This document shows positions 1-49,329 of a DNA stretch of 49,329 nucleotides, one piece after another. Numbering within the stretch: the stretch's first letter is position 1; every line of letters begins with the position of its first letter. Position numbers and translations under genes: made by a program. Location of the stretch: assembly GCA_900766945.1 (NCBI GenBank), contig CAAFXD010000183.1, forward strand, positions 1 through 49,329. The letters are read 5' to 3'. The DNA is from Clostridia bacterium (GTDB taxonomy: Bacteria; Bacillota; Clostridia; Oscillospirales; Acutalibacteraceae). The notes beneath the pieces were generated by a model. That model worked only from the letters and a program-made list of their open reading frames with translations, had not been told where the DNA came from and made no database searches.

Positions 1-126
1 GAGGCTTAAATTCGGCATTTCCGCCCGCACAGAAAGGTACAGCTCCCTTGCAGTGGGATGGTCACAGCGTTGCTGCAAATCTTGCAAGATTGCGTCACGC
101 TGACGGCTTTTTCGCACCTGCGGCAT
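1..126 (-). CDS. Fur-family metalloregulator, N-terminal 42 codons only (the gene runs off the left edge)
   Basis: ATG at 126 is preceded by a GAGAGGTGG SD. The translation MPQVRKSRQRDAILQDLQQRCDHPTARELYLSVRAEMPNLSL fits the Fur/PerR/Zur winged-helix N-terminus (QR..IL, H.TA.ELY, P.LSL). Confidence 0.7.
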   Translation of the reverse strand, partial: MPQVRKSRQRDAILQDLQQRCDHPTARELYLSVRAEMPNLSL

Positions 127-150
127 GGACACCACCTCTCTGAAATTAAC

Positions 151-169
151 GATAACAATAATCATTACT
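151..169. promoter_or_regulatory. Fur-box-like operator between the -10 and the start codon
   Basis: GATAACAATAATCATTACT matches 15 of 19 positions of the classical GATAATGATAATCATTATC box. It sits just downstream of the -10 of the Fur-family gene. Confidence 0.45.
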
Positions 170-172
170 GAT

Positions 173-200
173 ATTATAACAGATATTGCGAAGTTGTCAA
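173..200 (-). promoter_or_regulatory. Sigma-70-type promoter of the Fur-family gene
   Basis: The minus strand reads TTGACA (200-195), a 16-nt spacer, then TGTTATAAT (extended -10; TATAAT at 178-173). Confidence 0.6.
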
Positions 201-971
201 GAGTGATTTCGGGAATATTTTTGCGGCAGATTCGGGATTTTGCGCATTTTTTCCTGTGGCGGCGAAAAAAGACGAGCACACCGCTTTTCGAGACACTTTT
301 ACAGCCGCAGAAAAATAATTTGGCTGATTCAAAAATCAAGTTGACCCCCCGTTGAAAACAACGGCGGGATGCTGACTGGTAACATCCTCATAGGATTTTT
401 TATCTCCTCTGCGAGGGTTTCTCGCAGCCGTTCTCGCGGGTTGCGACGGTTCTTTCACGCTCGACCTACGACCGAAGGAAGTATCATTGTCCCTCCTGTA
501 ATTTCTTCGCTCTCTGACGGAGTCATCGTCATACAATCCATTTACATTCATCTGCTCGTACCTTTCTGACCAAGTGCTTTCGTTACAAAAAAAGCACTTG
601 CGGTTTGTATTCCTTGACTGGAACAGGTAGTCTCGGCGGTGTATATGGAACAGCTCGTTACAGGGGAATGTCACCATTGTTTTGTATTCAATTATCAAGG
701 TTCTATATAAACTGATGTAAATTGAGAATAAATGTGCTCGTTGCCGGTGGTTTTGGCAACGACATAAGTATCTCACCACTTACATCAATTTATATATTAG
801 CAGAATTTTTTGTATTTGCAAATGTGCGATATACATTTTTGCACAATTTCGTATATATGAAATGTTTCCTGATGGAGGGCTTTTCATTATACGAAAGAAT
901 AAAAAAATCTGTTTTTTTATTAGGAGCAAGTTCTAATAGCGTGGTAAAAACCCTTGTATATCAATGATTTT

Positions 972-1021
972 AAGGCTACGCCCGGCAAAAACCGTTATGG
1001 TTCTCGGCCGAGCGTAGCCTT
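972..1021. repeat. Long imperfect hairpin downstream of the M23 peptidase gene (possible terminator or element-end structure)
   Basis: AAGGCTACGC (972-981) pairs with GCGTAGCCTT (1012-1021), plus 4 more inner base pairs. There is no clean U-tract on either strand. Confidence 0.35.
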
Positions 1022-1056
1022 TAATAATGATTTCAGCGCGTATTGCTCTCGAATGG

Positions 1057-2604
1057 TTAAGAAATCCAATCTAATGGATCAACATTATTAATGCGATATC
1101 TATCTCCGCCAACACGAACTTCAAAATGGAGATGTGGTCCGGTGACATTGCCAGTCGCACCACTCGTAGCGATTTGCTGCCCTTGTTTGACTTCCTGACC
1201 AACAGAGACCAGTATGGTATCACAATGTGCATACAAAGAGTAAACCTCATTTCCGTGTGCAATCATAATGTGATTACCATAAGAAGCCGCTTGGTCATTG
1301 ATGTGGATAACAATGCCATCCGCGACGGCATAAACTGGCGTACCGATAGGACAAGATATGTCTCGTCCGGCGTGATATTCTCCGCTTCCCGCATAAGCGG
1401 GGTAATCATTACCATTAAATTGCCCACCGGGACATGGATTTATCATTTCTCCGTTACCTGCACCACTGATATATATTCCATTCATTTCAGAATATAGAGA
1501 AATCACTTCTGTTAGCATTTCCCGGTCATTAGCCGAAAAATGGTACTGCTCCGCCATCTCCTCAGTCGTTTTGTAAGTAACTGTAACCACACCATATTCC
1601 TCAGAAACCGTTATCTCGTTTCCGTTTTCATCGGTTTCAACAGAAGTTATTGTTTCAGAAGTGGTAGTAAATGAAATCATGTCCCACATTGTTGTTCGCA
1701 AAAGGTCTGTTGTTTCTTCTGTAATTTCGATTGCAGGTAAGTTTTGCGTTTGAGCCCGAACAGCATAAACTGCAAGAATATAGTTCCACTGTGTTATTGT
1801 TGGCGCAGGACGCACAACAATGTGGTTATATCCGGTCAACTGTGCCTTTTGTTGATTTAGTTCGGCAACAAATTCGCTGTTTAGGGTTTGCTGTGCGTTG
1901 GAGAGAGCATTGCCTTGCGTTTCATCGGCAAAATGCACGCCAAGTGCAGAAGAAAGCAGCGCAACGAACAATGCAACAATAACAAGAATTAAAACCGCTA
2001 TCCATCCACCAGCGGCTATAAAGGAAGAAATTGCTTCTATGGTTGCTTTAGTTGCTTCTGCTAAAACCTTGACAGCCTCTGCTACTGCTTTCGCCGTGGC
2101 TTTTGCCGCCTGAATAGAAGTTTGGGCAACCAGTTTTGTTCCCTCTGCTGTTGCTTTGGCGGCGGAAACGGTACTCTTTGTCGCTGTTCCTGTTTTAACG
2201 CCAGCACTTGCTGTCTTAATCATATTTTTTGTCGTTTTAACAGAGGTGCTAAACGCTTGCGCTCCCTGTTTTACCGTAGTTCCAACTGCCTTGATTGTTG
2301 GTTTCACGGCTTTAATACTTTGACGCGCAATATCTTGTCGCTGTTTTATGCGAACAGCAGAATGTGCAGAGGCTTTGACAATTCTTTGACCGCCACGCAC
2401 GGCAACTTGTCCATTGCGAATTACCGAATACTCTGCTAAATCGGCAGGAGCATTTTCAGGTGCTTGTTCTTCCGAGCGCGAAGCGATACGCATAGCACCT
2501 TTAACATCTCGTCCCGCACGCAAGGAACGGTCAAGCACCTTGACCGTCCCTTTGAGCGTTTTCACAGTTTTCTGTGTTGTGTGTGTTTTTATATCCTTTG
2601 CCAC
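1057..2604 (-). CDS. Membrane-anchored M23 metallopeptidase (conjugation cell-wall hydrolase)
   Basis: The C-terminus carries HAGRDISCPIGTPVYAVADG (HxxxD) and GPHLHFEV (HxH). There is a central TM segment (WIAVLILVIVALFVALL). GTG start 7 nt after the VirB4-like stop. Confidence 0.8.
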   Translation of the reverse strand: MAKDIKTHTTQKTVKTLKGTVKVLDRSLRAGRDVKGAMRIASRSEEQAPENAPADLAEYSVIRNGQVAVRGGQRIVKASAHSAVRIKQRQDIARQSIKAVKPTIKAVGTTVKQGAQAFSTSVKTTKNMIKTASAGVKTGTATKSTVSAAKATAEGTKLVAQTSIQAAKATAKAVAEAVKVLAEATKATIEAISSFIAAGGWIAVLILVIVALFVALLSSALGVHFADETQGNALSNAQQTLNSEFVAELNQQKAQLTGYNHIVVRPAPTITQWNYILAVYAVRAQTQNLPAIEITEETTDLLRTTMWDMISFTTTSETITSVETDENGNEITVSEEYGVVTVTYKTTEEMAEQYHFSANDREMLTEVISLYSEMNGIYISGAGNGEMINPCPGGQFNGNDYPAYAGSGEYHAGRDISCPIGTPVYAVADGIVIHINDQAASYGNHIMIAHGNEVYSLYAHCDTILVSVGQEVKQGQQIATSGATGNVTGPHLHFEVRVGGDRYRINNVDPLDWIS

Positions 2605-2610
2605 AATGCA

Positions 2611-4983
2611 TCACATCCCGATATCGTAGATTGCTTCATCAGGCTTAGTGGTGAGGAGCTTATAAATCTCGGTATCCTGTGGAATATCATTTTCAAACGG
2701 GATTAAAGTACCACTAACCTTTATTAACCCTGATCCGGGTTTGGCGTTCGTGATGTATTCTTGTTGATTTTCGCTAATATCCAACAAGTCCGAGAGTTGC
2801 TCGCAGTCCAAGGGGGCTTGGTTGAGCATAATCATCAATTCACTTGTGGAAAGAATAGCCCTTCCGTTTGGACTACGCAATAAGTCCTCAACATTCTGCG
2901 TTATGCCGCAAAAATCGCAATCATATTTTCGTCCGCGTTTCCAACAACGGAAAAAGAAATCGGAAGTAAATTGTCGTGCAAACATTAGATAGAATTCATC
3001 GTTAACAATGCTCGTGGTTATTCCATTGGCACGGTTATGAATCATTTGGTTTTGGATGTGGTCGAAAAGCACAAGCATTGCAATACTGTTCAAACTTTCG
3101 CCAAGCTCGTGAATATCGAAGCACACTATGCGGCTGTTTATATTGACATTTGTAGGTTTGGCAAAGGTTGAAAGGGAGCCGGACGCATAGACCTCAAGAG
3201 CAAGCGCAATATCGGCAGCTTCTTCTTCCGGTTGTTCTTTCATACATTCGTAGAAATCTAAAAGTGTCGGAGCGTCACCCGTACAGCCATTTCGCACATA
3301 ATCCCGCAAAACGCGTTCCGTGCAACGATCAATCAAAGAGCGTTGCTTTGGACCAACAACAGACGGATACAACAACTGTTCACACAGCGACAACATAAAT
3401 TCCGATTTAATAATAATCGGATTATCCGATTTGTCATAGCCGGTGCTGATGTCCATTGCATTAATGTGCGTATGACTGGTCGCCGAAAAATATATTACTT
3501 CGCCGCCAAGCGCTTTTACCAACGGTGCATATTCTCGTTCCGGGTCAATAATAATAATGACATGTTTATCATCTGCAGTAGCAAGCACTTTGTTCAAAAT
3601 CAGCCATTTCGCAAACATAGACTTTCCCGAACCAGGACGACCGCAAACAATACTGTTTGCAGATTGTTGACTTTTCGGGTTAATCATAATCAGATTACGA
3701 GAAATCTGATTTTGCCCGAAGCAAAAACCATTTTCTTGTTGTAATTCTGTGGACTTAAAGGGCATAAAGCCAGCCGCACCTTCGGTTGTCAGCGTCATCA
3801 CATCCTCAATACGGCGCACGCCGAGAGGCAGAGCAGTGTTTAACCCATCGAGTTGTTGCCAACGAAGAGTTTGCAATCTGCATTGACATCCTCTTGCAGC
3901 GGCAAAAATACTCTCTGTATCCTCGTCAAGCTGTTCCTTGCTATCCGCAAAATGAACCATTGTAATAACCGTATACATCAAATGTTGGTCGCGTTCAGTT
4001 AAGTCTGTCAAATACTCTTGCGCCTGTTCGCGTTGTTGTTTGAGATCATATGTCAGTTCCGGCGCGTAATTTTTGTTGTTATATTGCTTTTGGTACCATT
4101 TGGAAATGGTAGACTCCACGCCAGTGGCTCGGCGTTCTGCTTCCTGCACTGCTTCATCAGTGGGTACCGGAATGATGTCCATACTGAAAATCATTCGGCG
4201 GTTTAACTCGCACAAATCAGAGACAACAGAGTCTTTAAGGTAAGTGGGATATCCGTGTAACACAAGCGCGCGCCCATAAATCCCACCGAGTTTGAAATAA
4301 TCCGCTTCAAACTCCATACTTTCAGGGGCGATATAATTCTTTGCCGATGAGCCTTGCCGAAGCGCCTGCTCTAAATTGAAAGTCAGTTCTTCCGTTTTGT
4401 CGCCACGGTAGATATCGTGTAACAAATTCAGCCGTTCGATGCCACTCAATTTTCGGCACGCACTTCCCATCTTTTGCAATTGTGTTTGCAGAGTGGAGGT
4501 AGTGCGAATAAAGAAACTGCGAGCTGCATCTAAATCCTTTTTGTTCACGGAGATTGTCACATAAACCTCTTGAATCATCCCATTACCTTGTTGTGCGCGT
4601 TGTATGAGGATTTTATTATAGTCCTGTTGCAAAGAAAAATAGGCTGGATTGCTGCTGTGCATTATAAAACGCTCCAAAGTAGCGGTGCTGATTTTGTGCT
4701 TGATAACACTTATTTTGTTTGTTGAACCGGGATCGAGCCCGTTGAGTACTGCAGACCACGCAAAAAAGATGTCTCTTTGCCGTTCTTCGGAAAGCGTAAG
4801 GTAGGATACATCTTGGAGCTGATAGGTTGCAGAGTATTTGTTGTTATATTTGCCGGCACCTGACTGCACAAGAAATATTCCATCCTCCGAAAATTGCTCA
4901 AGAGGAATAGAGTCGTGTACAAAGCGTAACTTTTTCAGTTTTTCCTTATCCATCCGGCGGGTTTCTTTTAAGGTATTACGCAT
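2611..4983 (-). CDS. VirB4-like type IV secretion ATPase
   Basis: Walker A GRPGSGKS and Walker-B-like SIVNDEF. I prefer the ATG at 4983 (AAAGGAGG SD), which overlaps the upstream stop. The track ORF extends to 5010. Confidence 0.85.
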   Translation of the reverse strand: MRNTLKETRRMDKEKLKKLRFVHDSIPLEQFSEDGIFLVQSGAGKYNNKYSATYQLQDVSYLTLSEERQRDIFFAWSAVLNGLDPGSTNKISVIKHKISTATLERFIMHSSNPAYFSLQQDYNKILIQRAQQGNGMIQEVYVTISVNKKDLDAARSFFIRTTSTLQTQLQKMGSACRKLSGIERLNLLHDIYRGDKTEELTFNLEQALRQGSSAKNYIAPESMEFEADYFKLGGIYGRALVLHGYPTYLKDSVVSDLCELNRRMIFSMDIIPVPTDEAVQEAERRATGVESTISKWYQKQYNNKNYAPELTYDLKQQREQAQEYLTDLTERDQHLMYTVITMVHFADSKEQLDEDTESIFAAARGCQCRLQTLRWQQLDGLNTALPLGVRRIEDVMTLTTEGAAGFMPFKSTELQQENGFCFGQNQISRNLIMINPKSQQSANSIVCGRPGSGKSMFAKWLILNKVLATADDKHVIIIIDPEREYAPLVKALGGEVIYFSATSHTHINAMDISTGYDKSDNPIIIKSEFMLSLCEQLLYPSVVGPKQRSLIDRCTERVLRDYVRNGCTGDAPTLLDFYECMKEQPEEEAADIALALEVYASGSLSTFAKPTNVNINSRIVCFDIHELGESLNSIAMLVLFDHIQNQMIHNRANGITTSIVNDEFYLMFARQFTSDFFFRCWKRGRKYDCDFCGITQNVEDLLRSPNGRAILSTSELMIMLNQAPLDCEQLSDLLDISENQQEYITNAKPGSGLIKVSGTLIPFENDIPQDTEIYKLLTTKPDEAIYDIGM

Positions 4984-5344
4984 CTTTTTTCGCCTCCTTT
5001 TCCTGCGCAATCGTTATTTGTACCTTATCCCTTTCATAAAAGTCGTTTTCCAAATGAAAAAGCAACTTTTGAGGACAAAGAAGGTACTGCTTAATCCAAG
5101 CACGAACAAGCTGCTCAAACGGCATACCGTGATAATTGACAAAACCAAGAGCTGCAAAAGGTGCAACTACGGCAATACAAAGCCAGGATGCGAGTTCTTG
5201 ATTTATGCCGTGAGATGTAGAAGCGAGGTAGGTAACAACGCCCAAAGCAATACCAATGCCGGAACAGACAGTTTGACGAAAACTCAAGCCGACCACAAAA
5301 CTATCTTGCATTTTTTGCAAATCTTTGTTAATTTTGATTTCCAT
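4976..5344 (-). CDS. PrgI-family small membrane protein
   Basis: MEIKINKDLQKMQDSFVVGLSFRQ... plus two TM helices, in the usual position directly upstream of VirB4. AAGGAGG SD before the ATG at 5344. Confidence 0.6.
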   Translation of the reverse strand: MEIKINKDLQKMQDSFVVGLSFRQTVCSGIGIALGVVTYLASTSHGINQELASWLCIAVVAPFAALGFVNYHGMPFEQLVRAWIKQYLLCPQKLLFHLENDFYERDKVQITIAQEKEAKKDA

Positions 5345-5354
5345 ATAATCCTCC

Positions 5355-6200
5355 TTATAAACCAAAAATTTCTTTAACAATCCTATCTGACCCTTTAACG
5401 ATAATAACTAAGAGCAACATTTGCAGTACAACATCGCTGACATATTCCCAGGTCATTCCACCCGGAGAGGTAGATGTCCACTCCGGGTTTGATATCGTGA
5501 ATGCTGAAAAAATGAGGCACGCGACCAACATTAAAACGCCGCGCAGGCATTCTCCGATGTATGACTTCAAAAAGTTGCGCCCAATTGCTTCTGTTGCTTC
5601 GCTTGATAACGCTGCTAAGGGTATCGGAGAAATTGCAGAAAGCAAAAATATTTTAAAGAATCTTCCGTATACAACGATCAAGAGAATAATTCCAAGCACA
5701 ACTATCATTGCGGTACCAATAAGCGATGCGGTATACGCACCGAGTCCTGCACTCCAATCTGCTGCTTCTAATGCCTCCCGAAGTTCTGATGGAATTTCCA
5801 GCTGCATCGTTGGGGACGCCATATTGATTTTCAACAAAAGCCCCTGTACTATTGATATAATTTCCAACAGCACATCGGTTGCATTTGTAACAAAAAACTT
5901 TGCAAAAAAGAAGCGAACGAACTGCATCAAAATCAGCCGCGGATTGCGAACCAAATCGCGGTAATCCAAGGTGGATTTGATAAGCCCATACAGAAAGAAG
6001 AGTATTAAAAGAGAGACACCGGTTGCCTCAATAATTTGGATAATGTCTGTGACCGTATTCCAAATCCCGCCGCCCTGAAACTCGGACGGCGATTTTGTAA
6101 GAATATCAAAAATACTTTCATACCGTTGTTGCCACTTTGCCAAAGCATCCTGCAGCTGTTCAATTGCCTGTTCTCCTAAACTTAAACGATAACAAGGCAT
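5355..6200 (-). CDS. Polytopic membrane protein, VirB6/TrbL-like (CD0415/CD1112-type)
   Basis: Multiple TM helices. Position between the Maff2-like and PrgI-like genes. Confidence 0.55.
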   Translation of the reverse strand: MPCYRLSLGEQAIEQLQDALAKWQQRYESIFDILTKSPSEFQGGGIWNTVTDIIQIIEATGVSLLILFFLYGLIKSTLDYRDLVRNPRLILMQFVRFFFAKFFVTNATDVLLEIISIVQGLLLKINMASPTMQLEIPSELREALEAADWSAGLGAYTASLIGTAMIVVLGIILLIVVYGRFFKIFLLSAISPIPLAALSSEATEAIGRNFLKSYIGECLRGVLMLVACLIFSAFTISNPEWTSTSPGGMTWEYVSDVVLQMLLLVIIVKGSDRIVKEIFGL

Positions 6201-6242
6201 ATGTGCTTATCACCTCACTTTTACATAATGAAAGCTGTCGTC

Positions 6243-6566
6243 TCATAAGCTAACTCCGAGAGAAGTAAGAATTTCTTTGACGAAGAAAATAATTAAACCT
6301 GCGGCAAAAATTGTCAGACCTCTTGCCTTTTGACTGCCGTCATGGCTTTGCAGAGACATAGCAAATTCGACAGCGCCCCAAGCACACACAGCGACACCAA
6401 TCAAACGGATAACGGCAAAAAGGAGGTCGTTAAACTTTGCAAGCGAATCCGTAACCCCGTCACCTTCGGCAAACACAGGAATAATTGTGACGGTTAACAG
6501 AAAAATAACCGCTACAATCATCGTAACGGTTCTGCGAATGGCTGATTTTGTTGTTTTGTTTTTCAT
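6243..6566 (-). CDS. Maff2-family small membrane protein
   Basis: 107 aa with an N-terminal signal/TM and the hydrophobic core GVAVCAWGAVEFAMSLQSHDGSQKARGL. Position just downstream of the coupling protein gene. Confidence 0.55.
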   Translation of the reverse strand: MKNKTTKSAIRRTVTMIVAVIFLLTVTIIPVFAEGDGVTDSLAKFNDLLFAVIRLIGVAVCAWGAVEFAMSLQSHDGSQKARGLTIFAAGLIIFFVKEILTSLGVSL

Positions 6567-6588
6567 AGTAAATTTCCTTTCTTATCTT

Positions 6589-8535
6589 TTATTTGGAATT
6601 TTGAAGATATGCTTCTAAATCGTTGAAATCGACTGCATACATTTCAACAAGCTCTGAAACCGCCAAATCCGAAATGTTGATATGGCTGCCGTTGATGAAG
6701 AATTCCAACTGTTCTTCTTTTTGGGCTTCTCCAAAAGCCGTAGCATCAAAGATGTTTTTCGCCGACGGGATTTCAGTTTCTTGTTCTTTTACAGAAATAT
6801 CTATACTTTGTCTTTCCGAACGCAACGGAATATGGTATTCCATTTCTGTATTGCCGCAGATGGCGGTTTCCTTTGCCGGTTCATAATGAAATACATCAAT
6901 TTTTTTATCAATTAGCGCAAATGCGTTTTTGACAATCAAAATCGCTTGTTCGTATGGCAATACACGCACCTCGTCCGGAGTCAACAGTTCGCGCCCGGCA
7001 ATTTGAAAGTTGGAAGATGCATCGCCGTGCATTCCATAACGCCGACCATATGTGGTAGTATCAATCGTTTCCTTTCCGAGCATTTTTGATATATACTCGT
7101 GTGTGGAATTTTCGTTCCCGCCGAGATACAAAAATTCATCGCATTGTCCGATGATATTTTCCCATCCCTCCTTATATTTCGTTTTCAGCTGCGAAAGGTT
7201 TTGGAGAATGATGGATATGGCGACATTTCGCTTACGACAGGTTGCCAAAATGGACAAAAAATCCTCAGGGGTATGCACATTCGCAAATTCGTCCATCACA
7301 ATGTGCACAAGACGCGGCAGTCTGCCGTGATAAACCTCATCTGCTTTTGCGAACAACTGTTGAAACATCTGAATGTATAAAAGCGAAATGATAAAGTTGT
7401 AGCTTGTATCATCATCCGGGATAATGAGATACAGCGCCGTTGGTCTGTCTGCTAATTTATCAAGCTCCAGCTCGTCATTCTCCATCATTGCGCCAACAGA
7501 AGGAATTTCAAATTTTTGCAGGCGCGCAAGCAGTGTAATTTGCACGCTTTGCTGTGTCTTTCCCGCACCGCTGGTCGCGTTTTGATAGAAGCGGACACAT
7601 ATGTGATTTGGATACCGCGCGTTAATTGAATGAAAGAGTACATCTAAGGCGCTTTGCTCGGTATCGTCCTCGCTGTTCTCAATTCGTCCTGCGCGCAGGA
7701 GCGTCAGCAGATAGGGAAAGTTTTTCTCCGACTCTGCCCCGAAGTAATATAGTAAATACATCAGTGCAGAAAGCAGCATCTTGCCAGCTTCGTCCCAAAA
7801 CGGGTCTAAAGTCTGCGCATTCGGCGCAGTTGTCGCCTTATAGATTGCAGTTACGATTTTTTGAATATCGTCGTCGGCGTGGGCTTCTGTCGGGGTATCC
7901 TGACGGATATATCGAAACGGATTGTATCCCCAAGAACGGTTTGGATTTACGAGGTTCAGAACTTCCACACGGTATCCTTTCTGCTGCAAGTATGCCGCTG
8001 TATTACGGCAGACCTCGCCACTTGGGTCGAGCACGACATAACTTGAGCTCGCTTCCAGCAGATTTGGATAGACATAGCCGGTGGTTTTCCCTGCACCGGG
8101 ACCGCCGATGATAGTTGTGTTATAGTTTCGCTTATGCTTAAATGTATCTTCCTTTGTTACACTAATAGCGAAGTTTTCTGTGTAGACAATTCGGTGTGAA
8201 GAATTTGAATGAAATTCTTTGCGCATTTTCCGAATGTCCGCATAATCCGCACTACCGTTCTCTACGCCGCTACGGTGCAGTCGTCTCTTGTATGAATACA
8301 GAAAAACAACCGCAATAGCATAAATGAAAAGGCACCCCAAAAGCGTTTTTGGCGTGTCTTGTGTCCATATTATGTCCGTGGGCGAAAAGCTAATCTTTTC
8401 GATGTTTTGAAGAATGGCTGGTATGCCGCCTTGCGCATACGGAGCAATACAGATAGCAATGTAAACCACCGCTATGCTACCGATGAGCACCATTATATAA
8501 AACGGACGGTCACGAGCTTTTTTGTTTTGATACAT
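6589..8535 (-). CDS. VirD4/TraG-like type IV coupling protein
   Basis: N-terminal TM helices, Walker A GGPGAGKT, Walker B VHIVMDEF. AAGGAGGA SD. Confidence 0.85.
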   Translation of the reverse strand: MYQNKKARDRPFYIMVLIGSIAVVYIAICIAPYAQGGIPAILQNIEKISFSPTDIIWTQDTPKTLLGCLFIYAIAVVFLYSYKRRLHRSGVENGSADYADIRKMRKEFHSNSSHRIVYTENFAISVTKEDTFKHKRNYNTTIIGGPGAGKTTGYVYPNLLEASSSYVVLDPSGEVCRNTAAYLQQKGYRVEVLNLVNPNRSWGYNPFRYIRQDTPTEAHADDDIQKIVTAIYKATTAPNAQTLDPFWDEAGKMLLSALMYLLYYFGAESEKNFPYLLTLLRAGRIENSEDDTEQSALDVLFHSINARYPNHICVRFYQNATSGAGKTQQSVQITLLARLQKFEIPSVGAMMENDELELDKLADRPTALYLIIPDDDTSYNFIISLLYIQMFQQLFAKADEVYHGRLPRLVHIVMDEFANVHTPEDFLSILATCRKRNVAISIILQNLSQLKTKYKEGWENIIGQCDEFLYLGGNENSTHEYISKMLGKETIDTTTYGRRYGMHGDASSNFQIAGRELLTPDEVRVLPYEQAILIVKNAFALIDKKIDVFHYEPAKETAICGNTEMEYHIPLRSERQSIDISVKEQETEIPSAKNIFDATAFGEAQKEEQLEFFINGSHINISDLAVSELVEMYAVDFNDLEAYLQNSK

Positions 8536-8547
8536 AAGGCATCCTCC

Positions 8548-9495
8548 TTAACCTTCCTTTGCAAAGCGCACTCTTTCTTTTTCATATGAATGACTTTTTG
8601 TGTTTTGTTCGCGCAACTTATTGTTTAATCTAAAAGACAAATCGTGTGCAATTTCCTGACAGACTTCAAGCATTGCGCGAAAATCGCTTTGGTTCGGGTA
8701 TTGCGCTTTCAAATTGGACAAATCGAATCGAAATGCAGATGTATCCACTCCGGCACATCTGCAAAGCAGATAAGAAACAATGCCAGCATCAAAAGAACGG
8801 GTAGCTCGAACAAATAGCGAGCCATCCCGCTTGTGAAATACACCCAATGCAATCTCATATGCCACACGCTGGAACCACTCTTGCCGTGCAACTTTGCGAA
8901 TGACAACTGTTTTAGTTTCGGGAATATAGCGAAGTTCATCACTTTCGGAGATGTTCTCTGCGTCGTGTATTAGTTGCTTAGGGTCATACACAATACATCG
9001 AACCGGTGAAGCGTTGCACAGAGCAATGTTACGCGCTTTTTCAGGCGTGGAACTGCCGACGAAAACCGATATAGGGCGCGAACTGTTCATTACCGTGCGC
9101 GCATAATCGGGGTTTACTGTTTGACTGGCATCGTACCCTTTGTAAAGCTTGAATTTTGTATGTACTTCGCCGTTTTCGTCAACATATTGTCCGTTTGGCG
9201 CGAATTGATAGATTCCCTCCGGGTAATAACCGTTTTGGTCTTTTTTTATGGCGATATTCCTTTTTTCCCACTCTTTAATGGAGAGCACCGCCGTTGCTTC
9301 GGGCAACTGTGCTTGTACCAATATCGTATTTCCAACGGAAGTGGAAACATGATCGGCAAGCATATTCAAGAATGCCCTAAAACTGTTCTCATCGCGCATA
9401 ATGGTGTCTGTTTGCTCTCGTAACAACGCAAATGCAGCCCGTTCTTTTTCCTGCATAACTTTCTTAAATTCTTCAGGCGTCAGTTGAGACTCCAT
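8548..9495 (-). CDS. ArdC-N-like (ssDNA-binding antirestriction-type) domain protein
   Basis: FLNMLADHVSTSVGNTILVQAQLPEATAVLSIKEWEKRNIAIKK is paralogous to residues 28-75 of the giant ORF (FLTSACRNYKLRFDEQLLVFAQRPDATAVLEIERWNKTFGRWVNK). Confidence 0.5.
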   Translation of the reverse strand: MESQLTPEEFKKVMQEKERAAFALLREQTDTIMRDENSFRAFLNMLADHVSTSVGNTILVQAQLPEATAVLSIKEWEKRNIAIKKDQNGYYPEGIYQFAPNGQYVDENGEVHTKFKLYKGYDASQTVNPDYARTVMNSSRPISVFVGSSTPEKARNIALCNASPVRCIVYDPKQLIHDAENISESDELRYIPETKTVVIRKVARQEWFQRVAYEIALGVFHKRDGSLFVRATRSFDAGIVSYLLCRCAGVDTSAFRFDLSNLKAQYPNQSDFRAMLEVCQEIAHDLSFRLNNKLREQNTKSHSYEKERVRFAKEG

Positions 9496-10508
9496 TATCG
9501 TGCACCTCCCTTCGTCGGCAGGGGAATACTCTCTTTTTGACGCGGAGTGTATTTTAACGCCCAGTTTCCGGCAGTTTTAATCTCAGAGCCGGTTACCTTG
9601 CGAAGGGAACGGTTATTTTTATCGACCACTTCATAAAGATGTGTATCTCGAAGATCGGCGCGAATTGATTTGCCGCCATCTGCTTCCATAGAAACAATAT
9701 CACTTTTCGGGACAATCAATCTTTCTGCTTTTTTTGTGCCGGGTATGGTTAATATAACCTTATCTTCCGTTTCTGATACAAACAAGGAGTCTTTGTTTGC
9801 CGAAATCGGAATTAACCGACCATCACGCCGCGCTGCCACAACATAGGCTTTTTGCAGATTTTTCTCGACACCCGTATCAGGGTTAAAAGTTAGGTCGAAA
9901 GGATTGGATTCGCTTGAGTTCGGCTCCGATCGAAGCGAAGGGGCGACCGGAGCCGGCGAGGGGTTTGCTCTTTCGTTGACAGTTATGCCGTCCTCCGATA
10001 CGGTGACATCAACGCCTTTGGCTGTACCGTCTTTCAAAGCTTCCTCATATGCTTCCGGCGATATTTCCTCAATTTGCATATCATAAGGAACTACAGAGGC
10101 AATACCGAGACTTTCCGCTAAACGAACAAAACGGTCAGCATCCTCTTTGCGAACCGAAATTTCTACGCGACCGTCTGCTTTCATTTCTTTGGTTGCCTTA
10201 TATTGCATATAGGGAATATGCAGGCGCTTTAATTCCGGTTTTAATTTATCCATATCACTTTTAGATAAAGGAAAAACCGAACTGGATACAAAACTATTGA
10301 GGAAAGCCCGCGTATTTACTTTCCCACCAAGTTTTTGTTTGCCTTTGTTTCGTTCGTAAAGTGTTCTTATTCCGGCAAACAGTAAGGCAAGGCTTTTGGT
10401 CGCTGCCTCTCCTGTAAACCTAAAACAATATTGCAGTCCTTCCATTGTCATTCGGACAATGATATCGGTTGCTTCAGCTTCTGCTGACATTTTCATCATT
10501 CCTTTCAT
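9495..10508 (-). CDS. PcfB-like (DUF3801-type) conjugation protein
   Basis: The N-terminal region resembles PcfB/DUF3801, and the gene sits between the relaxase and coupling protein genes. The real start is possibly the ATG at 10490 (AAGGAA SD). Confidence 0.5.
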   Translation of the reverse strand: MKGMMKMSAEAEATDIIVRMTMEGLQYCFRFTGEAATKSLALLFAGIRTLYERNKGKQKLGGKVNTRAFLNSFVSSSVFPLSKSDMDKLKPELKRLHIPYMQYKATKEMKADGRVEISVRKEDADRFVRLAESLGIASVVPYDMQIEEISPEAYEEALKDGTAKGVDVTVSEDGITVNERANPSPAPVAPSLRSEPNSSESNPFDLTFNPDTGVEKNLQKAYVVAARRDGRLIPISANKDSLFVSETEDKVILTIPGTKKAERLIVPKSDIVSMEADGGKSIRADLRDTHLYEVVDKNNRSLRKVTGSEIKTAGNWALKYTPRQKESIPLPTKGGAR

Positions 10509-11844
10509 TCTTTTCAGAGTCTGTCGTGAACGGTTGAGAACTTTCGTTTTGTGATTTTTGTATCATCCCTTTCTGTATAATGCTTGCTTGCTGATTTGCT
10601 TTTTTTGTGCGGGCGGAACGCTCATAAATCCGTTCGCAAGACTTCATCTGTCTATTCACCCTTTGAAGTAATGAGTTGATTGCAACAATTTGCGACTGTA
10701 ATGTTTTCGCTGTTTCCACAGTATCGCACATACCTAATGCTTCGCGTAATGTTAAGCGTTTAGCATATAGCCCTTTTCGTTGTTCGTCGAGGGTATAATA
10801 GAATTCCGCCAGTTGGTCGACGCTATCAATTTGATTATCAAAAAGTAAATTTGCATCTTCTGCAAATTCCCGAAAGAGGTTCGTATCGCGCCGTACCTGC
10901 ACTGGCATTTTACGCTGCATCTGCGTAGAAGCACCAAGCAAATTTCGCAAGCGATAAAGATACACATAATAGAGCCCTCGAAATCCGCCTTTTGCTTTGA
11001 GAGGATATTTGGTTTTTACGCGATAGGTTTTCACCTGAATCCGAATCGGTTTTATTTCGGGTTGCTTTACTATCCGTCTGCCGGTATAAAGTATTCTTTC
11101 CGTAATATCCTCTTCGCTGTATCCTTTTCCGAGTTTATACAAACGAAAATGTGCGTTTGTACCGGGAGGAGATAAGCTGATGTATTTGCCCCGGTGATAA
11201 ACTGTATATCCGCACTGACTTAATTCGTCCAATAAGCCTTTGAGCGTACTAACGCACGGAATCAATGCATCAATATCTTCTCTTATCATTCCGCGCCAAG
11301 TAAAGCCGCCGTTTTTATCAATAATCCATTCGGCATAACTTTTTCCTTTGTTCTCGGGGGACTCAACCACTGATAGATTGTGTGCGCGACAAATGCGGTC
11401 ATTTTCTTCCCGCATACGGCGAATAAAATCGTGGTCAGTTTGTAGTTTTTTTCCGTCAAGCAGATTAACGGAATTAACTACAAAGTGATTGTGTAAATGC
11501 GCTTGATCGAGATGAGTGCATACAACAACCTGATAACCACAGCTGCCAAATAATGCCTGAGCCAATTCAATGCCGCATTGGTGTGCTTCCGCTGGCGAAG
11601 TTTCCCCCGGCTTAAAGCTTTGCTCAAAATGATACGCATAGTTCCCACTGTTTTTATCCCAACGATCTCGGACCACTTTAAACTGTTCAGCGGTACCGAC
11701 AACAGAGCAGTTGATAGAGTCAACATACAAGCATTTTTCATCGGTCGTTTTTTCAGGGTTTATTGCATATCGAATTAGTTTAACGACAGCCGTTTGCGTT
11801 TTGGGCGGTTTGGGTAATCTTTTCGTCGTTGCCAAACAAATCAC
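10474..11844 (-). CDS. MobA/VirD2-family relaxase
   Basis: Histidine motif THLDQAHLHNHFVVNSV. GTG start overlaps the MobC stop (GTGA). Confidence 0.8.
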   Translation of the reverse strand: MICLATTKRLPKPPKTQTAVVKLIRYAINPEKTTDEKCLYVDSINCSVVGTAEQFKVVRDRWDKNSGNYAYHFEQSFKPGETSPAEAHQCGIELAQALFGSCGYQVVVCTHLDQAHLHNHFVVNSVNLLDGKKLQTDHDFIRRMREENDRICRAHNLSVVESPENKGKSYAEWIIDKNGGFTWRGMIREDIDALIPCVSTLKGLLDELSQCGYTVYHRGKYISLSPPGTNAHFRLYKLGKGYSEEDITERILYTGRRIVKQPEIKPIRIQVKTYRVKTKYPLKAKGGFRGLYYVYLYRLRNLLGASTQMQRKMPVQVRRDTNLFREFAEDANLLFDNQIDSVDQLAEFYYTLDEQRKGLYAKRLTLREALGMCDTVETAKTLQSQIVAINSLLQRVNRQMKSCERIYERSARTKKANQQASIIQKGMIQKSQNESSQPFTTDSEKNERNDENVSRS

Positions 11845-12161
11845 ATCCGTTCCAAAAACGCTTTCATTATCTCTTCAAAAGTCGAAACTGCTTGTGCGTA
11901 TTTTTCGACATTTATAACGCGCATTGTATGTGCACGCCGCGCGATTTGGTTTAAATTGTTACCAATCGAATACAACTGCGCAAGCATATCTTTTTCATAA
12001 TCTCCTATTTCTTTGGACTTCGGAGTTTTCTCGGCAAGTAGTTTGCGTAGATAGGACTCTTTGGAAAGACCCGAGCGTTCCAAATTGTAGAGGAAAAAAT
12101 CGTACTCATCATCATTCAGGCGAACTTGTACGCGATGTGTGCGTTCTCTGTGCTCACTCAT
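11841..12161 (-). CDS. mobC: MobC-family relaxosome accessory protein
   Basis: RVQVRLNDDEYDFFLYNLERSGLSKESYLRKLL and NLNQIARRAH are typical MobC signatures. ATGA overlap with the upstream gene. Confidence 0.7.
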   Translation of the reverse strand: MSEHRERTHRVQVRLNDDEYDFFLYNLERSGLSKESYLRKLLAEKTPKSKEIGDYEKDMLAQLYSIGNNLNQIARRAHTMRVINVEKYAQAVSTFEEIMKAFLERM

Positions 12162-12376
12162 TTGTTCTTACCTCCTTGATCTTCGGGCGGCGCATTATTG
12201 TATAACATTTTCAGCGCATCAATTTCACACGGCTTGATGTTCCTGGCAATCAGTCGCAAACCCAACCTGAGAATTTCAGCACGAGACAAATGTGTCTGTT
12301 CGGAAACATACGATAACAAGCCCATATCGTAGGGCGACATCCGAATCAGCATTTGCTGAGTTTTGTTTTCACACAT
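12158..12376 (-). CDS. Small ribbon-helix-helix-like DNA-binding protein (first gene of the relaxosome operon)
   Basis: MLIRMSPYDMGLLSYVSEQTHLSRAEILRLGL shows a strand-helix-helix pattern. GGAGGTGA SD. Confidence 0.45.
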   Translation of the reverse strand: MCENKTQQMLIRMSPYDMGLLSYVSEQTHLSRAEILRLGLRLIARNIKPCEIDALKMLYNNAPPEDQGGKNK

Positions 12377-12465
12377 TTTTTCACCTCCGTTTCAAATTTT
12401 AGTGTGATAAAATCGCCTACTGCAATTCCTTTTGTCCGAAGTCCAGTGTTCGGCGTGGCAAGCAA

Positions 12466-12491
12466 GGGATTTGGGTGACCACCCAAATCCC
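12466..12491. promoter_or_regulatory. Candidate oriT inverted repeat of the outer element
   Basis: Perfect 12-bp inverted repeat GGGATTTGGGTG-AC-CACCCAAATCCC, flanked by imperfect GCAAGC/GCTTGT arms. It lies in the 167-bp gap upstream of the RHH-MobC-relaxase operon. No U-tract follows it. Confidence 0.45.
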
Positions 12492-12543
12492 GCTTGTCAG
12501 GGAGCACCCTGAAACCCCGTAATAAATAACAACAAAATTACAA

Positions 12544-13665
12544 TTAAACCTCGGGAAAATAAAGTGAGTTTTTCCCGTGTTTTTCCGTATTTTGTTGCCT
12601 TGATTTATTGGAAAAACCATCAAAACGAACAGCTGTTTTGATGGTTTTTGCGCCAAATATTTTTTCCACTTGAGGGAATGTTGATTGAAGTACACACATA
12701 TTACATATTCCCCCTGTATAAAAAACAGAGTGCGGAATTTTTCTTAAAGGGCTATCCAAAGGCGTGTGCAAGTGCACATAATCGTCATAAGAAATATCAA
12801 TGGAATAAATGATTTCACCTTTCGTTTTTGCCCATCTACAAAGCTCGAAATATCGAATTTTCGATGGTTGAAACCGAATGCTACCGTCCAAAATCCCTTG
12901 TAAATCTTTTTGTGGATTTAGCCCGAATAGAGGTACTTTTAAAAGAGAAACATCATCAACAGCACGGCGTAAAAGTTTGCATTTTTCGTTCAATTCCTGT
13001 GCGAAATGAATATTGCGATCATTTGTTTCCACGAAACCTCGCGCAAATGTTTCACCGCCAATTTCTGCGAAAAGTTTGAAATCACAAAGAAGGGCTGTAT
13101 AATAATCCTCCCTTTCGTTAAGCAAAGGATACCAAACATGTTGTTTTAAAATGTTGTGATAACCGACTGTATCTGCTTTTCTGAATTCATTAAAGGGCAG
13201 GCTGTATTTTTTTTCAAATGCATCAACCTGTTCTTGCTTATCTACATACAGTACAATATCGGCAAAAGGTGCCGGTTGTTCACCGGTTACTGCTATTGAA
13301 ATATTCAAATTTTTGCTTGTTCTATCCGGTTGTATTCCGAGTTTTCTCCACTCAAAATCCCACAATTCTTTGCTGTTCCTTTGGCGAATATCGCGTCTGA
13401 TACCATAGTAATCGGCAAGTTTCTGCATAGCAGTTTTCCGATCGCATTGTTCCATAACCTGTACGAGCGTTATAGTGTCACCACCAACACCTCCGCCAAA
13501 ATCATACCAAGAATTATCAGGGTAAACACAGCAAGACTCAGTACGCTCCGGTCGTATTTTACAGTAAAATCGATTGCCCTTTTGATGTAGTTCGACACCG
13601 TAAATGTCTCGTAAAAGTTCTGAAAGTGGGATTTGTTTCAACCGTTCAATGTAATCATCTGACAT
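12544..13665 (-). CDS. Protein with a degenerate DnaG-type CHC2 zinc-finger-like N-terminus
   Basis: YCKIRPERTESCCVYPDNSWYDFGGGVGGDTITLV aligns with the CPFHxEKTPSFxV...CFGCGxxGDxIxF pattern, but most zinc ligands are replaced. I prefer the ATG at 13665 (GGAAAGGG SD). The track ORF extends to 13734. Confidence 0.5.
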   Translation of the reverse strand: MSDDYIERLKQIPLSELLRDIYGVELHQKGNRFYCKIRPERTESCCVYPDNSWYDFGGGVGGDTITLVQVMEQCDRKTAMQKLADYYGIRRDIRQRNSKELWDFEWRKLGIQPDRTSKNLNISIAVTGEQPAPFADIVLYVDKQEQVDAFEKKYSLPFNEFRKADTVGYHNILKQHVWYPLLNEREDYYTALLCDFKLFAEIGGETFARGFVETNDRNIHFAQELNEKCKLLRRAVDDVSLLKVPLFGLNPQKDLQGILDGSIRFQPSKIRYFELCRWAKTKGEIIYSIDISYDDYVHLHTPLDSPLRKIPHSVFYTGGICNMCVLQSTFPQVEKIFGAKTIKTAVRFDGFSNKSRQQNTEKHGKNSLYFPEV

Positions 13666-13773
13666 ATTTTTTCCCTTTCCAACGCAAAAAAGAGAAGTTC
13701 TTTTTCGGAACTTCTCTTTTTTGATGTTGTGCAACTGAATTGTATTTATCGCTGAATTTGATTTAACTGTACA

Positions 13774-14259
13774 TTAGCGTACCATATCATCTTTTTGCTG
13801 AGATTTCTTTGCCAACGGCGGTTTTAAACTGGCTGCGGACACTTTTTCTTGAATTGCCTGCTCGTATAAATGGTATGCGCACTCATTAGGTGTTTCTGCG
13901 CAGTCGATCTTCATCTCGACATAATCAATCAAGCCCTGCTTTTCATCAGGTGACAGTAATGAAAAAACGACTTGCTCAGGATATACAGAACAGAGGTTAA
14001 TTATAGCGCCAATGTTTACAGTCTTTGGCGAACGGTCGGTTGCAAATTCGCATAAATACGCATAAGCGGTTTTCATTTTCGCAAATGTTACAGGTTGCTT
14101 ATGAGAAAACTCCACACCAACAAAAGCATCAGCATCGAGAATATAATCACCATTATGCCATCGTTTTGCGACAATATCGTGAGCTTCTTCCCGGCTATTG
14201 GCGTCTATTGTGACTTTTTTTTGCAGTGTTTCCGTAATCATTACATCGTATTGTTCCAT
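13774..14259 (-). CDS. DpnD/PcfM-like protein with a C-terminal extension
   Basis: MEQYDVMITETLQKKVTIDANSREEAHDIVAKRWHNGDYILDADAFVGVEF fits the DpnD/PcfM N-terminal pattern. AAGGAGTGA SD. Confidence 0.55.
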   Translation of the reverse strand: MEQYDVMITETLQKKVTIDANSREEAHDIVAKRWHNGDYILDADAFVGVEFSHKQPVTFAKMKTAYAYLCEFATDRSPKTVNIGAIINLCSVYPEQVVFSLLSPDEKQGLIDYVEMKIDCAETPNECAYHLYEQAIQEKVSAASLKPPLAKKSQQKDDMVR

Positions 14260-14286
14260 TAATAATTCACTCCTTATCGTTTTTTG

Positions 14287-15918
14287 CTATATGCACACTT
14301 CTTCGTGCCTATGTGTTTTGCTTTTTGGCTCGGTAGTTTCTTCGTCCTCATCGAGCTCGCCGCCGACGATTTCGTTCTCACGCTTATCCACATTGAGCAG
14401 TGCATTGAGTTCGTTTAGCCTTGCGGTTTTGGCTTTAAGTTCTTCTTCCTGATTAAACGGTTTTTCCACATCAGCCTTTGCCGTTTCAAACTGCTTTTGG
14501 GTATTTTCAAGTGTCTGCTCGTTTATTTCCAAACGCTTCGGAAGTCCCTCAAGAGCGTTATCCAAACGGGTAATATTGCCGAAGGTGTCCGTACCAAGCG
14601 ACACGGAATAACCAAGTTCGCCTTTTAGCTTTACTTTGTATTCCTGTGCCAAAGTGTCAAAAGAAAGTTCCATTTGAAATCCACGGTATTCGCCGAGAGG
14701 AACCGGATCGGGACTCGTCATAGCCTGACACGCATCGAGAATTGCATTGCCGGCATCCGCTTTCTCTGAATAGAAAACATCCTTGACCGTCATTCCGATA
14801 AAACTATCATCAAGCGGTTTCGGGTGCTGATTTACTCTCTCCATATCGGATTTCAAGCCCTCTATTGTATCAGTCAATCTTGCGATTTCCTGTGGGAAAA
14901 ACTTGATAATCTTATCTTCAAGAGCATATTTTTCAGAGAGAAAGTTGGACTTTAACAAGCGTAATTTTTGCACGCGAATATCCAAATCCATTTTCTCTTT
15001 AATATGCGGATTGCCTGTCGCAAGCATTTTGATTTCAGCATAGGACAGTGCGGTTTCGTCAATATCCTCGCAGGAACGGACGGGTGATTTACTTGTCATA
15101 ATTTGTGAAGAAAACTTTTGTTTTCCTTCGACAAGCTGATACAGATATGCATCAAAAGTCTGTTCCGTAACATACCTGTATATATCCACTTCGGGATTTT
15201 CATTCCCCTGACGAACTATTCGTCCGAGCCTTTGTTCAAGGTCGGATGGGCGCCAAGGACAATCGAGATCGTGTAAAGCAATAAGTTTGTTTTGCACATT
15301 CGTTCCTGCACCCATTTTTTGCGTAGAACCCATAAGCAACCGGACTTCACCTTTGCGGGTTTTCTTAAAGAGGTCCAGTTTTTTTGCTTCTGTGTCAGCT
15401 TCGTGAATAAACTTGATTTCACTTTCGGGTATCCCGCGCTCAATCAATTTTTTGCGGATATCCGTATAGACGGAGAAAGTGTCATCGCCTTTTGGAGTGG
15501 AAAGGTCGCAAAAAAACAACTGTGCAGCATATTTGTCCTGTCCTTCTTTCCAAATACGGTAGATATTTTCGACGCAGGCATTGAGTTTACTTCCCTCAAA
15601 ATCAGGAAGAGTATCATTGATAAGTCGCTGATCAAGTGCCAGTTTTCTGCCGTCATTTGTGATTTTGAGCATATTATCCACGCTTGCGTCTACCAAACCT
15701 TGCCGCACTCGGTCTGCTCTTTCGGAGAGTTTTGCAACCATTTCCTTTTGCATTTCGGACGGTTTCACGGCAATGTTGTGGAAATTTGCTCTCGGAACCG
15801 GAAGGTTAAGCATATCCGCGGTCTTAATGTCAGCGACTTCTTTGAACATCGCCATAAGTTCAGGCAGGTTGTAGAACCTTGCGAACCTTGTCTTTGCTCG
15901 GTAGCCTGTTCCTTCGGG
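14287..15918 (-). pseudogene. C-terminal fragment of the polyvalent MTase/SNF2 gene, severed by the transposon insertion
   Basis: The open frame continues upstream of the ATG at 15855 as ...PLPEGTGYRAKTRFARFYNLPEL-MAMFKEV with no start codon. It carries helicase motif VI (QRLGRIVRQGN). A 522-aa product from the internal ATG at 15855 remains possible. Confidence 0.8.
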
Positions 15919-15926
15919 GAGCGGTT

Positions 15927-15932
15927 TGTCAA
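15927..15932 (-). promoter_or_regulatory. -35 half (TTGACA) of the circle-junction promoter
   Basis: The minus strand reads TTGACA 8 nt inside the left end. It pairs with TATAAT at 23161-23156 only when the ends are joined. Confidence 0.6.
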
Positions 15933-16117
15933 GATGTTTTCCGCATATTCTCTAAATTAAATTTTTCGGCGGTGGTAATGCCGCCTAAAACCTCCTGCCT
16001 GCAAAGGTCAGAAAGTGCCTTTTCAAGCGGTTTTTTCGCTGTTTCAGCCTGTTTTACGCAGACGATATAGGTCGTGTTTCCAATCCTTAATTCGTAACTT
16101 GAATTTGTGTTTTCCAT
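15929..16117 (-). CDS. tnpW: TnpW-like small protein (62 aa)
   Basis: MENTNSSYELRIGNTTYIVCVKQAETAKKPLEKALSDL... resembles TnpW (RIGxTTYxV). AAAGGAGGG SD before the ATG at 16117. The longer track ORF (to 16297) has no SD. Confidence 0.6.
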   Translation of the reverse strand: MENTNSSYELRIGNTTYIVCVKQAETAKKPLEKALSDLCRQEVLGGITTAEKFNLENMRKTS

Positions 16118-16309
16118 TTTCGTTTTCCCTCCTTTTTCGGTTTTTGCGGTCTGAAAAGAGAAAAGGCGGCTTCGACCTCCGGGTTCTAAATGAAAATCCC
16201 AAGCGTCAAAACCGCCGTTTACTGCCCGAAAAAGAGTATCGGGGCATATTCTCTTTCCCTGTCTAAAGCAAGAGGACAAGAATACATAGTGTCCCATCGA
16301 AAAGGACGC

Positions 16310-17578
16310 TTACCTCTCCCAATCGTCCCTCGATTTTCGTTTCCGTGCCGGCTTCGGCTGCTCTCTTTCCTCTGCCCGTTCCTTTTGCGGGAACAGCGTC
16401 TCGAAGAATGCCTTAACCTTGTCGGGGAAGCGTTGCAAAGCCAGCAGATAGGGCTTCGTAATCTCAACAAGCCGCTCATACTTCTCCGTCACCTCCGCAA
16501 GCCGCTCCTTCACATTGGACAGCTGGGCACTCAAATCCATTGCCTTATTTCGGTAGTAGCTTACGCTCCTCTCCAAGTCGTGGATCTCCGAGCGTGAAGA
16601 AACGCCCTCTTTGGCAAGGGCTTTCAGGCTGTCCAGTTCCTGTTTGGAAACGGTGTACTTGCCTGTGATGCCCTTGCTGCCGAGAGCGTCGATTTCGGCA
16701 TAGGTTGCCGATACCTTGTGTTTTACCTTGACCTCACCGGATACCTCCGCAAGCTCCTTTTTCGCCTCCTTGACCTTCTGCTTTGTCTGGGCAAGGCGTT
16801 CCTTATCTTTTTCTATCTGGAAGTCGAGACTGTCCAAATGCTCCGCCGTACTGCCCAGCTCGCCACGCTCAAAGCCCGTAAATCCCGCCGCCGTCATGTG
16901 TTCAAAAAGCTGGTCTTGGAGGACGGAATAGGACTTTCGGAACACAGGCTTCCCGTACTGGTTGACAGCCTGCTGTCCGTTCTCGTCCAGAACAGGGACG
17001 GTGTTCTTCCACTTTTTCGAGTGGGAGACTTGGTTGATGACTTCCTTGACCGTACCCCGCAGCGCTTCGTCCTTGCACCGTTTCGACCAGCGGATTTCTT
17101 TTCGGACGGTGGGGATTGCAACGATATGGAGGTGGTAATGGTAGACCGGCTTTCCCAGTTCCTCCGACACCGCCTTGTTGATTTCATCGGCGTGCATGAC
17201 CGCCGAGACGATGTTCTCCTCCCCGTAAATCCTGCAGGCAAAGCGGTAGGCTTCCTCATAAAAATGCCTTGCGTACTCATAGCCGCCCCGTTCCTCAAAG
17301 TACCTCGTGTTCACATCGACGACCATTTCATTGAAGCGTATCGCCCCCTCTTTCTGACCCCTCGTGGAGATTTTCCCCTCGTCGATGAGCTTCTGGAAAT
17401 ACTCGTTGTAGGTCAGTCCTCCCGTGTCCTTGTAATGGACATTGAGCGGTATCCGCTCCACATCCACATTGAGATTTGCATAGCTTTCGTTCTTACGCTC
17501 GTTGTGTCTTTCGTTTTTCTGCACCGTCGCAGCGGTGATTCTTTCCACCCGTACAACGCTGAAGTTTTCTTCCGCCAT
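16310..17578 (-). CDS. tnpZ: Mob/Pre (MOBV) relaxase, TnpZ-like
   Basis: N-terminal VVRVERITAATVQKNERHNER, HYHLHIVAIP histidine motif, coiled-coil C-terminus. GGAGGTGA SD. Confidence 0.8.
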   Translation of the reverse strand: MAEENFSVVRVERITAATVQKNERHNERKNESYANLNVDVERIPLNVHYKDTGGLTYNEYFQKLIDEGKISTRGQKEGAIRFNEMVVDVNTRYFEERGGYEYARHFYEEAYRFACRIYGEENIVSAVMHADEINKAVSEELGKPVYHYHLHIVAIPTVRKEIRWSKRCKDEALRGTVKEVINQVSHSKKWKNTVPVLDENGQQAVNQYGKPVFRKSYSVLQDQLFEHMTAAGFTGFERGELGSTAEHLDSLDFQIEKDKERLAQTKQKVKEAKKELAEVSGEVKVKHKVSATYAEIDALGSKGITGKYTVSKQELDSLKALAKEGVSSRSEIHDLERSVSYYRNKAMDLSAQLSNVKERLAEVTEKYERLVEITKPYLLALQRFPDKVKAFFETLFPQKERAEEREQPKPARKRKSRDDWER

Positions 17579-17616
17579 TTACATCACCTCCGATTCTGCG
17601 GAAAGGGAGGGGGAGC

Positions 17617-17674
17617 GGTTACGCAACTTTTTCAAAGTGCGTAACCCACTATGACACTTTCAGCAAGCTGAAAG
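17617..17674. promoter_or_regulatory. Candidate RSA/oriT of the transposon
   Basis: 9-bp inverted repeat GGTTACGCA-N12-TGCGTAACC (17617-17646), whose right arm contains AGTGCGTAA and resembles the MOBV nick core GTGTG/T. A second hairpin CTTTCAG-CAAG-CTGAAAG lies at 17657-17674. Both are directly upstream of the Mob gene. Confidence 0.45.
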
Positions 17675-17758
17675 ATGTCGTGGGCAAGGGCTTTCCCCCC
17701 TTGACCTCCCTTAGTGCGGCTTCCGCTCTGCTTTCCGTGCACCGTTCCCCGGCAGCGC

Positions 17759-18772
17759 TCAAAAAGGCAGCTCGTCGCCGCCCTGCGGCAAAGACCAAAA
17801 CCAACTGAAACGGCGTTTGGTTGACACCACGCCGAGGATTGCTTTTGCCTTCTTTGCCGTCGAACTACTGATGTCCGCTTCACGGAGCTTCGCTTCACAC
17901 TCGGACGCTTCGTGTTCCTGACCGTCCGACAGCAGTTCCCTGAGAAGCTGCACGGCGGCGTCCGTTTTCACATTCGGTCTGCCGCTTTTCTGCGGCATTG
18001 AAGCGAGAAGCTCGTCCGCCGTTTTCTCCGTCTGCCGGATGAAGCGCACGCCGTCTTCGTCAACCGAAAATACAATCGCCATCCCCGTCGGCGCAAGGTT
18101 CGCTTTCTGTTGGACAAGGATACGCTCGTCCTCGCTGTCCTTGCTCCTGCCGATGAGCAGTGCGCTCCTTACCGCCCCCACGATGTCGATGGAGCCGGGT
18201 GTGCGGTAGATTGCTTTCGTGCCGAACATCTTGTTCAGATGGTTGATGACGATGATGGCGCAGCCTGTCTCTTTCGCTATGCGGATCAGGCAGTTAAAGC
18301 GTGGGCGGACTTCATTGGCGGCGTTGATCTGGCAGTCCCCAATATAGGAGGAGAGCGGGTCAAGGATGAAAAGCCTTGCTCCCGTCTCTCGGATAGCGGA
18401 GAGGATACGCCCATCGTCAAAGGTCAGCGGGCTTTCCTTTTCGCTGATGAACAGCAGTCGATTCCTGTCCCCATTCGCCTTGATGAAGCGGGGGACAATG
18501 GTATCATCGGCATCGTCCTCCGTGGTCTGGTAAATGATATTGACAGGCGCAGGCGGCTCGTCCGTCTCCGTAAACGGCAGCGGCTCGCCCTTTGTGAGCA
18601 GGGCGGCGATGGTCAGCATAAAGGTGCTTTTCCCATCGCCGGGGTCGCCCTGCACCAGCGTCACCTTGCCGTAGGGGATAAACGGATACCACAGCCACTC
18701 AATTTCCCTCGGCTCGATTTCGCTCGCCCTGATGATTTCAAGGCTGGCATTGTTCTGATTTGCATTCTGCAT
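17759..18772 (-). CDS. tnpY: RepA/AAA_25-like P-loop ATPase, TnpY-position
   Basis: Walker A GDPGDGKST and Walker B LFILDPLSS. GGAAAGGAG SD. Confidence 0.7.
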   Translation of the reverse strand: MQNANQNNASLEIIRASEIEPREIEWLWYPFIPYGKVTLVQGDPGDGKSTFMLTIAALLTKGEPLPFTETDEPPAPVNIIYQTTEDDADDTIVPRFIKANGDRNRLLFISEKESPLTFDDGRILSAIRETGARLFILDPLSSYIGDCQINAANEVRPRFNCLIRIAKETGCAIIVINHLNKMFGTKAIYRTPGSIDIVGAVRSALLIGRSKDSEDERILVQQKANLAPTGMAIVFSVDEDGVRFIRQTEKTADELLASMPQKSGRPNVKTDAAVQLLRELLSDGQEHEASECEAKLREADISSSTAKKAKAILGVVSTKRRFSWFWSLPQGGDELPF

Positions 18773-18826
18773 TTTGTTCTCCTTTCCGTCCTTGCCGGGA
18801 CATAAAAAAGCCCCTGCTTTCTGTCA

Positions 18827-18847
18827 ATTTTCGGGGCGATTTTCGGG
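18827..18847. repeat. Tandem 9-bp direct repeat (minus-strand CCCGAAAAT x2, 12-bp period) abutting a TTGACA
   Basis: ATTTTCGGG occurs at 18827-18835 and 18839-18847 on the plus strand. The minus-strand TTGACA at 18827-18822 is followed 17 nt later by a weak TATGTC, upstream of the TnpY-like gene. Confidence 0.4.
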
Positions 18848-19089
18848 CATTTGCTCCTTTTTAACCGCTAAGAAAGCAAGGGCTATGTATTCGTATTCAG
18901 TTGTAGGGATAGAATATATCGCAGGGTTTGGGGAAGAAAAAAGCGTCCAAGTTGTTACGCTTGAACGCTGGGTATTAGGCTATATATACTTGCAATCCTT
19001 ATTCTTCAGAGTTTACATTCTATAATGGCATAAAGACAGACTTTTTTACTCTAAAAACAGATACACTAACGCTTCCCATTGAGCAAAAA

Positions 19090-20124
19090 TTAAACACCGC
19101 TTCTCAGCTTTTCCCAGTCTTTATTTCCCTGCATATAATTAAAGGTTTCATCTCCAAGAGACTTCAAAAGCTCTTGCTTTAAGCCGACTGAAAAATTATG
19201 GTCAACAGATTTTAGCACCATATGTTGATAAAGCTTAGATTTTGTAAAATCACCTATCGAATCCACGCTATCTAATATTTCCTGCATAAGTTGTGCAGTC
19301 CATGCAACATCTCTTTCCCAAACTGCAACATCCAGTCCAAAACAAACCTCATTATATTTGCCCATTTCAAATGCATCCGCAGCAGAGGACGAAACTTTAA
19401 CCAACTTTTTTGGCATTTCATGATTATCATCTTCCATATAAAGGATGCGCAAATCATTTAATACCATCTGTATGTGCTGATACCCGCTATATATCAACTC
19501 CTCATATGCACGATAGGCTTCCGTCCGTTTCCCTGTTTTACTGTTTACAAGTGCTTCCTTGCGTTTACGCTCTGGATTCTCCAGAGAGAAATAATCCAAA
19601 TATTGAGCTGCTTTTTCATAATCCTCTTTCCGAAAAAACGCATGGAACAGCGAATCCGCTGCTTGATTACGAATCCGTTCGTCCTCTGAGAGTAAACATC
19701 TCTCATACCATCCGAATATCGCATTATCATATTTGTCCTCGTTTGGGAGCTCCATTGCCATTCGCTTCGCATCCAGAATGACTGCCGCCTGCCAAATCAG
19801 TTTCTCGCAATTAGGATATTCCTCAATTTTTTTCTTTACGGAAAGAAATACATCATGGAAGTCTTTGTTTTCCAAGTCCTTTTGAATTATCAATAGATAT
19901 TGGTTAATTTCTTCGTCTGTTAGATTATCTTTAAAGGACAGAAGTTCATCTGTGGTAATGCCAAGTAGCCGTGCAATAGGGGCAAGCAAAGCAACGTCCG
20001 GCAGTGTGTTGCCCCTTTCCCATTTGTTGACAGCAGGGGTAGTTACGCCGAGACAAGTGGCCATTTCCTCCTGTGTCATTCCTTTATTTTTTCTATATTT
20101 TTTGATGACATCTCCGATTGCCAT
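19090..20124 (-). CDS. XRE-family HTH regulator with a long helical-repeat (TPR-like) C-terminal domain, RRNPP-like architecture
   Basis: MAIGDVIKKYRKNKGMTQEEMATCLGVTTPAVNKWERGNTLPDVALLAPIARLLGITTDELL is a canonical HTH_3, followed by about 280 aa that I read as helical (TPR-like). AAGGAGATGG SD before the ATG at 20124. The segment is AT-rich relative to the rest of the transposon. Confidence 0.7.
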   Translation of the reverse strand: MAIGDVIKKYRKNKGMTQEEMATCLGVTTPAVNKWERGNTLPDVALLAPIARLLGITTDELLSFKDNLTDEEINQYLLIIQKDLENKDFHDVFLSVKKKIEEYPNCEKLIWQAAVILDAKRMAMELPNEDKYDNAIFGWYERCLLSEDERIRNQAADSLFHAFFRKEDYEKAAQYLDYFSLENPERKRKEALVNSKTGKRTEAYRAYEELIYSGYQHIQMVLNDLRILYMEDDNHEMPKKLVKVSSSAADAFEMGKYNEVCFGLDVAVWERDVAWTAQLMQEILDSVDSIGDFTKSKLYQHMVLKSVDHNFSVGLKQELLKSLGDETFNYMQGNKDWEKLRSGV

Positions 20125-20167
20125 GTTTAACCATCTCCTTCGCGATTTCTGGATCGACCCTATGTAT

Positions 20168-20196
20168 AGTATAGCGGATTGGAGTTCAAAAAACAA
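20168..20196 (-). promoter_or_regulatory. Predicted promoter of the XRE-TPR gene
   Basis: The minus strand reads TTGTTT (20196-20191), a 17-nt spacer, then TATACT (20173-20168). Confidence 0.35.
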
Positions 20197-20426
20197 TTGA
20201 ATGCGGGTTAAATGTCGGGAATTATTTTTTACCAGTAGTCAACTTTTAATGTGTGAGTATATATTCTGAATATCTATGTACGCACCGCAAAAGTTGCTAC
20301 GGTGTTGTTTGCGGCACTAAAGCTACCACCTTCGACAATACAGTCGCAATTATAACTTCTTGAATACTACCCAAAAAGGAAAAGCCGCCGTCTGTTGACA
20401 GCGACCTTTCCCCGTGAAACAGCGGT

Positions 20427-20810
20427 CTAATTGTAAATCAAATCGCTGTAAACTACTTCCTCGGCACGGTTGCGGATATTGTTCATAGCCTGTGTCCATT
20501 TCATGCCGTCCTCCGCTTTGAGTGCTTCCGTTACGCCCTCTTTTTCGGCAAGCTGTTTTACCAACCGGAAAAGCATATCCTCGGCTTCCTCGTTCAGTTC
20601 GGCAAGGTAATCGTTCAGCCTGCCGCTTGTCAGAAGCTCGGTATAGAGAGCCTTTCTATGCTCCTGGATATACCGCAGATGTCGCTGTCCCCATATCCCG
20701 ATAGGACGCTGTTCCTGCCCGTCCCCGAAGTCCGGCAGCATTACCTCCGTTTCCATCTCTACGCCGCCGACCGATTGATGAATGACTGATTTCCTGTACT
20801 TGATTTCCAT
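20427..20810 (-). CDS. tnpV: TnpV-family protein
   Basis: IGIWGQRHLRYIQEHRKALYTELLTSGRLNDYLAELNEEAEDM...EGVTEALKAEDGMKWTQAMNNIRNRAEEVVYSDLIY fits the TnpV pattern. AAAGGAGAG SD. The gene sits next to the serine recombinase gene. Confidence 0.7.
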   Translation of the reverse strand: MEIKYRKSVIHQSVGGVEMETEVMLPDFGDGQEQRPIGIWGQRHLRYIQEHRKALYTELLTSGRLNDYLAELNEEAEDMLFRLVKQLAEKEGVTEALKAEDGMKWTQAMNNIRNRAEEVVYSDLIYN

Positions 20811-20896
20811 AGATTTTCTCTCCTTTCCGATTTTGCGCCCCTACGATGGGACACTATCACTTCTTACTTTCTTGCTTTTACCGACTAAAGCGCAAA

Positions 20897-22966
20897 TCAC
20901 ACCACCTCCCGCAGTTTTTTCCCGGCTTGTTTGTTATGCCACCATTCAAGACTGTACTCATTATGATGTTTCTTGCGGCATTCCTCGGAGCAAACGGTCT
21001 GACCGCTGCTGTTCGGCCAGAACAACTCGCCGCAGACAGCGCATTTCCTCTGACGGTAATAGTGATCGCCACGCTCGGCTTCCCGTTCCGCTTTCTTCCC
21101 CGCCTGTCCGGCCTGATAGCGGCACTCTTTTGAGCAGAACACCTGACGGTTGCTTGCTGGGATAAACTCCTTGCCGCAATGGGGACATACCTTTTTCCGA
21201 GCGATTTCGCCGCCGTTTTCAGCGATTTTCTTCGCCTTGCGCCGTTCCCTTGCGGCTTTTTCCCTCGCCCTCTGCCGGGCTAACTTCTCCGCTGCAAGCT
21301 GTTCCTCCTGCGCCTTTATCTCGGCAAGTTCTTCCTCGCTATATGCGATATTTACCTGCCCGACATAATTGAAATAAATGTCAACCTGCTGTGTGCGAGC
21401 ATTTCCCACACCCTGCGCTTCGTAAACGACGATTTTATCCACAAGCTCACGGAACATCGTATCGCTCACCTCAGCGGGAGACTTGAATTTGCGTATCAGG
21501 GCGATAAAATGCTCGATGTCAGGCGGCTTTTCCTCGTTCTCGGACAGTTCCTTTTCCAGTTCTCCTATCTTTTCCTCAAGCTCCGCCTGTTCGTCATCGT
21601 ACTGCTTCATAAGCTGTTTGTACTGCCTTTCGGGGAGCAGGCCGGACATCAGGTTTTCATACAGACCCCGCACAAGCCCGGAAAGCTCGCCGTACCGTTT
21701 CTTCATCCGCTTCAAATCCGCTTCCGCCTGCTGCGGCTTCTCCGTCCGTCTTTCAAGCCACAGCCTTTGCAGTTCCGAAGCAAACGCTTTTTCGTCCTTC
21801 AGCACAAGTCTTGAAATTCTCTGGACGGTGGATAAGAGTATCGCTTCCACGGCTTTTGCGCCGATACCGTGCGCTGTGCAGGAATCAACTCTGCTTGCGT
21901 ACCCGCCGCAGCGGAAAGAATACTCGATGGAGCCGTCTTTCCTGCTGTAATGGGTTTGCAGGGTCATTCGTCTGCCGCAGTCGGCGCAGTAGAGATAACC
22001 GCTTAACCGATGGTAATGGCTGCCCCACGGTGCGCTTCTCCCGGCTCGTTTCCTTGTACGCTGAACGCTGTCCCAAAGCTCCTGTGAGATGATAGCTTCG
22101 TGGGTGTTCGGGAATACATACTGTTCCTCGGCGGGCGTTTCCTTTCGTTTGTGGAGCTTGAAGTTCGTCCCCACGGACTTGTGGAGGATGGTATGACCGA
22201 GGTATTCCTGCCGGTCCAGTATCTTTCTTACCGTTGACACGCCCCAAAGGTAAGGGTCGGAATAATTTTTCCCTCTGGACTGCTCCGTGTGGTATTTCTC
22301 TGAATAAGCGGCGGGTATCAGCACCTTTTCCCCGGTGAGCTGCTCCGCTATCGCCCGTGGGCTTTTGCCCTCGCTGGCAAGCAGGAAGATACGCTTTACC
22401 ACCTCGGCGGCAACCGGGTCAACCACAAGCGTCTGCTTGTCGCCGGGAAGCCTGTTGTAGCCATAGGGGATACTGCCGGAGCAGCGTTTCCCATCCCTCA
22501 TACGGGCGTCAAAGACAGCCTTTATCTTGTTGCTGGTGTCCTTTGCGTAAAACTCGTTCATAATATTAAGGAACGGGGCAAAGTCGTTGTCTGCGGCGTT
22601 ATCGCTGTCAATGCCGTTATTGATAGCGATGAAGCGCACATTTTTCTGAGGGAAAAGGACTTCCGTATAAAATCCCACTTGCAGGTAATTCCTGCCAAAT
22701 CTGGACAGGTCTTTTACGCAGACCGTCTCGATTTCCCCTGCTTCAACAGCGGCAATCAAGGCTTGAACGCCCGGTCTGTTGAAATTCACTCCCGAATAAC
22801 CGTCATCGGTAAAGTGGCGGATATTCGTCAGCCCATTCCTGTGGGCGAAATCTTCCAGGTATTTCTTTTGATTGGTGATCGAGTTCGATTCGCCCACAAG
22901 GTCATCGTCCCTCGAAAGTCTTTCATAGAGTGCTGTCACCCTTGATTTTCCTGCTGTTTTCGGCAT
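20897..22966 (-). CDS. tnpX: Large serine recombinase, TnpX-like (689 aa)
   Basis: ALYERLSRDDD (catalytic Ser), DDGYSGVNFNRPG, KDLSRFGRN. Long coiled-coil, and C-terminal Cys-rich zinc-ribbon repeats (CPHCGKEF..CSKECR; CAVCGELF..CSEECR). Confidence 0.9.
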   Translation of the reverse strand: MPKTAGKSRVTALYERLSRDDDLVGESNSITNQKKYLEDFAHRNGLTNIRHFTDDGYSGVNFNRPGVQALIAAVEAGEIETVCVKDLSRFGRNYLQVGFYTEVLFPQKNVRFIAINNGIDSDNAADNDFAPFLNIMNEFYAKDTSNKIKAVFDARMRDGKRCSGSIPYGYNRLPGDKQTLVVDPVAAEVVKRIFLLASEGKSPRAIAEQLTGEKVLIPAAYSEKYHTEQSRGKNYSDPYLWGVSTVRKILDRQEYLGHTILHKSVGTNFKLHKRKETPAEEQYVFPNTHEAIISQELWDSVQRTRKRAGRSAPWGSHYHRLSGYLYCADCGRRMTLQTHYSRKDGSIEYSFRCGGYASRVDSCTAHGIGAKAVEAILLSTVQRISRLVLKDEKAFASELQRLWLERRTEKPQQAEADLKRMKKRYGELSGLVRGLYENLMSGLLPERQYKQLMKQYDDEQAELEEKIGELEKELSENEEKPPDIEHFIALIRKFKSPAEVSDTMFRELVDKIVVYEAQGVGNARTQQVDIYFNYVGQVNIAYSEEELAEIKAQEEQLAAEKLARQRAREKAARERRKAKKIAENGGEIARKKVCPHCGKEFIPASNRQVFCSKECRYQAGQAGKKAEREAERGDHYYRQRKCAVCGELFWPNSSGQTVCSEECRKKHHNEYSLEWWHNKQAGKKLREVV

Positions 22967-23126
22967 TATTTGCCCCTCCTTTCCTATGTAATCTGTTTTG
23001 CGATTATGGGATTACTCCCTCCACTAATAGGAGAAAAAACGGGGTAAAAGCGGAACTGTTTTTCAAAAAATATCTGAAAAATTTTCGTCAGCCCCAAAAC
23101 CGCCTTTGACTGTCCTTTTTGCAATT

Positions 23127-23150
23127 AAAAAAGGATGATTTCATCATCCT
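23127..23150 (-). terminator. Stem-loop plus U-tract just inside the right transposon end
   Basis: The minus strand reads AGGATGAT-GAA-ATCATCCT followed by TTTTTAATTG. The new TGA stop of the truncated host ORF (23150-23152) abuts the stem. Confidence 0.5.
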
Positions 23151-26100
23151 CAAAAATTATAGCCCTCGGGCGTCAGCTCAACCGCCGTAACGGTTTCGCC
23201 GAAAGTAGAAGCCCACGCATCGAAGTGTTGCAGATTATTTTTCACGAGCGTGTCGTACTGCAAATATCGCTGAATGGTATATAGTTCTACCATAGAATTG
23301 GAAATCGGCGTGCCTGTTGCAAAGACCGTTCCACGCCCTCCGGTTATCTCATCAAGATAGCGGCATTTCATAAACAAATCGCTGGATTTTTGCGCTTCTG
23401 TCTGTGCGATACCACCGACATTTCTCATTTTTGTGTAGAGAAAGAGGTTCTTGTAGTAATGGCTCTCGTCGATAAAAAGCCTGTCAACACCGAGTTCCTC
23501 AAAGGTCACAACATCGTCTTTTTTAGACTGGTCGTTTAGCTTGTCGAGCTTCTGCTTGACAGATTTTTTTGTGCGTTCCAACTGCTTAACGGAGAAGTTG
23601 TCTCCTCGGTTATGCTTCAAGTCCGCAAGCCCTTGTGTGATTTCTTCCAACTGTTGTTCAAGAATAACTCGCTGCCGTTCAATGCTCATCGGGATTTTTT
23701 CAAACTGAGAATGTCCGATGATAATAGCATCATAATCGCCGGTAGCAATCCGACCGCAGAACCTTTTACGGTTTTTGGTTTCAAAGTCTTTCTTTGTAGC
23801 CACCAAAATATTAGCGGACGGATAGAGCTGCAAGAACTCCGACGCCCATTGTTCGGTAAGGTGATTTGGAACAACAAACAGCGATTTACTGCATAAACCG
23901 AGCCGTTTCGACTCCATAGCAGCCGCCGTCATTTCAAAGGTTTTGCCTGCGCCGACTGCGTGTGCAAGGAGCGTATTGCCGCCGTAAAGGATATGCGCCA
24001 CAGCATTTCTTTGGTGTTCTCGAAGTTCTATTTCGGGGTTCATACCATTAAAGGTAATGTGGCTACCGTCATACTCACGGGGACGAATGCTGTTGAACTT
24101 TTCGTTGTATATCTTACAAAGTTTTTCTCTGCGCTTAGGGTCAGACCATATCCAATCCTGAAAACCTTGCTTGATAAGTTCCTGCTTTGACTGAGCGATT
24201 GCGGTTTCTTTTTTGTTGAGTACCGCTTTCTTTTTGCCCTCATCGTCCTCGATATAATCGAAGATACGCACATCTTTCAAATTCAGCGTTTCTTCAATAA
24301 TTTTATACGCATTGATTCGTTTCGTCCCGTAAGTGCTGTATGCTTTGACATTTCCTTTGTCGTAGGTTTTGTTCTCAATATTCCACTCACCTGTATACGC
24401 CGAAAAGTGTAATTTGATATACAATTTTGAATAGTTCGGGGTACCCAAAAACTCAAATATAAACTGCTCTACAATCTCAGGCGGTAGCCAAGTTGCACCA
24501 AGACGAACGGAAATTTCACTTGCCGTCAGGTCTTTCGGCTGCACCTTTTGCAGCGCTTCTACATTGATACTGTAATCTTTTGGTGAAAGCTGTGCGGATT
24601 TTTTTGCCCAGGCGAGCTTCTCACGGACATTGCCGGAGAGATATTCGTCAGCCATAAGATACTTTGCTTCGGTACTGTTCCCGTACCCGTACATCGGGTT
24701 TAAAAAGATAACACCTTTCAGGTCGGCAAAGATTTCCTCCTCGGTTTTGCCTGTAAGCTCGCACATATATTCCATATCAATGCAGGCTTTTTCGCCCATA
24801 GATACGGCAAGCGCTTCGCTGGCAGTATCAACCGAAGTAACAGGGGTATGGGGTTTAATTGTCCTTTTATAGAACATATCCGCTTTCTTTTCCAGAGTCC
24901 CGTCATCGCCCAAGACTTCGAGAGCCGATAACAATGAGAACGAGCTGTCCTGTGAGAAAGCGGAAGAATTGGCACGGCTGTTTATGAGACCGTACTTCGC
25001 CGTAAAGGTATCATAGAGGCTGTTCAGCTTTTCCTGCTCAGCCTTAATTGCCGAGTCGGGATAATCTTCGGTCTGCAACTCAATCAGGTTCCTGACGCAG
25101 TCACGGATTGCAATCATACCCTTAATGCGGTTTTCTGCGGTGGCAGAAACATCAACGGGAGCCATACGGCTGTTTTCACGGAAATAGATTTTGCCGTCCA
25201 CAAGCGTATAGGAAAAGTTTCTCACGGTCGGATCGGCGGGAATGGAATTATCTTCTTCGGTGAGTTCATCTTCCACTTCATAAGCCGTAATCTCACCGTG
25301 AATGTTTGCGACGGCTTCACTGAGCTGCTCTGCAAGGTCAGCGCCCTCATACGGTACACAGGAGGGTTCGGGACCGAAACGCCCCGATACCATTTTCATC
25401 TCACCGAGTATCATTTCGGGATGCTCTACAAAGTAGCTGTTCATCGCAATGCCGTTCTCATCAGTGCCGAGATGCACCCAGTCCGGCTCAATATCTACAA
25501 TGCGGTCACGCTTTTGCAGTATAAGAATATCCGAAACGACTTCCGTTCCGGCATTACCCTTGAAGGTGTTATTCGGCAGACGAATTGCACCGAGCAGGTC
25601 GGCTCTCTGTGCGATATACTTGCGGACTGCGGGATTTTCCTTGTCCATCGTTCCTTTGCTCGTAATGAGTGCCATAACGCCGCCCGGTCGGAGTTTATCA
25701 AGGGACTTTGCAAAAAAGTAGTCGTGGATCAGGAACTTGTGCTTGTCGTATCTCTTGTCGGGAACTTTGAAATCCCCGAAAGGCACATTGCCCACAACGG
25801 CGTCAAAGAAGCTGTCGGGGAGATTTACTTCCTCAAAGCCTTGTGCGGCAATAGAGGTTTTTTGATAAAGCTGCTGTGCAATACCCGCCGAAACGGTATC
25901 AAGCTCTACGCCGTAAACCTTACTTTCCTGCATTGAGTCCGGCAGCATACCAATAAAGTGACCGATGCCACAGGACGGCTCCAAGATATTTCCTTCTCGG
26001 AACCCCAACTGCTCCATAGCCTTATACACGGCTTTTATAACCGTAGGCGGGGTGTAAAAAGCCGTCAGGGTGCTTTCTCTTGCCGACTCATATTCTTCCG

Positions 26101-29100
26101 GTGTCAGAATGTTTTTCAGCATCGCATACTCGGTGTGCCAAGCTCCCATTCGTTCGTCAAAGGCTTCGGGAATACCGCCCCAACCGACATATCTCGACAA
26201 GATTTTCTGCTCATCAGGTGTGGCAAATCGGTTTTCCTCCTGACATCTTTTCAAGACCGTAATCGCAGCATAGTTTCGGTGGAAACGCTCTTTTTTGTTT
26301 ACCTCCGTAATCTCGTTGTTAGCAAGATTAAAGTTGTGTCGCTCGGACATTGGAATTTCAGGGTGCAAGTCACAGGACTGCACCTTGCTTTTCTTTGGCT
26401 TTTCCCAAGCGGGAACGATGGGAACGATAGTCTGTTCAGCCATATCAACTGCTGTTTCAAGATACGGACTGTCAATAATCTCGACGCCCTGCGGGGGCGA
26501 ATCAAGTTGAGTAATAAAGTACTGCGGAATAGTAGTTCCGTCCCTGTCCTTATACAGAACAATTTTCATCGGAACGCCGTAGTAATTTTCCTCTTTAATA
26601 TCCTTTTCAAACTGATAAGGACTTGTGTATTCGATACTCTCACGAACACGACCGTCTGTATGAAGGTAATCAATTCTGCCGATAGGCTTCGACTGTACCG
26701 GTTCTTCCTTGTTTGTTGATTCGATAGAAAGAACCTTACGCTCATCTCCCTCAACGGCTGATAGAACAAGGTCGAAACCTCTGTCGGTCAGCATATTCAT
26801 ATAGGTGTTCAAACGGTTTTGCGGGAAACCCACCATAGGAACTCTCTGACTGTCGCTTACCGCGCGGGAAGTCATCACAAGGTCAAGAGTTTCAGCCACC
26901 GTTTTTGCATCATCATTGTAGGCTTCAAAGAAGTCGCCGACCTGATAGAACACAAGGCTGTCAGGATTTTCGGCTTTTACCGCAAGATATCCTCTGTACG
27001 GTTGCATTACACGGTTGTCCTTAACAGGAACGCCGTTATGTCCGGAAAGCTCTGTGAACTCTTTTAAGAGTTCATCGCTGATACCGAGAACGCCGCCGTT
27101 ATCTTCAAAGACAAAGGCTTCTTCCACAAGGAACTTGTAGAAGTCTTGACCGTGCCACTCATTGCCCATACTGTCAGTTGCGACAAGACCATTCTTATCA
27201 TAGTCAAGCGAAATATCGTCATTTTTGAGTCTTGACAGTACTTCATAAAGCGTATCAATTTCTGTTTGCCTAATTGTTGGCTCACGCATTTGGTCAAATA
27301 TATCATAGTAAATATCTGACCCGCGCTCGGAAACAGGAGTAATTAAACTCAATTGATTTTGGGCTTCAGCAATCATATACCCCATGTTTTTATCAAGCCT
27401 ACCAATAACATCAGGTTTAGGCTCCGAATAAACTTCCAACATAGAATTGAAATCCTCAGTACCGTAATCCACAAGCTCGGTATAAGCATTTTGCTCAAGG
27501 TATTCAAAGAAACTTTTAGCATCACTCGTATTCTCACTTGCTTCTACTATAAGTGGATAAGTAAAGTCCATTATTACAAACTGTCCTTCGGAAAGAGAGT
27601 CAGGGTTGTAATAAATCGCTCTAAACATTTCTCTGGACGGATCGTTGAAAATATATTCCTCACGCCTGATAGGTGTAGTGTTGTGATTATTAAAGGTGAC
27701 TTTCAGGTGGTCATTCATCGGGTTTTCCTGCACCTTTTGGTCGAACTCTGCACGGCTCATTTCCTTATTGAACAAAGGAAACTGCGTATCATAGAGCATT
27801 ACCCGGTCATTGTCAAAGGACAGAATTTCATACTCGTTTGCACCGATATAGACGGTGTTGCCAAGATGATATTCATATCTTTCGTTGCTCGGTTCAGGCT
27901 CTTTCTTTTCGGGCGGTGCAGTAGAAAGGATTTCTCGCTTTCTGCGTTCCTCTGCGGCTTCGATTCTGCGAATTTCGTGTTGCTCAAGCCACGCAGGATA
28001 GAGTTCCTTTTCTTTCGGGTTCAGGTATCTATCCATTTTGATAAGCTCAGAAATGCGCTTTTCAACCTGATTCCAATTTAGAAGCACTTTGACTTCTTCG
28101 CCGTTTACATTCTTCGAGATTTTGATGCCTTTGCCATCGTGCATTTCATCAATGCCCGTTCCGGTAATGACGGGGTAAGAACCGCCCCAACCGTATTCAT
28201 TTTTCAAGAAATCCACATTTTCTTTCTTTGAAAGGCTCTTTTGAAGCTGCTCATAAATGCGGAACTTTCCCTCCGACACGCCGCTTCCACGGGTGAGAAC
28301 AGCGTCGATAATTTCCTGAGAAAAGGAAAAAGCAGAGGGTTTTGTTACCTCTGCTTCGTAATCGAGTATTAAGCTCATCTGCCCGTCCATGGAGGGCAAT
28401 GGCTTCATTGTATCCTGAAGCTCGCCTAAAAGACGCATTGCTTCAAAATGTTCGGCAATAACACCCCAGTCGTAAAAGCTCTGCTTTGTACGACTTAAAT
28501 AGCTGCCCTCCCAAAGCTGAAGCACATTCTGATAAGTCTTGTAGCCGACTCGTCTGCCGTCACTGAGTATCAGTTCAGTATAATCGTTATTGAAAATACT
28601 TTGTATATAAGAAGTCCGGGCAGTCTCGTCAGCGGTTGCTTCAAAGAATGCCCGGATCTCGTCTTTTGTGGCTTTCAGGTGGGGTGTGGTTGCAAGGATT
28701 TCTCGAATAGTATCATCGTTACCGAAGAACGGCAGGCTTCTATCCTCGTTACTTCGGTCGTAATACTCTAAGCGAAGATTACTTCCTTCATCACGATTTC
28801 CTGAACTCGGCTCTTCAGGTTGTTCATCTTCCGAACCCAACTCATCATATCCGCCGCTTTCAGGCTCTCGGTCAAGCCTTCCTTCGCCGCCATTTCTTTC
28901 GTCAGGCGTTCCTCCATTTCGGTCGCCGTCTGTTCGATCTCCGCCAGATGCTCGCTCAGCTTGCAACTCGTCAGGAGATTGTAGTACAGCACCTTGCGGT
29001 TCTCTTTCAGGTACTTCGCTCTCATTCGAGAGTAGCGTCCCATCGGCGCTTCCGGCTGTTCCGGCAGTACCAAGTTGGGAAGTCGATAATCGCCCTGCAT

Positions 29101-29965
29101 CGTGTAAGTCAGTTTGTTCATTTTTTGAACTCCTTTCTGCATTTTCGATTCTGACGGTATTATAATCCTGTTTTTGTTTTTCTGCAAATGTGCGATTTGA
29201 ACTTTTTTCTGCAATTTGCAGATTTCGGATAGTTTTTGATATTTCCTTCAATGCCATTCCCACAATATCACTTGTAGCAAATCCAAGGGCGTTCAGTGTC
29301 TGCGGCGTGTTGAAGTTAACAACATTCTCAAAATCTTCCTGCCCAAAATAACTTTCGGCATCAATACCAAGTCTTACCATTATCATATACGCTACGCTGT
29401 TGGTAACAACTTTTCTGTATATGGAGGAAATATTGTCCTCGTCCAGTTCCTCCAAGAAGCTGTTGTTTACCGAGTAGAGCAAATCACGGGTATAATCAGG
29501 AAGATTGTCCTCGGTGGCATTTTTCGCCGCACTCATAACTGCATCCGCAAGGCTTCGGCTGTTATCCAGTGTTCCAAAGGTGCTTTCAAGAGTTTCAATG
29601 ATTTCCTGCTCATATTCCGGCTTCATCTCCCATATCGGCACGGGGCGGGAATGTTCACTCGGATGTGTGTCAGAAATATCGAAGTAGTAAATAAGCCGCT
29701 GGCGTTTTCTACTAACATCGTCAAGAACCGCAATGCCTGTTGCACCTTTATTAACCCATCTGCCGAAAGTTTTATTCCAGCGCTCAATTTCAAGAACTGC
29801 GGTAGCATCCGGTCGCTGTGCGAACACCAAAAGCTGTTCATCAAAGCGGAGTTTATAGTTTCGGCAGGCGGAAGTTAAAAAGGCTTCCCAATTTTGCGGA
29901 GAGGATATGACCGTCTTGCAGGTACGGTCATACAGTTCGGAGATAAGGTCATACTTGCGAGCCAT
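23150..29965 (-). CDS. Polyvalent conjugative-element protein (ArdC-N / linker / MutS-I-like / N6-adenine MTase / SNF2 helicase N-lobe), 3'-truncated by the transposon
   Basis: One open frame of about 2271 codons. ATG at 29965 with a GGAGG SD 8 nt upstream (the track start at 29968 is a TTG). It ends ...TAVELTPEG-YNF*, and the last 3 codons plus the stop are transposon-derived. Confidence 0.85.
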   Translation of the reverse strand: MARKYDLISELYDRTCKTVISSPQNWEAFLTSACRNYKLRFDEQLLVFAQRPDATAVLEIERWNKTFGRWVNKGATGIAVLDDVSRKRQRLIYYFDISDTHPSEHSRPVPIWEMKPEYEQEIIETLESTFGTLDNSRSLADAVMSAAKNATEDNLPDYTRDLLYSVNNSFLEELDEDNISSIYRKVVTNSVAYMIMVRLGIDAESYFGQEDFENVVNFNTPQTLNALGFATSDIVGMALKEISKTIRNLQIAEKSSNRTFAEKQKQDYNTVRIENAERSSKNEQTDLHDAGRLSTSQLGTAGTAGSADGTLLSNESEVPEREPQGAVLQSPDELQAERASGGDRTDGDRNGGTPDERNGGEGRLDREPESGGYDELGSEDEQPEEPSSGNRDEGSNLRLEYYDRSNEDRSLPFFGNDDTIREILATTPHLKATKDEIRAFFEATADETARTSYIQSIFNNDYTELILSDGRRVGYKTYQNVLQLWEGSYLSRTKQSFYDWGVIAEHFEAMRLLGELQDTMKPLPSMDGQMSLILDYEAEVTKPSAFSFSQEIIDAVLTRGSGVSEGKFRIYEQLQKSLSKKENVDFLKNEYGWGGSYPVITGTGIDEMHDGKGIKISKNVNGEEVKVLLNWNQVEKRISELIKMDRYLNPKEKELYPAWLEQHEIRRIEAAEERRKREILSTAPPEKKEPEPSNERYEYHLGNTVYIGANEYEILSFDNDRVMLYDTQFPLFNKEMSRAEFDQKVQENPMNDHLKVTFNNHNTTPIRREEYIFNDPSREMFRAIYYNPDSLSEGQFVIMDFTYPLIVEASENTSDAKSFFEYLEQNAYTELVDYGTEDFNSMLEVYSEPKPDVIGRLDKNMGYMIAEAQNQLSLITPVSERGSDIYYDIFDQMREPTIRQTEIDTLYEVLSRLKNDDISLDYDKNGLVATDSMGNEWHGQDFYKFLVEEAFVFEDNGGVLGISDELLKEFTELSGHNGVPVKDNRVMQPYRGYLAVKAENPDSLVFYQVGDFFEAYNDDAKTVAETLDLVMTSRAVSDSQRVPMVGFPQNRLNTYMNMLTDRGFDLVLSAVEGDERKVLSIESTNKEEPVQSKPIGRIDYLHTDGRVRESIEYTSPYQFEKDIKEENYYGVPMKIVLYKDRDGTTIPQYFITQLDSPPQGVEIIDSPYLETAVDMAEQTIVPIVPAWEKPKKSKVQSCDLHPEIPMSERHNFNLANNEITEVNKKERFHRNYAAITVLKRCQEENRFATPDEQKILSRYVGWGGIPEAFDERMGAWHTEYAMLKNILTPEEYESARESTLTAFYTPPTVIKAVYKAMEQLGFREGNILEPSCGIGHFIGMLPDSMQESKVYGVELDTVSAGIAQQLYQKTSIAAQGFEEVNLPDSFFDAVVGNVPFGDFKVPDKRYDKHKFLIHDYFFAKSLDKLRPGGVMALITSKGTMDKENPAVRKYIAQRADLLGAIRLPNNTFKGNAGTEVVSDILILQKRDRIVDIEPDWVHLGTDENGIAMNSYFVEHPEMILGEMKMVSGRFGPEPSCVPYEGADLAEQLSEAVANIHGEITAYEVEDELTEEDNSIPADPTVRNFSYTLVDGKIYFRENSRMAPVDVSATAENRIKGMIAIRDCVRNLIELQTEDYPDSAIKAEQEKLNSLYDTFTAKYGLINSRANSSAFSQDSSFSLLSALEVLGDDGTLEKKADMFYKRTIKPHTPVTSVDTASEALAVSMGEKACIDMEYMCELTGKTEEEIFADLKGVIFLNPMYGYGNSTEAKYLMADEYLSGNVREKLAWAKKSAQLSPKDYSINVEALQKVQPKDLTASEISVRLGATWLPPEIVEQFIFEFLGTPNYSKLYIKLHFSAYTGEWNIENKTYDKGNVKAYSTYGTKRINAYKIIEETLNLKDVRIFDYIEDDEGKKKAVLNKKETAIAQSKQELIKQGFQDWIWSDPKRREKLCKIYNEKFNSIRPREYDGSHITFNGMNPEIELREHQRNAVAHILYGGNTLLAHAVGAGKTFEMTAAAMESKRLGLCSKSLFVVPNHLTEQWASEFLQLYPSANILVATKKDFETKNRKRFCGRIATGDYDAIIIGHSQFEKIPMSIERQRVILEQQLEEITQGLADLKHNRGDNFSVKQLERTKKSVKQKLDKLNDQSKKDDVVTFEELGVDRLFIDESHYYKNLFLYTKMRNVGGIAQTEAQKSSDLFMKCRYLDEITGGRGTVFATGTPISNSMVELYTIQRYLQYDTLVKNNLQHFDAWASTFGETVTAVELTPEGYNF
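23153..24031 (-). other. SNF2/DEAD helicase N-terminal lobe of the polyvalent protein
   Basis: Walker A GAGKT is encoded at 23939-23953 (verified codon by codon). DESH box at 23459-23470. Confidence 0.8.
23156..23161 (-). promoter_or_regulatory. -10 half (TATAAT) of the circle-junction promoter
   Basis: The minus strand reads TATAAT 4 nt inside the TCGGG junction, facing the recombinase gene. In the integrated state the hexamer 17 nt upstream is CGGTTG, so there is no -35. Confidence 0.6.
25469..26251 (-). other. N6-adenine DNA methyltransferase domain of the polyvalent protein
   Basis: Motif I EPSCGIGHF at 25955-25981 and motif IV GNVPFG at 25775-25792. Both were verified codon by codon. 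Confidence 0.8.
26759..27007 (-). other. MutS domain-I-like (mismatch-binding N-terminal fold) segment
   Basis: YRGYLAVKAENPDSLVFYQVGDFFEAYNDDAKTVAETLDLVMTSR....VPMVGFPQNRLNTYMNMLTDRGFDLVL parallels the MutS N-terminus (QY..iK...pd.llfFR.GDFYE.F..DA......L.i.LT.R....PM.G.P......Y...L...G..v). Confidence 0.55.
28768..29121 (-). CDS. Embedded TnpV-like ORF (117 aa) in a different frame of the same strand as the giant ORF
   Basis: The ATG at 29121 is preceded by AAGGAG (29135-29130) with an 8-nt spacer. MNKLTYTMQGDYRLPNLVLPEQPEAPMGRYSRMRAKYLKENRKVLYYNLLTSCKLSEHLAEIEQTATEM...EGLTESLKAADMMSWVRKMNNLKSRVQEIVMKEVIFA is clearly paralogous to the TnpV at 20427-20810. Confidence 0.7.
   Translation of the reverse strand: MNKLTYTMQGDYRLPNLVLPEQPEAPMGRYSRMRAKYLKENRKVLYYNLLTSCKLSEHLAEIEQTATEMEERLTKEMAAKEGLTESLKAADMMSWVRKMNNLKSRVQEIVMKEVIFA
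29669..29911 (-). other. ArdC-N-like domain at the N-terminus of the polyvalent protein
   Basis: LLVFAQRPDATAVLEIERWNKTFGRWVNKGATGIAVLD fits the ArdC N-terminal ssDNA-binding pattern (Q.p.At.v..f..W...gr.VkkGekgi). Confidence 0.55.
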
Positions 29966-29980
29966 CAATAACGCCTCCTT

Positions 29981-30607
29981 TTAGCGGCTTAAAACATCCC
30001 GTGTTTTATTGGCAGAACGGCAGTCGTATTCCTCCATAAATTCCCACACATAGCGGCAACCGCCGTGCGAAGATTGAGGGGTAATATCCCAATCGAACTC
30101 ACGCTCAAAAGGAATAATATCATTGTAGAAATGAAAGGGTTTTGCCGACAATAAAGAGCCCATCACAAAATGCTCATCGCTATTTTTTGTCAATCCCGTA
30201 GGCTCAGCTCTGTCGGTTCCGTTGTATAACACATAACATAAATGTAAACCAGCCGGAACATCGTGCGGTTGGATAATATCTTGACAAAACAGTGCCGGCT
30301 TTTGGAATACAGTAATTTCTTCAAAATTATGTTGAAACGGTCCATCATCCAACAAGTTTGTGCCCAACAGATTACATTCGGCACACAATTCGTCTGTTGT
30401 CAGTTCAGTAGCATTTGTCCGACTGATTTCATACTCTTCAAAACGCACCTTCGTATTTTTTTGCACCGAAGAAATGTGTTGAGAATCGCGTCCAAAATAA
30501 TTTCTCCGTGCCTTTACAAACTCATTGTGCGCTTGTTCATAGTCATAGCCGCTGTATGCGATAAATTCGTCATGAGGAGCGGCTATGATAACCTGATAGA
30601 ATTTCAT
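29981..30607 (-). CDS. Hypothetical protein (208 aa)
   Basis: Long ORF with an AAAGGAGAA SD. Its start is coupled to the upstream 54-aa ORF (ATGA overlap). I recognise no motif. Confidence 0.55.
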   Translation of the reverse strand: MKFYQVIIAAPHDEFIAYSGYDYEQAHNEFVKARRNYFGRDSQHISSVQKNTKVRFEEYEISRTNATELTTDELCAECNLLGTNLLDDGPFQHNFEEITVFQKPALFCQDIIQPHDVPAGLHLCYVLYNGTDRAEPTGLTKNSDEHFVMGSLLSAKPFHFYNDIIPFEREFDWDITPQSSHGGCRYVWEFMEEYDCRSANKTRDVLSR

Positions 30608-30768
30608 CTTGTGGGTTCTCCTTTCCTTTTAGGGCGTCGGTCAATAATTTTATAGCCAGCTGCTTTCAAACAGCGTATTTCTTCTTTTGTCGGGATACAT
30701 TCCTCATAATTGGTACTCATTTTAGGAACACCGTCTTTTAAAACGGTAAAAAGCTTTTCATCTTTCAT
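30604..30768 (-). CDS. Small ORF below the track cut-off (54 aa)
   Basis: AGGAGGAAATT precedes the ATG at 30768. Translation: MKDEKLFTVLKDGVPKMSTNYEECIPTKEEIRCLKAAGYKIIDRRPKRKGEPTR. Its TGA overlaps the next gene's ATG. Confidence 0.5.
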   Translation of the reverse strand: MKDEKLFTVLKDGVPKMSTNYEECIPTKEEIRCLKAAGYKIIDRRPKRKGEPTR

Positions 30769-30802
30769 AATTTCCTCCTAACTATATAAGTAACATTCTT
30801 TT

Positions 30803-31207
30803 TTAAAACGGTAAATCATCATCGTTGGTCGGTAATACAGTGAAATCCTGCGGTGCCGGTTCATGGTTCGCCGGCGCATCTTTTTTCTTATTGTCGCCGC
30901 AGAAAGATATGGTATTGGCAACGACTTCAACCGCTTTTCGGTTGTTGCCGTCCTTATCAACAAATGTGCGTGTTTGCAGATTCCCTTGGATGCCAATCAG
31001 CATTCCTTTGCGAAAATAGGTAGTGATGACGCGGGCAACATTTCGCCACGCGACAATCGTAAAGAAATCAACTTTTCGGTTTTTGTTTTCGTCAGCGTAG
31101 GCCCGTTCAACGGCGATGGCAAAACTGGTCACTTCCGTACCGGAATCGGTGGTACGCAACTCAGGGTCAGCAGTGAGCCGCCCCATTAAGGTCACGGAAT
31201 TTAACAT
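30803..31207 (-). CDS. ssb: Single-stranded DNA-binding protein
   Basis: OB-fold N-terminus MLNSVTLMGRLTADPELRTT...FFTIVAWRNVA and the canonical acidic tip DDDLPF. Confidence 0.9.
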   Translation of the reverse strand: MLNSVTLMGRLTADPELRTTDSGTEVTSFAIAVERAYADENKNRKVDFFTIVAWRNVARVITTYFRKGMLIGIQGNLQTRTFVDKDGNNRKAVEVVANTISFCGDNKKKDAPANHEPAPQDFTVLPTNDDDLPF

Positions 31208-31243
31208 AAATACATCTCCTGCTTCAAAAGTAATTTACAAACG

Positions 31244-31275
31244 AAAACAGCGCCCGATAGTACGGACGCTGTTTT
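31244..31275 (-). terminator. Rho-independent terminator closing the surface-protein operon
   Basis: AAAACAGCG (31244-31252) pairs with CGCTGTTTT (31267-31275), with an inner CCG/CGG extension. On the minus strand the stem runs into TTTTCGTTTG. Confidence 0.55.
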
Positions 31276-31314
31276 GAATATTGATGAAAAAGAAGAAAGA
31301 GAAAAACAAAGATT

Positions 31315-31911
31315 TTACGCGATGGAAATGTTGAAGTTGAATGTGCCCGTCCACATACCCGCCGAAATGTCCGGCGCGGCAATCGTCGCATCCTGCGTAG
31401 TCCAGTCAGCGGCAGTAATCTCGTTCTGTACGAAAGTTGTTTTTGCCTGTGTAACGGTTGCTTTCACATCTTCTTTCGGATTGCCAACCGCTTGCTCGGT
31501 GAGGGTGAAGTTTACACCTTCAAGAACGGCGTCAGCATCAACCGGTGCCACGGTAATTGTTTGGTCACCGGAAATATCACCTTTGACACCGATGCGGTAT
31601 TCACCGTTGCCGGTTGTACCGTCCAATATGATGGTTTTCGGAATTTTTACCGAATAGGTGGAGGATTTGGTTGCATAAACTTCCACCGCAGCCGTTTTGG
31701 ATTCGGTGGTCGCCGATGAGTCGGTAATGGTATCCTCATACACAGATGTTTTGCTCTGCGTTTCGTCGCTTCCCACAGCAGTTCCTGCGGAAAAATCAGC
31801 GGCAACGGAGCCGGTGGAATTGGTCAGGTTTGCAGCGAACACCGAAGTGCTCAAAAGACTTACGAGCACAATGGCGGTAAGCACGGTTAAGATGGTTTTT
31901 TTCTTGTTCAT
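31315..31911 (-). CDS. Secreted protein (198 aa) carrying the shared C-terminal module
   Basis: Signal peptide MNKKKTILTVLTAIVLVSLLSTSVFA from the ATG at 31911 (AAAGGAGAA SD). The C-terminal ~110 aa are paralogous to the C-terminus of the 1648-aa protein. Confidence 0.7.
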   Translation of the reverse strand: MNKKKTILTVLTAIVLVSLLSTSVFAANLTNSTGSVAADFSAGTAVGSDETQSKTSVYEDTITDSSATTESKTAAVEVYATKSSTYSVKIPKTIILDGTTGNGEYRIGVKGDISGDQTITVAPVDADAVLEGVNFTLTEQAVGNPKEDVKATVTQAKTTFVQNEITAADWTTQDATIAAPDISAGMWTGTFNFNISIA

Positions 31912-31983
31912 AGGAATCGTTCTCCTTTTTGTTTGAATTTTATTTTGTGATGGCTTTCCCTTTCTTCTATACATACACACAGG

Positions 31984-32907
31984 TCAAATAACGGTTATGT
32001 TCACGGTTACATTTGCACCGTTATATTGCGCCTGTGTAGTAATGTCATAAGTGGCAAGGTTTAATACCAACGAATATTCTCCGGGTGGCAGAATCTCTTT
32101 GGCGTTCCAATATACACATTTACCCGGGGGAATTAAATCCGTGGTACCTAAAATGGATTCCCCATTACGGACAGTAAATTTGAAATACACCGTATTGCCG
32201 GCGGGATTGATAAGGGGAATGTACGGGTTTTCCGCATTGATTATCAGCTTGTCATACCCGAATATCTCAATCTCTCCCTGATCGGCCGTAGAATTGTCGC
32301 TTGGCATATAGCCACTCCAATCCTCAGCCGTATCATCGACAGGCAATTTCGGTCTTGTTGTTTCTTCAACGGTTGGATATTCCGTGGTTGTCGGTGCCGG
32401 CGCAGGACTTTTTGTGCACCCCTTAAATCCGCCGAGGAAAAGCAACAGCAGCAGGAGTAACAACGCGAACAGCGGCAACAACGGAAATAATGAAAATTTT
32501 GTAACAGCAACCCACTTTTGTTGGGCGGCGCCGTAACACTCGGTAACCCCATTGACAGCATCGAATGTTTTGACATCTGTTTCCGGGACGGTGCAGAGAT
32601 AGCCTTTTATTCTGCGAAAAAACGGGCGTTTTTTTAAGATGGCATATGTAGAATTGGCTGCGAAAAGTGTCCCGACTTGGTTGTCATCATTCTCCTTCAA
32701 GGGCTTAAACGCCGTATAACCGATAACTTGCATAGATTGTGCATCAATCTCGGGATTTTGTGACTGCTCGAGTTCTTTCTCTTTTTTTCGGAACTGCGTC
32801 TTTGTCAAATAATCGAGTTCATAGCGCTTTTTTTCTTGCTTGTTTTTGAGACGAAGCGTGCTGCATTCTTCTTGCAACCGCGTGTATAAATACATTTCAT
32901 TGCACAA
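31984..32907 (-). CDS. Single-pass membrane protein with a beta-rich extracellular C-terminal domain
   Basis: TTG start 6 nt after a GGAGGA SD. TM segment FSLFPLLPLFALLLLLLLLFLGGF, followed by a P/T linker. Confidence 0.55.
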   Translation of the reverse strand: MCNEMYLYTRLQEECSTLRLKNKQEKKRYELDYLTKTQFRKKEKELEQSQNPEIDAQSMQVIGYTAFKPLKENDDNQVGTLFAANSTYAILKKRPFFRRIKGYLCTVPETDVKTFDAVNGVTECYGAAQQKWVAVTKFSLFPLLPLFALLLLLLLLFLGGFKGCTKSPAPAPTTTEYPTVEETTRPKLPVDDTAEDWSGYMPSDNSTADQGEIEIFGYDKLIINAENPYIPLINPAGNTVYFKFTVRNGESILGTTDLIPPGKCVYWNAKEILPPGEYSLVLNLATYDITTQAQYNGANVTVNITVI

Positions 32908-32922
32908 TGCAATTCCTCCTTT

Positions 32923-35900
32923 TTATTCTTGTGTAATGGAAATTTGAAATTCAAATATGCCTGACCACTTGCCGGCGCTGATGGGTGCCGTTATCGTACC
33001 GACCGTCTGTGCCCATACATCCTCCTGCACATCAGATTTACGCCACGCTGTAACTGTTTGCGAAATGATTGCGGTTACAGTTTCTTTCCCAAAAGAGGAA
33101 AGAACGCACGCGATTTGCGGGGAAATGGTAACAACGCTGTTATCAGCCAAACACCCTTTAACGCCAACAGAATAAGCCGCACTTCCTGTTTCGCCATCGA
33201 GAATAATGGTTTTAGGAATGCGGCAGCTGTATATCTGATTGAGATTGTTGTAAAAGGTTAGGTTCACGACTTGCCCATCTTCGGTAATGGAAAAGGCTTG
33301 GGCGGCAACGCTTATCCCCCAACCGGTAGGTACGGATTTTTGGCGAACGGTATAGTTGCCATATACCAAATTATCAAAAGAAACTGTCCCGGCGGTGTCT
33401 GTTGCGTCTGTAACATAAACTTCACCTGTATCTGTATTTGTAATCTCATAGAGTGCGTTGGCGACGAATACTGTTCCATCGGCATTTACTGTTTTTAAAT
33501 TCAGCGTGCCGCGTTTCAACCGAAGATGAATGGTAAAACTTTCAGTCGAAATTGACGGGTTAATCGTGTATTGCGTTGCCGCAGGTGTAACATATCGCTC
33601 CGGGATATCCAGCAGCGTAAAAGTATAATTGTTGTTGTCATAAATGCTGTATGTACACGCAAAAGGTTGATTGATATTGATAACGCCAAAGGTGGTATCA
33701 CTATAATCAGCGGTTTCACTTCCCGGAGAAGTGAGATTTGGATCGTCATATGTAGTCGGATCAACCAAGGTTAAAAAGAATTCCGCATCTTCTTCGGCGG
33801 TGGTATCGGTTATACCGCTTTCATCTAACCAGTTTTGCACCTGTGTCAGCCACGCTCGATGAAATGGGCTGTTTTTGGCACAGATAAAGTTAATGGGAGA
33901 AATGGTTTTCTCGCCTGTGGAACCGTCGGTCGTTATAAATCCGCCGAAGAACATCGCCATACCTTCAACAGTAAGTGTAACTTCATTAAACGAAACAGGT
34001 TCTGTACCTAAAAAGGTCATTTTATTGACGGCAATATCGCTGTGTTGTGTTGTACTGCTTATTGTTAGTGCATATGCCGAAAAAGATGTTACTGTCGATA
34101 ATACGGTAGTCTCATTCAACCCACCACCGAGGTAATACAGATAATCCTTTTCTTTGTTATACAAACTGCCTTTGAATGAGCTGTAATTCGGATTGTTTTC
34201 ATCCACCACCACATACGCATTCGGCAAAAGAGAAAAAATACTCATATCGTCAACGCCGGCAACAGCAACATCCATAGACGAGTCCATTGTTTTAATGGCA
34301 TCAGCATACCCCGCGGTGATACTCGTAACGGTCGCCGGCACATAAAAACCTAATGCCTTTCCGCAATCCACATTACTGCTTGAAATCAAAGCCATCGGGT
34401 TAACCTTTTTGATTTCAATACCGTTAATGGTTGCAGGAATACCGATGTATGTATGATATTCGCCGGTATATCCAATAATCTCCGAAGCGTTATCGGGATT
34501 AACAGTCCAGTCGTTTTCATCCGTATATGGTGTCATATCTTCTAACGGCACTACACCCATTGGACTAAGGTTGGCATCATCTAACAACTGCATCAGAGTA
34601 GCGGTCTGTTCTTCGGCAGAAAGCGGTACTAAATCGTCATTGCAGAAATGACTATATTTAGCAATAACCTCTTGAGTAGTAAGTTTATTAGATGATATAT
34701 CCTCTAATATCATCGTCTGTGCATTGCCGGAATAGGAATAATACACAACGGCATTTGTCGGGTCCGTTTGTTGAAATGCGCTGTCAAGGTACGCTAACTG
34801 CCGGACGGAACTGGGTATAAACGCAGTGAAATCAGAGGAATTTGCGTAAATAACTACCGCGGTATAGCCGTACCCGACCTTTAATTTCTTTATCGGATTC
34901 GCTATTTCAAGATTGGGGATTCCACTAACAGATGTTACCCCATCCGTTTCAGTACCGATAAACTTCTCACCCATCACATAAAGGAGCTCTTGAGAGTTTT
35001 CAGTGAATGGGATATAAATTGAATTGCTCTTACCATAGTAGTTTTCCGAATCCGTTCCATATCCCCAATTCAGAAACTGTATTTCATCATTTGTGATTGT
35101 CTTAAACGGTTCGTTATAACTGTATGCAAAATCTTCGGTGGAGTTATCCTCGGTCGAGACAGAAATCGTTAGCGTTTCGATTAAGGTATCTCGTTCTTTC
35201 AATACAGGCGTTAATGTAATCACCGTATCCTCTGTAATTGGCGTTGAAAAATCAAAGACTTCTCCATTTAAATCCATCCAGCCTGTAATCTCAAACTGAT
35301 TATCGTAGGGGACAAAATAATAAGCCTTATTGGATGAAGACATCGCAATGTTATAAGCATTGTGTACTTTCACCTGACCAGTGGTACTTTCTGTATATTC
35401 AATAGAATGTCCATAGGGAATAGAGACCTCTAATGAATGAACGGATGTGCTTCCGCTGACATTGCGAATGTCACCTAATTCATTCGTTTCATACCGAACG
35501 GTGCAGTATTTGGTATCGGTTGTAAAGGTAACGATTTGCTCAAAATAGTCATCCGGTTGGAATACAAAATCAGAAACATCTGATATGTTTTTGGTAACAT
35601 CGTGAGGATTACCATAGACCACATATCGATATCCGGTTAAAACACAGTCCGCGGGCAAATGCTTTAAAACATCATCGAGGTCAAACGCTTTCGGAAATTC
35701 ATTTAGGGATAAGCCTGCGTCTTTTAAGACGCGTCCTTCCGGCAAGTAGTACATTTCTTTTTCACAGTTAAACATAGTAGACGGACTACCAATGCCAACA
35801 GACCGAACTTTTAGAGTGTCAAAATACGAAGTGCCGTAAGAAAACTGCATTTCGTATGTCCCGTCCGGTAGAATATGGCTCAGCGGAACAGCGGTACCTG

Positions 35901-43900: not shown

Positions 43901-45113
43901 TGGTCTGCCCGGGGAGAACGGTTACGGTCTGTGCGTTTTGCGGCACATAAAAGCCGCCTACCTTTTCCGTAACGGTGTATGTGCCGGCGAACAAACCCTC
44001 GGCGGCGATTGTACCGTCCGCGCCGGTCTTTACATCTTTTTCCACGCCGTTACCGCTGATGTGCAGAGGGACATTTGCAATAACGCCGTCCTCGGAGGTC
44101 TTGACGATTTTGATATTCCCGGTCGTCACCTTAATTGTGAGATTTAACTGTTTCAAGGGGTCTTCTACTGTATCGCCGTACTGAAGCATATCTTGGATTT
44201 GCCCGTTGTTGCTTGTACTTGTGACTCCATCACCCCAAACAACAAACGCCTTCTTTTTTACACCGACACTTTTACCTATCACTTGGACAGACTCACTTGT
44301 GGGATTGGTAGTAGAAATGGTGAGTTGATTCCCGTTTTGTGTGATAGATGTGCCGGAGCTGTTGGATGAAAAAGAGTATTTCCCCAATACATTATTTCGG
44401 TCGGTTAAAGTAACGGAATATGTACCGTTATTGTAGGCAAAATCAAAAACCGTGCCGCCGAAATCCGGTGTAATCATATGTTGCTGAACTGCTGCTGCAA
44501 TTCGGTTATAGTTTTCAATGATTTGTGCATAAATCGGGCAGGCACTGGTGACCTGCTCTATGGCGTTGTTGTACCCGTATTGATGCGCGTCAATTTTGGA
44601 GAAGTCTGCGCGGCGCTCTCCGACGATAACTTCATGAATTAAAATTTGCGTAGCTGCCGCCATTGCCAGCTCGTTAGCGGCAGTCGGATTGGTCGTCAGC
44701 CAATCGGTGCTATTGTTTCCGGTCCAACCATATTGCAGAATGCGACCTATTAAAATTTGTATTGTGTCTCTATCAATCGTACTGTTTCCGGGGTGTCTAT
44801 CCCAATAATCTGCGCCTCTTTGCGTCAGCGTATCACCTGTGTGTTGGCTGATACCGGGCTCAATACAGTAGCAGGTGGGCCCGTTGTAATCGCCGATAGA
44901 ACGCATTACCATTTTGTCGGAGGCTTTCATATACCAGCCACCCATCAAATACAGGTCGGGGTGTCCCCAGCCGCTTTTATTCGTGTCAGCGGCGCGCGGA
45001 TAGTTGATAATACAAACATCAACCGTTTGTGCTGCCGCCATAACGGACAGACTGGACAACAGCAAAAGCATTGCCAGCAACACCGAAAAAAAGCGTTTTG
45101 TTTTTTGTTTCAT
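40911..45113 (-). CDS. Cell-wall-anchored adhesin (1400 aa): putative Cys-Gln thioester domain, many CnaB/SpaA-type domains, IPKTG sorting signal
   Basis: Signal peptide MKQKTKRFFSVLLAMLLLLSSLSVMAAA from the ATG at 45113 (AAAGGAGAA SD). TCYCIEPG and AATQILIHEV resemble the thioester Cys and TQxxhW motifs. Repeated units of the type GxhxhxKxxEDG...GxYThxE. Confidence 0.75.
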   Translation of the reverse strand: MKQKTKRFFSVLLAMLLLLSSLSVMAAAQTVDVCIINYPRAADTNKSGWGHPDLYLMGGWYMKASDKMVMRSIGDYNGPTCYCIEPGISQHTGDTLTQRGADYWDRHPGNSTIDRDTIQILIGRILQYGWTGNNSTDWLTTNPTAANELAMAAATQILIHEVIVGERRADFSKIDAHQYGYNNAIEQVTSACPIYAQIIENYNRIAAAVQQHMITPDFGGTVFDFAYNNGTYSVTLTDRNNVLGKYSFSSNSSGTSITQNGNQLTISTTNPTSESVQVIGKSVGVKKKAFVVWGDGVTSTSNNGQIQDMLQYGDTVEDPLKQLNLTIKVTTGNIKIVKTSEDGVIANVPLHISGNGVEKDVKTGADGTIAAEGLFAGTYTVTEKVGGFYVPQNAQTVTVLPGQTTTVTFNNTLKRGSLTVTKTAEDGLLAGHSFHLFGISDSGLTVDTYAVTDSSGKAVFENVLIGSGYTLEEVDTGVQYVIPDSQTTSVVWNTVTNASFENTLKKFTVTVQKKDSTTGTAQGDATLENAVYGIYDGDTLVDTYTTNSQGGFVSKEYICGDDWTLRELTPSEGYLLDETVYHIGAEPGNFTVEHNPISMTVTEDVILGQIAIIKHNDDGSTQIETPEVGAEFEVHLKSAGAYAAANDRERDLLVTDGNGFALSKKLPYGAYTVHQTKGNEGTEFIPDFDVIINQNGEVYRYLINNATFESYLKIVKKDAETGKTVPLAGAGFQLYGPDGNLITMSYTYPTPTTIDTFYTDTNGMLVTPEQLRYGKGYKAVEVQAPYGMVLDSTPIYFDVTPETMHDDGGITVVAISKSDFAQKGTIDITKLGEVFSSVAYDGTYYQPIFALANNAGAEFKITAAEDITTPDGTVRAKKGTVVDTITIGNSTTKSKPQYLGKYLVQETKAAPGMVLDNTVYEVTLTYAGQNVSVTSAAITITNARQKAVIDLRKFLEQDELFGLGMNGEIGNVQFALYAAEDLTAVDGSVIPKDGLLEILNLNEDGTAQFATDLPVGAKAYVKEYSTDAHYVLSDAIYTVVFEYEGQDTAEVHITVNNGEAIENNLIRGNIFGYKVDNDGFAVGNALMGLFRPDETLFTEENALMTYLSNEIGAFGFLDVPYGNYVVREIEAPEGFVLNKTVYPVAITENEQVIEITVENRFITGNVQVIKADGVDNDMRLSGFTFEVYVDTDRNGEFDPQIDRLVDTLKEDETGVYSLMGLRYNGYFLHEAAQDGKAYLLDDGYYYFEIREDGETVVVSNADNGLFLNMPVLSSLEITKTDVSDGKLLPNIGFRIRNEKGEIIQEGYTDENGVVRFDHLRYGKYTYQEFSADGYIVDGKEYPFEITENGQVISVTMTNEPIPVEIPKTGGKAVWVTATGATVLVSAAWLTLATKKRRRKA
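40914..41021 (-). other. Sortase sorting signal
   Basis: IPKTG is encoded at 41007-41021 (verified). It is followed by the hydrophobic stretch AVWVTATGATVLVSAAWLTLA and the tail TKKRRRKA. No sortase gene is present in the window. Confidence 0.75.
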
Positions 45114-45171
45114 AGTTTTATTCTCCTTTAAAAAAATTCTTATGTTAACGCCTATATTGGCGAAAAAGCGC

Positions 45172-45203
45172 AATAAAAAAGAGACCTGTGTAAACAGATC
45201 TCT
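45172..45203 (-). terminator. Rho-independent terminator
   Basis: 10-bp stem (45180-45189 pairing with 45194-45203, one mismatch) and a GTAA loop. On the minus strand it is followed by TTTTTTATTG. Confidence 0.6.
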
Positions 45204-45224
45204 TTTTGAGAGTGAAAACGAAAT

Positions 45225-46115
45225 TTATTGGTACGAAGTGTAGCCGATATACAGCTTATATTTCCCTGGGGACTTTAATTCTGTCCAAACATAAAATGTA
45301 TCGTTTCCGTATTGCTTATATTCGTTCAAGCGTCGCTGAATTGCGGCTTCATCTTCATCAATATATGTCCCCGTTTCGGGATTATATATTACCATAGGGT
45401 TATCCCAACCGAATACCTCTATGGGTAAGTCCGTGCGATATTTCATTCCGATTGATTTGCCATAGTTGATGGCGTACTGTACGAAATAGTCAATGTTTTC
45501 CGACCGCACGGTAGTACCCTCGGTTGTAGGTTGGGTGGTCGTTGTTGTCGGCTTCGTCGTGGTTGGCGTCACCGGCTTTGTAGTGGTCGGTGCCGCCGTA
45601 GTCGGCGAGATAGTTGCCGATGGTATACTCGGTTGCGTTGGCGGCTGTGTAGTCGGTGTGGTCGGGGTTGTTGCTGACGGTTCTGTAATCGGCTCTGTTG
45701 TCGGTTTGGAGAGTATCGTGTCGGAACTGCTGCTCGGACGGGAGGTTGAGGTCGGTGTGGTGGTTGCAATTTCCGGGTGCAATTCTGCATAGACAGCATA
45801 AGGAACACGGCTGATTTCGTGTTGACCGTTTGTGTCGGTAACTTGTTCCCCGTTGCTGTTCGTTGCCGGTACTTCGACGAAAACCTGTGTGACCACTTCG
45901 CCGGCAGCGTCAGTTACCTGTTCGCCGTTTGCATCGGTCACGACCTCGATTTCGGTCACTACCACTTCATTTTCCTCTTGTACCGGGAGACGGTTGTGCA
46001 GGGTAACCGGCACCACAATCGCCGCGACAATTACGATTACCGAACCTACACAGGTGCTGATTGCAACTGTCCGCATCTTTTTATCTGTTTTCAGTCTTTC
46101 TGCAAGTTTTCGCAT
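45225..46115 (-). CDS. Membrane-anchored protein with a Thr/Pro-rich stalk and a globular C-terminal domain
   Basis: AAAGGAGGAAACATC-ATG. TM segment VAISTCVGSVIVIVAAIVVPV, DANGEQVTD-type repeats, then a long T/P linker. Confidence 0.6.
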   Translation of the reverse strand: MRKLAERLKTDKKMRTVAISTCVGSVIVIVAAIVVPVTLHNRLPVQEENEVVVTEIEVVTDANGEQVTDAAGEVVTQVFVEVPATNSNGEQVTDTNGQHEISRVPYAVYAELHPEIATTTPTSTSRPSSSSDTILSKPTTEPITEPSATTPTTPTTQPPTQPSIPSATISPTTAAPTTTKPVTPTTTKPTTTTTQPTTEGTTVRSENIDYFVQYAINYGKSIGMKYRTDLPIEVFGWDNPMVIYNPETGTYIDEDEAAIQRRLNEYKQYGNDTFYVWTELKSPGKYKLYIGYTSYQ

Positions 46116-46411
46116 GATGTTTCCTCCTTTGTTTCATCATTTATTACTTTTACAGTAATCTCTTGTTTTACTTTGACGGGTGGGTGTTTGGTTCCAATTT
46201 GCCAAAGAATTGAAAAAAGAACAAATATACCCAAGAAAATAAATATCAACTTTTTTTCAATTGGGTCGCTTGCGCCTTCAAAAGCATAACAAGGTACCAA
46301 TATGATGAGAAATAAACCTGTTATGCACATGCCAATTTTTCCAATTGGTCTGAGAATACTTTGCAGCAATCCAAATAAAACACGAAAAGCACCTGATAGA
46401 AAATTTTTCAT
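46091..46411 (-). CDS. Small two-TM membrane protein
   Basis: ATG at 46411 (the track GTG start is at 46420). It overlaps the next gene by 25 nt. Confidence 0.45.
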   Translation of the reverse strand: MKNFLSGAFRVLFGLLQSILRPIGKIGMCITGLFLIILVPCYAFEGASDPIEKKLIFIFLGIFVLFSILWQIGTKHPPVKVKQEITVKVINDETKEETSCENLQKD

Positions 46412-46527
46412 CTTTATCACCCGCTTGAATGTTTGTGACGATTAAACACATCATCTATATTAGTACAATATCACACTTTTTTTGTATATACAAGTGTGCG
46501 ATTGAATTTTTGGTAGGTAGGTTGATA

Positions 46528-47580
46528 TTACTCTTCCCGTCTTTGACAGTTATCATGCTGTACCCATTGTCGATAAAATACATCAGAGCCGAAAAGAGAA
46601 TTATACAACGCAGTCCGAATATAGTTCTGCACATTTATAATTTTCGTTTTACTTTGTTGTAGGCAAGTATAGATATAATCCAATTCATCTATTCCGATTT
46701 TCAAAAATCGGCTTTTCACTACCTCGGTAGGAAATTCTTGCTTTTTGATGCGGACAGTTGGGGCGGTAGAGGTAATCGTGTCGACCATAATATCTGTGAC
46801 AAGTTTCAGAAAATCTGCCCGTTCTTCGTCACCGGTTGTAAGACAAGATTCCATTTCCGCGTCATAGTCAATGTTCGCCTTGACAAGCAGCTCATACTTT
46901 TGCCTTTCCTCAGCTAAACGATACGCTGCTTCTCTATCCATCTTCCTCGTGTCAGCATTTACGCTGTTGTTTCTTTTTGAAGAAGATGGATTATTTATTC
47001 CATCAGTATTTTGATTATCTAAGTATTTTATTGGGTCGGATTTTCCTATATAGGGTTTCCCAACATAGGGAAATCCAATCTGGTCATCATTACTTGGAGT
47101 GTGTTTTTTCGCTTGCGAAATTGCCACATTGGATTTTCCAACTTGGCTGTTTTCATCCACATCGGATTTTCCAATGTGGTCTTTTTTGCCCATATCGGTT
47201 TTTTCAATTTGGGCGGGTTCCACAGATATATTATGTTGGTTTTCATCTGCGATTTCTTCTTGCGGTTCTGTTTTATTCGCAACTGATTGCTCGTGAATTA
47301 TGTACTCTGTGCAGAGCAGCTGTCCTCGTTCGTTGCGTCCGCGCGAACGGCTCAAATATCCGTTTTTTTCTAACTCCTTAATTCCGGAACGGACGGAGTC
47401 AATCCCGTCGCCACTCAACGAAACAAGACCATTTAATGTCATATCCCAGTTGGGGGGCAAAGATAACATTAAAGTTAGTAATCCTTTTGCCTTTAAAGAT
47501 ATGTTTTTATCCTGCAAGTGATGATTTGAGATAATTGTGTAGTTTTTGTTCTTTTCTACACGAAAAACTGTCGTTGCCAT
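46528..47580 (-). CDS. Winged-HTH replication-initiator/replisome-organizer-like protein
   Basis: FRVEKNKNYTIISNHHLQDKNISLKAKGLLTLMLSLPPNWDMTLNGLVSLSGDGIDSVRSGIKELEKNGYL is the N-terminal wHTH typical of Firmicutes mobile-element Rep/DnaD-like proteins. The central region has a repeated xIGKSx motif. Confidence 0.55.
   Translation of the reverse strand: MATTVFRVEKNKNYTIISNHHLQDKNISLKAKGLLTLMLSLPPNWDMTLNGLVSLSGDGIDSVRSGIKELEKNGYLSRSRGRNERGQLLCTEYIIHEQSVANKTEPQEEIADENQHNISVEPAQIEKTDMGKKDHIGKSDVDENSQVGKSNVAISQAKKHTPSNDDQIGFPYVGKPYIGKSDPIKYLDNQNTDGINNPSSSKRNNSVNADTRKMDREAAYRLAEERQKYELLVKANIDYDAEMESCLTTGDEERADFLKLVTDIMVDTITSTAPTVRIKKQEFPTEVVKSRFLKIGIDELDYIYTCLQQSKTKIINVQNYIRTALYNSLFGSDVFYRQWVQHDNCQRREE
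47125..47212. repeat. Three 22-bp imperfect palindromic units at exact 33-bp phasing inside the Rep-like ORF
   Basis: CACATTGGATTTTCCAACTTGG (47125), CACATCGGATTTTCCAATGTGG (47158) and CATATCGGTTTTTTCAATTTGG (47191). Each unit is roughly a 9-bp inverted repeat around ATTTT. Confidence 0.6.
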
Positions 47581-47625
47581 TTTAACAGTCCTTTCTTTTA
47601 TTATGTGCGATCCGGATTAGGAGAA

Positions 47626-47883
47626 TTAGTGCTTTTGGTTGGATTGCAGAAAAAATCTGTTTACTTCTGTGTTGTGCAAAATCGCATCAACAGTTATACC
47701 GTATACTTCGGCAATCCGAACGAGTACAAAAACATTGGGTCGATTTTTCCCCAATTCATAATTCGTATAGGTAAGCCGCTTCACACCGATTAAGTCAGCG
47801 AGTTGCTGTTGTGTGTATTGGTGCTCTCGGCGTAATGCGCGCAAGGAGGAGGCAAGTTCTTTCATCTGCAATTTATCGTTCAT
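47626..47883 (-). CDS. XRE-family HTH regulator (85 aa)
   Basis: LRALRREHQYTQQQLADLIGVKRLTYTNYELGKNRPNVFVLVRIAEVYGITVDAIL. ATG at 47883 with a GAGGAA SD. The track ORF start at 47997 overlaps the upstream gene. Confidence 0.75.
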   Translation of the reverse strand: MNDKLQMKELASSLRALRREHQYTQQQLADLIGVKRLTYTNYELGKNRPNVFVLVRIAEVYGITVDAILHNTEVNRFFLQSNQKH

Positions 47884-47893
47884 ATCAAGTTCC

Positions 47894-49183
47894 TCATTTT
47901 TGATTGTAAATACTTTGTTCTTTTTGAAGGGAAGCATATTTCTGATATTGTGTTCTCCCTGACCCAAACAAAATCTGTGGGTATTCTGTTCCGGCAAGGG
48001 TGCACCATTCTGTTTTTAACGCAGACAGGCGTTCGGATAGATTTTGACAGCGTTTGGTTAATACAGAAGTTTGCGTGTGATTGGAAAGAACATTCTTGGC
48101 TACTTCACCCGGTGAGGGGATATAAAGCTGCCGTTCCATTTGTTTCAATTCAACCGAAAGTGTTTTTATTTGCGCGTATAGGAGCTTCATTTGCTCATCG
48201 CGCGCGATCATTCGCGTTAAAAATGCTTGCAAATTGGAAGAAGTTACGGGATATGTTTTCCAAGCCAAACCTTGCTTTACTGATGCTGTAATCCAGCCTA
48301 TGACCTTGTTTGGTGTAATGTCGTTGGCACGCGAAAGCGTATAGCAAGTGTTTAAGACTTGCAACATCGCATCATCCACGCCGTATTGCCCTTTGAATTG
48401 CGCGGCAAGTTGGTTTTCAGCCGTTTCAGAAAATGCTTTTGCCAAAGCAGTGGCGTCGGCAGACACAGAGTTGTAGTCTACGAAAACTTCCCCACGGCGA
48501 TACAGCGTAGCAATCAATTGGTCATCATTTGCTTGTCGAATGGAAAAATACGGCTGTAAAAGCGCCAAGAATTCTTCGGCAGAAACATCTCCGTCAAATC
48601 CATAAAAAGCCATCGAGTTTTCACCTGTGCGTGATATGCCTGCGCAGCGTTCCAAGTTCAAACAGGATGCCATAGCGCTGTCATCATACCAAACACGCGC
48701 ACCGTCCCACAGCTTGCCTTGTTCTCCGCCATAAGCCCCTAACCCGCGGTCGTTAATATCATTTACGAATTTGATTGCCGTGCCGCCGCTTTGACTCCAT
48801 TCTGAAAGGTTTTTATTATAGTCATCAATCAAAATGCAATCCGCGTTCAGATTTGGAACATACGCCGTTTTATCTGCGCCGGCGGGAACAAACAGCATAT
48901 GATCGTCTGCCAACTGCGGTAGATGGGTGTGGAGCCATTCGCGTTTTTCATCAGCAGCAAAAGGCGGCTCTGTATCCAAAACCGCCGATAAAACGAAAAA
49001 CTCTGTATCGGGATTGCGGTCGATACAGAGTGATATAGCGTTTAGAAATTCCTGAAATGGTTTGAGTTGAATATAAAAGCCCGGTTCCCACATTTGTTCG
49101 ACATATTTGTGCTCAACATCGTGGAATCGGCAAAGCGTGCCATCCATATCAAGGTAAATCCTTTTATTCATATGTTGTGTCAT
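47894..49183 (-). CDS. HAD-superfamily 5'(3')-deoxyribonucleotidase-like domain fused to an uncharacterised ~280-aa C-terminal region
   Basis: IYLDMDGTLCRF (DxDGT nucleophile motif), FVLSAV, and ILIDDYNKNL (a late acidic motif). Confidence 0.6.
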   Translation of the reverse strand: MTQHMNKRIYLDMDGTLCRFHDVEHKYVEQMWEPGFYIQLKPFQEFLNAISLCIDRNPDTEFFVLSAVLDTEPPFAADEKREWLHTHLPQLADDHMLFVPAGADKTAYVPNLNADCILIDDYNKNLSEWSQSGGTAIKFVNDINDRGLGAYGGEQGKLWDGARVWYDDSAMASCLNLERCAGISRTGENSMAFYGFDGDVSAEEFLALLQPYFSIRQANDDQLIATLYRRGEVFVDYNSVSADATALAKAFSETAENQLAAQFKGQYGVDDAMLQVLNTCYTLSRANDITPNKVIGWITASVKQGLAWKTYPVTSSNLQAFLTRMIARDEQMKLLYAQIKTLSVELKQMERQLYIPSPGEVAKNVLSNHTQTSVLTKRCQNLSERLSALKTEWCTLAGTEYPQILFGSGRTQYQKYASLQKEQSIYNQK

Positions 49184-49329
49184 CCTTTTTCTGTGAGAAA
49201 TGAAATGATGCAGTTGTTTTTAACTGCCTTTTGCAGTGCGATAACAGCAGTTATTTCTGCAATGTTTTTGCAAAAGCCCGTCATATCTTCTGCCGATATG
49301 CCGGCGATTGCTTTTTCATCCGTAAAACC
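49180..49329 (-). CDS. 3' end (49 codons) of an unidentified gene entering from the right edge
   Basis: The open frame ...GFTDEKAIAGISAEDMTGFCKNIAEITAVIALQKAVKNNCIISFLTEKG ends in a TGA that overlaps the next ATG (ATGA). Confidence 0.45.
   Translation of the reverse strand, partial: GFTDEKAIAGISAEDMTGFCKNIAEITAVIALQKAVKNNCIISFLTEKG

Follow-up and report, generated by a model that had tools for sequence, protein, structure and literature searches.

A Tn4451-type mobilizable element within a conjugative element's methylase-helicase gene, at a codon that relatives of the insert use recurrently

The window, that is, the whole 49,329-nucleotide stretch of clostridial DNA that was analysed, contains a 7,252-bp insert (one copy of its bounding GA dinucleotide counted) in the giant gene of a conjugative element (Table 1). 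The six open reading frames (ORFs) of the insert are all full length with intact domains and succeed each other as a TnpX-type recombinase, TnpV, one cargo gene, an AAA_25 ATPase, a MOBV relaxase and a 62-aa ORF. This is the tnpX-tnpV-cargo-tnpY-tnpZ-tnpW order that Bannam et al. reportedly described for Tn4451 in 1995. An initial annotation of the DNA had named the same genes in the same order; Pfam matches and gene order agree with it, TnpW being assigned by position. An element 100% identical to this one lies on ENA contig ERZ27229741 k119_47259 (L090), where the tnpW-position ORF is annotated as a gene. The GC content of the insert is 0.496 compared to 0.437 in the remaining window, with 0.51-0.54 in the backbone and 0.39 in the cargo gene, in keeping with the early impression of a backbone richer in GC than the host element.

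Table 1. Features of the element and of the interrupted host gene (window coordinates).
Feature	Position	Strand	Basis or remark
Host gene, C-terminal fragment	14287..15913	-	Helicase_C and motif VI; no start codon until 15855
Integrative mobilizable element (IME)	15914..23165	-	All genes on minus strand; junction reading and splice
GA crossover dinucleotide, tnpW-proximal junction (attR)	15914..15915	-	Junction reading, family comparison
TTGACA, -35 half of predicted circle-junction promoter	15927..15932	-	Read in sequence; overlaps tnpW stop codon
tnpW-position ORF, 62 aa	15929..16117	-	52% identity (E=2e-22) to 62-aa last ORF of L017 catA element
tnpZ-position MOBV relaxase, 422 aa	16310..17578	-	PF01076 Mob_Pre, E=3.8e-38
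oriT candidate 5' of tnpZ	17610..17702	-	Three hairpins around invariant GTGTCATAGTGGGTTAC (17641-17657)
tnpY-position P-loop ATPase, 337 aa	17759..18772	-	PF13481 AAA_25, E=2.2e-26
Terminator-like hairpin 3' of cargo gene	18942..18969	-	10-pair stem, then T run
Cargo: XRE-family HTH regulator, 344 aa	19090..20124	-	HTH_3 (Pfam); from ATG at 20124
tnpV, 127 aa	20427..20810	-	PF14198 TnpV, E=1.5e-39
tnpX-type large serine recombinase, 689 aa	20897..22966	-	Pfam Resolvase, Recombinase, Zn_ribbon_recom, DUF4368
Terminator-like hairpin, left end to tnpX gap	23131..23151	-	GAGGATGAT-GAA-ATCATCCTT, then TTTT
TATAAT, -10 half of predicted excised-circle-only promoter	23156..23161	-	Read in sequence
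GA crossover dinucleotide, tnpX-proximal junction (attL in gene orientation)	23166..23167	-	Within Glu codon of host ...LTPE/G
Host gene, N-terminal fragment	23166..29968	-	MutS_I, N6-adenine methylase, first SNF2 helicase lobe (Pfam)

The recombinase, with a predicted nucleophile at S18 within YERLSRDD, shares 74% identity over 679 aa with its 707-aa counterpart in a catA-carrying element of 6,340 bp from a related locus (L017). Identity to the X, V, Y, Z and W products of that element is 74, 45, 59, 52 and 52%, values that by way of this catA-carrying proxy probably indicate the distance to the type element Tn4451, whose TnpX has 707 aa (PMC2810336). About 40 related loci conserve the ATPase, with 42-90% identity, and the X-V-slot-Y-Z-W order also recurs in about 40. 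The relaxase matched NCBIfam MobV with E=1.7e-20 and 73.9 bits, below the 100-bit cutoff; the 62-aa ORF matched Pfam TnpW only at E=0.11, and its counterpart in L017 likewise gave no match. The candidate oriT block is kept across the aligned related loci, with stems preserved through paired changes, and its single-stranded DNA fold (z = -5.2) was equalled by none of 200 shuffles. The insert contains no type IV secretion system (T4SS), which together with the relaxase and the candidate oriT fits the earlier description of an element with its own Mob and oriT and no T4SS. As cargo the element carries one XRE regulator and no resistance gene. The C-terminal domain of the regulator is modelled as all-helical with an RRNPP-like fold (pLDDT 79), the best fold matches being PlcR, ComR, PrgX and Rgg2, all weak (E 8e-4 to 1e-2, TM 0.2-0.3). 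This occupant of the variable tnpV-tnpY slot is 97% identical at nucleotide level to a chromosomal contig (L088) and has recently been shared with chromosomal loci.

The limits of the insert are defined by the reading frames that it separates. The upstream minus-strand ORF terminates as ...VELTPEG-YNF and a stop codon three codons inside the element, and the downstream frame reads as a stop codon followed by RICGKHLDKPLPEG-TGYRAK..., its first in-frame start being the ATG at 15855. GA (TC on the plus strand) stands at both limits, at 15914-15915 and 23166-23167. When the 7,252 bp were removed in silico, the two fragments joined into a single 2,809-aa ORF with the junction peptide VELTPEG/TGYRAKTRF and the predicted empty site GACGCCCGAAGGAACAGG. 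An 833-aa query across the splice matched 8,000 proteins, the best at 90% identity over 99% of the query. The junction was crossed ungapped by 121 of 122 BLAST alignments of uninterrupted homologues, and among the matches listed the 40 aa around it were identical or differed by 1-2 residues. The splice therefore matches 121 homologues in both residues and register and is not due to chance. These results uphold what the initial annotation had stated of the YNF ending, the left frame without a start codon, the GA/TC at both junctions, the insert length, the restoration of an ORF of about 2.8k codons and the colinear uninterrupted homologues that it proposed to look for. Its coordinates for the element, 15914-23170, stand at the start and need correction at the end, the element proper stopping at 23165/23167. 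The window seems to be a metagenome assembly, the identical copy being an ENA metagenome contig, and a chimera of IME and conjugative element could be suspected on that account; however, the dinucleotide is the same at the two junctions, the ORF is restored exactly and the same architecture occurs in dozens of independent assemblies, isolate genomes among them, leaving such an artefact a negligible probability.

The interrupted gene encodes MutS_I, N6-adenine methylase, SNF2/ResIII and Helicase_C domains (Pfam). The insertion comes after Walker A (GAGKT) and DESH and before QRLGRIVRQGN and Helicase_C, so that it splits the SNF2 helicase module and the splice reunites its motifs, as had been proposed. 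The earlier label of an antirestriction gene is unsupported, since Pfam and PDB sequence searches revealed no ArdC/ArdA-like domain in the N-terminus. Genes for a VirB4-like ATPase, a VirD4-type coupling protein, a MobA/VirD2 relaxase, NikA/MobC, a primase-like protein and SSB support nesting of the insert in a T4SS-bearing conjugative element. Judged by its SSB, primase-like and methylase neighbours, the host gene plausibly belongs to the leading region. Junctions, splice and gene order thus bear out the original proposal of a Tn4451-family mobilizable element nested in a conjugative element's helicase gene.

Among 26 related loci with both junctions known, the two junctions differ in the base 5' of GA in 19 loci and in the base 3' of it in 10. 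Since the flanking bases vary, GA is the sole sequence that the two junctions have in common family-wide, which identifies it as the crossover. Of 55 related loci in genomes, 45 have an element end at this very codon of a homologous helicase gene, as do 11 of the 14 loci from metagenomes in the closest subfamily; at protein level the genes hit are 43-91% identical to that of the window. These loci include the Tn4451-sized L017 element and a Streptococcus constellatus locus (L046) with an X-V-slot-Y-Z-W element at the exact site of the window. Distinct attB sequences number 25. Elements at least 98% identical occur in host genes merely 66-77% identical, and 24 pairs of loci combine elements of at least 98% identity with host flanks that are less than 85% identical or unalignable. 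These patterns show that elements have integrated there repeatedly and independently. Insertion is site-specific rather than random, and the clade targets one exact codon of this gene family. The preferred attB is a Pro-Glu-Gly triplet, CCN-GA/R-GGN, between the two RecA-like lobes of the SNF2 helicase module.

A review describes the target specificity of Tn4451 as low (PMC5704250), and other sites are indeed occupied in 10 of the 55 genomic and 3 of the 14 metagenomic loci, which could suggest an untargeted transposon that landed in the helicase gene by chance. However, these off-target sites all finish in ...C(C/G)-N-GA, like the primary site. Chance landing is contradicted by the recurrent use of the same codon across diverged hosts, and we regard it as very improbable. 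We consider it highly probable, instead, that the window holds an intact IME of the Tn4451/Tn4453 family, which TnpX integrated at the preferred attB of the family, inside the methylase-helicase gene of a conjugative element that carries a T4SS.

The ends of the element also contain the halves of a putative promoter. The circular joint, predicted as TTGACAAACCGCTCCCCGAGGGCTATAAT, would create a perfect TTGACA-17-TATAAT pointing at tnpX, and the 17-nt spacer is found in all 26 family loci. In the integrated form no comparable promoter lies 5' of tnpX, the best match being 9/12. The circular joint of Tn4451-type elements is reported to form a promoter for tnpX (Lyras & Rood 2000, as cited in PMC9765467), and in Tn4451 the crossover is 2 bp, TnpX alone is sufficient, and VirD4-type systems mobilize the element (PMC5704250, PMC5357655, PMC7168690). 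From this paradigm and the anatomy of the element we infer its life cycle, current activity of the window copy included. In the integrated state tnpX, which follows the host gene and a hairpin in the same orientation, would have no good promoter to itself. Recombination of both GA-containing ends by TnpX would restore the host ORF exactly and release a circle, whose joint would form a consensus sigma-70 promoter driving tnpX and thereby, we propose, favour re-integration. The MOBV relaxase would nick the candidate oriT 5' of its own gene, and the element may borrow the coupling protein and T4SS of its host or of another conjugative element; alternatively, it may travel passively inside the conjugative element. 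Once in a recipient, it would integrate at this helicase site again, in an element either already resident or transferred along with it, or now and then at look-alike ...CCN-GA sites.

The exact TnpX was found on one contig only in the protein-position index, in the same context as the window, and no circular-junction sequences of the family were found in the metagenome collection. Both results are consistent with a fixed, non-mobile remnant, integrated once and inherited with the conjugative element, the helicase being permanently inactivated; a study of S. suis reported many decayed IMEs in SNF2 genes, and also an IME with a truncated integrase gene (PMC7168690). The window copy, however, has six full-length ORFs with intact domains, its ends, promoter halves and oriT block agree with the family consensus, and the two halves of the host ORF, otherwise undamaged, join into a complete frame. 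A remnant is therefore an unlikely reading, and we retain that of an intact IME.

All helicase-site insertions are co-directional with the host gene. Given this fixed orientation, the exact rebuilding of the ORF by excision and the weak promoter context of integrated tnpX, the element might instead be a programmed, reversible interruption of the helicase gene, skin-like, rather than simple damage. Because the IME follows the long operon of the conjugative element in the same orientation, induction of the operon would read into tnpX, the IME would excise, the helicase would be rebuilt and both elements would transfer; reviews do suggest that ICEs and their IMEs excise one after the other and transfer separately (PMC5357655, PMC5704250). 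However, a terminator-like hairpin separates the host ORF stop from tnpX, and ICESp2905 transfers while its snf2 IME stays in place (PMC5704250). Furthermore, fixed orientation follows from the asymmetry of the GA crossover and is no independent evidence. We find such a switch doubtful, about as much so as the remnant.

The intact IME that we favour resembles Tn4451 and Tn4453 in its large serine recombinase at one end, with DUF4368 and a Cys-rich tail, in GA at the ends with precise excision (in silico for the window element), in a circular joint that forms the tnpX promoter (predicted here), and in a MOBV relaxase without T4SS. Tn4451 differs in its catP/catD cargo, compared to a regulator with a predicted RRNPP-like fold, and in its size of about 6.3 kb with a 707-aa recombinase, compared to 7.25 kb and 689 aa; its described low specificity contrasts with the strong single-site preference of the window clade in ICE helicase genes. 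IMEs with serine integrases are already known from snf2 of Tn5252-superfamily ICEs, namely the ICESp2905 tet(O) fragment, IME_Spy2096_SNF2, IME_SsuT15_SNF2, IME_SsuNSUI084_SNF2 and the 'Tn1549_COG4646' IMEs of S. suis, and they likewise disrupt the ICE gene at a specific internal SNF2/COG4646 methylase-helicase site (PMC5357655, PMC5704250, PMC7168690). Parasitism of one element by another is thus of a known kind; what is new here is the site-specificity, a strong preference of the clade for one ICE helicase codon. The published IMEs, whose likeness to the window element is one of description, are streptococcal, carry mostly tet(O) and/or erm(B) and in some cases additional modules, such as RepA/ParB in the tet(O) fragment of 13.4 kb, whereas the window element has gut Clostridia as hosts and a compact backbone of Tn4451 type. 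Tn6104, inside a gene of the CTn5-like conjugative transposon Tn6103 of C. difficile R20291, is similarly TnpX/TnpV-related, mobilizable and flanked by 2-bp repeats, and its excision has been demonstrated; it differs in its 15.6 kb, 21 ORFs and mobA/mobL mobilisation gene (PMC3158075) and in its integration in traG (VirD4) rather than a helicase gene (PMC5704250 Table 1). In skin-type elements, SCCmec (Ccr) and the fdxN element (XisF), a large serine recombinase also excises precisely and rebuilds an interrupted ORF, but the genes interrupted are chromosomal and there is no mobilization by an own relaxase and oriT. In NCBIfam the window recombinase shows sub-threshold similarity to both CcrB and XisF.

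The insert lies between two parts of one host gene. On the minus strand, the long ORF at 23150..29968 terminates in ...FGETVTAVELTPEG-YNF*, and the frame entering position 15913 reads *RICGKHLDKPLPEG-TGYRAKTRF..., its first in-frame start being an ATG at 15855 (minus strand). The plus-strand dinucleotide TC, equivalent to GA on the minus strand, was seen at both positions initially proposed for it, 15914-15915 and 23166-23167. Removal in silico of 7,252 bp with retention of one GA produced a single ORF of 2,809 aa. The homologue search suggested for this spliced ORF used 833 aa, centred on the splice point, as query. It retrieved 8,000 homologues, the best of which shared 90% identity across 99% of its length. 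BLAST alignments crossed the splice free of gaps in 121 of 122 cases, and in the alignment rows printed the 40 aa around the junction were identical or differed by 1-2 residues. Precise excision leaving one GA thus restores the target in silico, in a frame colinear with 121 uninterrupted homologues, which bears out the original claim that the insert disrupts a host gene. The start and the 7,252-bp length first proposed for the insert (15914-23170) also hold; its right end lies at 23165/23167, the sole coordinate correction. G+C is higher in the insert (0.496) than in the remainder of the window (0.437); by part it ranges from 0.51-0.54 in the backbone, which had been noted as GC-rich, to 0.39 in the cargo.

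The insert is surrounded by genes for a VirB4-like AAA_10 ATPase, a VirD4-type T4SS-DNA_transf coupling protein, an M23 peptidase, and a MobA/VirD2 relaxase (PF03432) with its NikA/MobC partner, together with a CHC2 primase-like protein, DpnD/PcfM, LPD28, SSB and giant SpaA/thioester adhesins. The T4SS, coupling-protein and relaxase genes identify the host as a conjugative element. Of the parts expected in a Tn5252-superfamily ICE, the relaxase, the VirD4 coupling protein and the VirB4 ATPase thus have counterparts here. Since neither an integrase nor an element boundary was found within the window, this host may be an ICE or a conjugative plasmid. Insertion occurred after residue 2269 of the restored protein and consequently separates the two lobes of its helicase, so that the splice reunites the SNF2/ResIII and Helicase_C halves as anticipated (Table). 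The "antirestriction" label given to this gene is not supported: Pfam and a PDB sequence search revealed no ArdC or ArdA domain in the N-terminus of the host protein. Note that MutS domain I (26768-26995, minus strand, E=4e-18) lies upstream of the methylase and helicase modules, an unusual combination.

Table. Genes of the mobilizable element, domains of the restored host protein, and predicted recombination sites
Feature	Position	Strand	Assignment or sequence
Large serine recombinase (tnpX type), 689 aa	20897-22966	-	Pfam Resolvase, Recombinase, Zn_ribbon_recom, DUF4368; Cys-rich tail
TnpV	20427-20810	-	PF14198, E=1.5e-39, 134.8 bits vs 27-bit cutoff
Cargo, XRE-family HTH protein	19090-20124	-	HTH_3
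P-loop ATPase (tnpY position)	17759-18772	-	AAA_25, PF13481
MOBV relaxase (tnpZ position)	16310-17578	-	Mob_Pre PF01076, E=3.8e-38
62-aa ORF (tnpW position)	15929-16117	-	position and homology only
MutS_I	residues 992-1067 of restored 2,809-aa protein		
Eco57I-type N6-adenine methylase	residues 1328-1459 of restored protein		
SNF2/ResIII	residues 1980-2171 of restored protein		
Helicase_C	residues 2423-2504 of restored protein		
attB, predicted empty site			GTTGAGCTGACGCCCGAAGGAACAGGCTAC
attP, predicted circle joint			CATCTTGACAAACCGCTCCCCGAGGGCTATAATTTTTGAGG

The insert itself carries six genes on one strand in the order tnpX-tnpV-cargo-tnpY-tnpZ-tnpW, an order recovered in about 40 related loci and reportedly that described for Tn4451 by Bannam et al. 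in 1995. Domains and order agree with the six-gene content initially annotated, the 62-aa ORF being a TnpW candidate by position and by homology to the last ORF of L017, a catA-carrying element (52% identity). Pfam TnpW barely matches this ORF (E=0.11) and does not match the last ORF of L017 either; since it misses both, it offers no useful test for TnpW. Tn4451 measures about 6.3 kb and carries catP. Its TnpX has 707 aa (PMC2810336). The L017 element (Enterocloster alcoholdehydrogenati, 9927-16268), inserted at the same helicase codon, spans 6,340 bp from GA to GA. Its recombinase has 707 aa, its TnpV 123 aa, its type-A chloramphenicol acetyltransferase 207 aa and its last ORF 62 aa. The element fits the published size class of Tn4451/Tn4453 and was used as a Tn4451 proxy. 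Protein identities between the window's element and L017 were 74% for X (over 679 aa), 45% for V, 59% for Y, 52% for Z and 52% for W. Among plasmids, a megablast search of PLSDB with the entire element gave no match, and tblastn of TnpX and TnpV recovered only relatives of 35-72% identity, with no Tn4451-bearing C. perfringens plasmid among them; a match in a Campylobacter coli plasmid showed X-V followed by unrelated genes. The element has its own Mob_Pre relaxase, no T4SS or coupling-protein domain was detected by Pfam in any of its ORFs, and an oriT is represented by a conserved candidate block, in line with the initial description of an element that has Mob and oriT but lacks a T4SS. Overall, the finding is real, and its interpretation as an integrative mobilizable element (IME) of the Tn4451/Tn4453 family is supported. 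The window copy appears intact and may be mobile.

A recombinase scan of one genome per species yielded 80 loci, mostly from gut Clostridia together with Streptococcus constellatus and Peptoniphilus, and about 40 of the 80 showed the arrangement recombinase-TnpV-variable slot-ATPase-relaxase-62-aa ORF. Most loci were flanked by homologues of the helicase gene (43-91% protein identity to that of the window) broken at the same residue. The left end was a GA within the Glu codon of ...EL-x-PE/G in 42 loci and in 3 more with short flanks (45 of 55 genomic loci), and right ends adjoined G-x-GYR in 31 loci. Ten loci occupied other sites, which are similar to the common one; all ten flanks ended in ...C(C/G)-N-GA. 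The common site is shared by the S. constellatus element, and a second, independent sample, metagenome contigs retrieved with the closest subfamily's left end, placed 11 of 14 ends there. Among the 26 loci for which both junctions were available, 25 different attB sequences occurred and 18 of attP, and element length ranged from 6.1 to 11.0 kb. In 24 locus pairs, elements at least 98% identical over 2.3 kb were embedded in host flanks that were only 66-77% identical or could not be aligned, indicating independent insertions rather than one event inherited with the host. Low target-site specificity, a behavioural description of Tn4451 and not a structural criterion, was not what we observed: 45 of 55 genomic and 11 of 14 metagenomic loci used one codon of one gene family.

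One contig (L060) retains an uninterrupted helicase target site at 269-275 and carries, about 10 kb from it, a more distant family member (10001-12061, 55% recombinase identity), whose clade may use another site. Three extra serine recombinase genes stand in tandem directly upstream of the tnpX-like gene at L053:4938-9845, and a second serine recombinase gene lies beyond the relaxase gene at L058/L059:21366-22661. Upstream of the insertion, at a distance of about 5-6.5 kb, many host conjugative elements have a TnpV-like ORF of their own (L003:4358-4660, L017:3508-3903, L023:4603-4911 and about 25 others). In L017 this ORF is 131 aa long and shares DNA, in a different frame, with the region annotated as the start of the giant host ORF; a TnpV-like segment in the window's host ORF was not significant (E=0.15).

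Across the family, GA was the sole sequence common to both junctions. The base flanking it differed between the two junctions on the 5' side in 19 of the 26 loci with both ends and on the 3' side in 10 of 26, and these unequal flanking bases define GA as a 2-bp crossover without longer target duplication. Joining of the ends yields ...CATCTTGACA-AACCGCTCCCCGAGGGC-TATAAT..., in which TTGACA-17-TATAAT equals the sigma-70 consensus at 12/12 positions and reads into the recombinase gene; TTGAC(A/G)-17-TA(T/C)A(A/C)T was kept in 26/26 family loci. Upstream of tnpX in the integrated element, no promoter-like match exceeded 9 of 12, and a terminator-like hairpin (23131-23151) lies past the host ORF stop. 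The promoter predicted at the circle joint of the window's element matches the published model (Lyras & Rood 2000, as cited in PMC9765467), in which tnpX gains its promoter in the circular form. The circle-junction pattern had 0 matches in the metagenome contigs.

The relaxase gene is preceded by a block (about 17610-17702) that was conserved across the aligned loci. CCCACGACATC and GTGTCATAGTGGGTTAC were invariant in an alignment of 12 sequences, and three hairpins kept their stems through paired changes, with CAGC/GCTG, CAGAC/GTCTG and CGGC/GCCG as stem variants of one and TTACGCA/TGCGTAA vs TTACACA/TGTGTAA in another. Stems were judged by folding each sequence rather than by column-wise covariation, because indels shift subfamilies out of register. 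The single-stranded DNA fold of the block had a z of -5.2. Together, these features make it a strong oriT candidate for the MOBV relaxase. [quoted passage not shown]

Backbone similarity to the closest relatives (L015 and L074) is lost about 55 bp past tnpV and regained some 200 bp ahead of the ATPase gene, which delimits a cargo slot of about 1.4 kb. Slot DNA was 97% and 94% identical to two chromosomal contigs (L088 and L082, respectively), and the cargo protein has hundreds of homologues of 80-96% identity in Lachnospiraceae-type contigs. This cargo was found in 0 of 80 genomic and 0 of 14 metagenomic loci; slots of relatives contained aac(6')-aph(2''), aph, a VanY-like carboxypeptidase, catA, lnu, an ECF sigma factor or a MerR-type protein. 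The AlphaFold model of the cargo protein (pLDDT 79) shows an HTH followed by about 14 helices. Its best PDB fold matches, all weak (E 8e-4 to 1e-2, TM 0.2-0.3), were to the peptide-pheromone receptors PlcR, ComR, PrgX and Rgg2, so that a fold like that of the peptide-sensing RRNPP regulators is possible. No convincing peptide gene was found near the cargo. The sole candidate, an unconserved ORF of 19-25 codons (MFNFCSMGSVSVSVFRVKKSVFMPL, 19020-19097, minus strand), overlaps the regulator stop within a stretch of about 120 bp that matches neither backbone relatives nor chromosomal homologues. This ORF may encode a signalling peptide, or it may have no significance. In the chromosomal contigs L082-L087 (e.g., L082:10001-11571; compare window 19090-20810), a 94% identical cargo homologue sits among the housekeeping genes whiA, rapZ, murB and pheT, convergent with a lone TnpV gene and accompanied by no recombinase, ATPase or relaxase gene. 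TnpV and the regulator therefore adjoin in two different arrangements, chromosomal and IME-borne, and the chromosomal one may represent either the remains of an element or two genes that function together.

Systems of this kind are already known. In streptococci, serine-integrase IMEs occupy a fixed internal site of snf2 in ICEs of the Tn5252 superfamily, and IMEs also integrate into the COG4646 gene of Tn1549-type ICEs (PMC5357655, PMC5704250, PMC7168690). Like the snf2 IMEs, that of the window lies at an internal site of a methylase/SNF2/ResIII/Helicase_C gene; its resemblance to IME_Spy2096_SNF2 and IME_SsuT15_SNF2 is at the level of the target gene. Tn6104, related through TnpX and TnpV, is nested in the conjugative transposon Tn6103 and excises with a 2-bp repeat (PMC3158075), and Tn4451/3-like elements are reported to be abundant in gut Clostridiales (PMC9765467). 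In the literature searched, the one relevant paper that mentions both Tn4451 and SNF2 treats the two separately and calls Tn4451 low-specificity (PMC5704250). The preference of a whole family, including a Tn4451-sized cat element, for one site may therefore be an incremental new point, and the window's IME adds new cargo. The protein-position index returned no other genomic context for its exact recombinase.

These patterns can be assembled into a joint reading, which as a whole we regard as rather unlikely. The Tn4451 family in nature would be an obligate parasite of conjugative elements instead of a low-specificity transposon, and its primary attB would be a Pro-Glu-Gly codon triplet, conserved within the SNF2 helicase part of their giant methylase-helicase proteins. 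The asymmetric GA crossover would set tnpX downstream of the host operon and co-oriented with it, so that induction of the conjugative element would trigger excision, and the helicase would be whole again when transfer begins. The cargo regulator of the window copy, which has an RRNPP-like fold, would make this decision subject to peptides or cell density as well.

Carriage by nested mobilizable elements is among the main ways in which resistance genes travel on conjugative elements in gut Firmicutes, and the slot of relatives holds such genes (aac(6')-aph(2''), aph, catA, lnu, vanY-like); the window copy brings a non-resistance cargo, a possible signalling regulator, into the family repertoire. 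A compact Tn4451-type backbone that docks at one fixed and conserved place in ICE helicase genes also provides a simple rule for annotation (an SNF2 ORF in two parts, GA on either side, TTGACA marking one end and TATA(A/C)T the other), a ready attP/attB pair for a large serine recombinase, and a testable system for how parasite and conjugative host coordinate excision and transfer.

Elsewhere in the window, two giant surface proteins of the host element, 1,648 and 1,420 aa long, are encoded within 32923-45173 (minus strand); both have SpaA repeats and the latter a thioester domain as well. The stretch that separates them holds three ORFs without Pfam match and one (37885-38856) whose product has a type IV pilin-like methylation motif at its N-terminus, and the region may encode mating adhesins. 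Near the window start, an Rfam pemK RNA cis-regulatory motif (388-490, minus strand; 39.9 bits vs a gathering score of 34.8) overlaps a 147-aa ORF without Pfam match.

Follow-up and report, generated by a model that had tools for sequence, protein, structure and literature searches.

A Tn4451/Tn4453-type element interrupts a snf2-like gene

The window, which is the whole analysed stretch of 49,329 nucleotides, contains a giant gene that is split by genes of the order tnpX-tnpV-cargo-tnpY-tnpZ-tnpW, all on one strand as in Tn4451. The following segments were assigned, with the evidence given in brackets:

14287 to 15913, minus strand: 3' portion of the host snf2-like gene split by the element (ORF list, restored ORF, domains and homologues)
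15916 to 23167, minus strand: whole Tn4451/Tn4453-family integrative mobilisable element (ORF restoration, uninterrupted homologues and gene content)
15929 to 16117, minus strand: tnpW, 62 codons, with its TGA stop inside the -35 hexamer (52% identical to TnpW of Tn4451)
16310 to 17578, minus strand: tnpZ, Mob/Pre relaxase (Pfam Mob_Pre, E = 3.8e-38; 52% identical to TnpZ of Tn4451)
17759 to 18772, minus strand: tnpY-like gene, AAA_25 (Pfam; 59% identical to TnpY of Tn4451)
19090 to 20196, minus strand: cargo gene in the position of catP, encoding a 368-aa HTH_3/XRE-type protein (family match at the N-terminal HTH only)
20427 to 20810, minus strand: tnpV (Pfam TnpV, E = 1.5e-39; 45% identical to TnpV of Tn4451)
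20897 to 22966, minus strand: tnpX, large serine recombinase of 689 aa (Pfam Resolvase, Recombinase, Zn_ribbon_recom and DUF4368)
23168 to 29968, minus strand: 5' portion of the split host gene, MutS_I plus Eco57I-type methylase plus SNF2 helicase (ORF list, restored ORF and domains)

In-silico removal of the element, which measures 7,252 bp when one GA is counted, restored a continuous host ORF of 2,813 codons, and in uninterrupted homologues, which are colinear at this place, the peptide ELTPEGTGYR is read through the insertion site without a break. MutS_I, Eco57I-type methylase, SNF2/ResIII and Helicase_C domains are found in the restored ORF, and VirB4-like, VirD4 and relaxase proteins are also encoded in the window. 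The insertion site is a snf2/COG4646-type methylase-helicase gene of a conjugative element; the insertion is precise, and element and host gene are co-oriented. An automated annotation would list the recombinase, the relaxase and several 'hypothetical' genes here as unconnected entries in the middle of a giant gene. Serine-integrase IMEs that disrupt the snf2/COG4646 gene of Tn5252- or Tn1549-type ICEs are known from streptococci as IME_SNF2 (PMC5357655, PMC7168690), and the window element, likewise located within a gene of this kind, resembles them in recombinase type and target gene.

As reference for Tn4451 we used locus L017, whose TnpX, CatP and TnpW are identical to the UniRef entries O05415_CLOPF, CAT2_CLOPF and O05419_CLOPF, respectively, and whose CatP gives a Pfam CAT match. 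TnpX of the window, with the conserved N-terminus ALYERLSRDD, is 74% identical to that of L017 over 679 aa, and all five Tnp proteins are homologous to those of Tn4451/Tn4453 (45-74% identity). Judged by gene order and protein homology, the element is a true member of the Tn4451/Tn4453 family, which itself is already known. Unlike Tn4451, however, it carries the gene for the 368-aa HTH protein instead of catP. Both the window copy and the copy in L017 reside in the snf2 gene of an ICE. No close copy of Tn4451 was found in the plasmid collection searched, and Rfam gave zero matches within the element at E ≤ 1. An ORF at 15929-16297 had been considered as a 122-aa protein, but this was rejected, as TnpW corresponds to its last 62 codons only (residues 61-122).

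The crossover is a GA dinucleotide

The pentanucleotide TCGGG is present on the plus strand at both junctions, at 15914-15918 and at 23166-23170. The sequence-only reading was right in that TCGGG is shared, but its use of TCGGG as the unit of crossover did not hold, since relatives narrow the crossover to GA: in elements such as that of L002 the two junctions have this dinucleotide alone in common. TCGGG as a target duplication of 5 bp, or as the crossover, was rejected. In the window the two copies are located as follows:

15914 to 15915, minus strand (plus strand TC): crossover dinucleotide GA of the tnpW-proximal junction (sequence and relatives)
23166 to 23167, minus strand (plus strand TC): crossover dinucleotide GA of the tnpX-proximal junction (sole bases common to both junctions in relatives)

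GA has been listed as the target of Tn4451 (PMC5704250), so that the window element shares with Tn4451/Tn4453 both the GA crossover and a target resembling the joint. The restored target, GTTGAGCTGACGCCCGAAGGAACAGGCTACC, reads ..CGCCC-GA-AGGAAC.. around the crossover, compared to ..CTCCCC-GA-GGGCTA.. for the joint, and the identity of TCGGG at both ends is due only to the likeness of target and joint, a rule which is contained in the title of Crellin and Rood (1997). CCnGA was also read at targets other than snf2. With these data the exact boundaries of the element, from GA to GA, are fixed, together with its probable mobility logic.

A putative promoter split between the two ends

Two hexamers lie close to the crossover at opposite ends of the element:

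15927 to 15932, minus strand (plus strand TGTCAA): TTGACA, putative -35 hexamer, 11 nt inside the crossover (sequence)
23156 to 23161, minus strand (plus strand ATTATA): TATAAT, putative -10 hexamer, 4 nt inside the crossover (sequence)

When the ends are joined, they give TTGACA-AACCGCTCCCCGAGGGC-TATAAT with a 17-nt spacer, directed at tnpX, and this joint sequence is the same wherever within the shared 5 nt the ends are joined; the predicted 40-mer across the joint is CATCTTGACAAACCGCTCCCCGAGGGCTATAATTTTTGAGG. In the integrated state the place of the -35, at 17 nt from TATAAT, is taken by the hexamer CGGTTG, which is host coding sequence. The sequence-only reading had placed TATAAT at 23161-23156 and TTGACA at 15932-15927 of the minus strand, had predicted a spacer of 17 nt on joining and had named CGGTTG as the hexamer in the -35 position, and all of this was found in the sequence as described. 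For perfect TTGACA-N16-18-TATAAT arrangements on both strands of the 49-kb window, 0.01 were expected and one is present (173-200). From this rate a chance probability of roughly 3-6 x 10^-6 was estimated for the about 30 placements that straddle the joint, which puts a full 12/12 match at the optimal spacing at about 10^-6 to 10^-5. In our reading, which we consider very probable from the arrangement of the sequence, the two hexamers are the halves of a tnpX promoter of the circular intermediate of a Tn4451/Tn4453-family element. That the circular intermediate of Tn4451/Tn4453 forms a TnpX promoter is stated in the title of Lyras and Rood (2000), cited in PMC13023037 and PMC9765467, and the proposed likeness to that joint promoter is supported by the hexamers at homologous positions in L017, where the -35 is again at the tnpW end, the -10 at the tnpX end and the spacer 17 nt long. 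The -10 of the window is TATAAT, compared to TATACT in L017. The mechanism is already known from experiments on Tn4451 and raises no new question for the field.

In an alternative reading, the right-end TATAAT would drive tnpX constitutively from the integrated element, alone or together with host sequence; tnpX would then be expressed whether or not the element circularises, and TTGACA at the left end would have no role or a different one. A consensus -10 is able to give some activity that does not depend on a -35, and excision requires some tnpX expression in the integrated state. However, there is no TG of an extended -10 at the right end, where GGC precedes TATAAT, the -35 position is occupied by CGGTTG, and the nearest TTGA of the integrated right end lies at a spacing of 14 nt. 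Host flanks vary among the insertion sites of relatives, so no fixed -35 is supplied by the host, and this reading does not explain why TTGACA is invariant at just the distance that complements the -10. We therefore regard a constitutive right-end promoter as highly improbable. The reverse possibility, that TTGACA at the left end drives transcription outward into the host gene, was rejected, as the integrated flank contains no -10 at 16-18 nt.

The split hexamers are conserved in relatives

Conservation of the hexamers was counted in relatives with BLAST-aligned ends, that is, anchored on the alignment and not on a motif search. TTGACA was found at 35 of 36 left ends, the remaining one having TTGACG, and all 41 right ends conform to TAnAnT (TATACT in 30, TATAAT in 8, TACAAT in 2 and TAGACT in 1). 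The spacer is 17 nt in all reconstructed joints, constant in length and variable in sequence, in elements of 6.3-11 kb with varied cargo. L017 has TTGACA-17-TATACT, and in a distant subfamily with 55% TnpX identity, a traG target and AA as crossover, the joint reads TTGACA-17-TACAAT. The promoter of the circular intermediate of Tn4451/Tn4453 thus appears, from these alignments, to be a family-wide design, a generalisation that covers the snf2 clade and L058-L060 only, as left ends are undefined for the traG 'DPKGE' subfamily (L062-L073) and the parA subfamily (L075-L079). Within this scope, the mechanism known from Tn4451/Tn4453 would extend to elements of gut Clostridia with many cargos and to a subfamily with another target and another crossover. 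Family members carry resistance genes in gut bacteria of humans and animals (PMC9765467). Several copies in one Angelakisella genome (L025/L027/L029/L061) indicate that relatives of the window element are mobile.

Alternatively, the hexamers might be conserved merely as TnpX recognition sites in attL, attR and the joint, in which case the match to sigma-A consensus would be incidental and the joint no functional promoter. Around GA the two ends show an imperfect dyad symmetry (GGG at 1-3, TTT at 10-12 and A.GA.GAT at 16-23), as is typical of sites of large serine recombinases, and such sites are expected to be conserved with or without a promoter. The hexamers, however, are placed asymmetrically: each of them (positions 12-17 of the left arm, 5-10 of the right arm) agrees with the opposite arm in only two of six bases, and despite this asymmetry the hexamer columns are among the most conserved. 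A consensus of 12/12 at the optimal spacing has the low chance probability given above, the hexamers are kept in the traG/AA subfamily though its core-proximal bases differ, and the joint of Tn4451/Tn4453 is, by the title of Lyras and Rood (2000), a tnpX promoter. Conservation as recombinase sites alone is therefore very unlikely in our view.

In favour of the promoter reading, codon TCT and stop codon TGA of tnpW are invariant at the nucleotide level although synonymous options exist. Against it, TCTTGA is also constrained as the C-terminus and stop codon of tnpW, and as the ends double as recombinase-binding sites, some of their conservation would be expected without a promoter role.

A hairpin at the predicted start of tnpX transcription

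Upstream of tnpX we distinguish the following features:

22967 to 23155, minus strand: tnpX leader, including a conserved segment of about 125 nt that is absent from Tn4451 proper and contains a block complementary to the Shine-Dalgarno sequence (comparison with relatives)
23127 to 23151, minus strand: hairpin GAGGATGAT-GAA-ATCATCCTT followed by a T-run (terminator scan and folding)
23143 to 23150, minus strand: AGGATGAT, which forms the 5' arm of the hairpin and, at 16-23 nt from the crossover, may be a distal half-site motif for TnpX (mirrored in the other end)
23150 to 23152, minus strand: TGA at which the host snf2-like ORF, truncated to its 5' part, now ends (ORF 23150 to 29968)

The hairpin, with a stem of 9 bp containing three GC pairs and followed by TTTTTT, folds at -9.5 kcal/mol (z = -3.75) and begins at the predicted transcription start (23150/23149). 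A hairpin with a U-tract at the expected start had been claimed before and was recovered both by the terminator scan, which gave 16 terminator-like matches in the region versus 9.6 expected, and by folding; its overlap with the stop codon of the truncated host ORF was also correct, as TGA occupies 23152-23150. Compared to Tn4451, the tnpX leader of the window is about 125 nt longer and its hairpin is short-looped with a T-run.

That the hairpin would block read-through from the host gene agrees with its recurrence at the predicted +1 in most lineages, where it has other loops and compensatory changes in the arms; it agrees less well with the U-tract, which occurs in only five lineages (the window, L013, L019, L038 and L057; 4-6 T) and is absent from Tn4451 proper (L017), and with the closest relatives of the window, L055 and L015, whose stem is weak (z = -0.13). 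In addition, a transcript from the joint promoter would carry the same hairpin, so that the hairpin alone cannot discriminate it from a read-through transcript. A role as terminator of host read-through is plausible but unproven.

The hairpin could instead act mainly by stabilising the joint-promoter transcript as a stem-loop at its 5' end, comparable to the 5' structures that protect Firmicutes transcripts against RNase J/Y, with its 5' arm possibly fixed as a distal TnpX half-site. In all lineages the stem starts at the predicted +1, the -10 being followed by 5 nt and AGGAY, and as the loop is 3-13 nt long and changes in one arm are matched in the other (AGGAT/ATCCT versus AGGAC/GTCCT), a nucleic-acid structure is favoured over a protein operator of fixed spacing. 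The scarcity of the U-tract points in the same direction, and the 5' arm is mirrored at equal distance in the opposite end by AAGATGTT (15931-15938), the family consensus of the two motifs being AGGACGAT versus AAGATGAT, which suggests that the 5' arm motif may be bound by TnpX. On the other hand, the run of 4-6 T after the stem in the five lineages resembles an intrinsic terminator, stem-loops in the 5' UTR of the ICEKp1 integrase gene have been reported as a potential terminator that damps read-through (PMC13023037), and the weak stem in L055 and L015 does not fit a stabiliser either. A mainly stabilising role is a possibility that we hold only tentatively.

Searches for the circular form

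In weak searches of public contigs no circular-joint sequence was found. The loose joint pattern TTGACAA-N10-GAGGGCTATAMT had zero matches in 84 loci, and its matches in metagenome and viral contigs, at least 127, were all unrelated ordinary promoters without family flanks, the pattern being too generic to single out family joints; a stricter pattern gave 0 matches in viral contigs. Four element-sized metagenome contigs with close TnpX homologues (P0012, P0004, P0024 and P0128) were snf2 insertions or contigs broken at GA, none of them circularly permuted and none crossing a joint. The 40-mer predicted for the joint would be a specific marker of active excision in sequencing reads.

Proposed promoter switch and comparison with other systems

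According to the split-promoter reading, tnpX of the integrated element would have a consensus -10 and lack a -35, with host coding sequence in its place, and read-through from the co-oriented host snf2 gene would be the only evident source of tnpX transcription, which the hairpin and its T-run (23151-23127) may damp. Excision by TnpX, through a staggered exchange of 2 bp at both GA copies, would set TTGACA, from the tnpW end, upstream of TATAAT, from the tnpX end, at a distance of exactly 17 nt, and in the non-replicating circle strong transcription of tnpX would favour re-insertion, by which the promoter would be split anew. TnpX probably represses the joint promoter, because this promoter would sit inside the attP-like joint bound by TnpX.

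A broader scheme would make this a conserved three-layer switch of all TnpX-type mobilisable elements inside genes of conjugative elements (snf2, traG, parA). Insertion would always be co-oriented, so that activation of the conjugative operon feeds read-through into tnpX and couples excision to conjugation; the hairpin at +1 would attenuate read-through and protect the 5' end of joint-promoter transcripts, with its 5' arm as distal TnpX half-site; and TnpX at the joint would shut the promoter off. In this full form we consider the scheme rather doubtful.

A switch of the integrase promoter between integrated and excised states is known for ICEclc (Pcirc) and ICEKp1 (P3'end) (PMC13023037). In the integrated state of both, read-through from a host promoter feeds the integrase gene and stem-loops in the 5' UTR damp it (PMC13023037), a logic similar to the one proposed here, and in the excised state a promoter of the far end drives the integrase gene across the joint, as we propose for tnpX. 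In ICEclc and ICEKp1, however, a complete far-end promoter reads across attP and the integrase is a tyrosine integrase, whereas in the window the promoter would be split by the crossover and the enzyme is a serine recombinase.

In the junctions of IS911, IS30, IS2 and IS21, -35 and -10 elements from opposite ends are assembled upon formation of a circle or dimer, which boosts transposase expression. These insertion sequences use DDE transposases, have inverted-repeat ends and obtain their spacer from the abutted ends plus a few flanking bases, whereas a conservative 2-bp exchange would generate the spacer in the window. With its serine recombinase the window element does not belong to the IS-type family of junction promoters, while the principle is the same.

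Candidate promoter halves at the two ends of the element

On the plus strand, TGTCAA (15927-15932) and ATTATA (23156-23161) correspond to TTGACA and TATAAT on the minus strand, and TCGGG is present twice, at 15914-15918 and 23166-23170. When the two ends are joined, the minus strand reads ...CATC-TTGACA-AACCGCTCCCCGAGGGC-TATAAT-TTTTGAGGATGATGAAATCATCCTTTTTTA..., with exactly 17 nt between the hexamers, and this joint is identical for any join point within the five shared bases. In the integrated copy, CGGTTG takes the position 17 nt upstream of TATAAT. The sequence-only reading had described these hexamers and their positions, the shared TCGGG, the spacer and the integrated CGGTTG, and all are borne out by reading the sequence. 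Over the whole window and both strands, 0.01 perfect TTGACA-N16-18-TATAAT arrangements were expected and one was observed, at 173-200; we infer that a perfect promoter would straddle the joint by chance in only a few cases in a million.

Gene content and family identity

All genes between both junctions are on the minus strand:

20897-22966, minus, tnpX, 689 aa (Resolvase, Recombinase, Zn-ribbon, DUF4368)
20427-20810, minus, tnpV (Pfam TnpV)
19090-20196, minus, cargo gene, 368 aa (HTH_3 only)
17759-18772, minus, tnpY-like gene (AAA_25)
16310-17578, minus, tnpZ (Mob_Pre relaxase)
15929-16117, minus, tnpW, 62 codons (TnpW homology)

Relatives of the recombinase were found at 238 places in a scan of one genome per species, and 80 loci (L numbers) were kept. 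L017 (Enterocloster) has 6,338 bp between its GA dinucleotides and encodes TnpX (707 aa), TnpV (123 aa), CAT (207 aa), TnpY, TnpZ and TnpW (62 aa). Since the sequences of its TnpX, CAT and TnpW are exactly those of UniRef O05415_CLOPF, CatP CAT2_CLOPF and O05419_CLOPF, respectively, L017 is for practical purposes Tn4451/Tn4453. The window element has the same gene order, with identities to L017 of 74% (TnpX), 45% (TnpV), 59% (TnpY), 52% (TnpZ) and 52% (TnpW), and is therefore a genuine member of the Tn4451/Tn4453 family. However, in place of catP it carries its only cargo gene (19090-20196), whose product has an XRE/HTH_3 domain at the N-terminus and about 270 remaining residues without a match in Pfam, NCBIfam or PADLOC; Rfam gave no match within the element. 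The cargo of the close relatives L212-L214 is varied: CAT; an acetyltransferase with HTH/MazE-like genes; or a Crp-type regulator with ferredoxin and a hybrid-cluster (prismane) protein. In one and the same Angelakisella massiliensis genome (L025, L027, L029, L061), a family member of 7,570 bp is present in four or more copies, in different snf2-like genes, with contig breaks exactly at GA, a sign of recent transposition.

Insertion into a conjugative element

In-silico removal of 15916-23167, with one GA kept, restores an uninterrupted 2,813-codon ORF with MutS_I, Eco57I-type methylase, SNF2/ResIII and Helicase_C domains. A junction-spanning segment of 300 aa aligns in one piece (100% coverage, at most 88% identity) to uninterrupted genes on other replicons, in which ...ELTPEGTGYR... 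runs unbroken across the site. The remainder of the window (1057-13734 and 31984-49183, minus) has genes, all co-oriented with the interrupted snf2 gene, for a VirB4-like ATPase, VirD4 coupling protein, MobA/VirD2 relaxase, M23 peptidase, primase-like zinc-finger protein and two large SpaA-repeat surface proteins (SpaA adhesins). The VirB4-like, VirD4, MobA/VirD2, M23 and SpaA genes on one strand identify the host as a conjugative element. The sole perfect promoter of the linear window, TTGACA-N16-TATAAT at 173-200 on the minus strand (TTGACAACTTCGCAATATCTGTTATAAT), is probably a strong promoter belonging to it. Serine-recombinase mobilisable elements have been described before in snf2/COG4646 genes of conjugative elements of the Tn5252 and Tn1549 types (PMC5357655, PMC7168690). 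Most relatives occupy the same snf2 codon in the same orientation; L009, L010, L013, L015, L019, L048 and L057 are sited elsewhere.

Conservation of the joint among relatives

The ends of the window element were aligned to the other loci by BLAST, which anchored them independently of the motifs. TTGACA occupies the -35 position in 35 of 36 left (tnpW-proximal) ends, the other having TTGACG. At the -10 position of 41 right (tnpX-proximal) ends we found TATACT (30), TATAAT (8), TACAAT (2) and TAGACT (1), with A at position 2 and T at position 6 invariant. In every reconstructable joint the spacer is 17 nt (checked by hand in four loci), across elements that range from 6.3 to 11 kb and differ in cargo, and its sequence varies at fixed length (AACCGCTCCCC, AACTCGTTCCC, AACTCGACCCC, ATAGGGTCTTT, AAGTCCAGCCC). 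The joint of the Tn4451-identical L017, TTGACA-AACTCGACCCCGAGGGC-TATACT, has the same layout; with this element standing in for Tn4451, the proposed comparison of the ends came out in agreement.

tnpW ends at the TGA within T-TGA-CA of the -35 hexamer, and the choice of TGA and of the preceding Ser codon TCT is invariant although synonymous alternatives exist, an indication of a DNA-level constraint. Around GA the ends are partly dyad-symmetric (GGG at positions 1-3, TTT at 10-12, A.GA.GAT at 16-23), which fits putative recombinase half-sites. As read from the sequences, the hexamers are among the most conserved columns and lie at non-symmetric positions, matching the opposite arm at 2 of 6 bases. 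A published title states that a promoter for TnpX arises on the circular intermediate of Tn4451/Tn4453 (Lyras and Rood, 2000). Conservation and asymmetry of the hexamers together with this title make the reading of the joint as a candidate tnpX promoter well supported. For the window element, homology and family-wide conservation likewise support the earlier proposal of a circle-made tnpX promoter.

More distant relatives in L058-L060, with TnpX about 55% identical, are inserted in traG at 'DP|KG' and have an AA crossover. Their left end (...CGTCTTGACAAGTGCCGTCCG-AA) and right end (AA-TGGG-TACAAT) give TTGACA-17-TACAAT, again in an 11 + 2 + 4 layout. TnpX relatives of 47-56% identity (L058-L060, L062-L073, L075-L079) lie in traG/virD4 at DPKGE or in parA at DPQG, always co-oriented with the target; the left ends of L062-L073 and L075-L079 were sought and not located. 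At about 19340-19970, some 7 kb downstream of tnpX, L066 has a second traG-like stretch with residues upstream of the insertion point; one possible explanation is a paralogue, another a copy carried by the element to replace the target gene's 5' part.

Crossover dinucleotide

The bases flanking GA differ between the two junctions in many relatives; in L002, for example, ACACCG-GA-GGGCTATACT and GTTCCC-GA-AGGAACAGG have only GA in common, which maps the exchange to this dinucleotide, the one listed for Tn4451 (PMC5704250). Joining the ends across TCGGG, as first suggested, thus yields the right joint, but the crossover is GA, and the five bases coincide owing to the resemblance of the target, CCC-GA-AGG, to the joint, CCC-GA-GGG, a rule contained in the title of Crellin and Rood (1997).

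Hairpin and tnpX leader

A hairpin, GAGGATGAT-GAA-ATCATCCTT, followed by a T-run (23151-23127) was called by a terminator scan, folds with -9.5 kcal/mol (z = -3.75) and overlaps the TGA stop of the truncated host ORF (23152-23150). In most lineages the stem starts 5 nt past the -10, at the predicted +1. On folding, z was at most -1.5 in 9 and at most -3.5 in 8 of 11 representative lineages, with loops of 3 to 13 nt; in L055 and L015, the nearest relatives of the window element, the stem is weak (z = -0.13). The arms differ in a compensatory manner: most lineages have AGGAC...GTCCT, the window and L080 AGGAT...ATCCT, and L013 and L040 AGACG...CGTCT. The 5' arm AGGAYGAT lies 16-23 nt from the crossover; the other end mirrors it at equal distance (AAGATGAT; AAGATGTT for the window element), and it is probably a distal TnpX half-site motif.

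Read-through transcripts from snf2 would carry the hairpin, and joint-promoter transcripts nearly all of it. Roles as read-through terminator and as 5'-terminal stabiliser both fit this; we consider each of them tentative and less likely than not. The terminator, proposed earlier, has a precedent in ICEKp1, where stem-loops in the 5' UTR of the integrase gene are reported to damp read-through from a host promoter (PMC13023037). Hairpin, T-run and placement at the predicted +1 are real and termination is plausible, but a T-run follows the stem only in the window, L013, L019, L038 and L057, whereas the sequence in Tn4451 proper and in the main clade is ...GTCCTAAATTG.

The tnpX leader (22967-23125, minus) is about 125 nt longer than that of Tn4451 proper and is 75-85% conserved among those relatives whose leaders are also long. 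Pairing is predicted between an invariant block, CCCC..UUUUCUCCU (about 23030-23044), and the Shine-Dalgarno sequence of tnpX (22973-22985), suggesting translational occlusion of tnpX; every pair is invariant, and covariation was not found for this pairing.

Proposed switch and search for circles

In the integrated state tnpX has a -10 and lacks a -35. In all examined snf2, traG and parA insertions tnpX immediately follows the 5' part of the disrupted gene and reads in the same direction, so that read-through from the conjugative operon is the likely source of low-level TnpX; this matches a suggestion by Coluzzi et al., that such elements excise once conjugation is induced. Exchange at GA would assemble the promoter in the excised circle, and TnpX made there would bind the joint, overlapping the promoter, and insert the element, dismantling the promoter again. 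We infer the activity of the promoter, its autoregulation and the coupling to conjugation. With this type of element already known, the advance is modest, the small additions being family-wide conservation, the identical layout in the AA-crossover subfamily and the hairpin at +1.

The circular-joint sequence was not recovered from the public contigs searched. A loose joint pattern gave, among the matches listed from metagenome and viral contigs, only unrelated strong promoters, a strict pattern had zero matches in viral contigs, and element-sized contigs ended at GA or carried snf2 flanks and did not cross the joint. These searches were shallow and are weak evidence of absence. Contigs from gut metagenomes (L086, L088, L090 and more than 60 others) contain with great frequency an unrelated sequence, ...ttttccaTTGACAACCGGGGCAAAGAGGGCTATAATaccatcaaacccacaaac..., which is part of another widespread element.

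Follow-up and report, generated by a model that had tools for sequence, protein, structure and literature searches.

A 354-nt stretch of DNA, set in a conjugative-element context, very likely encodes two proteins on the same strand: a giant polyvalent protein and, wholly nested within its gene in another frame, TnpV. The DNA analysed, here called the window, is the whole 49,329-nt contig CAAFXD010000183.1 from a Clostridia bacterium. The features needed in what follows are these:

23150..29968, minus strand: giant polyvalent ORF (ArdC-N-like domain, linker, MutS-I, N6-adenine methyltransferase, SNF2 helicase N-lobe), truncated here, 2272 codons
29129..29968, minus strand: ArdC-N-like ssDNA-binding domain, giant codons 1-280, found by tblastn
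28769..29122, minus strand: acidic linker, giant codons 283-400, G/E/S/D/R-rich, the alternate-frame translation of tnpV
28768..29121, minus strand: nested tnpV CDS, 117 codons plus TAG stop, +1 frame relative to the giant ORF
29130..29137, minus strand: Shine-Dalgarno (SD) motif GAAAGGAG, followed by an 8-nt spacer and the tnpV ATG
29159..29197, minus strand: promoter-like box within the giant ORF (-35 TTGCAG at 29187-29182, 17-nt spacer, -10 TATAAT at 29164-29159)
15919..23152 (approximate), minus strand: inserted integrative mobilizable element (IME) of ~7.2 kb that splits the giant gene
20897-22966: TnpX-like large serine recombinase of the inserted element (Pfam Resolvase, Recombinase, DUF4368)
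20427-20810: free-standing TnpV of the inserted element
16310-17578: Mob_Pre relaxase of the inserted element
14287..15918, minus strand: C-terminal remainder of the giant gene, displaced beyond the insertion (helicase C-lobe, tail; Pfam Helicase_C)

The tnpV reading frame is open over 28768..29214 (minus strand), with its ATG at 29121-29119. An initial annotation of this DNA had noticed the ORF starting there, on the same strand as the giant ORF and one frame off. It had also reported that the ORF spans the G/D/E/R-rich low-complexity stretch at giant residues 283-400, that AAGGAG precedes its ATG with an 8-nt spacer, that G/C-ending codons dominate its frame, that the segment is richer in GC than its flanks and that its product is a paralogue of the TnpV at 20427-20810. 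These observations were borne out. The tnpV start lies 847 nt from the giant start, hence in the +1 frame, and the gene begins within giant codon 283 and ends at codon 400/401, a stretch whose giant-frame translation has a pI of 4.1. The AAGGAG core lies at 29135-29130 within the full conserved motif at 29137-29130. Third codon positions of tnpV are G57, C27, A20 and T13 (72% G/C), GC content is 0.51-0.58 across 28775-29074 against 0.36-0.49 in the flanks, and the two TnpV proteins share 41% identity over 104 aa (E=3e-30).

A profile search, which the same annotation had proposed as a check, matches the nested product to Pfam TnpV (PF14198) over model positions 1-111 of 111 (E=3.4e-44; 149.8 bits, cut-off 27). 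No NCBIfam family was matched, and the sole match in PHROGs is a family of 'unknown function'. The 117-aa protein is basic and is predicted by AlphaFold2 (pLDDT 82) to form a beta-hairpin followed by a helical bundle. Foldseek searches of PDB and BFVD found no relative of this predicted fold at E<1; this lack of a known structural relative is also a hint concerning the origin of the family, discussed below. Typical TnpV proteins have ~110-130 aa and are encoded by a separate transposon gene, usually beside a TnpX-type large serine recombinase, with Tn4451 as the prototype; a putative Xis-like role in excision has been postulated. The nested gene fits the family in length, but it sits inside another gene and has no neighbouring recombinase; the copy at 20427-20810 does show the typical arrangement. 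The family is common to conjugative elements and to the mobilizable elements that parasitise them. We infer that TnpV acts in transfer or establishment of the element, perhaps as a small accessory or regulatory factor that binds nucleic acids.

The giant ORF matches Pfam MutS_I (3.4e-18), Eco57I (4e-6), SNF2-rel_dom (6.4e-8), ResIII (1.8e-8) and also Methyltransf_25. Its neighbours in the window encode an SSB, LPD28, a relaxase, a VirD4-like coupling protein, a VirB4-like ATPase and SpaA adhesins. Several unrelated conflict and DNA-processing domains thus occur in one polypeptide in a conjugative-element context, as in polyvalent proteins. Homologues begin MARKYD, which makes the ATG at 29965 the probable true start. 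Residues 1-280 match plasmid genes annotated 'ArdC-like ssDNA-binding domain-containing protein' or 'ArdC family protein' (tblastn, E down to 1e-9); Pfam and NCBIfam gave no credible match for this N-domain, nor for residues 401-820. Stand-alone 280-aa ArdC genes stop where the linker would begin, and are without TnpV. Structure prediction for residues 259-429 gives pLDDT 22-27 and no secondary structure, and the linker is predicted to be a disordered acidic tether rather than a domain.

Intact giant homologues have 2422-2554 aa. In the window the remainder of the gene lies beyond the inserted element, residues 2017-2552 of a Monoglobus homologue aligning to 15918..14311 with 76% identity. Since the gene is broken by the insertion, the full polyvalent protein is not made from this window. 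The inserted element also carries an HTH protein and an AAA_25 ATPase. With its large serine recombinase, its pfam01076 (Mob_Pre) relaxase, its TnpV and its location within an SNF2 gene it is an snf2-integrated IME (IME_Class_6-like), and the same kind of element has been reported to integrate into the snf2 gene of Streptococcus suis integrative and conjugative elements, or ICEs (PMC9815147). The 11-bp terminal repeat reported for the S. suis IMEs (PMC9815147) is not enriched here and is absent from the insertion ends. The TnpV at 20427-20810 belongs to this inserted element and not to the nested system.

The arrangement is much more general than could be seen from the window alone. All 80 related loci from genomes of other species have a nested TnpV at the same position and in the same frame (58-96% aa identity), so that the TnpV frame stays open in homologous polyvalent genes, another check that had been proposed at the outset. 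tnpV has exactly 117 codons in 77 of the 80, and the other three differ only at one end. Carriers of an intact copy among the loci include the culturable Diplocloster agilis ASD5720, Dorea amylophila H5_25 and Muricomes intestini DSM 29489. The overlap is without indels across homologues, and its N- and C-flanks share one frame throughout. No locus has a giant-frame stop inside the overlap, although the linker was part of the tblastn query used to rank the loci, and this could favour uninterrupted copies; in one (L030) the giant frame ends a few codons past the overlap, at residue 399. A plasmid sample was ascertained on the N-domain alone, 12 giant-type genes being inspected from 151 matching records. 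Distant plasmid and ICE homologues with a nested TnpV number ten, and in these the +1-frame ORF straight after ArdC-N scores against Pfam TnpV (bits, cut-off 27) as follows: Subdoligranulum, two plasmids, 142 and 76; Cohnella 106; Clostridium botulinum 91; C. perfringens 82; Virgibacillus 76; Bacillus thuringiensis 63; S. suis 54; Ruminococcus albus 31.5; Listeria 28.7. An eleventh, from Aerococcus, is degraded, its giant frame closing ~30 codons after TnpV.

In the giant frame, codons 281-400 have a synonymous diversity of 0.07-0.18 and codons outside the overlap one of 0.41-0.59, and the boundaries are sharp. The synonymous-site comparison in both frames, which had likewise been suggested as a check, thus gives a fall in the giant frame from ~0.5 to ~0.13 exactly over the overlap; in the TnpV frame the corresponding value is 0.395 (0.33 at sites with the potential for a stop, 0.42 at the others), with flanks at ~0.5. 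When the TnpV protein is held fixed and codons are drawn from flank usage, ~8 giant-frame stops are expected over the overlap and the probability of none is ~4e-4 per sequence; none occurs in any of 48 non-redundant homologues. Codons ending in T are never found in tnpV before codons starting AA, AG or GA (0 of 1762) and make up 589 of 3806 elsewhere. The giant frame is continuous because T-ending TnpV codons are forbidden in that context. Outside the 80 loci, giant-frame stops are absent from all 12 nested copies of independent lineages tested (the 11 plasmid and ICE homologues and the window's own), versus 1-14 in each of seven free-standing TnpV genes, and within-gene codon shuffling gives P<=0.007 in 6 of the 12. 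On these sequence statistics a chance origin of the open giant frame is excluded.

One could still suppose that only TnpV is functional, that ArdC-N and the downstream parts are effectively separate genes and that the open giant frame is a by-product of G/C-ending codon usage. T3 is indeed low even in free-standing TnpV genes (0.15-0.18 in six of seven, values typical of the overlap), and some nested copies are individually non-significant in the shuffle (Cohnella P=0.13, Subdoligranulum P=0.49, R. albus P=0.13). Stop avoidance itself, however, would yield low T3, and six lineages are individually significant under what is a conservative shuffle. The separation of nested copies, all without stops, from free TnpVs, all with them, and the indel-free junction of flanks in one frame also weigh against this explanation, and no conserved start codon with an SD is present for a separate downstream gene at codon 401. 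We regard it as improbable.

Initiation signals of tnpV are as conserved as its frame. GAAAGG[A/G]G and ATG occur at fixed spacing in 78 of the 80 loci, with equivalent signals in the remaining two, and each of the 11 distant homologues inspected likewise has an SD and ATG where TnpV begins. In the giant frame the SD encodes Glu-Arg-Ser, with the Arg codon frozen as the rare AGG. These signals bear on the quite improbable explanation that TnpV is reached by programmed +1 ribosomal frameshifting, as an ArdC-N-TnpV fusion and with no independent initiation. The same-strand +1 arrangement would suit it, as would the 31 codons over which the window's TnpV frame is open upstream of the ATG. The conservation of SD and ATG in every lineage argues against it; moreover, most loci have a stop in the TnpV frame 21-66 nt upstream of the ATG, and in one (L032) the stop immediately precedes it. 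The alignment showed no obvious conserved slippery motif, and RNA structure around the nested start is not significant (MFE -13.6 kcal/mol, z=-1.4).

Just upstream of tnpV lies the promoter-like box, of the conserved general form TTG-17-TAcAAT. In the window a consensus scan gives it 10 of 12 matches and predicts a transcription start near 29152; its upstream part, containing the -35 TTGCAG, is AATCGCACATTTG (29197-29185). Among 48 non-redundant homologues ATCGCA..ATTG and TAnAnT are invariant and indel-free between, and the synonymous codons CGC, ATA, TAC and AAT are frozen. Giant-frame synonymous diversity falls to 0.24-0.35 in codons 251-280, which hold the box; the box overlaps the conserved giant-frame residues NRII and DYN. 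It is not recognisable in the AT-rich distant homologues. The consensus match and the frozen synonymous sites are what make the box promoter-like, and we infer that it fires.

Within the overlap, substitutions by TnpV codon position are 0.233/0.195/0.409, with the peak at position 3, the opposite of the giant-frame expectation. Since substitutions follow TnpV codon periodicity, the TnpV frame is selected at the protein level. Amino acid identity is 0.68 for TnpV, against 0.70 and 0.71 for the flanking folded domains and 0.48 for the linker translation, and selection in the giant frame appears to act mainly on continuity (no stops, no frameshifts) and weakly on the linker amino acid sequence. 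It is therefore very improbable that only the linker frame matters, the TnpV frame being a chance ORF or the silent remnant of an old insertion. That explanation can point to the omission of TnpV by several annotation pipelines, but it runs against the codon periodicity, against a TnpV as conserved as the folded domains when the linker translation is not, against the conservation of tnpV length, start, SD and stop together, and against a full-length Pfam match that survives where giant N-domains share just ~25-30% identity. Least credible is that an RNA or DNA element (structured RNA, recombination site or repeat), not a second coding frame, suppresses synonymous variation: an upstream box of 13 nt, AATCGCAYAWTTG, shows nucleotide-level conservation and could be a protein-binding site and not part of a promoter, but an Rfam scan of 27500-30700 gave no match at E<=0.1, a repeat search in 28500-29400 found none, the fold z-score is the -1.4 given above and the suppressed region has exactly the extent of the 117-codon ORF, with a 3-nt periodicity.

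The dual-coding reading, which the initial annotation had put forward, is strongly supported by the comparative evidence: both frames stay open over deep divergence and the initiation signals are conserved. As the giant-frame product is a disordered acidic linker by prediction, the overlap would be a case of real dual coding. Ribosomes from the giant start codon would read on through codons 283-400, and this stretch would become the tether from the ArdC-like ssDNA-binding domain to MutS-I, the methyltransferase and the SNF2 helicase. Ribosomes binding the internal SD would start at the ATG at 29121 and read the +1 frame into the folded TnpV. Translation of tnpV could use the long transcript, but an mRNA initiated from the TTGCAG-17-TATAAT box ~40 nt upstream is more likely. 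Selection would keep the amino acid sequence of TnpV and, in the giant frame, mainly continuity. From the pattern of conservation, both products appear actually to be made.

The linker had been described initially as the read-through of a captured TnpV cassette. That it is the alternate-frame translation of a TnpV gene stands; a recent, local event does not, the nesting being widespread and ancient. Its age follows from its presence in every ArdC-N/SNF2-type giant gene sampled in Clostridia and Bacilli, even where the N-domains are just ~25-30% identical. Co-divergence of TnpV with its flanks cannot date the nesting, because the elements are mosaic; pairwise identities are weakly correlated (Spearman 0.26-0.35), the same as for N-domain versus C-region. 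TnpV may have been captured into the giant gene, or nested copies may have given rise to the free TnpVs by escape. We consider it possible, if rather doubtful, that the nested state is the ancestral home of the TnpV family, which would have arisen or become fixed early in the +1 frame of the linker, with free TnpVs (Tn4451-type, serine-recombinase IMEs) as escapes. Free TnpVs fall within the diversity of nested ones in a simple NJ tree of 117 columns with weak deep support, where a 73% bipartition separates a deep, all-nested group. Three of the seven free TnpVs are depleted of 'giant'-frame stops (1 vs 6.1 expected, P=0.001; 2 vs 5.1; 3 vs 6.0), and six have the low T3 noted above. If escape did occur, TnpV would be a factor shared by both kinds of element, since TnpV-bearing elements need conjugative elements for transfer and often integrate into the same snf2; through it the parasite element would plug into, or mimic, the programme by which its host ICE transfers or establishes itself.

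Among known systems, comS is a close likeness: this small gene of 46 codons is wholly contained in the giant multidomain gene srfAB of Bacillus subtilis, is read from the same strand in a different frame and initiates translation independently. comS is restricted to a narrow Bacillus group and sits inside a folded NRPS domain, and we know of no free-standing homologues of it, whereas nested tnpV has 117 codons, belongs to a widespread Pfam family, underlies a disordered linker and is kept across classes of Bacillota. Same-strand out-of-frame embedded genes with two functional products are also known from phages (lambda Rz1 within Rz; phiX174 B within A and E within D). These are textbook overprinting in compact small genomes, the embedded gene being usually young and lineage-specific. 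The host of nested tnpV, by contrast, is a conjugative element of 40-50 kb or larger with no obvious size limit, and it is the embedded frame that encodes a folded family protein and the host frame that is the low-complexity one. Long nested genes on one strand, both of whose frames are under selection, are textbook material in small phages but very rare and contested in bacterial DNA. The overlap described here recurs in plasmids of Listeria and Bacillus, in gut Clostridia and in Streptococcus ICEs, and its unusually clean comparative signature would make it a strong reference case. It would also exemplify a seldom-documented mechanism, in which domains of a fusion protein are joined by the other-frame reading of an existing small gene.

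ArdC-N-containing polyvalent proteins of Firmicutes conjugative elements have been described (Iyer et al. 2017, PMC5512222), and the giant gene shares their architecture (N-terminal ArdC-N-like domain, MutS-I, methyltransferase, SNF2 ATPase) and context (SSB, LPD28 and T4SS neighbours). In that paper (PMC5512222) neither 'TnpV' nor 'overlapping' occurs, and the segment after ArdC-N is treated as inter-domain sequence. A non-exhaustive search of the literature on TnpV, polyvalent proteins and ArdC with SNF2 found no annotation or paper that describes the nested TnpV arrangement. Free-standing TnpV is known from Tn4451/Tn6104-type mobilizable transposons and from snf2-inserting serine-recombinase IMEs (PMC3158075, PMC9815147). 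It is homologous to nested TnpV (PF14198, 36-44% identity), but free-standing TnpVs are ordinary separate genes, usually beside a TnpX-like serine recombinase, and have stops in the giant-type frame. Nested TnpV is also linked to TnpV-bearing IMEs that target the same gene, so that TnpV function and the preference of these IMEs for snf2 become directly testable; TnpV itself becomes a core, co-inherited part of an anti-restriction or establishment gene in a very large family of Firmicutes conjugative elements.

Antisense and alternative-frame overlapping genes have been proposed in Escherichia coli and Pseudomonas (PMC8850804, PMC7103648), and like nested tnpV they are long, non-trivial overlaps excluded by annotation pipelines. 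They are mostly antisense, young and taxonomically narrow, supported by expression and with a weak evolutionary signal; nested tnpV, in contrast, has a very strong and deep evolutionary signal and is known from sequence alone. At this locus pipelines never call both genes: a TnpV call comes with a truncated or missing giant gene (Monoglobus, Cohnella, metagenome calls), and a giant-gene call leaves TnpV out. Because gene callers must pick one frame, gene catalogues of conjugative elements are systematically wrong here.

The linker region of an ArdC-N/SNF2 polyvalent gene contains, on the same strand, a tnpV gene, and comparative evidence indicates that the two are a genuine, deeply conserved nested pair. 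The features concerned are as follows.

23150..29968, minus strand: giant (polyvalent) ORF, 2272 codons
28768..29214, minus strand: nested ORF, 117 codons from the ATG at 29121
29137-29130, minus strand: Shine-Dalgarno sequence (SD) GAAAGGAG, then an 8-nt spacer, then the ATG
29187-29159, minus strand: TTGCAG-17-TATAAT, found by consensus scan, ~40 nt upstream of the nested ATG
15919-23152 (approximate ends, 23150-23165 and 15905-15920): inserted mobilizable element, ~7.2 kb, splitting the giant gene

The nested ORF is one frame away from the giant ORF; with its start 847 nt from the giant start, the nested gene is read in the +1 frame and spans giant codons 283-400. Its product matches the Pfam TnpV model over the full length (positions 1-111 of 111; 149.8 bits, E=3.4e-44). 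GC content over the overlap is 0.51-0.58 versus 0.36-0.49 in the flanks, and the third base is G or C in 72% of TnpV codons. The initial annotation had described this ORF, its frame, SD and spacer, the span of giant residues 283-400, the locally high GC and the dominance of G/C-ending codons; all were recovered, and the profile match bears out the TnpV assignment. As mechanically called, the giant ORF starts at TTG 29968; since all homologues begin MARKYD, translation probably begins instead at ATG 29965.

The two products are of different character. TnpV is basic (pI 9.0) and was confidently modelled by AlphaFold2 with 33 sequences (pLDDT 82) as a beta-hairpin (residues 6-15) with helices after it; the predicted fold has no relative at E<1 in PDB or BFVD. 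Giant residues 259-429 have pLDDT 22-27 and no predicted secondary structure, and the linker, earlier noted as a low-complexity G/D/E/R-rich stretch, is indeed G/E/S/D/R-rich, with pI 4.1. In the giant frame the overlap is thus predicted to encode a disordered acidic tether joining the N-terminal domain to the remainder of the protein.

Giant residues 1-520, used as a protein query, retrieved 1558 relatives, and in an alignment of 20 of these (61-85% identity) the ‘low-complexity’ stretch has zero indels. Scanning one genome per bacterial species gave 532 loci encoding relatives, of which the best 80 were fetched (56-85% identity; Lachnospiraceae, Oscillospiraceae, Acutalibacteraceae and other families). 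All 80 have a +1-frame TnpV at an identical position; in each, the flanks on the N- and C-terminal sides share one frame and the overlap has no giant-frame stop. GAAAGG[A/G]G, 8 nt and ATG are found in 78/80 and a TnpV ORF of 117 codons plus stop in 77/80; the two loci without the exact SD motif, L019 and L072, have an equivalent SD and ATG with a slightly different N-terminus. In L072 a foreign N-domain is joined within the TnpV N-terminus. In L030 a rearrangement cuts the giant frame a few codons past TnpV: at 4186-4210 the giant gene ends 4 codons past the usual TnpV stop, the TnpV C-terminus is altered (…VIFASTLYSL), and the rearrangement or insertion breakpoint sits exactly at the overlap end.

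For more distant homologues, PLSDB plasmids were searched with the N-domain alone and with TnpV, and the TnpV profile was then run on all forward frames. In every giant gene inspected a +1-frame TnpV directly follows the N-domain.

Nested TnpV in distant homologues, Pfam TnpV score (cut-off, 27 bits)
Monoglobus: 145 bits
Subdoligranulum, two plasmids: 142 and 76 bits
Cohnella: 106 bits
C. botulinum pCDC3875: 91 bits
C. perfringens: 82 bits
Virgibacillus: 76 bits
B. thuringiensis pMC183: 63 bits
S. suis pID32563-SS1: 54 bits
R. albus pRUMAL02: 31.5 bits
Listeria pLIS15: 28.7 bits

All 11 intact distant copies have an SD and ATG at the TnpV N-terminus. Giant-frame stops number 0 in all 12 nested copies (these 11 and the window's own) versus 1-14 in seven free, that is separate and non-nested, TnpV genes; a conservative within-gene codon shuffle gave P<=0.007 in 6 of the 12 nested lineages. 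On an Aerococcus tenax plasmid (L092 2953-6692; record without annotation) TnpV is degraded (24.9 bits) and read through by the N-domain ORF, and the remainder of the giant gene is in the third frame; the giant frame closes ~30 codons past TnpV, so this copy is probably decaying. Stand-alone ArdC proteins of ~280 aa (Cytobacillus, Metabacillus, Rhodococcus) end at the point corresponding to the start of the linker, and no TnpV lies near them. Nesting is thus a hallmark of Bacillota ArdC-N-to-SNF2 fusion genes.

Selection was analyzed on 48 sequences with pairwise identities <97%. At positions 1/2/3 of TnpV codons the mean pairwise difference is 0.233/0.195/0.409, which points to protein coding in the TnpV frame and is the opposite of the giant-frame prediction. 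Amino acid identity is 0.68 for TnpV, 0.70 and 0.71 for the folded N- and C-flanking regions, and 0.48 for the linker translation. When synonymous codons of each TnpV protein were redrawn from flank codon usage, ~8 giant-frame stops were expected per redraw (P(none) ~4e-4 per sequence); none was observed in 48/48. A stop is possible only where a codon starting AA, AG or GA follows a TnpV codon ending in T, and T-ending codons number 0/1762 before such codons and 589/3806 elsewhere (fraction of T-ending codons, T3, in flanks: 0.30). The giant frame is therefore actively kept open.

In a synplot-type profile, giant-frame synonymous diversity is 0.43-0.59 in codons 1-250, 0.24-0.35 in 251-280 and 0.07-0.18 in 281-400, returning to 0.41-0.59 from codon 401 with a dip (0.29-0.38) in 531-550; the boundaries of the drop therefore match the nested ORF plus ~30 codons upstream. 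Synonymous diversity within TnpV is 0.395 (0.33 at possible-stop sites, 0.42 elsewhere), suggesting that the linker frame costs TnpV little beyond avoidance of stops. The evolutionary evidence that both frames are maintained is very strong and supports the proposed same-strand dual coding. Expression of the two products, firing of the promoter and TnpV function are inferences.

The TTGCAG-17-TATAAT box is, with moderate confidence, a putative tnpV promoter. Among the 48 homologues, ATCGCA..ATTG (holding the -35 TTG) and TAnAnT are invariant with zero indels between them; indels of 3-6 nt are confined to the stretch between the -10 box and the SD. Frozen synonymous positions in the box include Arg always as CGC, Ile as ATA and Tyr-Asn as TAC AAT; the Arg codon inside the SD is always the rare AGG. 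The box could instead be a binding site. A 13-nt segment, AATCGCA(C/T)A(T/A)TTG (29185-29197, minus strand), overlaps the putative -35 element, is nucleotide-invariant including synonymous sites, also in L001-L081 and L085, and could be an operator or other protein-binding site.

The window belongs to a conjugative element. Its genes encode SpaA/TED adhesins, SSB, an LPD28 protein, the giant protein, DpnD/PcfM, primase, a MobA/VirD2 relaxase, a VirD4-like coupling protein, a VirB4-like ATPase and an M23 peptidase. Immediately upstream of the giant ORF (29981-31207, minus strand), a stand-alone LPD28-domain protein gene and the SSB gene make up a cluster of leading-region or establishment type. 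The giant gene is interrupted in the window, and its helicase C-terminal part lies at 15918..14311, which aligns with residues 2017-2552 of the Monoglobus homologue. The intervening insertion has genes for a TnpX-like serine recombinase, a free TnpV (20427-20810), an HTH protein, an AAA_25 ATPase and a Mob_Pre relaxase. It is of the same type as the integrative mobilizable elements of like make-up whose specific insertion into snf2 in S. suis ICEs has been reported (PMC9815147). The free TnpV had been taken for a paralogue of the nested one; they are homologous (41% identical, E=3e-30), but the free gene belongs to the parasite element inserted in the same gene. Another apparent insertion into the giant gene, resembling a case reported for one S. 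suis ICE, is a group II intron reverse transcriptase (RVT_1, Intron_maturas2) after a shortened SNF2 gene at L099 11548-12354.

Origin by fusion, in which translation came to run from an ardC-like gene through a pre-existing tnpV into the gene beyond it, fits the pairing of a folded family protein with a disordered tether encoded in the second frame. Against it, in a simple NJ tree free TnpVs fall within the diversity of nested ones, and a 73% bipartition separates a deep, all-nested group. Stops in the giant-equivalent frame are also scarce in three of seven free TnpVs: 1 versus 6.1 expected in the window's (20427-20810, minus strand; P=0.001), 2 versus 5.1 at L085 17119-17511 and 3 versus 6.0 at L093 2489-2839. 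Low T3 (0.15-0.18) is seen in six of seven. Such features may be relics of a once-nested state; together with the tree and a fold without known relative, they make it possible that nesting is ancestral and free tnpV genes are escapes. Pairwise identities of N-domain, TnpV and C-region are weakly correlated (Spearman 0.26-0.35; L001-L080, giant codons 1-630); the elements are recombinational mosaics, so co-divergence of segments cannot decide the direction.

Overprinting and nested genes are already known; the tnpV-in-polyvalent-gene instance itself appears undescribed. The polyvalent-protein paper (Iyer et al. 2017, PMC5512222) mentions neither TnpV nor overlapping frames, and literature searches otherwise returned nothing on tnpV nested in a polyvalent gene. 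Age, breadth and the second frame's role as an inter-domain tether make the case unusual.

Annotations conflict systematically, the giant gene being shortened or absent where TnpV is called (L081 8175-15839; L083 7956-14216; L098-L101 ~5164-7600). In Monoglobus and Cohnella, PGAP annotates a ‘TnpV protein’ and then truncates or omits the giant gene, whose frames are open nonetheless (2554 and 2086 codons). The giant gene alone is called in S. suis, C. botulinum, C. perfringens, Listeria, B. thuringiensis, R. albus and Virgibacillus. In metagenome gene calls that include TnpV, the giant gene begins 1.2-4 kb downstream or is not called. Most database TnpVs of the nested type are on contigs <1 kb, too short to hold the giant ORF uncut. 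The gap left by a truncated or missing giant gene sometimes receives spurious antisense ORF calls (L083 8280-8843; L099 6453-7334).
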